A stretch of DNA of 64,000 nucleotides from Massalongia carnosa. Its lineage: Eukaryota. Numbering within the stretch: position 1 is the first letter of the stretch; every line of letters starts with the position of its first letter. The notes under the pieces were generated by a model that searched no databases, had not been told where the DNA came from, and worked only from the letters and a program-made list of their open reading frames with translations. The stretch covers positions 1,116,001 to 1,180,000 of the forward strand of contig OZ287084.1 of the NCBI GenBank assembly GCA_965645245.1, given 5' to 3'. Shown here in pieces: positions 1 to 64,000 of this stretch. The position numbers were made by a program, and so were the translations under genes.

Positions 1-35
1 AACTCCGAAAACATTTTACTATCACATTATTATAT

Positions 36-114
36 ATCGGTCCTCCTCCTTCTACACCATCGGTCCTCCTCCTTCTACACCATCGGTCCTCCTCCTTCTA
101 CACCATCGGTCCTC
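36..114 (+). repeat. 23-bp tandem repeat (ATCGGTCCTCCTCCTTCTACACC), ~3.4 copies, at the LINE 5' end
   Basis: Units start at 36, 59, 82 and 105. Confidence 0.9.
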
Positions 115-296
115 ACCACGGAGACGCCAAAGGCCTCACCGTGGAGCGACCGACAAACATAGATTTGCTCCTATCTTTTCGCATCAAAACAATGCTAATT
201 TAACGCGTTCACACGCGTCGCAGACGTACGTACGGAAGAGGATACGAAGGCCAACCGCCGGGGGGTAGAATGCGCGCGTCCCTGCACCATGCTTCT

Positions 297-1040
297 AAGG
301 GTTCAAGTCCCTTCATGCAGTCATCAGCTGGAAGAAGATGTGGACCAAAGGAGCCGCATCATCCCCCACCCGGGCACAATCGACACGCGTTCTAGCTCCT
401 GAGAGTTCAAGTCTCCCCATGCAGTCATCAGCTGGGATCAACAGAACGCGTAAAGGCACCGGGGCGAATGCTGTCACCTCAAGAAAACTCCATCTCGGAG
501 CAGAATAACAATATCCCATTTAATAGGCCCGGCCTGTTAAATAAAATCGAGGAAAACAAAGAGTCACAAAACACATAGTCATCAATCACACGTTGTACAA
601 AGCACACAGTCACAAACATACAGTCACGAACACACAGTCAAAAAACACACAGTCACAAAACACACAGTCACAAAACACACAGTCACAAAACACACAGTCA
701 CAAAAAACACAATCACAAATCAATAACACGTCCCTGTGAAGGGGGTTCTGCGGGGGCTCGTTAAGACAGATCTGCACCCCGTTAATATCGGCGTACATAT
801 TTTTAGAGGTTCAAGTCCTTTCTAGCAGTCATCAGCTGAAAATGATGCATTTTGACACGGGCATGGTGTGGATTTGACACGGGTAGACCTCGATGGATCA
901 CAAAACGAATGAAAAGAGTTCAGCGGAACTTCGTTGATATTGTTCTCGAAGACCTCGTTAATAAGATTTTCATAGACCTCGTTAACAACGTTCAGTCATA
1001 CTCTTAAAGGTTCAAGTCTTTTCATGCAGTCATCGGCTGA
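297..1040 (+). repeat. Four dispersed ~33-bp modules: T-arm-like hairpin (loop TTCAAGT) followed by CATGCAGTCATCAGCTG-like sequence
   Basis: Copies at ~297-330, ~401-433, ~805-838 and ~1006-1039. Confidence 0.85.
563..720 (+). repeat. ~15-bp tandem repeat (CACAGTCACAAAACA) in LINE 5' UTR
   Basis: Near-perfect run at ~605-720 with degenerate copies upstream. Confidence 0.85.
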
Positions 1041-1799
1041 GAGCTAAAGACGTACGACACGGGTCAGCTATGTCTGTCACACGGGTCTCCTTCGTCTACA
1101 ACACGGAGCCCTCCGGCTGAAAGAAATAAAACATATAGACACATAGTGTAGGGTCACACCCTACACGATACAAGGGATTTGGGTTATGAAAACCATCCGA
1201 TTGATGGCTACCGTGAGCAACACGGCCCGAACCGTAGTCGTACCGGGGATGGTGGAGGCAACCTAGTCATCAAATAGGACACCCTTGGGACAAGAAGAGG
1301 GCAATATACGAGGAACCCGTTAATTGATAACAGTCTAGGCCCTGAGCTAATAGACGAATTTGAAACGAGCACCCCTCCGAGTTGTCCTCGACTCGTTTTG
1401 GTTAGTAGGGACGGAAAATCGATACTATACTGCCTGGTCAGGAGCATAGTGGTCGAAATCCCTGCGAGACATGGTAGGTTCATAAACGGGAGACCTTTAT
1501 GAATAACGCGAAGTGGGCGTAAAAAACCCGTGAGGCGTGGTATGCAATGGCGGCCACCGTACGGAGACCGTCTGCATAGCCCGAGAGGACAGTATGCGCA
1601 TGTCGGTGTATATAGAGCAGGGAATGTCTATCTCGCTCGTAACGAGACCCCGTCGGTTCGCCGGCGCATGGGCTACGGCTAGACTCGCCCTTGATATATG
1701 CTTAAGGAGTAAACTGGGTTTGACCTGGGCGAAAGGGACGTCGTTCACCCCAATCGTAGAATTCATCAATAATCTTGGGCCGTAAAACGCACCAGTGAG

Positions 1800-3269
1800 A
1801 TGAACGAAAACTTGGATAAAGACTTCACGAAGGAGAGAGATGTCAACTCTATTTTATCATTCTTAGCCCCGTCCACACCGACACCAAAGGCAACGAAATT
1901 CCCATCGGGTCCATTTTCCACTATCTTGCCGATGCCTTCATTGAACTTAAATATTGGATCAAGCCCACCAATCAAACGAAATAAAAGACGCACATTTGAC
2001 GAACATTCGAGAGATAGCCAAGAAGCGATCAATCGGGCAAATTCAATTGAGCTTCTAAAGTCGGCCAAAAAAGCATTATTGCAATCATTTGTACTGGACC
2101 AAAATCCACAAACGGCTATCGTAATTGACAACGTTAATTCGTTGATTTCGAAAATATCAATCAATTCACAAATATCCTTAGATATGATTAACTATAAAAT
2201 GGGCATAGTACTTGATCAAACTAGTCATCTTTCCCCAAAAACGTCACAACAACAAACGACTCCACTACAGAATGGTCCAAAAATCCAAAAACCTGTTGTT
2301 AAATTGAACGAAAATTCAATTATCGAAAATCAGACCATTCGCAAAGGAGCCACCGGGGTCTCTGGTAACAATGTTAGCACAACCGGTACATGGAGTCAAA
2401 TGCTTGGAAAAGCAACCGAAAACTCCGAAAATTGGACTACTATTCAAAGGAAAAGTTCGAATAATAATTCGAACAAAGTCGATCGATTTGATGCAATCAA
2501 GGTCAGACGACTCGTAATTTCACCGAAAAATCCTGACGCTCAAATCGACTCTATGAAGCTGCGTGATCAAATTAACGAGCTATTAAAAAACGCAAATTTA
2601 AACATCATCGTCAATACTGTTGAAAAGTCCAAAATCGGTCAGAATATCGTTCTCACCACTAGCCCTGACAACAATGCCGAAGAATTGTTGAAAAATAAAT
2701 CTTCATGGGAACACATTTTCGAATCACAAAGAATTCGAAAAGACGAATCCTGGTTTAAAGTCATAGCACACGGAGTAAATATCTCGTTATTCGATAATAA
2801 CATGCAATATTTGCAAACCGAAATCGAAAAATACAATTCGAATATGCAACTATGCGATTTACCAAGATGGCTTGCTCGGGATCGTCAAAACAAAGTCACG
2901 TCGTCGGTAGTTTTGACTTTCAATAATCAAAATCAAGCGTCAAACGCGTTAAGAGGCGTGAATATCGCGGGTAGACATTGTGACACGGAAATATTTGCTT
3001 CCGTTCGTCCAAACACGCAATGTATTAATTGTCAGAAATTTGGACATAAGCATTATCAATGCAAAAGTCCGGCAAAATGCAATATATGCGCACAAAGTCA
3101 TGAAACGCATAATCATGAATGCACAACATGCAAGTCTAAAATCGCATGCGCACATGCAATTCTGAAATGCGTCAATTGCAACAAAAATCATCAATCGAAC
3201 GATATAGGTTGCGAAATGTTTATCTCGCTAAATCCTAGAAAATCGAATGATGAATTAATGCTTGGTTAA
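1800..3269 (+). CDS. LINE ORF1 gag-like nucleic-acid-binding protein (489 aa)
   Basis: C-terminal knuckles CINCQKFGHKHYQC, CNICAQSHETHNHEC and CVNCNKNH; lies directly upstream of ORF2; homologous to ORF1 copies at 46996 and 51037. Confidence 0.9.
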   Translation: MNENLDKDFTKERDVNSILSFLAPSTPTPKATKFPSGPFSTILPMPSLNLNIGSSPPIKRNKRRTFDEHSRDSQEAINRANSIELLKSAKKALLQSFVLDQNPQTAIVIDNVNSLISKISINSQISLDMINYKMGIVLDQTSHLSPKTSQQQTTPLQNGPKIQKPVVKLNENSIIENQTIRKGATGVSGNNVSTTGTWSQMLGKATENSENWTTIQRKSSNNNSNKVDRFDAIKVRRLVISPKNPDAQIDSMKLRDQINELLKNANLNIIVNTVEKSKIGQNIVLTTSPDNNAEELLKNKSSWEHIFESQRIRKDESWFKVIAHGVNISLFDNNMQYLQTEIEKYNSNMQLCDLPRWLARDRQNKVTSSVVLTFNNQNQASNALRGVNIAGRHCDTEIFASVRPNTQCINCQKFGHKHYQCKSPAKCNICAQSHETHNHECTTCKSKIACAHAILKCVNCNKNHQSNDIGCEMFISLNPRKSNDELMLG

Positions 3270-6200
3270 TGGCGGGACAACATTCGTTGACAAATATCGA
3301 AAATACACAAAATGTCAAATTTATTCAACATAATTGTGCAAAGTCAACGAATGCAATGATTTCGTGTCTGGAATATGCAGTATTAAATCGTGTTGATATT
3401 CTTTTATTTCAGGAACCATGGACGCGAGATCAAAAAACAATTTCCCATCCGTCATTCACATGTATTATGCCGAAAATAGCGACTTATCGGCCGAGAGTAG
3501 CTATATTCGTTACAAAATGCAATCCAAAATTACAATACACGCCTAGAACGGATCTTATAAACGATACTGATCTGCAAATTATCGAAATTACAATTGATGA
3601 AGTTCGATAGGTGCAGACCTTTAACCTTTACAATGAAAAAAGTCTAAACGATCGAGAAACATATACAATCGATCGACTTTTAGTTAAATATCAACCTATA
3701 TCAACTGATCAATTTGTCATATGTGGAGATTTCAATGCACATCATAGCTGGTGGAATTCAAAGATTCAAAATGCAATTCGATCAGAAAATCTAGTCAAAT
3801 GGTTAAAATTAAACAAATGTAGTTTGATAAATACGCCTGATCTATATACATTTTTTGCTCATTCAGGAAACTCTTCATCTATTATTGATTTAACATTTGC
3901 AAATTCTAAAATCGAAAACGCAATTACAAATTGGTCAATCGATGAAAACGCAGTCACGGGTTCAGATCATGAAGTTATTCGATTTGAACTTATCGCGTCT
4001 TTCAAGAACTTGACGACACACGCAACCGCATTATCGAATAAATACAACTGCAATAAAGCCGATTGGGATAAATTCGCGAAGTTTCTAGACGAAAATGCAG
4101 TAAACTACGAGTCCCAAATACAAAGTCTATTGAACAATTATCAATTTGATGAATCAGCGTTATATTTGCAAAACGTTATCAAAAACGCGGCTGAAATGTC
4201 TATTCCGAAGACAAAAATATGCGCAAAATCGAAAAATTGGTGGTCGCAAGATTTATCCGGACTTCGAAAAATCATGTGTAGACATCGTCGAGAATGGAAG
4301 AATAATCCGTCCTATTTTAGTCATCAAACATTTAGACATAGTCGAATCGAGTACTTTCATGCAATTCGAAAAGCGAAACAGCGAACTTGGTTGGCTTTCC
4401 TCGAAAACGCAGCGAATAAAGACGTATTTACAGCTTATAAATACACTAAACCGCGCATGTTCGAAAAAATACCTCCTATTCAATATGAAAATAAGTTAAA
4501 TGTTCAATTCGATCACAAATGCGATGCGTTTGTGTCAGCAATGTACACAAAAAACCCGTTCACTGATGATAATATTGAAGATTTAACGAATCAAGACAGC
4601 GAAAATGACAACAATTGGCCGAATTTAACCGAAAATGAATTGCAAAATGCGATTAGTTTGTTTAATCCAAAGAAATCATGTGGGCCTGATACAATCAATT
4701 TCACAATAATTCAAAAATCGTTTCAACCATTGAAAAACGTGTTTTTTACTATTTATTCTAAATTTATACAAATCGGTTATCACCCGTTATGGTGGCGAAC
4801 AGGACTCGGTGCTGTTTTAAAAAAACCTAATAAACCAGACTACTCGCTGCCAAAATCATATCGAATTATTACCTTACTGAATTGTCTTGGTAAAATTGCG
4901 GAGAAAATAGTTGCTAATCGACTAGCCTACCTCGGCGAAAATTCGAGCTTGTTAGATACCGAACAAATGGGCGGACGAAAAAATCATTCTGCAATCGATG
5001 CGGTAATGAACGTCGTTCATGATATCGAAATCGCAAACCGAAACAAAAACGTTTTATCATGTCTATTACTCGATGTCAAAGGAGCATTTGACTTTGTTTC
5101 GATTAATCAATTGTTAAATGTCATGAAAAAGCTGCATTTATCTCGCATAGTTATTCAATGGGTCAAGCATTTTATGACAAAACGATCGATCAATTTGATA
5201 TTCGATGAACACAAAAGTAAAACGTACTATATCGAATCTGGAATTCCACAAGGTTCACCAATTTCGCCAATTCTATTTCTGATTTATATTCGTTACTTAT
5301 TTCCGAAAATACGAATGAAATTCAATGCTCATTCACCTAGCTTTATAGACGATGTTGCAATATATGTCGAAAATAAAACTGCCACACAGAATTGCAAAGA
5401 AATCGAAATTATCGTCAAAACAGCTTTTGATTGGGCCGCAACGAATAATGTCAAATTTGATGACGACAAATCTGAGTTGATTCACTTCGAAAAGTCAAGA
5501 AATGCATCAAAAGACAAAGTGCAATTACCAAACGGGACAATACTAGAACCGAAAAATTCTGTCAAATGGTTAGGAGTCTGGTTAGACCGAAAACTAAATT
5601 ACAAAAAACACGTCGAAACGCGAATTGCTTCTGCAAATCGATCGTTTTTCGCAATTCAAAATTTGATGAAGTCTGAATGGGGACTAAAGCCAACTGCATG
5701 CAGACAGCTCTATTTGTCATGCATTATTCCTATTTCGGACTATGGCTCAGAAATCTGGTATAACGGTCAAAAGAAATATGAAAAGCTATTTCAGAATCTG
5801 CAAAATCGAATGATTCGAAAGATTTTAGGCACATTCAAAACCACGCCTGTTCAGGCGATGGAAATTGAATCGCATATTTTACCAGCCAAGCTACGATTGT
5901 TGATGAAAAATCAAAAATACGCAATTCGATTATTGAAGATTGCCGAAAATAATCCTATTTGTCAAAGAATTCCCAGTAACTATACGGTGAAATTTGAAAA
6001 CATCGGTTTTGACACTAGTTTATGGAACAACAGATATGCTGAATGGAACGAAGACGAGAAAAAATCGAGTAAACCTCATCCTAGTCAGCTTATCCGTATT
6101 CTTCATTCCGTTTCGGATATAGTTCACAAAACTGATGAATTCGAATCAGTAAATAATTTCATCAAACCATGGAAGCCGTCTTGTAAAATCAAGTTCCAAA

Positions 6201-7282
6201 TCGAAAGATCAAAAGAAACAGCAAAGTCAAGTTATTATTCGACTTTATCAAAAATTCAATCAATAAACGCCGATAAATCGCAAATTTTACTCTATACCGA
6301 TGGATCAAAAACCGAGTTTTCAACTTCCGCTGTCACATTTGCACCAATTACGCGAAATTGGAACAATTTCACCGATAACTTCAATCGTTTTATCGAAAAA
6401 GATTGTCTCCTCAAACATCATACGATTTCGAAAAGCTGGAAATTAAACAAACAGTCAAGCGTTAAAAACGCTGAACTGTATGCGATACTACAAGCAATAA
6501 AATGGGCATACAAATTGACAATTGCGAATATTCTCTTCAATTTGGAAAAAACGATTTGGATTTTTTCCGATAGCATAAACGCGATAAACGAAATTCAGAA
6601 CTTGACAAATCATACTTACGCAAAACAAATTCGAAAATTCTCGAAATGCTTATTCGGAAACAATTATCAGGTGGTTCTACAATGGATTCCTGGTCATTCG
6701 AAAATCGTCGAAAATGAAATTGCAGATAAAGCAGCAAAAGCGGGACATAGTCGAATCCTAGTCGAGTCTTCGATAATAACATTTGATTATGTGAAGGGTC
6801 AAATAAATCGAAATATGTTAGCCACATGGGCGAATCAATGGCAACAATGCAAGTCAAAAGGCAAATACTATGAGAAATTCGAAATGCAGCCGGGCAAATC
6901 AAGTTTTTATTATCTGTCGAATAATTGTTCTAAATTAATATTTGCAACTATTATGCAAATGAAATTCGGACACAGTTATTTTCGATCATATCTGCACCGA
7001 TTGAAAGATTATATTTCGTCAAAATGCACAGGGCGCTGCAACGAACGTCAAACGCCAGAACACTTATTGATGAATTGCATACATTATTCAAATGAAATCC
7101 TAAACATGAATCAAAATATCGATACCACAATTACTTTAAAAATTTTGTTTAATACTAGGATCGGAAATAATATTTTGATTAAATTTATTGTTGATAACAA
7201 AATCGCGACTAGAAAATGGATGCTAGGTCAGCTCGATGACGAAAAAATCGAAACGGGAGGTTGGGGAGAGATCGAACAGTAA
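3269..7282 (+). pseudogene. LINE ORF2 (APE endonuclease - RT - RNase H - C-terminal Cys/His motif) with one in-frame TAG at 3608-3610
   Basis: APE motifs QHNCAK, FQEP, GDFNAHH, IDLTF, GSDH; RT motifs LDVKGAFD, GIPQGSPISP, FIDD; RNase H motifs YTDGS, AEL, FSDS, WIPGH, NEIAD. Other copies have Lys where this one has TAG. Confidence 0.92.
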
Positions 7283-7464
7283 AATTAGAAATGATTTCTG
7301 CTGGAATATTTACGAGCTTTACAAAAACAAATTTTAAAATCGATATTTCGATTACTAAAGGTTGTTACTAACACGGAGTAAAAACGGGGCAATATTGACG
7401 ATACATAGTTGGGTTATAAAGGGTTGATTTATTTGTAAAATAAAACCATATCTTAAAATAGTTT

Positions 7465-7514
7465 AGTGTCATAACCTTAGGTTGAATACACTTAATGAAT
7501 AAATAAATAAAAAA
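7465..7514 (+). other. Conserved LINE 3'-terminal stem-loop plus tail
   Basis: AGTGT-CAT-AACC-TTA-GGTT-GAAT-ACACT followed by TAATGAATAAA; the same motif closes every LINE 3' end in the window. Confidence 0.7.
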
Positions 7515-8991
7515 TGAACTCCGAAAAATTATGTCAAGACATCGTCGAGAATGGAAGAATTATTCCTCCGATTTTAGTCATAGAACCTTTAAACATAGCC
7601 GAATCGAATATTTTCATGCAATTCGAAAAGCAAAACAACAAACTTGGTTGACTTTTCTAGAAAATGCAGCGAATAAAGACGTATTTACAGCGTATAAATA
7701 CACTAAACCGCGAATATTCAAAAAAATACCACCCAATTCAATATGAAAATAAATTAAATGTTCAATTCGATAACAAATGCGATGCATTTCTTGCAGCTAT
7801 GTACACAAAAAACCTAATTATAGACGATAATGTCGAAGACTTATCGAATCAAGACAACGAAGATGACAATAATTGGCCGGATTTGACCGAAAACGAGTTG
7901 CAAAATGCGATTAGTTTGTTTAATCCGAAAAAAGCATGTGGCCCTGATGCAATCAACTTTACAATTGTTCAAAAATCGTTTCAATCGTTGAAAAACGTGT
8001 TTTTTATGATTTATTCAAAATTCATTCAAACCGGTTATCATCCGTTATGCTGGCGGACAGGACTCGGTGCAGTTTTGAAAAAACCTAATAAATCAGATTA
8101 TTCGCTGCCAAAATCATATCGGATTATCACTTTACTAAACTGTCTTGGTAAAATTGCTGAGAAAATCGTTGCAAATCGCCTTGCCTACTTCGGCGAAAAT
8201 TCGAATTTATTAGACATCGAACAGATGGGCGGACGCAAAAATCACTCTGCAATTGACGCAGTAATGACCGTCGTTCATGATATCGAAATAGCAAACCGAA
8301 AAAAGAACGTTTTATCATGTTTATTACTCGACATCAAAGGCGCATTTGACTTTGTATCGATTAATCAGCTGTTAAATGTCATGAAAAATCTCAAATTATC
8401 TCGCATAGTTATTCAATGGGTCAAAAAATTTATGACAAAACGATCGGTCAATCTAATATTCGATGAAAATAAAAGCAAAACCTATTATGTCGAATCAGGA
8501 ATTCCAAAAGGCTCACCTATTTCGCCTATATTATTTTCGATCTACATTCGTCACTTATTTCCGAAAGTACGAATGAAATTCAATGCACATTCTCCTAGTT
8601 TTATAGACGATATTGCAATATATGTCGAAAATAAAACTGCAAAACAGATTTGCAAAGAAATCGAAATCATAGTAAAAACTGCATTTGATTGGGCCGCATC
8701 GAATAATGTCAAATTTGATGACGAAAAATCCGAACTGATTCACTTCGAAAAGACAAGAAATGCATCGAAAGACACACTGCAATTACCAAACGGAACTATA
8801 CTGGAACCGAAAAATGTAGTCAAATGGTTGGGAATCTGGCTAGATCGAAAACTGAATTACAAAAAACACGTCGAAACTCGAATTTCTTCTGCAAATCTTA
8901 TTTGTAAAATAAAACCATATCTTAAAATAGTTTAGTATCATAACCTTAGGTTGAATACACTTAATGAATAAATAAAATAAAATAAAAAAAA
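7515..8991 (+). mobile_element. LINE (subfamily B) ORF2 RT fragment, target of A1; jumps at 8897/8898 directly to a ~94-bp LINE 3' tail
   Basis: ORFs 7531-7746 and 7664-8935 are frameshifted RT sequence; after ETRISSAN the sequence becomes 3' UTR plus A-rich tail. Confidence 0.85.
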
Positions 8992-10624
8992 TGAATTTTT
9001 GGTGTAATTATCAGTCGTCTGAGTTTGATTGCATTTAATTCGTCGGTTTTGTCCAATTTGTTCGAGGTTTGACTCGAATTTTTCGATCTGGAAACAGTGG
9101 TCCAATTTTCGGAATTCGCAGTTGCTTTTCCAAGCATTTGACTCCAGGATGGAGGCGTGTTATTGACCTTTGTACTCGTAACCCCGGCGGTTTTCTTTCG
9201 TGCGTTCGTGTGGACGACTTTATTTGGATTTTCAGTCGTATTGACTTGTTGAACCCGAGTCAATTTTCGCGTTGTTTCTGAGGTTCGATTACTAGTCTGA
9301 TCAATTACCTTGTTCAATTACCAATTCATCATGTCTAGTGTTGTTTTTAAATTAATTGATTTTTTTGTCAATAAGGAATTGACATTATCAATGACTATTG
9401 CTGTTTCTGGATTTTGATCTAAGACTAATGATTTCAATAACGCGGTTTTAGCCGTTCTGAGTAATCCAATCGATTGTGCTCGATTGATTACTTCTTGGCT
9501 TTCCTCTACTCGTTCGTCGAATGTTTTTCGTTTGTTACGTTTGATATGCGGGCTTAATTCGATATTAGAATTTAACGATGGCATGGGTAGATTGGTAGTA
9601 AATTGTCCAGATGGGAATTTGGTTGCTTTTGGGGTCGGCGTAGTCGGGCCGGACGAATATTCATGTGATCGATCCATAGGCTCGTCAAGTACAGGCGATT
9701 TTTCTATAAGTCCTACTGACGAGAGCCCCGGAGATTCTATTTGGGGAGGGTCTATTTGGGGAGGGTTTTGAGGAGTGCTCAGGGGTGTTCCCGGGGAGGC
9801 TCTCGATATAATTCGTCGAGTCCTAGGGAGTACCGGATTGAACATGATTTAATAAATAAATCGATATGCCTTTTCAATACCCCTTTTATCACCACCATAT
9901 AATTTATTCTGATGTTCCCCGGACGTACTAATCAGAATAGAAATTTACACCAATTTACAGGTCTAACGACTCTTGCTTTCCTATCCCTATTTATATGACA
10001 ATAACTCGTCAAATAAATCCTAATCGGGTTAAAATAGACCGTTCCTCGTTTAGGCAGTAAATCTTTTTTAACCCTTTACCAGACACTACAATAGCTGAAA
10101 ATAATGAAAGTTTTTTTTTGTTTTTTTGCGATAAAAATAGATCTAAGGCAAGGTAAGATAATAAGAGACTTCCTATTCTGATTTATCTGAAATAGGATCT
10201 TTGGTAAAATCCTATTCCAGACGTTTTTCCCCTTCTTTTCAGTGATCTGTTGACCGGCCGTTCAATGGAGATCGATAAAGCCTAAAATGGTATATGCGGA
10301 AATTATACGTGAAATATACTGTGAGAATTTGTGCTTGCGGAAGTTCCCGTAACCTCAAATGAGAAATAAACTTCAAAAAAGTTGGTCGTCGCGACAGTTG
10401 TTGTACAGTACCGCGACAGTAGATATTTTTTGTAGATAATTCTTGTAGTAATAATTGAGGGTAATGCGATAACAGAACAGAAGAAAGTCAGAAAAAAGAG
10501 CGATTTTTGGTGATATTGTTGGTATTTGTTGTTTTTTATAACTTCTTGAGCGCGCTTTATCACGTCTGTCGCGTGCGACTAGCGGAAAATCTCTGCTGGA
10601 GCTTTGCTAGAGCTCTCCTACACT
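8992..10624 (-). mobile_element. LINE (subfamily C) 5' fragment: 5' UTR plus N-terminal ORF1 (9845 to 8992, stop at 9318)
   Basis: PTPKATKFPSG and LDQNPETAIVIDNVNSL match ORF1; UTR 10065-10624 matches 48196-48745 and, inverted, 15575-16130. Confidence 0.85.
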
Positions 10625-10788
10625 ATTATAGGTTGTTACTAACACGGAGTAAAAATGCGGAAAAATTGACGATACATAGATGGGTTATAAAGGGTTAATT
10701 TATATGTAATATAGAAACATATCCTAAAATAGTTTAGTGTCATAACCTTAGGTTGAATACACTTAATGAATAAATAAATGATAAAAAA
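10625..10788 (+). mobile_element. 5'-truncated LINE 3' end (subfamily D tail)
   Basis: Matches 33358-33510; terminal stem-loop and A-rich tail present; no TSD. Confidence 0.85.
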
Positions 10789-13700
10789 ATCAATTTCGAA
10801 AAAGTGTTTGACAATCGATAAAAGCTCGATTTACCAGGTTGCATTTCAAATTTCTCGTAATATTTGCCTTTCGACATGTATCGTTCTCATCGATTAGTCC
10901 ATGTGTTAAGCGCATTTTGATTAATTTGACTTTTCAAATAGTCGAATGTGATCGCCGAAGTCTCCGCTAGGATTTGACAGTGACCCGCTTTCGCCATTTT
11001 GTCTGCAATTTCGTTTTCGATAAGTTTCGAATGACTAGGTATCCATTGCAGAATTATCTGCTACTTGTTTTCGAATAAATATTTTGCAATCTTTCGAAAT
11101 TTCTTTGCGTAAATATGATTTGTCAAACGTTGAATTTCGTTTATCGCGTTTAAACTATCGGAAAAAATCCATATCGTTTTTTCTAAATTCGATAATATGT
11201 TCGCGTTAGTTAATATGTATGCCCATTTGACTGCTTGTAAAATCGCATGCAGTTCAGCATTTTTAATGCTTGACTATTTGCTTAATTTCCAGCTTCTGTA
11301 AATTGTATGATGTTTAATAAAGCAATCTTTTTCGATAAAGTGATCGAAATCATCGATAAAACTGTTTCATTTTCGCATAATTGGTGCAAATGTGACAGCA
11401 GAAGTTGAAAATTCGACTTCTGATCCGTCCGTTTAAAGTAATATTCGTGATATATCGGAATTCATCGATTGAAGTTTGGACAAAGTCGAATAATAACTCA
11501 ATTTTGCTGTTTCTTTTAACTTTTCGATTTGAAAGTCGATTTTACACGACGACTTCCATGGTTTTATAAAGTTAATTGATTGTTCGAATTCATCAGTTTT
11601 GTGAACTATTTCGAAAACGGAGTGCAGAACGCGAATAAGCTGACTAGGATGTCGTTTATTTGTTTGTTTTTCGTCTTCGTTCCATTCGGCATTTTGTTGT
11701 TCCATAAGCTAGTATCAAAACCGATGTTTTCGAATTTCATAGAATACGTGTTTGGAATTCTTTGACAAATGGGATTATTTTCGGCAATCTTCAACAATCG
11801 AATAGCATATTTTTGATTTTTCATCGATAATCGTAGTTCGACGAGTAAAATATGTGATTCAATTTCCATCGCCTAAACAGGTGTACTTTTGAATGTTCCT
11901 AAAATCTTTCGAATCATCCGATTTTGCAAATTCTGAAATAATTTTTCATATTTCTTTTGACCATTGTACCAAATTTCTGAACCATAATCCGAAATAGGAA
12001 CGATGCATGACAAATAAAGCTGTCTGCATGCAGTCGGTTTAAGACCCCATTCCGAGTTCATCAAATTTTGAATAGCAAAGAACGACCGTTTTGCAGATGA
12101 AATTCGAGTTTCGACGTGTTTTTTGTAATTCAGTTTTCGGTCTAGCCAGATTCCCAACCATTTGACTACGTTTTTCAGTTCTAGTATAGTTCCGTTTGGT
12201 AACTGCAGTGTGTCTTTCGATATATTTCTTCTCTTTTCGAAGTGAATCAGTTCGGATTTATCGTCATCAAATTTGACATTATTCGATGCGGCCCAATCAA
12301 ATGCTGTTTTAACTATAATTTCGATTTCTGTGCAATTCTGTTTTGCTGTTTTGTTTTCGACATATATTGCAATATCGTCAATAAAACTAGGAGAATGTGC
12401 ATTGAATTTCATTCGTACTTTCGGAAATAAGTGACGAATATAGATCGAAAATAATATAGGCGAAATAGGTGAGCCTTGTGGAATTCCTGATTCAACATAA
12501 TAGGGTTTGCTTTTATTTTCATCGAATATTAGATTGACCGATCGTTTTGTCATAAAACGTTTGACCAACTGAATAACTATGCGAGATAATTTCAAATTTT
12601 TCATGACATTTAACAGCTGATTAATCGACACAAAGTCAAAAGCGCCTTTGATGTCGAGTAATAAACATGATAAAATGTTCTTTTTTCGATTTGCTATTTC
12701 GATGTCATGGGGACGACGGTCATGACTGCGTCAATTGCAGAATGATTTTTGCGTCCGCCCATTTGTTCGATGTCTAATAAATTCGAATTTCCGCCGATAT
12801 AGGCAAGGCAATTTGCAACGATTTTCTCAGCAATTTTACCAAGACAATTTAGTAATGTTATAATTCTATATGAGTTTGGCAGCGAATAGTCCGATTTATT
12901 AGGTTTTTTTCAAAACTGCACCGAGTCCTGTTCGCCAGCATAACGGATGAAAACCGGTTTGTATGAATTTTGAATAAATCATAAAAAACCCGTTTTTCAA
13001 CGATTGAAACGGTTTTTGAACAATTGTGAAATTGACTGCATCAGGTCCACATGCTTTTTTCGGATTAAAAAAACTAATAGCTTTTTGCAACTCGTTTTCT
13101 GTCAAATCCGGCCAAATATCTTCATCTTCATTGTCTTGATTCGATAAATCTTCGACATTATCGTCTATAAATGTGTTTTTTGTATACATTGCTGCCACAA
13201 ATGCATCGCATTTGTCATCGAATTGAACATTTAACTTGTTTTCGTATTGAATCGGTGGTATTTTTTCGAATATGCGCGGTTTAGTGTACTTATACGCGGT
13301 AAATACGTCTTATTCGCTGCATTTTCTAGAAAAGTTAACCAAGTTTCTTGTTTTGCTTTTCGAATTGTATGAAAATATTCGATTCGACTATGTTTAAACG
13401 TTCTATATCTAAAATCGGATGGATAATTCTTCCATTCTCGTCGATGACTAGACATAATTTTTCGAAGTTCGGTTAAATCTTGCGACCACCAATTTTTCGA
13501 TTTTGCACATATTTTTGTCTTTGGAATAAACAATTCAGCTGCTTCTTTAATAATATCTTGCAAATAAATCGCTGATTCGTCGAATTGATGATTATTCAAT
13601 AAACTTTGAACTTGTGTTTCGTAGCTTATTGAATTTTCATCTAAAAACTTTGTGAACTTGTCCCAATCGGCTTTATTGCAATTGAATTTGTTAGATAATG

Positions 13701-14175
13701 CGGTTGCATATGTCGTTAAATTCTAAAAAGATGGGATTAATTCAAATCGAATGACTTCATGATCTGAACCTGTGACTGCGTTTTCATTGGTTGACCAATT
13801 TGTCATTGCATTTTCGATTTTAGTATTTGCAAAGGTTAAATCAATGACAGATGAAGAACTTCCCGAATGGGCATATAATGTGCATAAATCAGGCGTATTA
13901 ATCAAACTAAACTTGTTTAATTTTAACCATTTGACTAGATTTTCAGATCGAATTGCATAGTGAATTATCGAATTCCACCAGTTATGATGTGCATTGAAAT
14001 CTCCAAATATTACGAATCGATCAGTGAATGTAGGTTGATATTTGACTAAAATTCGGTCGATTGTATATGTTTCTCGATCCTTTTGACTTTTTTCATTGTA
14101 AATGTTGATAATATGCACTTTTCAAACTTTATCAATTGTAATCTGGATAATTTGCATATCGGTATCGTCAATAAG
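10789..14175 (-). pseudogene. Degenerate LINE ORF2 (subfamily E), endonuclease through RNase H
   Basis: Fragmented ORFs 13723-14118, 13231-13599, 12899-13198, 11873-12631, 11606-11869 and 11433-11705 are colinear with ORF2. Confidence 0.9.
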
Positions 14176-15483
14176 TATTTCAGATCCTACAAAATCGAAT
14201 GATTCGAAAGCTTTTAAGAACTTTCAAAACAACACCTATTCAGGCGATAGAAATTGAATCACATGATTTACCAGTTAACTTCGATTATTAATGAAAAATC
14301 AAAAATACTCAATTCAATTATTGAAGATTGCCGAAAATAACCCCATTTGTCATAGAATTCCAAAAACATATTCGATAAAATTCGAAAACATCGGTTTTGA
14401 CTCTAGTTTATGGAACAACAAAAATGCCGAATGGAACGAAGACGAAAAACAAACAAATAAACGACATCCTAGTCAGCTTATTCGCGATCTTCATTCCGTT
14501 TCCGACATAGTTCACAAAACTGATGAATTTGATCAATCAAATCATTTTATTAAACCTTGGAAATCGCCGTGAAAAATCGAATTTCAAATCGAAAATACAA
14601 AGGAATCAGCTAAATCAAGTTATTATTCGACCTTATCCAAAATTAAATCAATGAACTCCGATAAATCACGAGTTTTACTTTATACAGATGTATCAAAAAT
14701 CGAATTTGCAACGTCTGCATTCACATTTGCGCAAATTATGAGGAATTGGAGTAATATTATCAATAATTTTGATCGATTTATCGAAAAAGATTGTCTGATC
14801 AAGTATCATACGATTTCGAAAAGCTGGAAATTAAGCAAACATTCAAGCATTAAAAATACTGAACTGCATGCGATTTTACAAGCAATGAAATGGGTCTATA
14901 AATTTTCCAATACTAATATTTTATCGAACTTAGAAAAAACGATTTCGATTTTTTCTGATAGTATAAACGCGATAAACTAAATTCAGAACTTGAAAAATCA
15001 TATTTTCGCAAGACAAATTCGAAAGCTCGCAAAAACGCTTATTTGAAAGCAATTATCAGGTTATTTTGCAATGGGTCCCGAGTCATTCAAATATTACCGA
15101 AAACGAAATTGCAGACAAAATAGCAAAGACGGGCCATAATCAAATCCTAGTCGAGTCCTCGGCGATAACATTTAATTATGTAAAAGATCAAATAAATTAA
15201 AATATGCTAACCACATGGACGAATCAATGGCTACAATGCAAATCAAAAGGCAAATACTACGAGAAATTCGAAATGAAACCTGGCATATCGAGATTTTATT
15301 ATTTATCAAACAACTGTTCCAAGTTGATATTTGCTACTATTATGCTATTAAAATTCGGACACGGATATTTTCGATCATATTTACAGCGATTGAAAGATTA
15401 TAATTCGTCAAAATGCACAAATCGATGCAATCAACGACAAACGCCAGAAAACTTGTTATTGAATTGCATTCACTATTTCGATA
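14176..15483 (+). pseudogene. Degenerate LINE ORF2 3' part (subfamily D; RNase H and Cys/His region)
   Basis: ORF pieces 14291-14572, 14651-14980 and 15204-15521 are homologous to the ORF2 C-terminus. Confidence 0.88.
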
Positions 15484-16130
15484 AGAACTTTTTATACACT
15501 ATAACTTTAACAGTCAATTGAGCCTCTATTTCTCAGTCATTTGAGTTCCTCCAGAGCAAAAACGGTCTCAGATTGAGTGTAGGAGAGCTCTAGCAAAGCT
15601 CCAGCAGAGTTTTTCTGCTGGTCGCACACCGACGTGATAAAGCGCGCTCTAGAAGTTGGAAAAAATAACAAATACCAACAACCTCACCAAAAATCGCTCT
15701 TTTTTCTTGTCTTCTTCTGTTCTGTTATCGCATGACCTTCAATTATTACTATAAAAATTATCTACAAAAAATATCTACTCTCGCGGGACTGTACAACAAC
15801 TGTCGCGACGTCAAAGTCTTCTAAAGTTCATTCCTTTTTTAAGGTTACGGGAACTTCCGCTAGCACAAATTTTCATAGCATACTTCACGTATAATTTTTA
15901 CACATTCCATTTTCGGCTTTATCGATCTTCGTTGAACGACAGGTCAACAGATCACTGAAAAGAAGGGGAAAAACGTCTGGAATAGGATTATATCAAAGGT
16001 TCTGTTTCAGATTAATCAGAATAGGAAGTCTCCTATTGTCTTACATTGCATTAAAATCTATCTTTATTGAAAAAAGAAAAAAAAACTTTCATTATTTTCA
16101 CCTATTGTAGTGTCTGGTAAAGGGTTAAAT
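15484..16130 (+). mobile_element. LINE 5' UTR fragment (B/C type)
   Basis: Reverse complement of ~48196-48830. Confidence 0.8.
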
Positions 16131-16532
16131 TGTCAAGGACTGGGTTAGGGATTGAACTAATATTCCTAAGACTGGGATTGGGTGATCAAGATGTCTTTAT
16201 TAATGAAGCTATAGCTAGGGGATGGTTTGCTATACAAGACGTCGGACGAGGAGTTGTCACGATTCTACACGGCACGACCTCGGCACTCGGCACCGCCTAG
16301 GGCAATCGTAGATGGAACACGCAGGCGCTTTCGATTTCGTTCCCGCAGCTGCTAGAAGGTTTCATGACGACTATACCACATGGGTACTAGCGAAGTAGAG
16401 GATATATAGGGGCAGGTTCTGGTTGTCGATTGTCTTTTTCCTTCTTCATCTTTATTGTATTCGTTTCTAGTGTCCCTATGACTTGTCTCTAGGTAGATCA
16501 TAATATTACAATAAAGATCGTCTTCATCTATT

Positions 16533-16666
16533 ATCCTACGTGAGGGATGTAAAAGAACTCACCGAATCGAGGACTGAAGAAAGAACGACCCTTTCATTAG
16601 GCAAGTCGTACGAACCAGAGCCAGAACCACCAGAACCAGAAGGCCGCCACCCCTACAGCGTGGCAC

Positions 16667-16702
<36 letters not shown>

Positions 16703-17150
16703 GGCCGCCACCCCTACAGCGTGGCACCCAGAACCAGAACCAGAACCAGAAGGCCGCCACCCGTACAGCGTGGCACCCAGACCCAGAACCCGAACCAGAA
16801 GGCCGCCACCCCTACAGCGTGGCACCCAGACCCAGAACTCGAACCCAGAAGAACCATCCTCGGTGGCGGATGTAAAAGAAATCCACATCGGAACGACAAC
16901 GAGCGACCCTTGCACTAGGCCAGTCGTACGGACCAGAACCACCAGAACCTTCAGAACCACCCAGACCCAGAAGAACCATCCTCGGTGGCGGATGTAAAAG
17001 AACCCCACATCGGAACGACAACGAGCGACCCTTGCACTAGTTAGGCCAGTCGTACGAACCAGAACCAGAACCAGAACCAGAACCACCAGACACCAGACAC
17101 CAGAAACCAGACAGCAGGCACCAGACACCAGACACCAGACCCCAGACACC
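16533..17150 (+). repeat. Repeats inside element X: (CCAGAA)n and CCAGACA runs, 4x GGCCGCCACCCCTACAGCGTGGCACCCAG-like unit, 2-3x ~100-bp module
   Basis: Read directly from sequence. Confidence 0.85.
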
Positions 17151-17925
17151 AAAGTACTGACTGCACCGAAATTACCGGAAAATCGACGAAAGAGCTTGGA
17201 AAGACACGGGAAACCTTGGCAAAGAATCGGAAGCACTTCAGCTAATGAACCAGTTTCACCGCTGATTACTGACTGCCTGCACCGCTTGCACCGCCTAGTT
17301 CGCGCTCAGGTGATCGCGATTTAAAGCGAAGGGTAGTGTCACGATTCTACACGGCACGACCTCGGCACTCGGCACCGCCTAGGGCAATCGTAGATTGTCA
17401 CGAAATCAGGTCGAGGGCAAGGGCAAAGGCAAGGTGGGTTGATGGTCAAGCTTATTGATTGAGTCTATAGCTATGAATCTAGGCTAGGCTAGGTTGGCTA
17501 TTCAAGACGTTCGACAAAGAATCAGAACTTCCATTATTCGACTTCTTTCTTATATCTTTGTCCTCCCATATTCATCTCTCTAGGGTGGCGGCGAATGATG
17601 TCTAGTCAGTGCGATGATGAATGAGGGGCATTATAGCGGCAATAAGCACGATGGGGTCAGCGAGGAGACGGGAGATGTCAAACATCAATGCGAAGCTATT
17701 AGACATGATAATAGTCGAAAGACGGGAATAAATCATCAATGCGAGGCTGATTAATGATCAGTAATCGGCGAATTCGAAGAATGATATGAGGGTCCCGAAG
17801 GCATGGCACGACGTCCGTGAGTAGTCATCAGATCAAGGCACGCGATAGAGGCACGTGGTGAGGTCGGAGGCATTTCATGACAGTAGCTCCCCCTTCAAGG
17901 CAGAGCTCCTGCGATGCCATCTTAT

Positions 17926-20900
17926 CTATGCCTCGTGGCATTGGCAACGGGGAATTTGACAGGGGTTTAGATGAGGGCCGGCCGCATTGGGATAGGCTTG
18001 GTGGTATTCGTCTATGACTTGCTGACAATTGATGAGATAGTTGAAAGGCTCCCAGGTGGAAGGATGCCCTTCCCAATCCACTAGGTATTTCAGAAGCGGG
18101 GGTTGAAAACGTCGGTCGAGCTTGGAATTCAATACCCTATTGACATACCATTCTCGTTGGCCATCTTCGGCGATGACGGGGTCTCTAGGCTCCGGTCTCT
18201 GCCCGGGGAGGGGGTCATTGGCATCATGCTGCAACAGATTGACGTGAAAGACGGGATGGATTTTGACGGTATCGGGAAGCTCCAGCTGTACGATCAAGGG
18301 GTTGGAAAACACCTTGCTGACGCGGTAGGGGCCGATATTTCGGTCATCCAGCTTGACTGTGGGGCGAGCGGTTTGGATATTTCTGGTGCTTAGCCACACC
18401 ATATCGCCAACGAAATAGCGGGGGCAGGGACGTCGGTTAGCATTTGTAGTTGCTTCGTACGAAGCTTGGGCCATCAGCATTTCGTCTCGAAGATGAGTAT
18501 CGATATCCTGCATCTTATTCACGAACTGATTGGCTGCAACTAGGTTTGCTCTGCCCTGAGCGGTTAGGTCTTGCGGCAGGGGTTCCTCCGGTTCAAATCC
18601 CATGCGGGGATGTTGCCCGAAGTTGGCTAGGAAGGGGGAGGCCAGGATACTAGATGAATCGGTGTTATTGCTGGCGAATTCGGCGCCAGGAAGCCATTGT
18701 GCCCAGTCATCCTGCATGTAGTTGACATAAGCCCTTAGGTAGTGCTCCATGGTGGCGTTGGCTCGCTCGGTCTGCCCGTCGGTCTCCGGGTGGTATCCGG
18801 TGGATAGCTTGGCGTCGATTTTCAGCCTCTTGCACATGAGCTGCCAGAAATCGGAGACGAATTGGGGGCCACGATCAGAAACCATGGCTTCGGGAAGCCC
18901 ATGTAGTTTCCAGACATTCTGATAGAACGCATCGGCGGCGTCTTCAACTTCCATGGACGTGATAGGAATGAAATATCGCATCTTGGACAGGCGATCTATA
19001 ACCACCAAGATGTAGTGATAAGTGATTCCCATGAAGGTGCTGAGGGTCAGGGGGCCTACATAATCTATGGAAATATCCCGCCATCTGCGCTCGGGGGGGG
19101 GGAGTAGGCGTAGCCAGCCCTGATAGCGCTGGCGGGATGGTTTTGATCTTCTGCAAGTGTGGCAGTTTCGGATAAATCGCTTGATGGACTGATGCATGCT
19201 GGGCCACCAGTAGGATCGATTTACCAACTCATGGCATTTGGAACGGCCCGGATGTCCGCCGGCGACGCTATCGTGAGCGAGTTGAATGATACGAAGCCTC
19301 AGACGATCGGATCGAGGTACGTATTTCTTGTTTCGAAAATACAAGATACCGTCCCTATCTTCGCATTCGGCTAATTGGATTCGATTGTGATGCCTCTCGT
19401 TATTACGAAGAGCTTCCAGGACTTCGGGGGCGAATTGGTCTCGTGTCAGGGCTTGTTCCCAGAGGAGCTCCGTGGAGATATCCTCATCGGGATCGATGAT
19501 GTCCTCATCTAGCTGAGGTTCTGCTTCTTCGATATCTGCATCATCTAGGAAAGCTGGTGCCAGAAGAATAGATCGCAAATAACTTTTTGCGACTTCCCCA
19601 TCCAGGTTTTCGGTTTTCAAAATGGTTTGGTGTTGAAATTTCCTTCGCTCGTCCGTATCATCCCCTTCTTTAGGAAGATCTCCCGATCGACGAGTTAGAG
19701 CGTCCGGTTTTCCTCCGGCTTTTCCTGGTCGATAGACTATCTTGAAGTCAAATCGAGAGAGAAATTCGCTCCATCTAGCTTGGCGACGGCTGAGCTGCTT
19801 GGTGGAGGCAAAATATTCCAGGTTTTTGTGGTCGGATATGACGCTGATGGGGAAGGCAGATCCTTCTAGTTCGGGTCGCCATTCTTCAAAATATCGAACG
19901 ATTGCCATCAGTTCTTTGTCATAGATCTCGTAGTTGCACTCGGCGGGATTGTGCTTCTTTGAGAAGTAGGCGACGGGGTGAAGTATCCCATCATCGTCGT
20001 ATTGAGAAAGAATGCCCCCCGAAACATAGTCGGAGGCATCGGTTTCGACGATGATGGGACGATCGGGGTCGAAATGCCTGAGAATGACATCGGAGGTGAA
20101 AGCTTTTTTCAGCATTTCGAATGCCAATTGGCATTTGTCAGTCCACAGGAATTCCATCTCCTTCTTGGTCAGGTTGGTTAGGGGGCCAGCTATGTCGCTA
20201 AACCCATACACGAATCGTCTATAAAAGTTAGCAAAACCCAGAAAGCTTTGCACATCTTTCACATTGACGAGGTTTGGCCAATTGACGACGGTTTCCACCT
20301 TGGCCGGGTCCAATTTTATCCCTTCGGTGGTCACGATCATCCCTAGGTATGCAAGTTCGGTGACATGGAACTTGCACTTGGTGATGTCGGCTTGCAGGCC
20401 TGCATCTCGGAGTCGAGACAGGATTTTTTTGACGTGGACCTCGTGCTCCAGCTCATTGTCACTGTAGATGAGGATATCATCTAGGTACGCAGTGCAAAAG
20501 TCAGCAAGATACTCGTGAAGCGTATCGTTGATGAAGTACTGAAATGAGGCGGGCCCGTTGCATAGGCCGAAGGGTAGGACCAAGGACTCGAAAAGGCCGA
20601 AACGAGTGCGAAAAGCGGTGAGTTCTTCGTCTCCTTCTCGTATACGGAGCATATTGAAGGCGGCGATGATGTCTATCTTGGTGAATATCTTGGCTTTGAT
20701 TAATTGGTGCAGGGTCTCGGCGATCAAGGGCAGCGGATAGCGATCCCTAATCGTGATGGCATTCAGAGCACGATAATCCACGCAAAATCGAAGTCCCCCA
20801 CCTGGCTTTTTCACGAACATCACCGGGGAGGCGGCGTGGGAGCGACTAGCCCGAATAAATCCCTTGGCTAGATTTTCGTCGAGGTAGCGGCGGAGCTCCT

Positions 20901-22380
20901 CGATTTCGGTACGACTCATACCATACAGGGCCTGACTAGGGGCCTGCGTACCTTCTTTCAGGTTTATGGCATGATCGTAGGGACGGCGGGGGGGCAAGTC
21001 TTCGGATTTCTTCTTCGAGAAGACATCTAGGAATTCGTGGTATTGCTTGGGCAGAAGGGGGGCTGGGTCGACGTTCTTACTTTCTCGGTAAGCGTCTAAC
21101 TCTTCACGAGTCACGGCGGTGGCTAGGGTTAGGGCCTTATTCATCTTAAATAAGGCTAGGTGGATTTCTTTCTCGTGCGGGCTTGCTCGAGATGGCAATG
21201 GTTGGTAGGCTGGGCTGGGTTTTTTGGCTTTTTCGATCAAATCGGGGGCTGAACTAGGTGAGGCTTTCATTACTAGAGGTTCGGGGTTGGTTTTTCCTAG
21301 AAAGAGGTCAATTTCTTTCATGGACAGGGCGAAACTATCGTGGTTTTTCTTCCGAGTCAGTCGATTGAAGGAGATAGCTCCGATTTCGCAGACATTCATC
21401 TGCGGGGTGGTTTTGCGTGCTGCTTGATGAGCACGTCTTTGGGTGGATGTCCGCAATTTGGACGGGCTTCGGTATCGGATTTTCGGGGGGGGAAGCCCTT
21501 GCTGAATTGCATTTTCAATGCGACTGGGTTCATCGGTGGGGTTTTGAGGCTGGGGTTCGGGTTCATTGATTTCGGGGTTGATTAAGGTGAAATCGCGCGG
21601 CGCGGTTTTGAACAAAGGGATAGATTCCTCGATTTTGACGGGATTGTCAGGAATGGAATTTTTGATTGTGGGAATTTCTTCCCCCTCTTCTAGAGAAGTT
21701 ATCGACGTTCTGATAGACGTGTCTTGATTGATAACTTTTCCTAGGGCGTCTTCGAGGATCTCTTCATCACAGATTTTTCGACTCTCGGCTGGGGTGAGGA
21801 ATTCTTCCTCAACGGCTTGAAGCTTGACGGGGTGGGGGCAACAGTGAGTGAGGCAGTAGGGGGAGGCAAAGGTGAGCGTATTATGCCCAAAATCGGCTAT
21901 GGCGTTATGCCGGCGGAGCCATGGATGGCCCAGGATAATGGGATAATTTTTTAACCCGGTGACATATAGAAAGAGTTTTTCTACATGACCTTCTAGATCC
22001 ATGGTGATTTCGGCCACATGAGTGATATTGCCAGATAGAGCCCTTTGGCCGTCGAATCCTTCGAGCCGGCGGGGATATTTGAGAAGATGAAGGGGAATTT
22101 GGTTAGTATGCGCAAATTTCTCATCGATGAATGAAAAGCCAGATGCACTACAATCAATTAGATTATACGTTCTAATCCTAGATTTAGATAATCGCAAGAT
22201 ACCTGTCATCACCATGTGACTGTCTCTGAACGTCTTATCTGATTCAAACAGCTCCAAAGCGGAGGCTGCGGAAAATCGCGTATTGGATCTCAAAGAGGGG
22301 GAAAAACTGGCCATCAAACATGAGGAAATGAGAAGGGGGGGGAGTCCCTGCACGCGACGAAGTGCAGAGACTAGGCTTTT
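17926..22380 (-). CDS. pol: Gypsy-1 Pol (protease, RT, RNase H, integrase, chromodomain), -1 frame relative to gag
   Basis: [30 protein letters not shown] zinc finger, integrase core, C-terminal EWYVNRVLNS...YLVDWEG...TWEP. Confidence 0.93.
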   Translation of the reverse strand, partial: KSLVSALRRVQGLPPLLISSCLMASFSPSLRSNTRFSAASALELFESDKTFRDSHMVMTGILRLSKSRIRTYNLIDCSASGFSFIDEKFAHTNQIPLHLLKYPRRLEGFDGQRALSGNITHVAEITMDLEGHVEKLFLYVTGLKNYPIILGHPWLRRHNAIADFGHNTLTFASPYCLTHCCPHPVKLQAVEEEFLTPAESRKICDEEILEDALGKVINQDTSIRTSITSLEEGEEIPTIKNSIPDNPVKIEESIPLFKTAPRDFTLINPEINEPEPQPQNPTDEPSRIENAIQQGLPPPKIRYRSPSKLRTSTQRRAHQAARKTTPQMNVCEIGAISFNRLTRKKNHDSFALSMKEIDLFLGKTNPEPLVMKASPSSAPDLIEKAKKPSPAYQPLPSRASPHEKEIHLALFKMNKALTLATAVTREELDAYRESKNVDPAPLLPKQYHEFLDVFSKKKSEDLPPRRPYDHAINLKEGTQAPSQALYGMSRTEIEELRRYLDENLAKGFIRASRSHAASPVMFVKKPGGGLRFCVDYRALNAITIRDRYPLPLIAETLHQLIKAKIFTKIDIIAAFNMLRIREGDEELTAFRTRFGLFESLVLPFGLCNGPASFQYFINDTLHEYLADFCTAYLDDILIYSDNELEHEVHVKKILSRLRDAGLQADITKCKFHVTELAYLGMIVTTEGIKLDPAKVETVVNWPNLVNVKDVQSFLGFANFYRRFVYGFSDIAGPLTNLTKKEMEFLWTDKCQLAFEMLKKAFTSDVILRHFDPDRPIIVETDASDYVSGGILSQYDDDGILHPVAYFSKKHNPAECNYEIYDKELMAIVRYFEEWRPELEGSAFPISVISDHKNLEYFASTKQLSRRQARWSEFLSRFDFKIVYRPGKAGGKPDALTRRSGDLPKEGDDTDERRKFQHQTILKTENLDGEVAKSYLRSILLAPAFLDDADIEEAEPQLDEDIIDPDEDISTELLWEQALTRDQFAPEVLEALRNNERHHNRIQLAECEDRDGILYFRNKKYVPRSDRLRLRIIQLAHDSVAGGHPGRSKCHELVNRSYWWPSMHQSIKRFIRNCHTCRRSKPSRQRYQGWLRLLPPPERRWRDISIDYVGPLTLSTFMGITYHYILVVIDRLSKMRYFIPITSMEVEDAADAFYQNVWKLHGLPEAMVSDRGPQFVSDFWQLMCKRLKIDAKLSTGYHPETDGQTERANATMEHYLRAYVNYMQDDWAQWLPGAEFASNNTDSSSILASPFLANFGQHPRMGFEPEEPLPQDLTAQGRANLVAANQFVNKMQDIDTHLRDEMLMAQASYEATTNANRRPCPRYFVGDMVWLSTRNIQTARPTVKLDDRNIGPYRVSKVFSNPLIVQLELPDTVKIHPVFHVNLLQHDANDPLPGQRPEPRDPVIAEDGQREWYVNRVLNSKLDRRFQPPLLKYLVDWEGHPSTWEPFNYLINCQQVIDEYHQAYPNAAGPHLNPCQIPRCQCHEA

Positions 22381-23513
22381 CCCTGATCAATATCAGGGGC
22401 TTCGAGCTCCATGCTCCGAAGGTTGGTTCGCTTGTTGGGACAGTCAGTTGCTGACTTCCCTGGATGCTGCAATTTGCAGTAGAAACACAACTTCCAGTCT
22501 TCGCAGATTTTGCGGACCCCCTCGGTTTTGAGCGATTGGCCTTTCACCGCTGCCATGGCAGAGCTTAGGTCCATGGGGTCGCCAATAAGCAGCGCAGGGG
22601 AGGCGGGAGAAGCGACAGGTGCTTTGGCAGCGGGAGCGACTGTCGGGGGAAGTGCTGATAACGGGTTTGGCTTTTTCGGTGTCGGGGTGATAGTGGTGGT
22701 GTTCGCCTTTGGGGCAATGTGGCGGATCTGCCGAAGGCCACGATCTGTCTCCAACCACATGGTGACGTGCTCGTCGAAGGTGGTTGGTTGCCTTTGGGTT
22801 CCGGGGACCCTATACATTAGGGCTGCGGTCTGGGTTGAATAATTCACATTTGCCTTCATGGCATCGATCAGGCTGGCATCTTCCATCTTGGACCGGTCTT
22901 TTTTCTGCGCAAAAAGGTTGTAGTACTCCTCGAAGCTACTACTTCCCTGTTTGAGGATATCGCGAAGGTATTTGCGAGCATCCTCCTGCTCGTAGGGATT
23001 TCCGCATGCGCGGCGGAGGGCTGATCGCTATTCAGCAAATGAGGTGAGTACGCAAAGGCCATCGACCCTGTACGCATTCATTAGGTTATGAGCCTTTTTG
23101 CCTATGGTGAGTCGGCTTTCGGCATAGGCAATTTTGGCTTGATCGAACGGGTATCGATCATTGTTGACATGCATTCTTTGAATCAGGGACTGCTCCCACG
23201 CATCCAGCTTGACTTCTTCGCCCTCATACTCCGTGATGTCCGGGAGCTTTTCGGAGCGGATGAGGGAGTTTTTTGACGCCAGGAGCAGCTGCATCATGGC
23301 CATGATTTGCGGATCCAAGGTAGGGGGGGGTGGATTTGAGATAGGTATGGGCTCGGAAATAGAAGGGGTATTGGCATTGTTGCGAAGTTGGTTTACTTCG
23401 GCTTCTAGGTTGTCCATTTGACTCAGGAATTGCTGAGGGTCTGCCTGAAGACGTTCCTGAATGAATCGAATACGCTTATCCAGCTCGGAGAGGTTCTCTT
23501 CTGCTGAAGACAT
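22371..23513 (-). pseudogene. gag: Gypsy-1 Gag with one in-frame TAG at 23028-23030
   Basis: ORFs 23028-23513 and 22371-22886 share a frame; PMDL motif and CFYCKLQHPGKSATDC knuckle. Confidence 0.88.
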
Positions 23514-24600
23514 GATTGAGGGGGAATGAGATAAAGGGAGATGAGGGAAAATGCTAAGGAAGGCACTTTTGAATGTTGGTCGAACGTAATGTCACGAAAT
23601 CAGGTCGAGGGCAAGGGCAAAGGCAAGGTGGGTTGATGGTCAAGCTTATTGATTGAGTCTATAGCTATGAATCTAGGCTAGGCTAGGTTGGCTATTCAAG
23701 ACGTTCGACAAAGAATCAGAACTTCCATGATTCGACTTCTTTCTTATATCTTTGTCCTCCCATATTCATCTCTCTAGGGTGGCGGCGAATGATGTCTAGT
23801 CAGTGCGATGATGAATGAGGGGCATTATAGCGGCAATAAGCACGATGGGGTCAGCGAGGAGACGGGAGATGTCAAACATCAATGCGAAGCTATTAGACAT
23901 GATAATAGTCGAAAGACGGGAATAAATCATCAATGCGAGGCTGATTAATGATCAGTAATCGGCGAATTCGAAGAATGATATGAGGGTCCCGAAGGCATGG
24001 CACGACGTCCGTGAGTAGTCATCAGATCAAGGCACGCGATAGAGGCACGTGGTGAGGTCGGAGGCATTTCATGACATAGATGGAATACGCAGGCGCTTTC
24101 GATTTCGTTCCCGCAGCTGCTAGAAGGTTCCATGACGACTATACCACATGGGTACTAGCGCAGTAGAGGATATATAGGGGCAGGTTCTGGTTGTCGATTG
24201 TCTTTTTCCTTCTTCATCTTTATTGTATTCGTTTCTAGTGTCCCTATGACTTGTCTCTAGGTAGATCATAACAGGAGTCAACTATCTACAGGATATGTCC
24301 TCTTTTTATACCTGAGCCAGCCCCTTCTTTCTCATGTTTTACCTTCACCCTAGATGAGAGATTTTGGTGATGGTGGCGGCGATAAGGTGGAGCGATAAGT
24401 GGGCCCGTGGATGTGATCGTTCTAGCGATAAGAGGGTATAGTGGAGTGAGGAGATTGGTGGAGTGGAGTAAGGGGTTTATTCAGACTCATACCGAGGATG
24501 AATCTGAATAGGCTTTCAGGTGGCTTTTACCTCGATCGCCGCTTGACGGTTCGGTAATCATTAGGTTTTAACTCAAACTTTATTTCATGATATCATAACA

Positions 24601-25467
24601 TCTTTGACAAATGGGATTATTTTCGGCAATCTTCAACAATCGAATAGCATATTTTTGATTTTTCATCGATAATCGTAGTTTGACTGGTAAAATATGTGAT
24701 TCAATTTCCATCGCCTAAACAGGCGTGGTTTTGAATATTCCTAAAATCTTTCGAATCATCCGATTTTGCAAATTCTGAAATAATTTTTCATATTTCTTTT
24801 GACTATTGTACCAAATATCTGAACCATAATCCGAAATAGGAACGATGCATGACAAATAAAGCTGTCTGCATGCAGTCGGTTTAAGACCCCATTCCGAGTT
24901 CATCAAATTTTGAATCGCAAAGAACGACCGTTTTGCAGATGAAATTCGAGTTTCGACGTGTTTTGTGTAATTCAGTTTTCGGTCTAGCCAGATTCCCAAC
25001 CATTTGACTACGTTTTTCGGTTCTAGTATAGTTCCGTTTGGTAACTGCATTGTGTCTTTCGATAGATTTCTTCTCTTTTCGAAGTGAATCAGTTCGGATT
25101 TATCATCATCAAATTTGACATTATTCGATGCGGCCTAATCAAATACTGTTTTAACTATAATTTCAATTTCTGTGAAATTCTGTTTTGCTGTTTTGTTTTC
25201 GACATATATTGCAATATCGTCAATAAAACTAGGAGAACGTGCATTGAATTTCATTCGTACTTTCGGAAATAAGTGACGAATATAGATCGAAAATAATATA
25301 GGCGAAATAGGTGAGCCTTGTGGAATTCCTGATTCAACATAATAGGTTTTGCTTTTATTTTCATCGAGTTTTATTTTGACCGATCGTTTTGTCATAAAAT
25401 GTTTGACTCATTGAATAACTATGCGAGATAATTTCAAATTTTTCATGACATTTAACAGCTGATTAAT
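24601..25467 (-). pseudogene. LINE ORF2 RT fragment (subfamily E copy E', left half)
   Basis: ORFs 24715-25050 and 25135-25395; continues at 49194 through TSD AGCTGATTAAT. Confidence 0.88.
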
Positions 25468-26510
25468 CAAGAAATGCATCAAAAGACAAAGTGCAATTAC
25501 CAAACGGGACAATACTAGAACCGAAAAATTCTGTCAAATGGATAGGAGTCTGGTTAGACCGAAAACTAAATTACAAAAAACACGTCGAAACGCGAATTGT
25601 TTCTGCAAATCGATCGTTTTTCGCAATTCAAAATTTGATGAAGTCTGAATAGGGACTAAAGCCAACTGCATGTAGACAGCTCTATTTGTCATGCATTATT
25701 CCTATTTCGGACTATGGCTCAGAAATCTGGTATAATGGTCAAAAGAAATATGAAAAGCTATTTCAGAATCTGCAAAATCGAATGATTCGAAAGATTTTAG
25801 GCACATTCAAAACAATACCTGTTCAGGCGATGGAAATTTAATCGCATATTTTACCAGCCAAGCTTCGATTGTAGATGAAAATCAAAAATACGCAATTCGA
25901 TTATTGAAGATTTCCGAAAATAATCCTATTTGTCAAAGAATTCCCAGTACCTATTCGGTGAAATTCGAAAACATCGGTTTTGACCCTAGTTTATGGAACA
26001 ACAGATATGCTAAATGGAACGAAGACGAGAAAAATCGATTAAACCTCATCCTAGTCAGCTTATCGTTATTCTTTATTCCGTTTCGGATACAGTTCACAAA
26101 ACTGATGAATTCGAATCAGTAAATAATTTCATCAAACCATGGAAGCCGTCTTGTAAAATCAAGTTCCAAATCGAAAGATCAAAAGAAACAGCAAAGTCAA
26201 GTTATTATTCGACTTTATCATAAATTCAATCAATAAACTGTCACGGTACTGCCTCGCTAGCACCCGAATCGAGTCACGGCGCTAAGGCTTGAATGATAAG
26301 CGAAGGCTAGGCTCAGCATGGTTAGCGAGATCAACGGAAAGATTATATCTTTGCTTTCGCTGTTGAGATTTTCTTTCTTCCTTGTCGAACGTCTTGTAAA
26401 TATCCGATAGCCTACATATAGCAAAGACTTCGTACCACCTGATCTTATCTCATTGAGTCCTTCTCGTCACACTACGTTCGACCTACCCTATCAGCTGGTA
26501 CGCCTTTGCC

Positions 26511-27689
26511 ATGGCCGAAGCATCGCCCCCGTCCCCATACATCGTTCCAACTCCTCCCGTTTCCGTGGGTTCTGCGGAAAATTTGTTGTCCGCAGTTCAA
26601 TCTAATCCCATAACCTGGTATGAGTATATGCAGCGCCTGGATCTATTCGCCCACGATGCCAGTACGCATCTGGATACCAATGATCGCGATTTAGCAGAGG
26701 CGAATCACGCGATCCTAGATTTGAACAACAGACTGGCTGGTAGTAACGCGATAGCTGCCGAGCTTCGTGAACAAATACGATCCGCCCCCACCGCAGTCGC
26801 ACATTCATCTCCGCGTTCAGAGAAACATCCTGATCCGCCTATGTACGGCGGAGACAGAGCCGAATTACGCACATGGACTACTCAGCTTCGTCTGAAACTC
26901 TTGATGAACGCAGATCGATACCCCACCATGCCAGGAAAATTAGCGTACGCGATAAGTCGTCTCAAGGATACGGCCTTGTATCAGATTCGTCCTTATATCA
27001 AGGATGACGACACTATCGATCTGCGCGATGTTAGCGAGCTGATTACCGAGCTGGAGCTGGCCTTCGGTGATCCGGACAGAAAGGCCACCGCACAGCGAGA
27101 ACTTCGTCGCCTCCAGCAAGCAAACCGAGAATTCCATGTATATCTGGCCGAGTATCAGCGGTTGATCCCCAATACTGGATACAACGAAGAGGCGAAACGA
27201 TCGATCCTGCTAGAAGGCATTAGTAATGAGCTAAAAAGCGCCATCCTGACGCTTGATCTTCCGACCGACCTAGACGAGGTCATTCAGATTCTCCAGAAGA
27301 TCGACAACCGCTACCGCGCCACCCAGGCCTCCATCCGCAAAGCTGGGACTGTCTTTAGCAACACATCACGATCTAGCTCTGCACCCACTATCGCCGCTGT
27401 CAGCAAACCCACACCCGCTCCCGCTCCCACCGTCACCACCACCACCAAAATCTCCGCACCCCCCTCCTCTGACGCCATGGATCTATCAGTATCTCGTCAT
27501 CGAGGCCCTCTTACCCCCGCCGAGAAATCACGAAGAATGAACGAAGGATTGTGCATGTATTGCGGGGGATATGGACATTTTGCGCAATCCTGCCCGCTAT
27601 CCTCGTCCAAAACACGCCCGCGATTCCAAGTCTCTGAAATGGAACAGAAGACTGTTGATTTGGGGGGAAAAGTACAGTCTCCGAACTAA
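26511..27689 (+). CDS. gag: Gypsy-2 Gag (392 aa)
   Basis: Retrotransposon gag-like core, AMDL motif, CMYCGGYGHFAQSC zinc knuckle. Confidence 0.9.
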   Translation: MAEASPPSPYIVPTPPVSVGSAENLLSAVQSNPITWYEYMQRLDLFAHDASTHLDTNDRDLAEANHAILDLNNRLAGSNAIAAELREQIRSAPTAVAHSSPRSEKHPDPPMYGGDRAELRTWTTQLRLKLLMNADRYPTMPGKLAYAISRLKDTALYQIRPYIKDDDTIDLRDVSELITELELAFGDPDRKATAQRELRRLQQANREFHVYLAEYQRLIPNTGYNEEAKRSILLEGISNELKSAILTLDLPTDLDEVIQILQKIDNRYRATQASIRKAGTVFSNTSRSSSAPTIAAVSKPTPAPAPTVTTTTKISAPPSSDAMDLSVSRHRGPLTPAEKSRRMNEGLCMYCGGYGHFAQSCPLSSSKTRPRFQVSEMEQKTVDLGGKVQSPN

Positions 27690-30600
27690 GTCGCGTTCGG
27701 AGACCAACACGGAACAAGTGTATTTCAATATCAGCATTTTCCTTGTCCACCAAACCTTTGCCAGAAGAAGAATTAGATGGCAAACATTTGGTGATATCAA
27801 TGATTGTATCCATAGGTAATCGTCAAATAAAGACCTATGCACTAGTTGACTGTGGAGCATCTGGTTTTGCTTTTATTGACTCTTCGTTCGCGCGCCGTCA
27901 TTCCCTGCCCCTATCCCCCTTGAAGCAATCTCGTATCCTCGAATTAGCCAATGGACAACCCATCTCCTCTGGTGAAATCACTCACCTAGCCTTACGTCTT
28001 CAAATCGCCACGCATTCCGAGCCCGCCAACCTTCTCGTCACCAATTTGGGCCACTACCCCATCGTTCTAGGGATCAAGTGGCTACAGATACACGACACCA
28101 GTATACGATGGGCTGGAAACACTCTCTCGTTCACGTCACCATACTGTCTTCAGCACTGCCTCGAGAATCATGAACCCAACACTGTCGTCGGAATAAGCAA
28201 CGTTCCAGAACTTCGTGCAGAGAAGGAGCACCCCGCCGCAGTCATGAAAGTCACTAGTCCGGAACAACGAACATCCGCTTCAGACTAGCCCGGCCGGTCT
28301 GAAGGAAAGGGCGCTAAATTGAAGAGGTCTAGCGCCCCCTCCTTCGACCAATCAGATCCAGACCCAAGATCCAAGACCCCGCCCGAGACTGAGAAACCTG
28401 AGACCGAGAAACCTGAGACCGAGAAACCCGAGAACAAGAAACCCCTGAATATCTGCATGATAGGAGCCGCCCCTTTTGTCCGTCTTGCGCGGAAAAAGGA
28501 CTGCGAACTATTTACCGTGAACCTTAGAGACATTGAACGAGCCCTGACCCCGAAACCGGAAGTTGATCCCGCTACAATATTGCCGCCGGAGTATCACGAA
28601 TTTCTTGATGTATTTTCCAAGAATGAAGCTGATAAACTGCCCGAATGCCGTAGCTATAACCACACTATTCTGCTGATGGAAGGGAAAGAACCCACGTATG
28701 GACCCTTGTATGGCATGAGCCGAGATGAATTGCTGGTACTGCAGAAGTATCTTACCGAGAATTTGGAGAAAGGATTTATTCGTTCAAGTTCTTCCCCCGC
28801 CGCGTCCCCAGTACTGTTTGTCAAAAAGCCGGGCGGAGGCCTGCGCTTTTGCGTTGATTATAGAGCATTGAACGCTATGACTATCAAAAACAGATATCCC
28901 CTGCCCCTGATCAGAGAAACTCTAGACCGCCTGAGTAAAGCATGCATTTTTACTAAGCTAGATATAGTCGCCGCATTCAATCGCCTTCGTATGGCCTATG
29001 GAGAGGAGTGGAAAACCGCCTTTCGGACAAGATACGGTTTGTTTGAATATCTCGTTATGCCCTTCGGTCTCGCCAATGCACCCAGTTCGTTTCAGCATTA
29101 TATCAATGATGTTTTACGAGAATATCTCGATATATTCTGTACCGCTTATATCGACGATATATTAATCTACAGTAGTTCCATGAAAGAATATAAGGGTCAT
29201 GTCACTAAAGTTTTGAAGGCTCTGCAAAAAGCGGGGTTACAACTGGATATTTCGAAATGCGAATTCCATGTAACGGAGACAATATATCTTGGATTTATTA
29301 TTTCGGATAAAGGCATAAAAATGGACCCTAAGAAAATAGAGACCATAAAGAACTAAAATACCCCGAAGAACCTCAAGGATGTGCAGGCGTTTATAGGATT
29401 TGCGAATTTCTACAGACGGTTTGTGATATCCTTTTCAAAGATCGCTGCCCCCCTCACCGCTATGTCTAAAAAGATTACGCCATTCGTGTGGACCGAAGAG
29501 TGTGCAAAGGCCTTTAAAAGCTTAAAGGATGTGTTCTCCAGTGACACCATAATAATTCATTTCGACCCCGATAAGGAAAACATAGTGGAAACAGATTCTT
29601 CCGACTATGTAAGCGCAGGAGTACTATCACAGTATGAGGTAGAGGGTGTACTTAAACCAGTAGCCTTCTTTTCCAAAAGACTATCGCCAGCGGAGTGTAA
29701 TTATGAAATCTATGATAAAGAACTTCTGGCCATTATCAGAGCTTTTGAAGAATAGAGACCCGAATTGCAAGGAGCAGCACATCCAGTAAAGGTAATAACA
29801 GACCATAAGAATCTCGAGTACTTCACTACCACCAAGCAACTCAGCAGGCGCCAGGCAAGATGGGCCGAATTTTTATCACGATTCGACTTTAAGATAGGTT
29901 ACAGACCAGGGAAACAAGGAGAAAAACCAGATTCTTTGACTAGAAGATCAGGAGATCTTTCTAAAGAGGGGGACCTGAGACTGGAACATCAGAATCAGGT
30001 GGTAATAAAACCCCATAATTTCGAACTTCTGGCTAATAATCTGCTTCGCCTGACCGATATTACCAACGATGACGCTGATACGGATAATGATCTAGAAACC
30101 GAACATGAAGACTCCGAGAAATCTATCGAGGAATTGATGAATCAAAGATACGAGCTGGACCCATTCCCCAATAGCATTTTGACTCTTCTTCGAAACGGTG
30201 CTAGCCATAGCAAGGATATAACTCTGGCCGAATGCGAAGACCGAGATGGGAGACTATATTACCGCGAACGCCTATACGTACCCGATTTCCATGATTTGAG
30301 ACTCAGACTATGCAAGGAACACCACGATAGCCCTGTCGCCGGTCATCCCGGTAGAGCCAAAACTTTCGGTTTGCTATCTCGAACTTATTATTGGCCTCAG
30401 TACCATCATTTCGTAGCACGATACGTACAGAACTGTCACGTATGTTCTCGTAGCAAAGCTTCCCGTTATCCAAAGTACGGTGTGTTAAGACCTCTGCCCA
30501 TTCCTCAGCAACGCTGGAGAGATATTTCCATAGACTTTGTAAGCGGCATACCCGAATCCGGTAGTGACAAGAAAGACGCAATCCTGGTTGTAGTTGATCG

Positions 30601-31606
30601 ACTCACCAAGATGAAGCATTACATACCGTGCAAAGAGACTACCAACGCTCACGATTTAGCCAAGTTGTATCTGCAGAATGTATGAAATTACACGGCCTGC
30701 CCGAATCAATAGTCTCGGATCGCGGAGGGCAGTTCATCTCGGAATTCTGGAAGGCTCTATGTGAAAGACTAGGAATTAAGTCGGCCCTATCCACATCCTT
30801 TCACCCGGAGACAGATGGCCAAACGGAACGATTCAATGCAGTCATGGAATCATATTTAAGAGGCTACGTAAATTACATGCAAGATGCCTGGGAAGAATAG
30901 CTACCAATGGCAGAGTTCACTAGCAACAATGTTGATTCCGAGACCACTACGACAAGTCCCTTTTTAGCGAATTATGGCTTCCACCCCCGTCTAGGTTTCG
31001 AACCTCTCTCTCGCACCAACAACTCCCCAGAGCTCACCAATGCTGATGAATTTGCTACCAAGATGGAAGAGATTAATGCCCACCTTCAAAATGAAATGCG
31101 ATTGGCTCAAGCTCGGTATGAATCCACTGCTAATTATCATAGAACCCCCGCACCGTCGTTTCGCGTAGGAGACGAAGTCTGGTTGAATGCTAAGAATATC
31201 AAAACCAAGCGACCTTCTAAAAAGCTGGATTGGAAGAAGTTAGGAAGATTTACCATCAAGCGAGTAGTAAGTAAGTATGCTTACGAACTTGATCTCCCTA
31301 CCTCTAAAAATACACCCTGTATTCCACGTTTCTCTGCTAGAGCCGGTTGCTCAGAACCCACACGATGGCCAAATTCCTCCACCTGCCCCGCCGGTTGAAG
31401 TTGAAGGTGAAGAAGAGTGGGAGGTGGAGAGTATTCTTGATTCGAGATTTTTCCGAAGACGACTGCAATATCTTGTTAAGTGGGCCGGCCATGACGCACC
31501 TAGTTGGAATGAAGAAAAGGACATCACTCACTGCGAAGATTTATTACGAGAATATCACCAACTGAGGCCTACCAAACCTAGAGGTTCTCGCGGAGCTCGA
31601 ACCTAA
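27665..31606 (+). pseudogene. pol: Gypsy-2 Pol (PR-RT-RH-IN-chromodomain), disrupted
   Basis: LVDCGASG, YIDD, ETDSS, HHCC, chromodomain EEWEVESILDSR; stops at 28286, 29354, 29753 and 30898; frameshifts near 30683 and 31305. Confidence 0.92.
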
Positions 31607-32069
31607 AGAGGAGACCTGATGTCACGGTACTGCCTCGCTAGCACCCGAATCGAGTCACGGCGCTAAGGCTTGAATGATAAGCGAGGGCTAGGCTCAGCAT
31701 GGTTAGCGAGATCAACGGAAAGATTATATCTTTGCTTTCGCTGTTGAGATTTTCTTTCTTCCTTGTCGAACGTCTTGTAAATATCCGATAGCCTACATAT
31801 AGCAAAGACTTCGTACCACCTGGTCTTATCTCATTGAGTCCTTCTCGTCACATAAACGCCGATAAATCGCGAGTGTTACTCTATACCGATGGATCAAAAA
31901 CCGAGTTCTCAACTTCCGCTGTCACATTTGCACCAATTATGCGAATTTGGAACAATTTCACCGATAACTTCAATCGTTTTATCGAAAAAGATTGTCTCCT
32001 CAAACATCATACGATTTCGAAAAGCTGGAAATTAAACAAACAGTCAAGCGTTAAAAACGCTGAACTGTA

Positions 32070-32879
32070 ACGTATTTACTAGCCAATCGGGCCAGCTACC
32101 CATTCGGGCCACCCACCAAAACCAACACCAAAATTTCAACTTTTTCGCCTTGCATCTTGTACCACACCACCATGGCCTCATCAAATGAAACCATCATTGA
32201 TGTTAATAGTTCTGATACTAGAATGGAATTAGCTATCGCTGAGTTGAAAAGAAATCCTGCTATATCTCAGCGTCAATTAGCTAAGGAGTATAACGTGCCT
32301 AGATCTACCCTTCAAGCACGTATTCACGGTCGGAAATCAGCCAAAACCTATCATGAAGAGTCTCAACGATTATCAGTAATTGAGGAAAGGGCTCTGATTG
32401 GCTGGATAGAACAGATGACCGAGTGGGGCTGGCCCCCACGCATACAACATCTAGAAAGCTCGGCAAAAAATCTTCTGAATGCGAAGGGCGATAGCGAGCC
32501 TTTGGGTCATTGTTGGTATCAGAATTTTTTAAAGAGACACCCTGATTTCAAGTGCAAACACAGTAGAAATCTGGATCAAGTCCGAAAAGATGCTGGAAAC
32601 GTTGATATCATAAAGGACTGGTATCAATTATACTCGACTACCCGAACGAAGTATGGAATAGCCGACGGAGATGTATACAACATGGATGAAAAAGGGTTTG
32701 CCATGGGCATCGCCGATAGCTCCAAAGTGTTAGTGAAAGTCACTGAAGCTGAAGCATTCAACGTCCATTCGGGTAATAGGGACTGGGTTTCAATGATTGA
32801 ATGTGTTTCATCTTTGGGATCCGTTTTACCAGCTTATTTTATATTTCAAGGAGTTCGAGTACAGCAAGCCTGGCTAGGT
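32070..32879 (+). mobile_element. Fot1/pogo-family DNA transposon, 3'-truncated (left TIR plus transposase N-terminus from ATG 32172)
   Basis: TA target followed by ACGT start and internal TCGGGCCA repeats; HTH (SQRQLAKEYNVPRSTL), CENP-B-like HTH, first catalytic motif YNMDEKGF. Confidence 0.88.
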
Positions 32880-33528
32880 TTCGAAATGAAACCTGGCATA
32901 TCGAGATTTTATTATTTATCAAACAACTGTTCCAAATTGATATTTGCCACTATTATGCAATTAAAATTCGGACACGGCTATTTTCGATAATATTTACATC
33001 GATTGAAAGATTATAATTCGTCAAAATGCTCAAATCGATGCAATCAACGACAAACGCCAGAACACTTGTTATTGAATTGCATTCACTATTTCGATGAAAT
33101 TCAAAACATGAAACAAACCATCGATACTACGATCAACTTGAATATGTTGTTTAATACAAAAATCGGAAATGACATTTTGATTAAATTCATTGTCAATAAC
33201 AAAATCGCGACTAGAAAATGGATACTAGGTCAGCTTGATGACGATATTTTCGAAATTGGAGGTTGGGGAGAGATCGAACAGTAAAATCAGAAACGATTTA
33301 TGCTGAAACAGTTACGAACTTACAAAGATAAATTGTAAAATCGATAATTTTCGATTACTATAGGTTGTTACTAACACGGAGTAAAAATGGGGAAAAATTG
33401 ACGATACATAGATGGGTTATAAAGGGTTGATTTATTTGTAATATAGAAACATATCCTAAAATAGTTTAGTGTCATAACCTTAGGTTGAATACACTTAATG
33501 AATAAATAAAAAAAATAAAAAATAAAAA
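32880..33528 (+). mobile_element. 5'-truncated LINE (subfamily D): ORF2 end, 3' UTR and tail
   Basis: EMKPGISRFYY...GGWGEIEQ*, terminal motif and A-rich tail. Confidence 0.9.
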
Positions 33529-36500
33529 ACGTATTTACAGCTTATAAATACACTAAACCGCGCATGTTCGAAAAAATACCACCTATTCAATATGAAAATA
33601 AGTTAAATGTTCAATTCGATCACAAATGCGATGCGTTTGTGTCAGCAATGTACACAAAAAACCCGTTCACTGATGATAATATTGAAGATTTAACGAATCA
33701 AGACAGCGAAAATGACAACAATTGGCCGAATTTAACCGAAAATGAATTGCAAAATGCGATTAGTTTGTTTAATTCAAAGAAATCATGTGGACCTGATGCA
33801 ATCAATTTCACAATAATTCAAAAATCGTTTCAACCAATGAAAAACGTGTTTTTTACTATTTATTCTAAATTTATACAAATCAGTTATCACCCGTTATGTT
33901 GGCGAACAGGACTCGGTGCTGTTTTAAAAAAACCTAATAAACCAGACTACTCGCTGCCAAAATCATATCGAATTATTACCTTACTGAATTGTCTTGGTAA
34001 AATTGCGGAGAAAATAGTTGCTAATCGACTAGCCTACCTCGGCGAAAATTCGAGCTTGTTAGATACCGAACAAATGGGCGGACGGAAAAATCATTCTGCA
34101 ATCGATGCGGTAATGAACGTCGTTCATGATATCGAAAACGCAAACCGAAATAAAAACGTTTTATCATGTCTATTACTCGATGTCAAAGGAGCATTCGACT
34201 TTGTTTTGATTAATCAATTGATAAATGTCATGAAAAAGCTGCATTTATCTCGCATAGTTATTCAATGGGTCAAGCATTTTATGAGAAAACGATCGATCAA
34301 TTTGATATTCGATGAACACAAAAGTAAAACGTACTATATCGAATCTGGAATTCCACAAGGTTCACCTATTTCGCCAATTCTATTTCTGATTTATATTCGT
34401 TACTTATTTCCGAAAATACGAATGAAATTCAATGCTCATTCACCTAGCTTTATAGACGATGTTGCAATATATGTCGAAAATAAAACTGCCATACAGAATT
34501 GCAAAGAAATCGAAATTATCGTCAAAACAGCTTTTGATTGGGCCGCAACGAATAATGTCAAATTTGATGACGACAAATCTGAGTTGATTCACTTCGAAAA
34601 GTCAAGAAATGCATCAAAAGTCAAAGTGCAATTACCAAACGGGACAATACTAGAACCGAAAAATTCTGTCAAATGGTTAGGAGTCTGGTTAGACCGAAAA
34701 CTAAATTACAAAAAACACGTCGAAACGCGAATTGCTTCTGCAAATCGATCGTTTTTCGCAATTCAAAATTTGATGAAGTCTGAATGGGGACTAAAGCCAA
34801 CTGCATGCAGACAGCTCTATTTGTCATGCATTATTCCTATTTCGGACTATGGCTCAGAAATCTGGTATAACGGTCAAAAGAAATATGAAAAGCTATTTCA
34901 GAATCTGCAAAATCGAATGATTCGAAAGATTTTAGGCACATTCAAAACCACGCCTGTTCAGGCGATGGAAATTGAATCGCATATTTTACCAGCCAAGCTA
35001 CGATTGTTGATGAAAAATCAAAAATACGCAATTCGATTATTGAAGATTGCCGAAAATAATCCTATTTGTCAAAGAATTCCCAGTACCTATACGGTGAAAT
35101 TTGAAAAGATTGGTTTTGACACTAGTTTATGGAACAACAGATATGCTGAATGGAACGAAGACGAGAAAAAATCGAGTAAACCTCATCCTAGACAGCTTAT
35201 CCGTATTCTTCATTCCGTTTCGGATATAGTTCACAAAACTGATGAATTCGAATCAGTAAATAATTTCATCAAACCATGGAAGCCGTCTTGTAAAATCAAG
35301 TTCCAAATCGAAAGATCCAAAGAAACAGCAAAGTCAAGTTATTATTCGACTTTATCAAAAATTCAATCAATAAACGCCGATAAATCGCAAATTTTACTCT
35401 ATACCGACGGATCAAAAACCGAGTTTTCAACTTCCGCTGTCACATTTGCACCAATTACGCGAAATTGGAACAATTTCACCGATAACTTCAATCGTTTTAT
35501 CGAAAAAGATTGTCTCCTCAAACATCATACGATTTCGAAAAGCTGGAAATTAAACAAACAGTCAAGCGTTAAAAACGCTGAACTGTATGCGATACTACAA
35601 GCAATAAAATGGGCATACAAATTGACAATTGCGAATATTCTCTTCAATTTAGAAAAAACGATTTGGATTTTTTCCGATAGCATAAACGCGATAAACGAAA
35701 TTCAGAACTTGACAAATCATACTTACGCAAAACAAATTCGAAAATTATCGAAATGCTTATTCGGAAACAATTATCAGGTGGTTCTACAATGGATTCCTAG
35801 TCATTCGAAAATCTTCGAAAATGAAATTGCAGATAAAGCAGCAAAAGCGGGACATAGTGGAATCCTAGTCGAGTCTTCGATAATAACATTTGATTATGTG
35901 AAGGGTCAAATAAATCGAAATATGTTAGCCACATGGGCGAATCAATGGCAACAATGCAAGTCAAAAGACAAATACTATGAGAAATTCGAAATGCAGCCGG
36001 GCAAATCGAGTTTTTATTATCTGTCGAATAATTGTTCTAAATTAATATTTGCAACTATTATGCAAATGAAATTCGGACACGGTTATTTTCGATCATATCT
36101 GCACCGATTGAAAGATTATAATTCGTCAAAATGCACAGGGCGCTGCAACGAACGTCAAACGCCAGAACAATTATTGATGAATTGCATACATTATTCAAAT
36201 GAAATCCTAAACATGAAACAAAATATCGATACCACAATTACTTTAAAAATGTTGTTTAATACTAGGATCGGAAATAATATTTTGATTAAATTTATTGTTG
36301 ATAACAAAATCGCGACTAGAAAATGGAAGCTAGGTCAGCTCGATGACGAAAATATCCAAACGGGAGGTTGGGGAGAGATCGAACAGTAAAATTAGAAATG
36401 ATTTATGCTGGAATATTTACGAGCTTTACAAAAACAAATTTTAAAATCGATATTTCGATTACTAAAGGTTGTTACTAACACGGAGTAAAAACGGGGCAAT

Positions 36501-36621
36501 ATTGACGATACATAGTTGGGTTATAAAGGGTTGATTTATTTGTAAAATAAAACCATATCTTAAAATAGTTTAGTGTCATAACCTTAGGTTGAATACACTT
36601 AATGAATAAATAAAAAAAAAA
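33529..36621 (+). mobile_element. LINE A copy A2, lacking its 5' half
   Basis: Near-identical to A1 ~4421-7514. Confidence 0.92.
33564..36389 (+). CDS. Open RT-RNase H portion of LINE ORF2 (941 aa, no endonuclease)
   Basis: Uninterrupted ORF with FIDD and YTDGS motifs. Confidence 0.8.
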   Translation: MFEKIPPIQYENKLNVQFDHKCDAFVSAMYTKNPFTDDNIEDLTNQDSENDNNWPNLTENELQNAISLFNSKKSCGPDAINFTIIQKSFQPMKNVFFTIYSKFIQISYHPLCWRTGLGAVLKKPNKPDYSLPKSYRIITLLNCLGKIAEKIVANRLAYLGENSSLLDTEQMGGRKNHSAIDAVMNVVHDIENANRNKNVLSCLLLDVKGAFDFVLINQLINVMKKLHLSRIVIQWVKHFMRKRSINLIFDEHKSKTYYIESGIPQGSPISPILFLIYIRYLFPKIRMKFNAHSPSFIDDVAIYVENKTAIQNCKEIEIIVKTAFDWAATNNVKFDDDKSELIHFEKSRNASKVKVQLPNGTILEPKNSVKWLGVWLDRKLNYKKHVETRIASANRSFFAIQNLMKSEWGLKPTACRQLYLSCIIPISDYGSEIWYNGQKKYEKLFQNLQNRMIRKILGTFKTTPVQAMEIESHILPAKLRLLMKNQKYAIRLLKIAENNPICQRIPSTYTVKFEKIGFDTSLWNNRYAEWNEDEKKSSKPHPRQLIRILHSVSDIVHKTDEFESVNNFIKPWKPSCKIKFQIERSKETAKSSYYSTLSKIQSINADKSQILLYTDGSKTEFSTSAVTFAPITRNWNNFTDNFNRFIEKDCLLKHHTISKSWKLNKQSSVKNAELYAILQAIKWAYKLTIANILFNLEKTIWIFSDSINAINEIQNLTNHTYAKQIRKLSKCLFGNNYQVVLQWIPSHSKIFENEIADKAAKAGHSGILVESSIITFDYVKGQINRNMLATWANQWQQCKSKDKYYEKFEMQPGKSSFYYLSNNCSKLIFATIMQMKFGHGYFRSYLHRLKDYNSSKCTGRCNERQTPEQLLMNCIHYSNEILNMKQNIDTTITLKMLFNTRIGNNILIKFIVDNKIATRKWKLGQLDDENIQTGGWGEIEQ

Positions 36622-38979
36622 TCAACAATAGATGTTCTGGCGTTTGACGTTCGTTGCATCTATTCGTGCATTTTGACGAATTGTAATCTTTCAATCGATA
36701 TAGATATGAACGAAAATAACCGTGTCCGAATTTCAGCTGCATAATGGTAGCAAATATCATTTTCGAACAATTGTTTGACAAATGATAAAAGCTCGATTTG
36801 CCAGGTTGCATATCAAATTTCTCGTAATGTTTGCCTTTTGACCTGCATCGTTGCCATTGATTCGTCTATGTGTTTAGCGTATTTTGATGAATTTGACTTT
36901 TCAAGTAGTCAAATGTGATCGCCGAGGACTCCGCTATGATTTGACTGTGTCCTGCTTTCGACGTTTTGTCTGCAATTTCATTTTCGATAATTTTCGAATG
37001 ACTAGGGATCCATTGCAGAATTATCTGATAGTTGTTTTCGTATAAACATTTTGCAATTTTTCGAATTTGCTTCGCATAAATATGATTTGTTAAATGTTGA
37101 ATTTCGTTTATCGCGTTCAAACTATCGGAAAAAATCCATATTGTTTTTTCTAAATTCGATAATATATTCTCGTTCGTTAACTTGTATACCCATTTGACTG
37201 CTTGTAAAATCGCATGAAGTTCAGCATTTTTAATGCTTGACTGTTTGCTCAACTTCCAGCTTTTCGAAATTGTATGATGTTGGATAAGGCAATCTTTTTC
37301 GATAAAGTGATCGAAATCATCGATAAAATTGTTCCATTTTCGCATAATTGGTGCCAATGTGACCGCAGAAGTTGCAAATTCTACTTTTGATCTATCCGTA
37401 TAAAGTAATATTCGTGATATTTCGGAATTCATAGATGGAATTTTGGATAAAGTCGAATAATAACTTGATTTTGCTGTTTCTTTTGACTTTTCGATTTGAA
37501 ATTCGATTTTACACGACGACTTCCATGGTTTTATGAAGTTATTTGATTGTTCGAATTCATCAGTTTTGTGAACTATGTCCGAAACGGAGTGCAAATCACG
37601 AATAAGCTGACTAGGATATCGTTTATTTGTTTGTTTTTCGTCTTCGTTCCATTCGGCATATTTGTTGTTCCATAAGCTAGTATCAAAACCGATGTTTTCG
37701 AATTTCATCGAATATGTGTTTGGAATTCTTTGACAAATGGGATTATTTTCGGCAATCTTCAACAATCGAATAGAATATTTTTGATTTTTCATCAATAATC
37801 GTAGTTTGACTGGTAGAATATGTGATTCAATTTCCATCGCTTGAACAGGTGTGGTTTTGAATGTTCCTAAAATCTTTCGAATAATACGATTTTGCAAATT
37901 CTGAAATAGTTTCTCATATTTCTGTTGACCATTGTACCAAATTTCTGATCCATAATCCGAAATAGGAACGATGCATGACAAATAAAGCTGTCTACATGCA
38001 GTCGGTTTAAGACCCCACTCTGATTTCATCAAATTTTGAATCCCAAAGAATGACCGATTTGCAGAAGAAATTCGAGTTTCGACGTGTTTTTTGTAATTCA
38101 GTTTTCGATCTAGCCAGATTCCCAACCATTTGACTACATTTTTCGGTTCCAGTATAGTTCCGTTTGGTAATTGCAGTGTGTCTTTCGATGCATTTCTTGT
38201 CTTTTCGAAGTGAATCAGTTCGGATTTTTCGTCATCAAATTTGACATTATTCGATGCGGCCCAATCAAATGCAGTTTTTACTATGATTTCGATTTCTTTG
38301 CAATTCTGTTTTGCAGTTTTATTTTCGACATATATTGCAACATCGTCTATAAAACTAGGAGAATGTGCATTGAATTTCATTCGTACTTTCGGAAATAAGT
38401 GACGAATGTAGATCGAAAATAATATAGGCGAAATAGGTGAGCCTTGTGGAATTCCTGATTCGACATAATAGGTTTTGCTTTTATTTTCATCGAATATTAG
38501 ATTGACCGATCGTTTTGTCATAAAATTTTTGACCCATTGAATAACTATGCGAGATAATTTGAGATTTTTCATGACATTTAACAGCTGATTAATCGATACA
38601 AAGTCAAATGCGCCTTTGATGTCGAGTAATAAACATGATAAAACGTTCTTTTTTCGGTTCGCTATTTCGATATCATGAACGACGGTCATTACTGCGTCAA
38701 TTGCAGAGTGATTTTTGCGTCCGCCCATCTGTTCGATGTCTAATAAATTCGAATTTTCGCCGAAGTAGGCAAGGCGATTTGCAACGATTTTCTCAGCAAT
38801 TTTACCAAGACTATAAGAGGGACAGTAGACACTAGTCCTTATGGGTTATAATGCTCAGTGTGACTGCTAATAGATTGGTAGGTGCTAAAGCTAAAAGCTG
38901 ATTCCCTGAAGATGGGAATCGAGCTTTCTATATACCCCTTGAGGTCCTATTTACTAACTACTTGTCTGGTTACCTGTCT

Positions 38980-39135
38980 GCCTTGTTGCCTTCAGCTGAG
39001 GTCTAGTAGATAGCCTTGCTGCCTTCAGCTGAGGTCTAGCAGATAACCTTGTTGCCTTCAGCTGAGGTCTAGCAGATAGCCTTGTTGCCTTCAGCTGAGG
39101 TCTAGCAGATAGCCTTGTTGCCTTCAGCTGAGGTC
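38980..39135. repeat. 33-bp tandem repeat, ~4.7 copies, in the Gypsy-3 LTR (also 45016-45171)
   Basis: GCCTTGTTGCCTTCAGCTGAGGTCTAGCAGATA units start at 38980, 39013, 39046, 39079 and 39112. Confidence 0.92.
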
Positions 39136-39717
39136 TCCTAGGCGTCCCAGGCCTCCCATGAGATCGAGGCTTATCTGAATAGCTTCAGTTGCTGCCTAAT
39201 AAACTGGTAAGGCTGATTGCTGATGGCTTAGTATTGCTATCCGCCTTATCATGACTAAGCATCCGGATTATCAGTCACCCGGTCTTCTTGGGTGAGTCAT
39301 CTCAGGAGCTAGCGCAGTCCTGTATTGCCGCGCTATTACAATTACCTCCCTTCTAGTAATGAGCTCCTGCGAAATTCATCCCAGGTAGTTCGTGCGTTCA
39401 GCCCATCATCGCGTGGTAATTGCAAGCGGTTAATCGTGCCGATGGCTTTAACGTCGATGGCCGCTTGAATGCAGGCTAGCAAGAGTTGGGATTTGTAAGA
39501 GCTTGGAAGATATTAGGATAACATAACTTGATGCTCTGGCTCAGCCTCATTAAAAACCTCCCACCTCCCTTCTAGGGAAGGTGCTAGGAAAAGAGCTACT
39601 GGCCTGGATGGAATCGAGCATGACGTTACTGCAACACATTGCTGAGCTCCTAGCGCAGCCTCATTAAAAACCTCCAACCTTTTTTCGTGGGCAGGTGGTA
39701 GGAAAAGAGTGCTGGCC

Positions 39718-42700
39718 TTATTTAGTCCTCTTTGTGCGTCGTCCTGTTTCTTTCGCTAATGAGGGAGTCCTAGTGGCCTGAGGGGTGGACTTTGCTGTTG
39801 GCTTGGTAGGATTTTTCTCATGAAATTCCCTCAATAGCTTTCGTAGATGTTTGACGCCGGCGACGGGCTCCCATGTGTCTTCCGCGTCGGGATAACCTTT
39901 CCAATGCACTAGATAATATAATCCAGCCGGTCGTCCGTCTTCTGCTTCTTTTGCATAGACTGCACTATCTCGTATGCACTCTACTTCATACTCTTGCATG
40001 TCATCGTCTTCGAATTCAAGCTGTTCAGCCATTTGTTCGTCTACTACCTCCCTTCTAGTGGTGTCTCTTTCCAGCAGAGACACATGAAAGACTGGGTGTA
40101 TTTTCCAACTTTTCGGAAGTTCTAGCTCGTAAGCTTGAGTGCCTACAGGCCTCAACACCTTAAAGGGACCCAAGAACTTATGCTCAAGCTTCTTGTTCCT
40201 TTTCGTCTTAATATGTTTGCTGTTTAGCCAAACCATTTCATCGGGAGCGTAGCAACGTTCTTTCACCGTTCTATTGTGATATTTGGCTTGATTGTCTTGG
40301 GCTAATTGCAGGTTATTTTTCAACTCTGCTAACAAATCGCGTAGATTTTTAGCCTGTTCCTCAGCTGTCTTCGACTTCGATCGAGGGTCTTGGTTATCTT
40401 CATAACTCATCCTTGGGTGGTAGCCTATATTAGCCTCGAACGGGGTGAGCTTGGTGCTTGAATGACGGGTGTTATTGTATGCAAATTCAGCGGTAGGGAG
40501 CCATTGCACCCAGTCATCTTGCTCGAAACGGCAGTAAGACCTAAGGTAAGCTTCCATGGTACTATTTTGACGTTCTGTCTGACCGTCTGTTTGTGGATGG
40601 AAGGCTGTGCTTAGCCTACGCTTTATCTTCATGTAATAGCATAGGGATGACCAGAAGTTTGATGTAAATAGCGAGCCCCGATCGGTGACTATGGAGTCAG
40701 GTAGGCCGTGATACTTGAACACGCAGTGCCTTAGCACTTCAGCTAACTGTTCAGCAGTCAGCGTTTTCTTCACTGCCTCATAGTGCACCATCTTGGTGAG
40801 CCTATCAACGACGACTAGGATGGAGTCATAATCAACTCCCCTCCAGTCCTTACTCTTAGGTAAGCCAGTGACGAAGTCCATCGTAATGTCCTTCCACTTA
40901 TGAGTTGGTATAGGCAACGACTGCAAGTTTCCATAAGGCTTATGCCTCGTAGCTTTGCTACTCATGCAGACGTCGCAACCCTCTACATAGCGTGCTATGT
41001 CTGACTTCATCGATGGCCAGTAGTACTTTCTACTCACTAGCTCAATCGTCTTGTCTTTCCCGAAGTGCCCTGCCAGCGGATCATCATGATTTAACTCAAG
41101 AATTTCTCCTCGTAAGGAGGCTGGGATGTAGGCCTTTCCTTCATGGAATAGACAGTGGTCCGAGTCCGACCATGGCTCGCTGGAGGGCGCCACCTCCTGT
41201 GTCCCCGACACGTCACTGTCTTTCAAGGTAGCTAACCTTTTCCGAACAGTGATAGCGACCTCGTCAACCTGTTGCAACTCAGGAAGACGCTCTAATACTC
41301 CCCTAGAAGCGGGTTGAGTATAAGGTGACTCGCGCTGTGCGAGAGAGTTTCGCAATGAACTCCAGTATGCCTTCACCTTCGGAACAACCAATGTTCCGCA
41401 TGTTATGATCTTCCATATTTCACCGTGGTGAGACCCCGTCGGGCCAGAAGCATCATCTAACGACTCCCCTGACATTGCCCTCATTAGACAAACGCGTGCG
41501 TTCTTATCTGCTAGGGATGTCTGCAAAAGGTGGAGCGTTTTGCGGTTTTCAACCAGCACTTCGCCATCATCATCGCCAGCGGTAGGAGGTCTTGACAGCC
41601 CATCGGCTGGGTTCCTCTTACCCTGACGATAATCGATGCGGAAATTATACCTGGAAAGCTCTTGAGCCCACCTTACTTGCCTGCCGCTTAGGCGCTTGGT
41701 ATCCATAAACCTCGTAAGGTTATTGTGATCAGTCAACACGAGAATTTCGTGAGACGACCCCTCAAGGTAATGTCTCCAAATTTTGAAGGCCTCGACTATC
41801 GCTAATAGTTCAGCATCATGGGTCTCGTAATTACGCTCAGCCGGTAGCATCTTGCGTGAGTAATAGGCAACAGGGTGCCATTGTCCCTCGTCATCTTGCT
41901 GAGCCAATATGCCGCCAATAGCATAACCTGACGCATCGGTTTCCACGCGTACTGGTTTACTAGCATCGTAATGCCTTAGTACCGGGGCCTCTATGAACGA
42001 CTTTTTCAGCTTCTCAAAAGCCTCTAGAGCTTCCTCCGTAAGGAACTCGCTTTCGACACCCTTAGGTGCTTTCTGTCTATGATTAGCGGGCTTTGTTTTC
42101 AGCATAGCGGTAAGTGGCCCTGCTATTTTACTGAACCCACGAATGAATCGTCTATAGAAATTCGCGAAGCCTATGAACACCTGTACATCGCGTACGCATG
42201 TGGGCCGTGGCCAATTTTGCACTGCTTGGATGCGATCTTTTCGCATATAAACACCCTTAGGATTGATGACATAGCCTAGGAATTCGACTTCGTCGGTGCT
42301 GAATCGGCATTTTTGTAAGTTACAAAATAAGCCATGCTTGCGGAGTTGTTCTAACACCCATCGCACAGCATCTTCATGGGCCTTACCCTTCTGTTCGGTA
42401 TAGATCAGTATATCATCCAAATAAACGATGCAGAAGACATCCAGTTTTAGTGCCAACGCTTTATTGATATAGGCTTGGAAGGAGGCCGGAGCATTGGATA
42501 ATCCGAACGGCATGACGCAGTATTCGAAATGGCCATATCGGGTGCGAAAGGCTGTCTTCCATTCGTCGCCTTTCTTAATTCTGATGCGATTATAGGCTGC
42601 AGTCAAATCCAATTGGGTGTACTGTTTGGCCCGTCCTAGTCGATCTAAAGACTCGCCTACTAATGGTAGCGGGTAGCGATTTTTAACTGTCAGATTGTTC

Positions 42701-43647
42701 AGACCCCTATAATCCACGCAGAGCCTCAGGGTACCATTTGCCTTAGGCACGAAGAGAATAGGAGCTCCAGCTGGTGAGGTAGATGGCCGGATAAACCCAT
42801 TAGCCAGGTGAGCATCGAGGTAGGCCCTTAGCACTGTGAGCTCTGTTTCTGATAGGCTATAAATAGGTCCATATGGAGGCTGCTTTCCATCCACGAGGTC
42901 GATCGCATGATCATGTAGCCCGTGCTCTGGTAGCTTGGCTGCACTATCTTCCGAAAAGACATCTGCGAAATCCGTATAAGCCTCAGGGACCTTGATTTCT
43001 TGTACCTTCACTGAGGCTATTCTAGCTCGACGGCTCGAATGGATGTTATCTATACCTAGCGCCTTAGCATGGACCACGTAGGTCGGTGTATCTTCTGATA
43101 ACGCCTCTTCTATGAAGACTTCTGGTTCTATAATCTCTATCCGATGAGTAGTCATCAGGGCCGATTGAACGCTTAGTTCTCGCCAATTCAGGGTCCTTGC
43201 TGACCAATCGATATCGGGATTGGCTAGCTGCAGGAATGGCATGCCCAACACGATATTATGAGGTATATCTGCTATTAGGAATGTTTCCTCAAAGAAACGT
43301 TGCTGACCTAATTGATCAGTTACCCCGAACACCAACAGACCCATGCCATGTGTCATGACTTGCTGGTGATTAATAGCTTCCAAACTGACGCTGGAGTGTA
43401 ACACTGTCAGAGCGCATATATTTGCGTAAGCTCTAGAAATAAGGTTAACTTCACTTCCGCTGTCAATTAGTGCTTTTGCTATTTCTTTAGCGTGTGTTAT
43501 TTCGTACTCTATGCAGGGTGCGACTTCCAATGTCTTAGGACTTGCCGATGCCTCTTTGATAGTAGTCGCCGGTAGGGAGGCAGCAGCGGCGACTATGCTT
43601 TTTTTGGATGGGGACAGTCTTTTACCCAATGTTCGAGGGATCCACAA
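39718..43647 (-). CDS. pol: Gypsy-3 Pol (PR-RT-RH-IN-chromodomain), -1 frame relative to gag
   Basis: LIDSGS, LCVDYRGLN, YLDD, ETDAS, HHCC, integrase core, EYEVECIRDS...YLVHWKGYPDAEDTWEP. Confidence 0.95.
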   Translation of the reverse strand: MWIPRTLGKRLSPSKKSIVAAAASLPATTIKEASASPKTLEVAPCIEYEITHAKEIAKALIDSGSEVNLISRAYANICALTVLHSSVSLEAINHQQVMTHGMGLLVFGVTDQLGQQRFFEETFLIADIPHNIVLGMPFLQLANPDIDWSARTLNWRELSVQSALMTTHRIEIIEPEVFIEEALSEDTPTYVVHAKALGIDNIHSSRRARIASVKVQEIKVPEAYTDFADVFSEDSAAKLPEHGLHDHAIDLVDGKQPPYGPIYSLSETELTVLRAYLDAHLANGFIRPSTSPAGAPILFVPKANGTLRLCVDYRGLNNLTVKNRYPLPLVGESLDRLGRAKQYTQLDLTAAYNRIRIKKGDEWKTAFRTRYGHFEYCVMPFGLSNAPASFQAYINKALALKLDVFCIVYLDDILIYTEQKGKAHEDAVRWVLEQLRKHGLFCNLQKCRFSTDEVEFLGYVINPKGVYMRKDRIQAVQNWPRPTCVRDVQVFIGFANFYRRFIRGFSKIAGPLTAMLKTKPANHRQKAPKGVESEFLTEEALEAFEKLKKSFIEAPVLRHYDASKPVRVETDASGYAIGGILAQQDDEGQWHPVAYYSRKMLPAERNYETHDAELLAIVEAFKIWRHYLEGSSHEILVLTDHNNLTRFMDTKRLSGRQVRWAQELSRYNFRIDYRQGKRNPADGLSRPPTAGDDDGEVLVENRKTLHLLQTSLADKNARVCLMRAMSGESLDDASGPTGSHHGEIWKIITCGTLVVPKVKAYWSSLRNSLAQRESPYTQPASRGVLERLPELQQVDEVAITVRKRLATLKDSDVSGTQEVAPSSEPWSDSDHCLFHEGKAYIPASLRGEILELNHDDPLAGHFGKDKTIELVSRKYYWPSMKSDIARYVEGCDVCMSSKATRHKPYGNLQSLPIPTHKWKDITMDFVTGLPKSKDWRGVDYDSILVVVDRLTKMVHYEAVKKTLTAEQLAEVLRHCVFKYHGLPDSIVTDRGSLFTSNFWSSLCYYMKIKRRLSTAFHPQTDGQTERQNSTMEAYLRSYCRFEQDDWVQWLPTAEFAYNNTRHSSTKLTPFEANIGYHPRMSYEDNQDPRSKSKTAEEQAKNLRDLLAELKNNLQLAQDNQAKYHNRTVKERCYAPDEMVWLNSKHIKTKRNKKLEHKFLGPFKVLRPVGTQAYELELPKSWKIHPVFHVSLLERDTTRREVVDEQMAEQLEFEDDDMQEYEVECIRDSAVYAKEAEDGRPAGLYYLVHWKGYPDAEDTWEPVAGVKHLRKLLREFHEKNPTKPTAKSTPQATRTPSLAKETGRRTKRTK

Positions 43648-44747
43648 TTATAGCAGCTATTTTTGTTATTGTCTTGTATCTCGGTCACAGTGCCTAGCGG
43701 AATGGCATTGCTATTGGTCGACGGCGCGCTAGTACCAGCCGGAGCCGCATTCCTGCCGCCTCGGCCTCTTCCGCCTCTATTGCCTCTTCCGTGGTGACTA
43801 CCTCGATGACCTCTTCCGCCTCGACCTCCGCGATGATTAGTTGGATATGGTTCTCGGCGGCCCTGATCGTTAGAAGCCGGGGCACCTTGCTCCCGCTTGG
43901 AGTAGCCTCTACCTGTTGATGATGGCAAAACAGCCGCTCCCTCAGCTAGTTGTGCATCACTGATGAATTCCGCTATGGTAGCGGGATGTCGATGACCTAG
44001 TGCTAAGGAATTCCGAATTATTGGTATGACTCCCGTACGAAGCTTCTGGACCATCTGTTCTTCGGTAATAGGATGTTCCGGATCTGCATCGGCTAATATT
44101 GTTCGTAGGCGTTGTAAGTAGGCCGCAAAGGATTGAACAGTATCATTGGGACGTTGTTGTGCATGATGGTACTGCATCCAGGTTCGATCTTTGAAAACTT
44201 CTGTAGAGCCTAGTTGATTCATGAGGTTCTTTTTGAACTCCTTCCAGGTAAGATTCAGATGACCCCCTCGTGATAGTATCTCATGCCAATTGTCGCTAGG
44301 GGTGTCTCGAAGGTAGCTGCCTGCATAGGCTATACGACGATCTTGTTCCGTTTCAGGCATGCCACTAGTGTTAAAGACAGCCTCGCATTGTCTGGTGAAT
44401 TCGAACAAGGTCTTATGGTCCTTGCCATAATACGGGTCGGGCGACTTAGCTTTGAGGTTATACCTGACAGATCGTTCCATGGAGCGAGGACGACGAGACT
44501 CTCTTTCCTCGTGCAGTCGTTCTAATTCCCTTTCATTGGCAGCGAGACGGGTACTTTGCTGAGTCAACAAGGTGGCCTGGGCCTGCATGGCTGCTGTCTG
44601 TTCGGTCAAATGGGCCTGCATGGCTCTAATCTCGTCGATTAGCTGGTTTGGTGGTGTTTGTTCCAGCGTATCGTAGTCCAGTAGGTCATCACCCTGATTG
44701 GACGTGGGATTGGCCGAATTCTGGCCGCTTCGTCCTCGTGTGTTCAT
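43593..44747 (-). CDS. gag: Gypsy-3 Gag (384 aa)
   Basis: RGG-rich tract and CYNCGSLEHWVKDC knuckle. Confidence 0.92.
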   Translation of the reverse strand: MNTRGRSGQNSANPTSNQGDDLLDYDTLEQTPPNQLIDEIRAMQAHLTEQTAAMQAQATLLTQQSTRLAANERELERLHEERESRRPRSMERSVRYNLKAKSPDPYYGKDHKTLFEFTRQCEAVFNTSGMPETEQDRRIAYAGSYLRDTPSDNWHEILSRGGHLNLTWKEFKKNLMNQLGSTEVFKDRTWMQYHHAQQRPNDTVQSFAAYLQRLRTILADADPEHPITEEQMVQKLRTGVIPIIRNSLALGHRHPATIAEFISDAQLAEGAAVLPSSTGRGYSKREQGAPASNDQGRREPYPTNHRGGRGGRGHRGSHHGRGNRGGRGRGGRNAAPAGTSAPSTNSNAIPLGTVTEIQDNNKNSCYNCGSLEHWVKDCPHPKKA

Positions 44748-47700
44748 GTTGACGATAAATAGTTTGAATTGTTTGGACGGTAGGTGTGATAGGATTGAAC
44801 TATCAACAGTCGGACCAAGCTATCCTAAGATATGGAGCTTTTAGAATTATAAGAGGGACAGTAGACACTAGTCCTTATGGGTTATAATGCTCAGTGTGAC
44901 TGCTAATAGATTGGTAGGTGCTAAAGCTAAAAGCTGATTCCCTGAAGATGGGAATCGAGCTTTCTATATACCCCTTGGGGTCCTATTTACTAACTACTTG
45001 TCTGGTTACCTGTCTGCCTTGTTGCCTTCAGCTGAGGTCTAGTAGATAGCCTTGCTGCCTTCAGCTGAGGTCTAGCAGATAACCTTGTTGCCTTCAGCTG
45101 AGGTCTAGCAGATAGCCTTGTTGCCTTCAGCTGAGGTCTAGCAGATAGCCTTGTTGCCTTCAGCTGAGGTCTCCTAGGCGTCCCAGGCCTCCCATGAGAT
45201 CGAGGCTTATCTGAATAGCTTCAGTTGCTGCCTAATAAACTGGTAAGGCTGATTGCTGATGGCTTAGTATTGCTATCCGCCTTATCATGACTAAGCATCC
45301 GGATTATCAGTCACCCGGTCTTCTTGGGTGAGTCATCTCAGGAGCTAGCGCAGTCCTGTATTGCCGCGCTATTACAAAGACAGTTTAGTAAAGTGATAAT
45401 CCGATATGATTTTGGCAGCGAATAATCTGATTTATTAGGTTTTTTCAAAACTGCACCGAGTCCTGTCCGCCAGCATAACGGATGATAACCGGTTTTAATG
45501 AATTTTGAATAAATCATAAAAAACACGTTTTTCAACGATTGAAACGATTTTTGAACAATTGTAAAGTTGATTGCATCAGGGCCACATGCTTTTTTCGGAT
45601 TAAACAAACTAATCGCATTTTGCAACTCGTTTTCGGTCAAATCCGGCCAATTATTGTCATCTTCGTTGTCTTGATTCGATAAGTCTTCGACATTATCGTC
45701 TATAATTAGGTTTTTTGTGTAAATTGCTGCAACAAATGCATCGCATTTGTCATCGAATTGAACATTTAATTTATTTTCATATTGAATTGGTGGTATTTTT
45801 TCGAATATGCGCGGTTTAGTGTATTTATACGCTGTAAATACGTCTTTATTCGCTGCATTTTCTAGAAAAGTCAACCAAGTTTGTTGTTTTGCTTTTCGAA
45901 TTGCATGAAAATATTCGATTCGGCTATGTTTAAAGGTTCTATGACTAAAATCGGAGGGATAATTCTTCCATTCTCGACGATGTCTAGACATAATTTTTCG
46001 GAGTTCAGTTAAATCTTGCGACCACCAATTTTTTGATTTTGCACATATTTTGGTCTTCGGAATAAACATTTCAGCTGCGTCTTTAATAATATCTTGCAAA
46101 TAGATCGCTGATTCGTCGAATTGATGATTATTCAATAAACTTTGAACCTGTGTTTCGTAGTTTATTCAATTTTCATCTAGAAACTTCGCGAACTTGTCCC
46201 AATCGGCTTTATTGCAATTGTATTTGTTTGATAATGCGGTTGCATGTGTCGTCAAATTCTTGAAAGATGCGATTAATTCAAATCGAATGACTTCATGATC
46301 TGAACCTGTGACTGCGTTTTCATCGATTGACCAATTTGTTATTGCATTTTCGATTTTAGAATTTGCAAATGTTAAATCAATAACAGATGAAGAACTTCCA
46401 GAATGGGCGTAAAATGTACATAAATCAGACGTATTAATCAAACTACACTTTTTTGATTTTAACCATTTCACTAGATTTTCAGATCGAATTGCATGCTGAA
46501 TTTTCGAATTCCACCAGTTATGATGTGCATTGAAATCTCCACATATTACGAATTGATCATTGAATGTAGGTTGATATTTGACTATTAGTCGGTCGATTGT
46601 ATATGTTTCTCGATCGTTTTGACTTTTTTCATTGTAAATGTTGATAATCTGTACTTTTCGAATATCATCAATTGTAATCTGGATAATTTGCATATCGGGA
46701 TCGTCAATAAGATCCGTTCTAGGCGTGCATTGTAGTTTCGAATTGCATTTAGTGACAAATAAAGCTACTCTCGAGCGATAAGCTGCTATTTTCGGCATAA
46801 TGCATGTGAATGACGGATGAGAAATAGTTTTTTGATCGCGTGTCCAAGGTTCCTGAAATAAAACAATATCAATTTGTTTTAATACTGCGTATTCCAGACA
46901 CGAAATCATTGCATTCGTTGACTTTGCACAATTGTGTTGAATAAATTTGACATTTTGTGTATTTTCGATGTTTGTCAACGAATGTTGTCCTGCCATTACA
47001 ACACGGATAATTCGTCAGTCGATTTTCGAACGTTTAATGATGCAATCATTTCACAACGTTCATCATTTGACTGATGATTTAGATTGCAATTGACGCATTT
47101 GACGACGACACGTGCACACGCGATTTTGGATTTGCAAGTTGTGCATTCATGATTGTGAGTTTCATGATTTTGTGCACATATATTGCATTTCGCTTGATTT
47201 TTGCATTGATAATGCTTGTGGCCAAATTTTTGGCAATTGATGCATTGCGTATTTGGTCGAACGGAGGTAAATATTTCCGTGTCACAGTGTCTTCCCGCGA
47301 TATTTACTCCTTTCAACGCGTTCAAAGCCATATTTCGATCATTGAACGTCAAAACAACAGACGATTTGATCTTGTATTGACGATCACGTGCTAGCCATCT
47401 TGGAATATCGCATAATTGCATGTTCGAATTGAACTTTTGAATTTCATCCTGCAAATATTGCATGTTTTCATCAAACGTTGCAATATTTATGCCATGCGCG
47501 ATTACTTTAAACCACGATTCATCCTTTCGAACTGTTCGTGGGTCAAACAAATGCTCCCATATTGATTTATTGTTCAATAAATCTTCAGCAGTGTTCTCTG
47601 GACTAGTAGTCAGAACGATGTTTTGTCCCGTTTTGGACTTTTCGACCGTGTTGACAACGATAGTCAATTTCGCGTCTTTAAAAAGCGAATTGATTTGGTT

Positions 47701-48888
47701 TCGAAGCAACAATAAATCGATATCGCCGATTTGAGCTTTCGGTGTAATAATTAATCGTCTTGATTTAATCGCGTTGAAATCGTCCGTATTATCGAATTTG
47801 TTCGAATTAGAATTAGTATTCGATTTTTTCGATCGAGAAACGGTGGTCCAATTTTCGGAATTAGAGGTTGCTCTTCCGAGCATTTTACTCCATATTTTAG
47901 TTGACTCGTTGACCTGCGGCCCCGGGACCTCGTCGGTTCACCTCCGAATGGCTTGTTTGACGTTTTTAGTCAAATTCGAATTTCCATTCGAATTTGCTTG
48001 CGTAGGTCGCACCGATTGTTCCGTTGTTTCTGGAATCTTGCTAGTTTGTTCTAGCACCCTATTCAATTTCCAATCAATCATTTCCAGCGTTGCTTTAGGC
48101 TTGATTGTTTTCTTTATCAGTAGAGAGTTTATGTTATCAATGACAATAGCCGTTTCGGGATTTTGATCTAATAAGAATGACTCCAATAGTGCGTTTATTT
48201 AACCCTTTACCAGACACTACAATAGTTGAAAATAATGAAACTTTTTTTTTTTGATAAAAATAGATCTAAGGCAAGGTAAGATAATAAGAGACTTCCTATT
48301 CTGATTAATCTGAAACAGGACCTTTGGTATAATCCTATTCCAGACGTTTTTCCCCTTCTTTTCAGTGATCTGTTGACCGGCCGTTCAATAGAGATCGATA
48401 AAGCCTAAAATAGTATATGCAGAAATTATACGTGAAATATACTGTGAAAATTTGTCCTAGCGGAAGTTCCCGTAACCTTAAATGAGAAATGAACTTCAAA
48501 AAAGTTTGTCGTCGCGACAGTTGTTGTACAGTACCGCGACAGTAGATATTTTTTGTAGATAATTCTTGTAGTAATAATTGAGGAGAATGCGACAACAGAA
48601 CAGAAGAAAGTGAGAAAAAATAGCGATTTTTGGTGATGTTGTTGGTATTTGTTGTTTTTTATAACTTCTTGAGCGCGCTTTATCACGTCGGTCGCGTGCG
48701 ACCAGCAGAAAATCTCTGCTGGAGCTTTGCCTGAGCTCTCCTACACTCAATGTGAGTCCGTTTTTGTTCTGGAGGAGCTCAAATGACTGAGAAATAGAGG
48801 CTAAATTGACTGTAAAAGTTATAGATAATCAAAAGTTGCGGTACTTGTGTTTCGATCTGCGGTGAGGTGACTCTTATAGGTTTCTTTC

Positions 48889-49193
48889 CTAGAAAATGGA
48901 TGCTAGGTTAGCTCGATGACGAAAATATCGAAACGGGAGGTTGGGGAGAGATCGAACAGTAAAATTAGAAATGATTTATGCTGGAATATTCACGAGCTTT
49001 ACAAAAACAAATTGTAAAATCGATATTTCGATTACTAAAGGTTGTTACTAACACGGACTAAAAACGGGGCAATATTGACGATAGATAGTTGGGTTATAAA
49101 GGGTTGATTTATTTGTAAAATAAAAACATATCTTAAAATAGTTTAGTGTCATAACCTTAGGTTGAATACACTTAATGAATTAATAAAAAAAAA
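48889..49193 (+). mobile_element. LINE A 3' end (3' terminus of copy A3)
   Basis: Matches A1 ~7209-7514; followed by TSD AGCTGATTAAT at 49194-49204. Confidence 0.88.
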
Positions 49194-51899
49194 AGCTGAT
49201 TAATTGACACAAAGTCAAAAGCGCCTTTGATGTCGAGTAATAAACATGATAAAATGTTCTTTTTTCGATTTGCTATTTCGATATCATGGACGACGGTCAT
49301 GACTGCGTCAATTGCAGAATGATTTGTGCGTCCGCCCATCTGTTCGATATCTAATAAATTCGAATTTTCGCCGATATAGGCAAGGCGATTTGCAACGATT
49401 TTCTCAGCAATTTTACCAAGACAATTTAGTAATGTGATAATTCGATATGATTTTGGCAGCGAATAATCTGATTTATTAGGTTTTTTCAAAACTGCACCGG
49501 TTCCTGTTCGCCAGCATAACGGATGAAAACCGGTTTGTATGAATTTTGAATAAATCATAAAAAACACGTTTTTCAACGATTGAAACGATTTTTGAACAAT
49601 TGTGAAACTGACTGCATCAGTTCCACATGCTTTTTTCGGATTAAACAAACTAATCGCTTTTTGCAACTCGTTTTCTGTCAAATCCGGCCAAATATCTTCA
49701 TCTTAATTGTCTTGATTCGATAAATCTTCGACATTATCGTCTACAAATTTGTTTTTTGTCTACATTGCTGCCACAAATGCAACGCATTTGTCATCGAATT
49801 GAACATTTAACTTGTTTTCGTATTGAATCGGTGGTATTTTTTCGAATATGCGCGGTTTAGTGTACTTATACGCGGTAAATACGTCTTTATTCGCTGCATT
49901 TTATAGAAAAGTCAACCAAGTTTCTTGTTTTGCTTTTCGAATTGCATGAAAATATTCGATTCGACTGTGTTTAAACGTTCTATAGCTAAAATCGGACGGA
50001 TAATTCTTCTATTCTCGACGATGTCTAGCCATAATTTTTCTAAGTTCAGTTAAATCTTGCGACCACCAATTTTTATATTTTGCACATATTTTTGTCTTCG
50101 GAATAAACAATTCAGCTGCTTCTTTAATAATATCTTGCAAATAAATCGCTGATTCGTCGAATTGATGATTATTCAATAAACTTTGAACTTGTGTTTCGTA
50201 GCTTATTGAATTTTCATCTAAAAACTTTGTGAACTTGTCCCAATCTGCTTTATTGCAATTGTTTTTGTTAGATAATGCGGTTGCATGTGTTGTCAAATTC
50301 TTAAAAGATGCGATTAGTTCAAATCGAATGACTTCATGATCTGAACCTGTGACTGCGTTTTCATCGATTGACCAATTTGTTATTGCATTTTCGATTTTAG
50401 TATTTGCAAAGGTTAAATCAATGACAGATGAAGAACTTCCAGAATGGGCATAAAATGTGCATAAATCAGGCTTATTAATCAAACTACACTTGTTTAATTT
50501 TAACAATTTGACTAGATTTTCAGATCGAATTGCATGCTGAATTTTCGAATTCCACCAGTTATGATGTACATTGTAATCTCCACATATTACGAATTGATCA
50601 GTGAATATAGGTTGATATTTGACTCAAATTCGGTCGATTCTATATGTTTCTCGATCGTTTTGACTTTTTTCATTGTAAATGTTGATAATATGCACTTTTC
50701 GAACTTCATCAATTGTAATCTGGATAATTTGCATATCGGTATCGTCAATAAGATCCGTTCTAGGCGTGCATTGTAATTTCGAATTGCATTTTGTTACAAA
50801 TATAGCTACTCTCGAGCGATAAGCTTCTATTTTCGGCATAATGCATGTAAATGACGGATGGGAAATAGTTTTTTGATCGCGTGTCCAAGATTCCTGAAAT
50901 AAAACAATATCAATTTGATTTAATACTGCATATTCTAGACGCGAAATCATTGCATTCGTTGACTTTGCACAATTGTGTTGAATAAAATTGACATTTTTTG
51001 TATTTTCGATATTTGTCAACGAATGCTGTCCTGCCATTACAAAACGGATAATTCGTCAGTCGATTTTCGAACGTTTACCAATGCAATCATTTCACATCTT
51101 TCATCATTTGACAGATGATTTTGATTGCAATTGACGCATTTGTCTACGACATGTGCACAGGCGATCTTCGATTTGCAAGTTGTGCATTCATGACTGTGAG
51201 TTTCATGATTTTGGGCACATATATTGCATTTCGCTTGATTTTTGCATTGATAATGCTTGTGTCCAAATTTTTGGCAATTGATGCATTGCGTATTCGGACG
51301 AACGGAGGTAAATATTTCCGTATCACAGTGTCTTCCCACGATACTTACACCTTTCAACGCGGTCAAAGCTATATTTCGATCATTGAACGTCAAAACAACA
51401 GACGATTTGATCTTGTTTTGACGATCACGTGCTAGCCATCTTGGAATATCGCATAACTGCATGTTCGAATTGAACTTTTGAATTTCATCCTGTAAATATT
51501 GCATGTTTTTATCAAACGTTGCAATATTTATGCCATGTGCGATTACTTTAAACCACAATTCATTCTTTCGAACTATTCGTGGGTCAAATAAATGCTCCCA
51601 TATTGATTTATTGTTCAATAAATCTTCTGCAGTGTTTTCAGGGCTAGTAGTCAGAACGATATTTTGAACCGTTTTGGACTTTTCAACCGTGTTGACAATG
51701 ATAGTCAATTTCGCGTCTTTAAAAAGCGAATTGATTTGGTTTCGAAGCAACAGTGAATCGATATCGCCGATTTGAGCTTTCGGTATAATTATTAATCGTC
51801 TTGATTTAATCGCGTTGAAATCTTCCGTATTATCGAATTTGTTCGAGTTAGAATTGTTATTCGATTTTATAGTTCGAGAAACGGTGGTCCATTTTTCGG
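49194..51899 (-). mobile_element. LINE E' right half: truncated ORF1 (to 51037) plus degenerate ORF2 5' part
   Basis: ORFs 51037-51899, 50624-51037, 50009-50506 and 49172-49681. Confidence 0.9.
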
Positions 51900-52546
51900 T
51901 TCCCTCCCAAGCTATGAAACCGTCGATGGTGAACGCTGGTAATATACTCCATCTCTTAGAACGTTTGAGCGCTTGAATAATGGTCGGTTTGATTCCTGGT
52001 GCGGCCCATCCATATCGACGATCACCTAAAGTAATAACAATTAGCAAAGAAACTGAAGTTCTTCAAATAGTACTGACCAGTACGCTCGCATGCAGCGCTT
52101 TCGTCCAGAAAAATCAACTGATCAGCCCTCTATCCTCCTAGTCTAATCATCCACTCATCACGCAAAGATTGGTTGCGTTGTTGTGCTATACGAATGGCCA
52201 TCTTTCGATTCCAGGCCCTCTGCTTCAGAGTTCGAGAAACCGTAGACTCGCTCACCAAGACGTCGAATTCATCATACAAAAACCAGCACATCTCATCCAA
52301 ACACGAGGTAGGTCTCTGATCCAGATACACGAGTAGTTGATCGATTTGTTGTTGATTCAGTTTCTTGCGCCGGCCAGCAGCAAGCTGAGGTTTTGCAACC
52401 TCATTGAACCGTTCCCAATTACGTCTCATCTTATATAGTTGTCTGATGCTGACACCAGTAGCAGTTATGATCTTGTTATTATCTTCACCCGATTCCAGTC
52501 TGAACTTTATAGCCTGGCGTTTGATGATGCTGAATGATCGTCCCAT
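51900..52546 (-). pseudogene. Tc1/mariner (IS630-like) transposase, truncated, with a 52-nt intron (52026-52077) and a stop at 52130
   Basis: HTH region (LDEMCWFLYDEFDVLVSESTVSRTL); LIFLDESA...ERTG|DRRYGWA...RWSILPA after splicing. Confidence 0.85.
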
Positions 52547-52936
52547 GTTTGCTTGAAACTACGAGGTAGCAAGAATAAAGATCTACATGAAAACAATACA
52601 TATCAATTATCCTACAGACTGCAAAAGGCGGTGTGAAGGGGAGGAGTGCCATTAGCTACTGCACCAAATTCTGGAGTGTGGTCCAATTCTGTCGCTTATT
52701 TTTTTTTTTTACCGCGCAGTTTCGGGGTTCAAAGTTCGGCACACTATTTTGCAAACGGGTGTATTTTCGCCTTGCAAGTTGGTGTTGATAATATGCCTTT
52801 GATTTCACTAAAAGAAGTGAAATATGAAAAACTTACTCTCATCGACAACTGTCGACCCATAGTGTAGAACGGAGATAATAACAACTCGTCTATCTTGACT
52901 ACTATTTGTCATAGTCGTTACACTCATGATAAGTCG

Positions 52937-53187
52937 TGTCACGATTCTACACGGCACGACCTCGGCACTCGGCACCGCCTAGGGCAATCGTAGATGGAAC
53001 ACACAGGCGCTTTCGATTTCGTTCCCGCAGCTGCTAGAAGGTTCCATGACGGCTATACCACATGGGTACTAGCGCAGTAGAGGATATATAGGGGCAGGTT
53101 CTGGTTGTCGATTGTCTTTTTCCTTCTTCATCTTTATTGTATTCGTTTATAGTGTCCCTATGACTTGACTCTAGGTAGATCATAACA
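52937..53187 (+). mobile_element. Solo LTR of element X (251 bp)
   Basis: Near-identical to 16255-16505; TG..CA termini; TSD AGTCG at 52932-52936 and 53188-53192. Confidence 0.95.
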
Positions 53188-53749
53188 AGTCGAATAAATC
53201 TGTTTCTATACAAGTCAGCGCTCTAATTGTTACTTACAGTATTCACGAGTCCAGAAATAGCAAGGTCGAAATTGTTTAACGAAATGGTTCTCAATCATTT
53301 ATCTCATTTCTCAAATTTTTGTCTGTTGGCTATCGACGGGCTGCATCTGATATCGGAATAGCGTGATTTCGACCTGAATACTTCAATCTTGGGGTGCTTC
53401 GTACCTGATTGCCAGATGGAATACCCTTTTTGAGGGTTTCTGCAACGTTGAATGAAGAAACCTCTAACTGCGTCAGATGTCAATGTGGGTTTCATGATGA
53501 AACTCGACTTATCAAAAAATCTCTTGATCGACCATAGATTTACACTTAAGTCAGTTCTTTATTGAAATCACGAGCTGGAATGCTTGATCTTCAACAGTTG
53601 TGCTTTCGTCTTTCATAACCGACTTTAACGGATGATACTTAGTTCGAAGGCGATTCAGTCTTTAAACATAGGCATGGATGTATCCTGAGGAAAATTGAAG
53701 TCGCTGAATTTCATATTGTAAAAGGCATAGCTTGCCGACTCGACATGAT

Positions 53750-54188
53750 TACGCCGCGCAACGGGTCAGGTTGCGTCGGGTTTTGACTAGTCGAACCCGA
53801 CCCGCTACCGAGTTGGGGAACCTGTAGGGCTCAGCCCGCTGGGTTGGGGAACCGTTCCCGGGTTAACCCGTTTGACCCATTCGACCTGGTCGATTTTTTA
53901 TGTCATTTTTAAACATGTTTTTTAGACGTTTTAAACACATTTGAAAATGCTGAAAATTCTGAAAATTAGTCATCAAGAAATGATAATTAGTAAGCATAAT
54001 TTTTATCAGTTTAAACGTTATATTTTCGTCTAATTTTCATATTTTATTTGCAGAGAAAAACTGACCGGGTTGAACGGTTTAACCCGGAAACCCGTACAAA
54101 TAACCCGAACCCGTCGGGTCGGAGTCCAACCCGACCCGAAAACCCGACCCAAACCCGACGGGTTTAACCCAACCCGTTGTGCGGCGTA
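53750..54188. mobile_element. hAT-type MITE (439 bp)
   Basis: 17-bp TIR TACGCCGC(G/A)CAACGGGT; 8-bp TSD GACATGAT at 53742-53749 and 54189-54196; subterminal ACCCG/CGGGT repeats; AT-rich core. Confidence 0.92.
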
Positions 54189-54828
54189 GACATGATGAAT
54201 TTAAAGCTTCGTCCACATTTTATCAGTTTTAAGTAAGCCGCTTGGAAAAGTAGTCGATGCTTACCTATGCGTCTATATCATCTGGTTTCAAGCTTAGTGC
54301 GAGTCCTATGGCGGACAAAGGATAATTCTCAGGTTGCCACATATTCTGTCTCAAGACCGTTACCCCAAGGCCCTGTCCTTCAAATATCAAAGCGGTCGTA
54401 ATTTATCGAAACTCTCTTACTTCACCGATTCTCTCGCCTCTTCGGTCTTCCACAAAAACAAAATTATCATAGGTTACAACAGTAGTTGAAGCCCGCCCTA
54501 TCGTCCTTATTTTTCGCCTCGCTTCGTCTTTTTTATTTATTCATTAAGTGTATTTGTTGAATATCCAATTCCTACCAGCACAATGAACACCTATCAGTAC
54601 GATGAACATAGCACCTACGGCTGCCCTAGATGGACAGATCATCTACGGAAACCGTAGATGCCGCATTAGGCTTAGTCCCAAGATAAGATAAGATCACCTC
54701 GCTTAGAAGGGGGTGACCAGTAATAGGAAAAGATTGCTGCCTAGCAACTCTTCATCCTTAACATCACGGTCATACATACCTTTATTATTACATAGCCATA
54801 TAGCCATAGTCATATACCTATTTCAACA

Positions 54829-54840
54829 GGTTATGAGCCC
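54829..54840 (+). promoter_or_regulatory. Copia primer-binding site GGTTATGAGCCC
   Basis: Immediately 3' of the LTR; complementary to the initiator tRNA-Met anticodon stem-loop GGGCUCAUAACC. Confidence 0.85.
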
Positions 54841-55079
54841 GGAAGGGTGCTATCGATTTAAACGAATCGAAACTTTTAATCCGCAGCTTCGCAGTGCAAT
54901 CAGCTAAGCATCGTTCCTATTCAATGAATCGTAGACACATGACTAAAATCTTTCTGTGTCTTTAGAAACGATCCCTTAAATCACATCAATCAGTTCTCTC
55001 TTCTGTACACAGCGATTTCTTGTCAGAAGCACAAAAACTGCGTGTTAGAAAGAGCATGAACACATTGATCGTACTACAC

Positions 55080-56601
55080 CGAAGCCCTCGGACACCAAAG
55101 AGCTTGCTAAGCTCGATGGTCGAGGGCACTCAAGTCCTCGGACACCAAAGAGCTTGCTAAGCTCGCTGGTCGAAGGCACTCAAGTCCTCGGACACCAAAA
55201 GAGCTTGCTATGCTCGATGGTCGAAGGCACTCAAGTCCTCGGACACCAAAAGAGCTTGCTATGCTCGATGGTCGAAGGCACTCAAGTCCTCGGACACCAA
55301 AAGAGCTTGCTATGCTCGCTGGTCGAAGGCACTCAAGTCCTCGGACACCAAAAGAGCTTGCTATGCTCGATGGTCGAAGGCACTCAAGTCCTCGGACACC
55401 AAAAGAGCTTGCTATGCTCGATGGTCGAAGGCACTCAAGTCCTCGGACACCAAAAGAGCTTGCTATGCTCGATGGTCGAAGGCACCCAAGTCCTCGGACA
55501 CCAGAAGAGCTTGCTAAGCTCGATGGTCGAAGGCACTCAAGTCCTCGGACACCAAAGAGCTTGCTAAGCTCGCTGGTCGAAGGCACTCAAGTCCTCGGAC
55601 ACTAAAAGAGCTTGCTATGCTCGATGGTCGAAGGCACTCAAGTCCTCGGACACCAAAAGAGCTTGCTATGCTCGATGGTCGAAGGCACTCAAGTCCTCGG
55701 ACACCAAAAGAGCTTGCTAAGCTCGATGGTCGAAGGCACCCAAGTCCTCGGACACCAGAAGAGCTTGCTACGCTCGATGGTCGAAGGCACCCAAGTCCTC
55801 GGACACCAGAAGAGCTTGCTAAGCTCGATGGTCGAAGGCACTCAAGTCCTCGGACACCAAAGAGCTTGCTAAGCTCGCTGGTCGAAGGCACTCAAGTCCT
55901 CGGACACCAAAAGAGCTTGCTATGCTCGATGGTCGAAGGCACTCAAGTCCTCGGACACCAAAAGAGCTTGCTATGCTCGATGGTCGAAGGCACCCAAGTC
56001 CTCGGACACCAGAAGAGCTTGCTACGCTCGATGGTCGAAGGCACTCAAGTCCTCGGACACCAGAAGAGCTTGCTACGCTCGATGGTCGAAGGCACTCAAG
56101 TCCTCGGACACCAGAAGAGCTTGCTACGCTCGATGGTCGAAGGCACTCAAGTCCTCGGACACCAGAAGAGCTTGCTACGCTCGATGGTCGAAGGCACTCA
56201 AGTCCTCGGACACCAGAAGAGCTTGCTACGCTCGATGGTCGAAGGCACTCAAGTCCTCGGACACCAGAAGAGCTTGCTACGCTCGATGGTCGAAGGCACT
56301 CAAGTCCTCGGACACCAGAAGAGCTTGCTACGCTCGATGGTCGAAGGCACTCAAGTCCTCGGACACCAGAAGAGCTTGCTACGCTCGATGGTCGAAGGCA
56401 CTCAAGTCCTCGGACACCAGAAGAGCTTGCTACGCTCGATGGTCGAAGGCACTCAAGTCCTCGGACACCAAAGAGCCCGCTAAGCTCGATGGTCGTAGGC
56501 ACCGAAGTCCTCGGACACCAAAGAGCTTGCTAAGCTCGATGGTCGAAGGCACCGAAGTCCTCGGACACCAAAAGAGCTCGCTAAGCTCGATGGTCGAAGG
56601 C
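55080..56601 (+). repeat. 51-bp (some 50-bp) tandem array, ~30 copies, in the Copia 5' leader
   Basis: Unit GTCCTCGGACACCA(A/G)AAGAGCTTGCTA(T/A/C)GCTCGATGGTCGAAGGCACTCAA; degenerate copy at ~56703-56750. Confidence 0.96.
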
Positions 56602-57093
56602 AAAAAAAGTATATTGCTGGCCCTGAGCGCCCCATTGGTTCAAAAATCATCAAAGCGTCAGTTCACCCGTGGTTGAGTTCTGGACACGCAAAAAATACAA
56701 AATCCCTCGGACATCAATGAGCTTAGTAAACTCATTGATCGAAGGCACAAAGACCTTTCTTTTTGGCAATTATGCCTCCTTAAGGCACTAGATGAGATTG
56801 TGCGGCAGTTGCCTCTTATTATTTAACCGGCCTAAGGCCGGTTAAATCAAATTGGAATAACCCTGCGCTCAATTTGCTTTTGGTCAATTGGACCCTTGAA
56901 AAAGCCGGAGTTGAAATTCTCATCATGGCAAACAAGCATGTTAAGCAAACAGGTTTCTCTGTTGAGACATCAGAGTGGACACTGGCTAAGGAGGGACTGT
57001 TTTTTCCTTGTCTATAAGAAAGGTCACAGATCCACATTCTTTCAGTCACTACTAAGTTTCTCGCCTTGTTCAATTGCTCCCCATTCTCCCATT

Positions 57094-60000
57094 ATGTCTA
57101 TCATAGATACGTCACATCTTTTGGAGAAAGCCGAAAGATATTCGGCATGGGCAAGCTATACGAAGGGCATTCTGCTCAAGAACAACTGCGAAGGAGCCAT
57201 TCTGGAGAATCAATCAGAAATCACCGCTGAAACCATCAAGGAAGGTTTAATACAAGCAGGCTTCGACGCCAAAGGTCTTTCAGTCAGCATCTTGGTAAAA
57301 GAACTGCGTGACTAGAAGAATAGACAGAAGGCCGAGATGACCAAGGCTATAGGAATCATTCACGGATTAGTTGCGGAGTGCCATTACAGCCTCATCGACA
57401 ACAAGAATGTGGCAGAAATGTGGAAAATCCTGAAGGATAGATTCCAAGATATAGCACCAATGAGCATCAGCGACATCATTCTGAAGGTTAGTTCCAAGAA
57501 GATGACCGACTTCGAGACGACCAGTCTATACTGTGCATATTACGAGAGCGCTTTAAACAAGATTAAAGGAATGCTGGACGACAAGGCCAAAGTGGATGTG
57601 CATACCGTGGAGTTTATGCTTAAGGGAATGATGCTGGGTAACACCAGACGTCTATTCCCCATTGATAGCCCAACTTCGACGAGATTGAACATACGAAACC
57701 ACAAACCTGTCGGAAGCAATGAAGACCATTACTGCTTATTATGTCAACATGAAAATCACCAAGGCACTTCATATCAGCACACCTGACTCAAGAGGTCGAG
57801 CCCCATCAGGGAACTGCACCTTCTCTTAATGTGTCAAGAGAAAGAACACTCGTCATTGGCTAGATACCTGTTTGCAGAAGTTTCCACAGTTAAAAAGACA
57901 TAGAAGTTCGCTCGAATCCGGAAGAGCAAAGGAACAAAAGACTACCTCGTTAGAAACGAAGGCGGACTTATCTCATACATCAACCAACATTTCAACGACC
58001 ATTGACACTCCAGATTTGAGGATGCATTTGAGCAAAGTAGACGAGGATACCTATCAAGGACTAGACGTCATTATCTGTCAAATCAAAACTCACTACATAG
58101 CATGGAAGGCTTGGTCATCTCAACATAGCAACGTGTCGAAAATATCTGAAAACGCTAGACATAACGTACGATGACGATATCAACCACGGTTGGTTTTGCC
58201 ATGCATGCGAAATGGGAAAAGCCAAAAAGATATACAACCGAACACGGCAAGAGAAGGTCACAGAGCTCTTTCAAAAGATAAACTCTGACCTAGTGGGACT
58301 AATCAAGCCATCAGGACTTCTTGAAGAACTTTACCTCTTCACTTTCACCTGTGATGCTAGCAGATACACTCATGTCTATACCGGACACAAGAAGAGTGAA
58401 TGGTTTGATCACTTGTTGACATACTACAGCATGGCTCAAAACAAATCCGGAAAGGCTAAACTCATAAGCAGTTTTCGCACTGACTTCGGCGCGGAGCTTC
58501 GCAGTCACAAGTCAGACGGTTGGTCCTTGGAACAAGGCATAACGTTTGAAACAGCTGCTCCATACTCTCAAGATGAAAACGGAGTCGCGGAACGAATGGG
58601 CAGAACCATCATGGACATGACAAGATGCAGTGTCATTGCCGGAGACATTCCAGACTACTTGTGGGCAGAAGTGGTTCTAGCCATGGTTCACACCAAGAAC
58701 GTCAGACCAACCAACGCCTTAGCAGGTAAAACCCCGTATGAGATCTTCGAGAAGAAGTCACCTAAGCTGGATCACCTGAGAATTCTCGGATCTACAGTCT
58801 ATGCATTAATTCACGAAGAAGAGCGAAAAGGAATAAACAGCAAGGCTGCTAAATTTTCTCCGAGGGCTCAGAAAGGAATCCTGTGTGGATATGACAGAAG
58901 CACCATCTATCGCGTCTTTATGGAAAAAGACTACAAGGTCATCAGGGTCAAGAACTTACGAATTCATGAAGACGCCACATTCAAAGATGGGACCGATCTA
59001 CCCACGTACGACTCAACATATCATCAAGCAATGAACTCCAAATACGCAAACGAATGGAGTCAGTCTGGGTAATGGATGAGATCAAAAGTCTGCTGGAGAA
59101 TAAAACCTGGGATACATTACCTACCGAGTCCATGGAACCCGAACATATAGTCTTAAGTGGCAAATGAGTATTCAAGCTGAAACGGGACGTAAATGAAAAG
59201 ATCGTTCGCTTTAAAGCCAGATGGGTTGTCAAGGATATCTCCAACAATACTGAGTAGATTTCGATCAAACCTTTGCATCTATGGCCAAACAATGGCTTTT
59301 CGCTTGCTATTCGCGTTAGCTGCTCATCACTATCTGCACATCGAGCGACTGGATATAGTGACAGCTTTTCTGAACGGTCTCATTATCAACTCATCTATGT
59401 CCACATGCCGAAAGGATATGACACAGCTGGCATGGTGTGTAGGTTGAACAAAGCCCTGTACGGTTTGAACAGTCTCCGCGTCCCTGGTATGAACGACTGT
59501 CAGCTTTTCTATTGAGAAAATTAGGATTGGAGAAACTCCACGCAGATCATAACATTTTCATCACACCTCAAGGGATAAAAGGACACATTGTTACCTCTTT
59601 CGTTGACGATTTGAACATCATAGGCCCAAAGGGTTCCCCGATGATCACCGAAGTCAAGAAACAGCTCAAGCTAGCTTTCAAGATGGTAGACATGGGACCA
59701 ATCAGCTACTATCTAGGCCTTAAAGTCGAACGAGATCGAGTCAACAAAACCATAAAGCACTCCCATGCGAGAAGGCTGTCTCTTCATCAATGAATTTCAG
59801 GACTCCGACAAGGACATAAAGCAATATCAAACCATGGTCGGATCCATCACGTTCGAATGATAGAAACCAGGCCAGACATAGCTTTCGCAACGTCCGTAAT
59901 CAGTCGAAATGCAAAGAATCCAGGCAAAACACATGAAAGCGGCCAAACACATTCTCAGATACCTTAGCGGTACCAAGAATAGAGATATCACCTTCGACAA

Positions 60001-60472
60001 ATAGCAGCGAAAATCCAACTGGGGTTATGTGTTCATGCTGAACAATGGACCAATAAGCTGGTGTTCCAAAAGACAAATAACCGTCACATTGTCATCAACC
60101 GAAGCAGAGTATATGGCACTCACCTTAGCAGCAAAGGAGGCAACATGGCTACGTTTACTGATGACCGAACTCGGATTGATCACTTCTGATGACGGATCCC
60201 CGACAATAAACGTGTTAAGAGGAGAAGGCACAATTGCATTGAAAGGCGACAATCAAAGCGCCATAGCACTGGCCAATAACCCCGTATTACACTCCAGGAC
60301 CAAGCATATCGACATTCAGCACTACTTTATACGAAACGAGGTGCTAGAAGGAAGAATCGACCTCACCTATGTTCCGACCGAAGACATGATTGCAGATGGA
60401 CTGACAAAAACCCTCACGCACGTCAAGTTCTTCTCCTTTATCAGACAGCTCAACATGGACAAACAGACATGA
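57094..60472 (+). pseudogene. Copia gag-pol, heavily disrupted
   Basis: Gag remnant; integrase FRTDFGAE and NGVAER; RT FKARWVVKG and FVDDL; RNase [27 protein letters not shown]; many stops, frameshifts and deletions. Confidence 0.92.
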
Positions 60473-63400
60473 GAGGTAAAGAAGTTCAACCACGGTTGAA
60501 TCCACGATGGAAACAAGTACTGGTAGGACTTGAGGGGGGGTGTTGAATATCCAATTCCTACCAGCACAATGAACACCTATCAGTACGATGAACATAGCAC
60601 CTACGGCTGCCCTAGATGGACAGATCATCTACGGAAACCGTAGATGCCGCATTAGGCTTAGTCCCAAGATAAGATAAGATCACCTCGCTTAGAAGGGGGT
60701 GACCAGTAATAGGAAAAGATTGCTGCCTAGCAACTCTTCATCCTTAACATCACGGTCATACATACCTTTATTATTACATAGCCATATAGCCATAGTCATA
60801 TACCTATTTCAACAGTATTCAACCTAAGGTTATGACACTAAACTATTTTAGGATATGTTTCTATATTACAAATAAATCAACCCTTTATAACCCATCTATG
60901 TATCGTCAATTTTTCCCTATTTTTACTCCGTGTTAGGCCTCGCTTCGTCACTTAAGCTTGACATGCGCCGTTGAAGAGTGGAATACGACATTGTTGTATG
61001 ACGTATGGTTCTACGCAGAGGGCGTGTTGGTCACGTGAAGGGGGTGTCTTAATAATGTATGTTATTGATCTATGCCCTTAGAATAAGGTGGGTATCGACC
61101 TCTTTATCCTACAGACGTGTCTCCCCCTAAGACTCCCTTATCGGATAGCCCCCAGCTATCTGATTGGTCCAAATGGCTCCCGGCCCCTTTGGGCGGTTAG
61201 TGCCATCCGACATGGGTTTCCAGCCGTCCCCCTGAGACGGCATGTGGCCGACAGCGGAATCAGCCCATTAGGGTCGGGCCGAGTTCGGCGGCCGAGTCCA
61301 TGCTGATGTCCCTTTTCCGTATCCTTCTCCGTAGTCTCTATGGCAGGTCCTGACAATTGTCAAGCCAAGTTGACATAAAGTATCCAAAACTCTGCGCCTG
61401 GCGCCACCCTAATAGATATAAAGGCCCATGACGCTCTGAAAATTTGTTGACGTATTCGGGTGCAACATGTGACAAAAGAGGGACAATATAGTTGACTGCC
61501 GCCCGACCGGAATAGCGCGCTAAGGATGAGTAGACTCGTTGTGAAGGGATAAACTGGGTTGTTGCGAACGATAGAAGGATGAAACAAACAAATAAATGAC
61601 CGGATCAACAGAGTCTCACTGTATCGCTAAAGGAATCGTTATGCCTATCAATGGCCGACTAGCTGTATGAATAAAAGTGTCTATGATAGCTGTATATTGA
61701 TAGCAGTATGATCCGAAGATAGATATCCCGAAAGATGAGAGGAAAAGTGTGAGAAAAAGACTCATATAACTAGAACGCCAAGACGCCAGCACCCGACCAC
61801 CTGACCTATCACCTGACTTGCCACCGAACCCTGTAGAGTTTCACTCCCTCCACATCGTCTCGGTAGGCATCACAACAAACGCGCTAAATAGGATCTAGCT
61901 ATCGTGGCGCCTTACTCATGATGACCGATGCGGCTCCTTTGAAGCTATTTAAGGTGCCCAGCTCGTCAGTCTCCGATGGTGGGTGGAAAGCCCCAAATCC
62001 GGCCGTTGCAACCAGTGCATTGAGCTCCGCTCGAAGGGCCTCCGCGACCCAAGTTCAACCCTGTTTATGAAGAATGATTGCCGCTCGATCCTAGCTTTGC
62101 CGTATAAAGTCTAGCTATAGAGATAACAAATTAATTATGAATCAATAACCGCTTGCAGCTGTCATTCTCTTACCATTTTCGAGACTCAACTAGATGTCCA
62201 TTGTAGACTGAGATCCGGGCCTTTTGTCTAACTTGCAACGAGGTTAAAAAGTGCACTCATTGTTCCTTGATGGCGTTCTACAGCGCGAATAGTCTGTCGT
62301 GAACACATAAATAACATATATAGAAAACGATTTTATGGTATAACACATTCGAGTTGTTATTTTACGCTTAATCGGGTAAGGCGGCTTGGTATTTTAACAT
62401 TTTCTCATTTATAAGGCAAACCTGCCTGTGAACTTAGTAAGTAAAGCCTAACTATAAAAAGTTAGACTTGTAGGCTAAATAAGTAGCGCCGAGTTAACCG
62501 GAAAAGGTTAATAAAGGCGAAGGCTAAGCCACAGCACGTGAGGTACTGAGGCAATCGGTCGCAAATATTCAGGTATCTCGGCAAATTCCAATACAATTGA
62601 GCCTTTGTCAGGGTCTCGACACGGGGACGAGGATCCTCGCCTCGATCGGGGACAGAACGTCTAGACCCTGACAACGCGTCATCGGAGTTATCAGGATAGG
62701 AATTTCTTAGGAGTAGGACATCAGAGAGGGGTATATATTAGTCGTTTCGGTTCTTATAGATAGCTAGTTGTCAGTTTATCCATTCTATCCTCGCATGCCA
62801 TAGCCCTATAGGGCTCCCTCCCATCGCCTGTCACAATAACCTTACAACCTTCGCCAGTCCACCTGAACTATCCCCAGGATCGTCGGTCCTTCGGTTAGCA
62901 GATATCGGCCTCCACCTCGGAAGAGGTGAAACTACTAGCCAGCATCACGTAGAGGTTTCTGCTCGTTGCTAGCCGCTGACGATTCCTCTGCGTACATCCC
63001 TCGAATCTCTTACGAGTCCATTACTGCTATGTGGTGCGGTGGCCGATGGACTCATGGCGACTTTTGGAGAAACAGGTAGCGATTCTAGACATATTGTATG
63101 AATCGCATCGGCCTTTTCTACCCCGTGTTTCCTTTATCATTCCTTCATACTCTTTTGTAATGTTGTCGATGTGATCAAGACAGCCGAGGTAGACGATGAC
63201 ACCGACGGCGCGAGCAGACAGAAGGATGAGGATGATTTCTTGTCGCTTTCTTGGCGGATGACTTCCATGTTCCTTATGCAGAACTGCGGTTGTTGACGAA
63301 GGTGGACTAGTAGCGGAGTCGGAGGTGGAAGAGGCTGAAACGAAGGCTGAAATGGAGGCTCTGCTAGTAAACACGTCACGGTCTCCATAAAGAGACGAGA

Positions 63401-64000
63401 ATGACTAGCCAGTCCCCGGAATAGACGCCTGGCTGTCTGTAGCATGGTGGCGGTAGCGGAGATGGTCATTAAACACGCCGAAAGGTTGAATGGGGGCCAA
63501 CTAGCTGGCGAGATGAAGCGAAGCAAGATATGAAATTGTCAAGTGTGTGCGCTGGCACTTCTCGGATCCTTAGGGGGTGGTCATTTGAGGTTAGATTTCA
63601 TCTGATCATGAGAGTACTTTGTGACGAAGCGAGATAGTGAATAGCTTTCTACCATTGCGCCACCTGTCCTTCCCGACCAAAAGGCACAATACTTAGTCCG
63701 CAGACCAAGCTCTATTCTACTATAACTGGGTCTCCTGCTATGTTTGCTGTAGGTCCTGCCGTCCGCACCACGCTTGGTCGAACCGTTACATACTTCTTCA
63801 TCTCTTCACATTATTTATATCAGAGTGCTTTGTACACAGTCATGCATCGCTAGAAGGGATTCAGTGTTACTGTTTTTTTAAAGGTTTATGGTATCAGTAT
63901 TTCTTTTCAGTAAAACGTCTACTCTTTTCATCCGCTCTATTCATCTATTCGACTCGTTGATGATACTCATTCAAGGAGATACCAAACACTCCGTCCAACG

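Follow-up and report, generated by a model that had tools for sequence, protein, structure and literature searches.

A fungal non-coding RNA with a group I-like core, joined at its terminal G to changing LINE partners in Massalongia carnosa

The leader and the LINE that follows it

The window, by which the whole analysed stretch of 64,000 nucleotides from Massalongia carnosa is meant (contig OZ287084.1, positions 1,116,001 to 1,180,000), begins with an insertion bordered by TSDs, in which a long RNA with conserved structured domains, the leader, precedes a LINE without its own start (Table 1). The ORF2 of this captured LINE encodes endonuclease, RT and RNase H, with an in-frame stop at 3608-3610, and agrees in this domain composition with the Tad1 clade, as judged from the ORF2 domains. 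Downstream, window 7661-59072 is composed of nested LINE, chromoviral Gypsy and Tc1/pogo-type pieces, and many leader copies are found in such blocks.

Table 1. Features of the insertion, in window coordinates
Feature	Positions	Strand	Remarks
Left TSD	1-11	+	13 nt with two bases before the window; repeated at 7517-7527
5' flank from chimeric source locus	12-35	+	G000:C1, about 3.287-3.289 Mb; same flank at L019
Non-coding leader RNA, whole	36-1866	+	28 AUGs; no ORF of 150 aa within
23-nt pyrimidine-rich tandem repeat	36-114	+	RNA 5' end; 1 to 25 units in other copies
Module 1	292-334	+	P1 292-295/331-334, U296, P2 (T-arm) 297-301/309-313, lone pair C314-G317, P3 318-321/327-330
Module 2	396-438	+	Fold as module 1
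15-nt tandem repeat spacer	540-720	+	Number variable
Two nested outer helices around module 3	757-883	+	Motif B (YYYGUUAA ... RACACRGG); by eye
Module 3	800-842	+	
Two nested motif-B helices around module 4	954-1085	+	By eye
Module 4	1001-1043	+	
Domain II, conserved structured domain	1147-1292	+	15 sequences, 44 pairs, 23 with two-sided change
Candidate internal guide	1396-1404	+	GGU 1400-1402, complementary to target A^CC; putative
Domain III, group I-like core	1405-1714	+	P2-like 1405-1465; P3 1468-1473/1599-1604; P4-like 1506-1509/1535-1538
Domain III, further helices	1405-1714	+	P6-like 1539-1580; P7-like 1592-1596/1710-1714; P8 1605-1612/1695-1702; J8/7 1703-1709
3' domain with terminal G1866	1715-1866	+	Closed by P9.0-like helix (1715-1719 with 1860-1865)
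Leader/LINE joint	1866-1867	+	Parent LINE's own 5' UTR and first 28 nt of ORF1 absent
Captured LINE	1867-7514	+	ORF1 remnant to 3269; ORF2 about 3272-7282; A-rich tail
Right TSD	7517-7527	+	

Window 36-1866 is a non-coding RNA fused to a LINE at 1866/1867 and not a LINE 5' UTR. The original prediction, by which the LINE carries tRNA-like modules in a 5' UTR of its own, was not borne out, as the sister LINE family of the genome possesses neither the modules (0 matches in 18 loci) nor domains II and III and the RNA carrying them is fused to LINE RNA at a variety of positions. The leader is present in at least 64 copies in the genome, counted as 64 exact copies of its end, and also occurs in other fungi. 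Metagenome loci share domains II (1147-1292) and III (1396-1866) with the window, their ORF2 pieces being only 24-40% identical to that of the window, and the alignment downstream of domain III has a single end point beyond which the copies diverge. In the sister LINE family, the 5' UTR proper (L058:3063-3102 and 2926-2974) contains a loop-E-like hairpin weakly matching Rfam RT-14 (26.6 bits, below the cut-off of 48.1) as well as long near-perfect hairpins.

Elements carry two to five modules at varying places and single copies such as L001, which lacks window 198-469 with modules 1 and 2, do without some of them, so that the modules are to be regarded as accessory. Domain II is missing from L191 and L192, which lack window 1117-1281. 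In L095 (3300-3900) and related JAABU loci a second, diverged domain II together with the 5' two thirds of domain III is located upstream of the modules.

Structure of the T-arm modules

Four T-loop modules, as originally proposed, are present in the leader with TTCAAGT loops at 302-308, 406-412, 810-816 and 1011-1017; the T-loop pattern has four exact matches in the window, shuffles with three mismatches allowed giving an average of 0.81. The stems could be retained as first described except for module 2, whose stem (401-405/413-417) comprises 5 bp, one of them an A·C mismatch; the block downstream was found again, as were the GACACG(G/C)G words at 381, 854, 876 and 1056. While the T-arm hairpin itself stands, the enclosing helix P1 and a third helix, P3, had been overlooked, and each module is a 43-nt three-way junction, larger than initially supposed, in which P1 is followed by a single U, the T-arm hairpin (loop UUCAAGU), a C-N-N-G turn and P3, whose loop has 5 nt. 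The hairpin has the 5-bp stem, G-C closing pair and 7-nt UUCRA loop of a T-arm, and the module pattern occurs 242 times in the genome and 0 times in the reversed control. In the motif-B outer helices a C-G to U-A swap was noted by eye among metagenome copies, and an Rfam scan of window 1-1800 and eight metagenome loci returned nothing relevant. ACGCGT/CGCG words at 204-220, 273-280, 384-390 and 445-451, close to the 5' end of the leader, resemble what we take to be fungal cell-cycle boxes and are a possible internal promoter; some of them also pair around modules 1 and 2.

With a strict module pattern, 37 stretches in 11 sequence clusters were obtained from metagenome contigs, fungal genes adjoining one of the clusters. 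A search of 35 loci with a model of the four window modules yielded 99 matches, among which 96 have E < 1e-4. Removal of near-duplicates from 49 ungapped sequences of the window and the metagenome contigs, with one member of the heavily mutated JAABU family kept, left 35 cores, in which 96.3% of cells are paired and 10 of 14 pairs have two-sided changes. All three helices covary, with a score equalled by 0 of 500 shuffles and slid controls at 39-65%. The closing pair is G-C in 35/35 and P2 cells are 97% paired, the invariance of the loop being partly built in by the search pattern. In a stricter set (n=32), 31 G·U stand against 5 A·C on the sense strand, a bias whose p-value is only a guide because the copies are related. 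Covariation in three helices and the sense-strand preference for G·U argue that selection acts on RNA, and the proposal of an RNA structure, one of several made for these modules, was thereby borne out. The test proposed with it, covariation within the genome, is powerless because the copies are 92-98% alike, with isolated single changes only. Single-sequence folding of the modules is not significant (core z -0.11 to 0.48). Exact module patterns had no match in prokaryote genomes or viral contigs. Five pattern matches in viral contigs were due to chance.

Further candidate structures were discarded. An early version of P3 with an 8-nt loop was dropped, as two L107 copies show a C-G to G-C swap, and an anticodon mimic in the P3 loop was given up in view of the variability of CAU. 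For a hammerhead ribozyme on the minus strand, which is defined by CUGANGA and GAAA cores with three stems, the GAAA positions turned out to be free stem positions, the G·U bias favours the plus strand and Rfam gave no match. Twister-sister, whose hallmark we take to be a T-loop hairpin at a fixed distance from a conserved internal loop, fails as the outer loop is missing or variably distant, no Rfam match was obtained and the 5' ends do not lie at the modules. Telomerase CR4/5, with a 4-bp stem and a 5-nt loop in the available text of PMC4993307, resembles P3 only and matched in no other feature.

At the DNA level, the modules had been thought to be B boxes for TFIIIC, acting as promoter or chromatin barrier, and indeed GTTCAAGTC is present in all four, which match what we take to be the B-box consensus; the copies, moreover, lie mostly in transposon-dense blocks, where a barrier could help. 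The promoter found no support, as the best A box upstream of any module has 1-2 mismatches of 7 and is equalled by 95% of random windows, seven runs of at least four T lie inside the leader transcript and the 5' ends of the copies map to the tandem repeat, which precedes module 1 by about 250 nt. No tRNA cloverleaf was recognized either, ARAGORN finding 0 genes. P1 and P3, which covary, lie outside the B box, and the G·U bias concerns one strand only. Three copies (L035, L036, L048) also have an extra G between TSD and element, which may be a copied cap or, alternatively, a G added by group I chemistry. As an explanation of the modules the DNA-level reading is thus very improbable; TFIIIC binding as a second role beside that of the RNA has better, if still rather poor, prospects.

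Joints, targets and exchange of partners

In 41/41 joints first examined the leader stops at window position 1866, with G in 40, and the following 20-mers differ in all 41; 18 metagenome joints, inspected by eye, have the same fixed end. The partners are in 36/40 cases sense-strand pieces of LINE ORFs from several families, 21-98% identical to the proteins of the window. Parents could be located for 34 of the 41 joints of this first set and 20 of 26 hold-out joints, none being found for six hold-out partners. Both sets are cut mostly at A^CC, with C at +1 in 30/41 and 18/26, C at +2 in 31/41 and 20/26 and A at -1 in 24/34 and 16/20 for first and hold-out set respectively; across all parents, A precedes the cut in 40/54 and U in 7. 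Where +1 is not C in the hold-out set, it is the parent's own letter (6/6), in most cases a U, in keeping with G·U pairing. Of the 54 joints with a parent, 50 are free of microhomology; the window's own joint (2 nt) is one of the exceptions.

A longer consensus, A^CCYG, was abandoned, the +3 Y/+4 G preference of the first set not having been replicated in the hold-out set, and the idea of a spliceosomal acceptor at the leader 3' end was discarded, since the last letters of other families are GG. Reuse of a joint at distinct loci was seen twice (L190 with L188/L189; L194 with L024), which implies that some copies are recopied intact or that hot spots exist; three pairs of copies with a common joint go back to segmental duplication and are not independent events.

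The source locus (L018/L019 and L155) is itself chimeric: its partner measures 590 nt, a 16-nt TSD directly adjoins either end, and in L019 the last 16 nt of the shared 5' flank are the TSD of that insertion. In the window, L030 and L032 the flank of this locus lies within the TSDs of the respective insertion, and the partners differ; part of the flank is also seen in L034 and L047, for which no TSDs were found. Variant 712A is common to the window, L030 and L032, with 1362G in addition in the window and L030, the variants nesting as expected for a long-lived source; the TSD call is somewhat weakened by the low complexity of the flank. Seven copies of a second lineage, whose source was not found, have one common flank and seven partners. 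Offspring of one chimeric source with different partners indicate that the partner is exchanged between rounds, so that a chimera transcript can shed its partner at the terminal G and acquire a new one. Exact removal of the old partner after this G is required in any model.

Domain III and the proposed joining of leader and LINE RNA

The 3' 470 nt of the leader fold like a group I intron core. In 13 sequences the 81 pairs of domain III have 96.8% of cells paired and 36 pairs with two-sided change, a covariation reached by 0/500 shuffles, with slid controls at 32-46% and the structure derived from the same alignment, which favours it over these controls. P3, P4, P6 and P8 follow each other in the order of group I helices, two-sided pairs amounting to one in P3, four in P8 and none in the P4-like helix, while the P7-like helix has only 3-4 of 5 pairs, of which the three constant ones are invariant and hence do not covary; G1592-C1714, at the G-binding position of the putative P3-P7 pseudoknot, is present in 13/13. 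J3/4 and J6/7 contain extra hairpins. Bases -3 to -7 before the terminal G, which ends 40/41 joints, pair with the five bases that follow the P7-like strand, and this P9.0-like helix covaries across families (G-C/C-G and G-C/A-U swaps; pairing in 30/32 cells against 12/24 to 20/32 in slid controls, which draw on 8 distinct types whose ends were set by eye). Although weakest in the family of the window (3/5 in the common register), it is the strongest link of domain III to a group I core. One descriptor fits both an rDNA intron of the genome and domain III in 5/5 copies with equal junction lengths, and is loose, as 10/40 and 1/40 shuffles and 1/16 natural pieces fit too.

Group I introns react at a U·G pair in P1. 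A P1 of this kind was not found, the base at -1 of the target being A, and the proposed guide ranked only eighth in a guide scan. Domain III is retained in retrotransposed copies, not excised with ligation of exons, and it had no match to RF00028 and none in phage records. Incomplete P7, extra hairpins, A for U, retention and the missing RF00028 match are the reason why domain III is said to work like a group I intron core, as its fold suggests, and is not filed as a member.

Canonical group I introns are encoded on contig G000:C25 (L112-L114), which is probably mitochondrial. The LSU rDNA of the genome contains three introns (L115:1039-1294, about 1443-1760, about 425-635; minus strand), one at a position which we take to be of the L2066 type, and the IE-like intron in L115 is absent among the RF00028 matches. 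In L081, L092 and L095 the P8 extension has a conserved purine-rich insert that may resemble the T-loop region of RNase P RNA. PMC5640933 reports fungal group I cores that had escaped annotation, in its available text without a look at their ends, so that overlap with domain III is possible.

What the genomes record is a fixed terminal G, A^CC targets, exchange of partners, LINE-type insertion with TSDs and a conserved fold. The reading we prefer, to which we assign a probability of about 0.55, is that a ribozyme derived from a group I intron attaches itself to LINE RNAs and is carried along in their retrotransposition, the catalysis being deduced from fold and joints. The leader is, on the genomic evidence, transcribed from chimeric insertions and loses the old partner exactly after the terminal G; the release would proceed as in 3' splice-site hydrolysis. 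The freed G would sit in the P7-like pocket, held by the P9.0-like helix, while the LINE target pairs with GGU (1400-1402) just 5' of P2, and a single transesterification, similar to step one of reverse splicing, would place the leader onto the LINE 3' piece including its tail. The chimera would then be reverse-transcribed continuously through the joint and inserted by the LINE machinery with a TSD, and the capture of LINE RNA would sidestep the preference of LINEs for their own RNA. Release of the old partner, the GGU-guided attack by the terminal G and continuous reverse transcription through the joint are the steps that we infer, with the same slight leaning in their favour. The modules would be accessory docking elements and not the catalyst. 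Tentatively, and with somewhat less than even confidence, they may dock the RNA on a tRNA-recognising host factor or the translating ribosome, where LINE mRNA and ORF2p are met, a proposal by analogy that is the least supported step of the mechanism.

In the published model for MINE elements the joint is made in cDNA instead: the LINE RT would stall near A^CC and jump to the processed leader 3' end, G1866, domain III only making or protecting this end. Such template jumping, which we consider unlikely, was proposed for WEIRD-MGL chimeras, likewise with a CC-containing site motif and no microhomology as far as the available text goes (PMC2104539), and fits the fixed end and 5'-truncated leaders, but leaves unexplained why RTs from several LINE families that are unrelated to each other should all stop at a single trinucleotide, why C gives way to U at +1/+2 and why a covarying helix links the terminal G to the P7-like site, and still requires the exact removal of the old partner. 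A shade less probable again is joining by a host tRNA ligase as for U6/L1, between a cyclic phosphate of the leader and the 5'-OH of a LINE fragment, the T-arm modules recruiting tRNA-processing enzymes. It would give the modules a direct job, is compatible with a fixed end without microhomology and has a precedent in RtcB, which according to the available text of PMC6789731 joins U6 to L1 RNA before retrotransposition; yet a separate A^CC-specific nuclease would be required, the group I-like core and the P9.0-like helix stay unexplained, and the 3'-OH produced by group I chemistry, as given in the accessible part of PMC3984707, counts against it. That one LINE family recruited the leader as its 5' UTR or IRES, and short copies are internal deletions, is hardly credible: both ORFs are kept in L134, L157 and L162, and in the window the ATG at 1800 is in frame with ORF1, whereas the same leader end is found fused, at dozens of sites, to LINE families that are unrelated, and the parent LINEs possess UTRs of their own, which contradicts it as a general account. 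This ATG lies inside the 3' domain of the leader (1800-1866), and a fusion protein with the captured ORF1 is possible.

The closest known system is MINE/WEIRD of Magnaporthe. As described in the available text of PMC2104539, it has in common with the chimeras reported here a full-length non-coding RNA of 1-2 kb 5' of a variably truncated LINE, with TSDs, a short CC-containing site motif without microhomology, reused sites and no solo copy found, the search for a solo gene having been non-exhaustive in our case. In the window, likewise, a complete non-coding RNA precedes a truncated LINE in the same orientation and within a TSD. For WEIRD neither structure nor homologues are reported in that text, where it is called not a transposable element, GCC is given upstream of the joint and RT switching is invoked (PMC2104539). 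Here, by contrast, chimeric loci act as sources and the RNA is conserved across fungi. Three published WEIRD primers match the leader at best at 14/20 positions, which is uninformative on homology. New are the RNA family and the exchange of partners, the chimeric architecture being already known from MINE. We further consider it conceivable, with odds slightly against it, that the leader belongs to a widespread fungal ribozyme parasite, a non-splicing group I intron that grafts itself by its terminal G onto any LINE mRNA and swaps its partner every round, that the WEIRD RNA is the same thing and that the modules steer it to ribosomes translating LINE RNA. It would in that case be a natural 5'-replacement ribozyme and provide the first genomic record of group I reverse-splicing chemistry combined with reverse transcription as a routine means of spread.

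With nuclear group IE introns, the class of L2066-type introns in the accessible part of PMC9548176, the leader shares order and spacing of P3, P4, P6, P7 and P8, a 2-nt J7/3, a 7-nt J8/7, a G-C pair at the putative G site, the terminal G and a short P5 (compared with the available text of PMC9548176 and PMC3984707 and with the rDNA intron in L115). Unlike them, it has no 5' exon or P1 with U·G, an incomplete P7 and extra hairpins, is never spliced out, lies outside rDNA and is preceded by 1.35 kb of upstream domains. GIR1, the lariat-capping ribozyme, is a group I-derived core that no longer splices and caps a downstream mRNA; the leader is similar in having such a core without splicing and differs in that no P15 was found and the Rfam scans gave no RF01807-type match. 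In U6/L1 chimeras a full small RNA is likewise joined at the RNA level to a LINE 3' piece and then retrotransposed, but by a protein ligase, from a host snRNA gene and without self-propagation, as stated in the accessible part of PMC6789731. For the modules, box B of Brome mosaic virus, a T-loop mimic serving as an RNA cis signal for template recruitment in the available text of PMC4083346, is the best precedent, although it is a viral hairpin without a repeated three-way junction and no sequence relation is claimed. Similar to tRNA-derived SINEs the leader is non-autonomous, LINE-dependent and equipped with a T-arm, but it has no A box, cloverleaf or 3' tail of its own, measures 1.8 kb and captures LINE RNA covalently. 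A literature search with most subscription papers outside its scope retrieved no report of the leader fold or of ribozyme capture of LINE RNA.

If the preferred reading, capture by a ribozyme, is true, a non-coding RNA would spread through genomes in a new manner, and covalent capture of LINE RNA would join SINE mimicry and passive chimeras as a third route of non-autonomous retrotransposition. It would supply a mechanism for MINE/WEIRD, open since 2005-2007. The spread of group I introns by reverse splicing and reverse transcription was, by the accessible part of PMC3984707, without direct experimental evidence in 2014; the leader, with at least 64 natural products in one genome, offers a compact test system. 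Should catalysis fail, three undescribed RNA folds and the exchange of partners at a fixed G stand. As most captures remove ORF1 or part of ORF2, the leader would also act as a LINE suppressor. Partners without a sense LINE match are found in L159, L173, L181, L081 and L102, possibly captured cellular RNAs or a solo locus.

Follow-up and report, generated by a model that had tools for sequence, protein, structure and literature searches.

A gene-less LTR element with a putative self-primer in a probably fungal genome

Structure and insertion history of the small element

The window analysed here (the whole stretch of 64,000 nucleotides, probably from a fungus) contains a small LTR element, a solo LTR of the same family and three Ty3/gypsy elements, one of which is nested in the small element (Table 1). 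The first-pass annotation had described a non-coding element with two 251-bp LTRs, a GGAGT target site duplication (TSD) and a purine tract, and this description is borne out by direct reading, repeat search and BLAST. The structural features of an LTR retrotransposon are all present, namely an LTR pair, a TSD, a primer-binding site (PBS) by the 5' LTR and a polypurine tract (PPT) by the 3' LTR. The two LTRs show four differences over 251 positions, and both the 3' LTR and the solo LTR are bounded by TG...CA, the 5' LTR by TG...TA. The interior is composed of three diverged copies of a module of ~120 bp, sub-repeats of 49 and 61 bp and a (CCAGAA)n stretch, its unique 3' part starting at about position 17090, after the tandem repeats.

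Table 1. Coordinates of the small LTR element, its parts and the related or neighbouring elements in the window
Feature	Position	Strand	Remarks
Left TSD, GGAGT	16250..16254	+	direct reading; empty-site contigs
Small LTR element	16255..24273		1,333 bp once the nested element (6,681 bp) and its TSD (5 bp) are subtracted from the 8,019-bp span
5' LTR, TGTCACGA...ATCATAATA	16255..16505	+	251 bp; TG...TA; repeat search, BLAST
Putative TATA box, TATATA	16403..16408	+	start 45 nt upstream of putative self-primer
Putative self-primer, ATCTTTATTGTA	16448..16459	+	putative transcript 5' end
PBS, TACAATAAAGAT	16507..16518	+	one base past LTR; perfectly complementary to 16448-16459
Non-coding interior	16506..17336	+	831 bp
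Polypurine-like tract, AAAGCGAAGGGTAG	17323..17336	+	11/14 purines; abuts 3' LTR
3' LTR, first 59 bp	17337..17395	+	100% identical to 16255-16313
Nested chromovirus (Ty3/gypsy)	17396..24076	-	6,681 bp; splits 3' LTR; separate from small element
3' LTR, remainder	24077..24273	+	ends ...ATCATAACA (CA)
Right TSD, GGAGT	24274..24278	+
E2 (Ty3/gypsy)	26239..31852
E3 (Ty3/gypsy)	38812..45377
Solo LTR, same family	52937..53187	+	TSD AGTCG at 52932-52936 and 53188-53192

The nested chromovirus has 487-bp LTRs (99.8% identical), a TAGAT TSD and a pol ORF of 1462 aa. The copy of TAGAT at 24077-24081 arose by target duplication upon this insertion and lies within the 3' LTR of the small element; the nested insertion postdates the small element. 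The interruption of the 3' LTR was implied by the coordinates of the first-pass annotation and went unstated in its text. The empty site of the small element is documented by contigs in all four public runs, which join position 16248 to position 24273 (the junction could be placed as many as six positions further on). No paralogous empty site was detected inside the window. The run evidence comes from Logan contigs; their summed depths do not represent copy numbers and were not taken as such.

Stop codons occur in all six frames of the small element, and its longest open frames are low-complexity translations of the tandem repeats, with no Pfam family detected at E<=0.1. Neither Rfam (positions 16200-17450, no match at E<=1) nor ARAGORN (no tRNA in the window) revealed any RNA module. 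The small element was thus rejected as a member of the Cassandra, Helenus or retrozyme types, as its LTR lacks 5S rRNA, tRNA-like and hammerhead sequences according to these two programs.

A dispersed family

The solo LTR is 97.6% identical over 249 nt to the LTR of the small element and carries a different TSD (AGTCG versus GGAGT), which shows an independent insertion, as claimed at first pass. Further relatives were detected among public contigs. Public contigs of six different lengths carry nine ORF products that map to no part of the element other than the interior (16562-17236), with 70-100% identity and variable numbers of tandem modules. One of these relatives lacks ~315 nt of modules, and some family copies may, judging by its sequence, be about 1.0 kb long. 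Run contigs likewise include tandem-array length variants and one LTR deletion variant, and several distinct run contigs cover single interior and LTR positions. Because nine related interior-derived ORFs are found on other public contigs, the interior is that of a dispersed multi-copy family and no one-off. Searches based on other parts of the element were negative: exact-pattern scans yielded no match to a 23-nt LTR core in metagenome, genome and viral contig sets and none to the PPT/LTR junction in metagenome contigs, and a protein search with a 49-aa LTR ORF returned no match.

Primer-binding site and neighbouring elements

The PBS is complementary at 12 of 12 positions to the segment at 16448-16459 of the LTR. 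Such a match is rarely attained by chance, as only one of 2000 LTR shuffles reached 12 nt and none of 1776 35-nt windows taken elsewhere in the 64 kb did so (maximum: 10); similarly, none of 15 control flanks of five LTR elements reached 9 nt. The perfect self-complement reported at first pass is therefore confirmed as non-random in both shuffles and window controls. The primer 12-mer is identical in all three LTR copies (5', 3' and solo). The primer/PBS helix is present in the minimum free energy fold of the 5' region and is predicted to pair with a mean probability of 0.96 in a 101-nt model RNA, the fold energy of the 5' region itself being not unusual (z = -1.45). No TGG is found in the PBS region, and a PBS matching a tRNA 3' end can thus be excluded.

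All three Ty3/gypsy elements of the window display the same layout, with a TATA-like box followed after 35-45 nt by a 9-nt primer, and a PBS located 2-4 nt past the LTR. Their TATA-like boxes lie 39, 40 and 35 nt upstream of the primer (45 nt in the small element), and their 9-nt LTR/PBS complements are attained by 8, 6 and 23 of 2000 shuffles, respectively. The single copia-like element of the window shows no self-complement layout. Two of the gypsy elements (the nested one and E3) have chromodomain matches as well as RT-RNase H-IN domains.

Besides this self-complement geometry, the small element shares with its gypsy neighbours 5-bp TSDs and, in two cases, TGTCAYG-type termini (TGTCACGA in the small element, TGTCATGA in the nested element and TGTCACGG in E2). 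In contrast, the primer sequences differ (ATCTTTATTGTA versus GTCGAACGT and AGCTTTTAG in the gypsy elements). Neither BLAST nor alignment revealed LTR, PBS or UTR homology to the three gypsy elements, and a MAFFT alignment of the LTRs showed no homology past the termini. Local alignment of the 5' and 3' ends of the interior with the UTRs of these three elements yielded z-scores of -1.4 to 0.6 only, so that no parent of the small element is present in the window.

Priming mechanism, alternatives and implications

As the 12-nt complement is non-random, and the same layout recurs in all three gypsy elements and is absent from the copia-like one, Tf1-type self-priming is probably the best reading of the PBS. 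Taken as a whole, we consider that the small element most likely belongs to a non-coding, dispersed LTR family primed in the manner of Tf1 with proteins provided in trans (probability of about 0.6). Under this model, Pol II would start ~40 nt downstream of the TATATA of the LTR, at or near position 16448, and the RNA would loop round so that its first ~12 nt pair with the PBS, located one base past the LTR. This 5' segment would then be released by the RNase H activity of a partner reverse transcriptase (RT) and serve as primer. The plus strand would be primed from the purine tract at 17323-17336, and a partner integrase would integrate the cDNA, generating a 5-bp duplication. All proteins required (Gag, protease, RT/RNase H and integrase) would act in trans, presumably supplied by a self-priming chromovirus resembling those of the window. 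The first-pass annotation had likewise proposed a self-priming parasite of chromoviruses: the placement of the PBS and the layout of the three gypsy neighbours speak for self-priming, but a partner with LTR or UTR homology is absent from the window.

In published descriptions, the first 11 nt of Tf1 RNA anneal to the PBS, RNase H cleaves the RNA between nt 11 and nt 12, and self-priming has been proposed for many fungal chromoviruses (PMC7175516, PMC10085805, PMC4600332, PMC6934838). Named in this connection are Tf1 and Tf2 (S. pombe) and Tj1 (S. japonicus), together with other Tf1/sushi-group chromoviruses for which self-priming is proposed, namely Maggy, Skippy, Cft-1, Boty, Grasshopper, Afut1 and Tcn1. 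As in the Tf1/sushi group thus described, the PBS of the small element lies just past the 5' LTR and complements a stretch inside the LTR that follows a TATA box, there is no tRNA-type TGG PBS and the TSD is 5 bp long; the primer measures 12 nt instead of 11 nt in Tf1. Tf1/sushi elements encode pol, whereas the small element has neither gag nor pol and therefore falls outside that clade, which is defined by pol (RT-RNase H-IN) and a C-terminal chromodomain. Tf1 RNA is also described as forming a "pretzel" of three duplexes, in which PBS-adjacent sequences pair with the LTR downstream of the primer (PMC10085805). When primer and PBS are masked in the small element, 17 pairs form between U5 and leader, but the energy of this duplex is reached by 154 of 500 shuffles (in E2 and E3, where the duplex is significant, by 0 and 1 of 500, respectively), so that the three-duplex structure is statistically unsupported in the small element.

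The small element also resembles TRIMs, including the fungal Helenus, in several respects: short LTRs, a non-coding interior between PBS and PPT, a 5-bp TSD, solo LTRs and a presumed mobilization in trans. The qualification "TRIM-like" given at first pass holds for the repeats of ~100-250 bp and the lack of coding capacity, but not for length (1,333 bp, against a definition of <1000 bp; PMC6934838, PMC10886601), and "TRIM" would be too strong. Moreover, the PBS complements the element's own LTR, whereas that of TRIMs and Helenus pairs with the 3' end or the anticodon loop of a tRNA, and where the literature consulted assigns a primer to TRIMs, it is a tRNA. Other differences are an interior dominated by tandem repeats and an LTR free of any tRNA, 5S or ribozyme module. 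A paper on bivalve TRIMs cites self-priming and proposes no mechanism (PMC6934838). Tca1 of Candida albicans is described as a 5.6-kb non-autonomous LTR element without ORFs (PMC7175516); like the small element it forms a family despite lacking ORFs, although this fungal element is much larger.

Alternatively, the small element could have arisen from an autonomous self-priming chromovirus with the same LTRs through a single internal deletion that removed gag-pol, either in place or in a recent progenitor. Its repeat-rich interior would then be a long 3' UTR, and the solo LTR and interior copies would belong to a coding family, with no self-propagating miniature lineage. We regard this scenario as unlikely, although a second full two-LTR short copy was not seen. 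The first-pass annotation had envisaged a unique deletion derivative; uniqueness is contradicted by the nine interior-derived ORFs found elsewhere, but the window contains only one short two-LTR copy in addition to the solo LTR. As contiguity from the PBS to position 16562 is seen only in the small element, the one PBS-bearing copy observed, the other copies (ORF products over 16562-17236 and a run contig covering 17059-17365) could be 3' UTRs of coding relatives, and long tandem-repeat UTRs do occur in the window (~1.5-kb array of 51-bp repeats in element E4). However, a 3' UTR of 775 nt would be unusual here, since pol is separated from the LTR by 43 nt in the nested element and by ~376 nt in E3. 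In addition, no trace of gag or pol is left in the small element, no coding element with this LTR is found in the 64-kb nest of transposable elements, and module number varies among interior copies, as expected of an independently evolving family.

Priming by a host tRNA or tRNA fragment (copia/Ty5-type or Helenus-type, using the anticodon loop), in which case the LTR match would be coincidental or reflect a tRNA-derived LTR sequence, appears very improbable. Anticodon-loop primers from tRNA-Tyr, Ile, Asp and iMet are described in fungal TRIMs (PMC10886601). By our own reading, the 12-mer ends in TTGTA and could mimic a Tyr anticodon loop. However, it is A+T-rich, which we take to be unlike the stems of cytoplasmic tRNA-Tyr, and the LTR contains no tRNA-like sequence. 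Both the 12/12 complementarity between PBS and LTR, far above chance, and the repetition of the self-complement layout with other sequences in the neighbouring gypsy elements also argue against this explanation. Finally, the possibility that the direct repeats result from segmental duplication or assembly error is close to negligible and was rejected in view of the TG..CA termini, the PPT, the 5-bp TSDs at two independent sites and the empty-site contigs in four of four runs.

In the open-access literature (Repbase and subscription journals being outside this scope), we found no description of a self-priming non-autonomous LTR element, self-priming and non-autonomous LTR elements being mentioned only separately; this agrees with the first-pass annotation, which knew of none. 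Tentatively, the small element may represent the first recognized family of miniature gene-less LTR retrotransposons carrying their RT primer in cis, in a probably lichen-associated fungus. It seems to illustrate, in a naturally minimal form, a copying trick that is already known, with no new principle involved, and specialists should be moderately surprised only, since it is an expected combination of two known things.

If self-priming in trans-mobilized copies is true, the small element could be mobilized by any co-resident chromovirus whose RT/RNase H recognizes the fold-back duplex. As its RNA would bring the primer along, the parasite would not have to match the tRNA choice of its helper, making it a "primer-independent" hyperparasite of the Tf1/sushi lineage. 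This would raise the question of whether a parasite with its own primer escapes the helper specificity imposed by tRNA packaging. The minimal cis-requirements of self-primed retrotransposition would amount to about 1 kb: LTR, 12-nt primer, PBS and PPT. In the literature consulted, Tf1 is the one autonomous element in which the self-priming of reverse transcription has been worked out; its coding relatives are inferred to do the same. An exact self-primer/PBS pair in a gene-less element would demonstrate that the cis signals are separable from the proteins supplied in trans, and such an element would be a natural minimal substrate for establishing what the RT/RNase H recognizes.

Structure and insertion site of the small element

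The small element, a gene-less LTR element of 1,333 bp once the chromovirus nested in it and the TSD of this chromovirus are subtracted, has an LTR/PBS/PPT anatomy, 5-bp TSDs at two sites of its family and an exact primer/PBS complementarity. The nested element is inserted in the U3 part of its 3' LTR. LTR divergence fits with this order of events, as the two LTRs of the small element differ at 4 of 251 positions, versus 1 of 487 in the nested element, which would make the small element the older of the two. The first-pass annotation had reported a solo LTR with another TSD at 52937, and we recovered this copy with 97.6% identity over 249 nt and a TSD (AGTCG) distinct from GGAGT. Inside the window, the family comprises one full copy and this solo LTR.

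Features of the LTR elements in the window
Feature	Position	Strand	Details
Small element, 5' LTR	16255-16505		251 bp
Small element, putative self-primer ATCTTTATTGTA	16448-16459		12-mer within the LTR
Small element, interior	16506-17336		831 bp
Small element, PBS TACAATAAAGAT	16507-16518		starts one base beyond the LTR
Small element, purine tract (PPT)	17323-17336
Small element, 3' LTR (two pieces)	17337-17395 + 24077-24273
Small element, TSD	16250-16254 + 24274-24278		GGAGT, both sides
Solo LTR, small-element family	52937-53187		TSD AGTCG
Host LTR around small element	16131-16254 + 24279-24600	minus	related to LTR of nested element
Nested chromovirus	17396-24076	minus	6,681 bp; LTRs 487 bp, 99.8% identical; TSD TAGAT
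Nested element, putative self-primer GTCGAACGT	23701-23709	minus
Nested element, PBS	23579-23587	minus
E2 (Ty3/gypsy)	26239-31852		gag, RT, integrase in broken frames
E3 (Ty3/gypsy)	38812-45377	minus	open gag and pol frames, chromodomain
E4 (copia-like)	54555-60815		identical 275-bp LTRs; TSD GTATT

Boundaries were checked by aligning Logan contigs from four public runs, one of them labelled lichen metagenome, to positions 15800-24700. In all four runs, contigs join 16248 to 24273 (a joint whose position may shift by up to 6 places onward), which corresponds to an empty site where the flank carries a single GGAGT. The flanking sequence belongs in its turn to an LTR similar in type to that of the nested element, and the empty-site contigs therefore stem from further copies of this host LTR that carry no insertion. 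Within the host LTR, the insertion point is downstream of the TATA-like box and upstream of the predicted TSS, and the TSD of the small element ends 2 nt upstream of the putative self-primer of the host LTR (GTCCGACGT).

In the interior, three diverged copies of a module of about 120 bp, together with 49/61-bp sub-repeats and (CCAGAA)n, precede a unique 3' part of about 250 nt. The lack of coding capacity proposed in the first-pass annotation holds: stops occur in all six frames, and the longest runs without a stop (248, 139, and 122 codons) are translated tandem repeats, none of which matches a Pfam family at E<=0.1. No Rfam match was found for the small element at E<=1 and ARAGORN detected no tRNA in the whole 64-kb window, and we thus rejected Cassandra-, Helenus- and retrozyme-type elements as candidates.

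Copies outside the window

Exact-pattern scans of three contig collections for a 23-nt core of the LTR, and of one of them for the junction between PPT and LTR, gave no match. A protein database search with a 225-aa minus-strand ORF of the interior as query yielded one match and then eight more (P0001-P0009, all ENA-derived), carried by contigs of six distinct sizes ranging from 0.23 to 3.77 Mb. In tblastn, all nine products map only to 16562-17236, with differing module arrangements. For example, P0003 needs only 100 codons to span what corresponds to 17166-16562, so that this copy lacks about 315 nt of modules. Contigs of the public runs show several joints within the tandem array (e.g. 16925 to 16685 and 16929 to 16630), an LTR variant in which position 29 is joined to 114 (three runs), and, in a single run, up to 9 (17266) and 13 (16351) distinct contigs over one position. 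The (CCAGAA)n and ACCAGAC microsatellites (16612-17151) draw unrelated contigs in run X3, with loose ends at 16667-16702, and run depth over 16612-17151 should not be taken as small-element copies.

These two lines, protein database and run contigs, show indirectly that the interior is multi-copy. One 307-nt run contig starts at 17059, passes the purine tract and reaches into the LTR. Interior ORF products and run contigs combined, other copies are contiguous over 16562-17365. As this contiguity stops short of the stretch from the PBS to 16562, these copies may instead belong to a coding relative carrying the interior sequence as a long 3' UTR.

Complementarity between LTR and PBS

The PBS of the small element had been described as a perfect 12-nt complement of its own LTR, and this is the case: TACAATAAAGAT is the exact reverse complement of ATCTTTATTGTA (12/12). 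A 12-nt match located 0-6 nt from the LTR end was reached in only one of 2000 LTR shuffles. None of 1776 control 35-nt windows from elsewhere in the 64 kb, compared with the same LTR, reached 12 nt (best matches: 10 nt in one window and 9 nt in six). The 12-mer is unchanged across all three LTR copies. The 12-bp primer/PBS helix is part of the MFE fold of a 103-nt model RNA with its 5' end at 16448 and has a mean pair probability of 0.96 in a 101-nt model RNA; the total fold energy is unremarkable (z = -1.45). According to the general retroviral model, the primer acts as template for the PBS whenever a new copy is made. Self-priming would be expected to leave such an exact 12/12 match in an element with LTRs already diverged by 1.6%.

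Four other LTR elements are present in the window, namely the nested element, E2, E3, and E4. The nested element carries a 1462-aa pol ORF on the minus strand with matches to RT, RNase H, integrase, a Tf2-1-type SH3 and a chromodomain (24.3 bits, slightly below the Pfam cut-off of 25.1). All three Ty3/gypsy elements have an LTR/PBS complement of 9 nt, a length reached by none of 15 control flanks, while no complement of at least 7 nt was found in E4.

Putative priming layout of the small element and the Ty3/gypsy elements
Element	Primer	Length (nt)	PBS past LTR (nt)	TATA-like box upstream of primer (nt)	Shuffles
Small element	ATCTTTATTGTA	12	1	45 (start of TATATA)	1/2000
Nested chromovirus	GTCGAACGT	9	2	39	8/2000
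E2	GTCGAACGT	9	2	40	6/2000
E3	AGCTTTTAG	9	4	35	23/2000

E2 and the nested element have identical primer and PBS sequences, yet their LTRs are otherwise unalignable. The LTR of E3 ends in TA, not CA, on the sense strand. Two folding results point in the opposite direction. When nested structures are folded, the primer/PBS helix reaches a probability of only 0.05 in E2 and 0.00 in E3, where a strong duplex between U5 and leader competes with it. This duplex beside the PBS, a component of the published Tf1 'pretzel', is significant in E2 and E3 (reached in 0/500 and 1/500 shuffles, respectively), as a pretzel would lead one to expect, but falls short of significance in the small element (154/500) and the nested element (381/500).

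Passages of PMC6934838, PMC10085805, PMC4600332 and PMC7175516 describe self-priming as the proposed mode of many fungal Tf1/sushi chromoviruses. The small element therefore shares the putative priming layout of the Ty3/gypsy elements around it.

Other sequences of the window deserve mention. E4 carries an array of about 30 copies of a 51-bp tandem repeat just inside its 5' LTR (about 55000-56600), and the apparent complement of its PBS region GGTTATGAGCCC is the initiator tRNA-Met anticodon stem-loop. Several LINE (non-LTR) copies, probably Tad-like and carrying domains for endonuclease, RT and RNase H (3611-7282, 7661-8935, 11873-12730, 33519-36389, and 36866-38845), form the matrix that received the LTR-element insertions. 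A scan of long ORFs across the 64 kb revealed no obvious host gene, the window being a transposon nest. The host of these LINEs and chromoviruses is probably a fungus.

Proposed replication and relation to known elements

In Tf1, the PBS pairs with the first 11 nt of the RNA, and RNase H cuts between nucleotides 11 and 12 (as described in part of PMC7175516). By analogy, transcription of the small element would start at about 16448, the first 12 nt of the RNA would fold back onto the PBS, and the RNase H of a helper would cleave this fold-back primer. Minus-strand synthesis would then proceed across R-U5 (58 nt in all) before transfer to the 3' LTR, plus strands may be primed at the purine tract, and the integrase of the helper would integrate the cDNA. 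In LTR, PBS and UTR, the small element has no homology to the three gypsy elements of the window, and the similarity of its termini (TGTCACGA...ATCATAACA) to theirs is limited to the outermost 7-8 nt. The 3' terminus of the small element reads as the reverse complement of the sense-strand 5' terminus of the host LTR (TGTTATGAT), a lead that may point to the partner but does not amount to evidence.

Although its priming layout seems to be like that of Tf1/sushi elements, the small element cannot be a member of this clade, which is defined by pol. Similarly, it resembles TRIMs in appearance, in line with the label 'TRIM-like' given in the first-pass annotation, but to call it a TRIM would be an overstatement. 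The passages concerned of PMC6934838 and PMC10886601 give a length of <1000 bp and a PBS directed at a tRNA as TRIM criteria, versus 1,333 bp and a PBS that is not of the tRNA 3'-end type in the small element. The fungal TRIMs known as Helenus are described in part of PMC10886601 as primed by the 3' end or anticodon loop of a tRNA, and the word 'self' is absent from that paper. The first-pass annotation knew of no described miniature chromovirus parasite with self-priming, in agreement with our literature search, which found no self-priming non-autonomous LTR element in open-access full text and bioRxiv. Self-priming in a gene-less LTR element is nevertheless a natural, rather expected combination.
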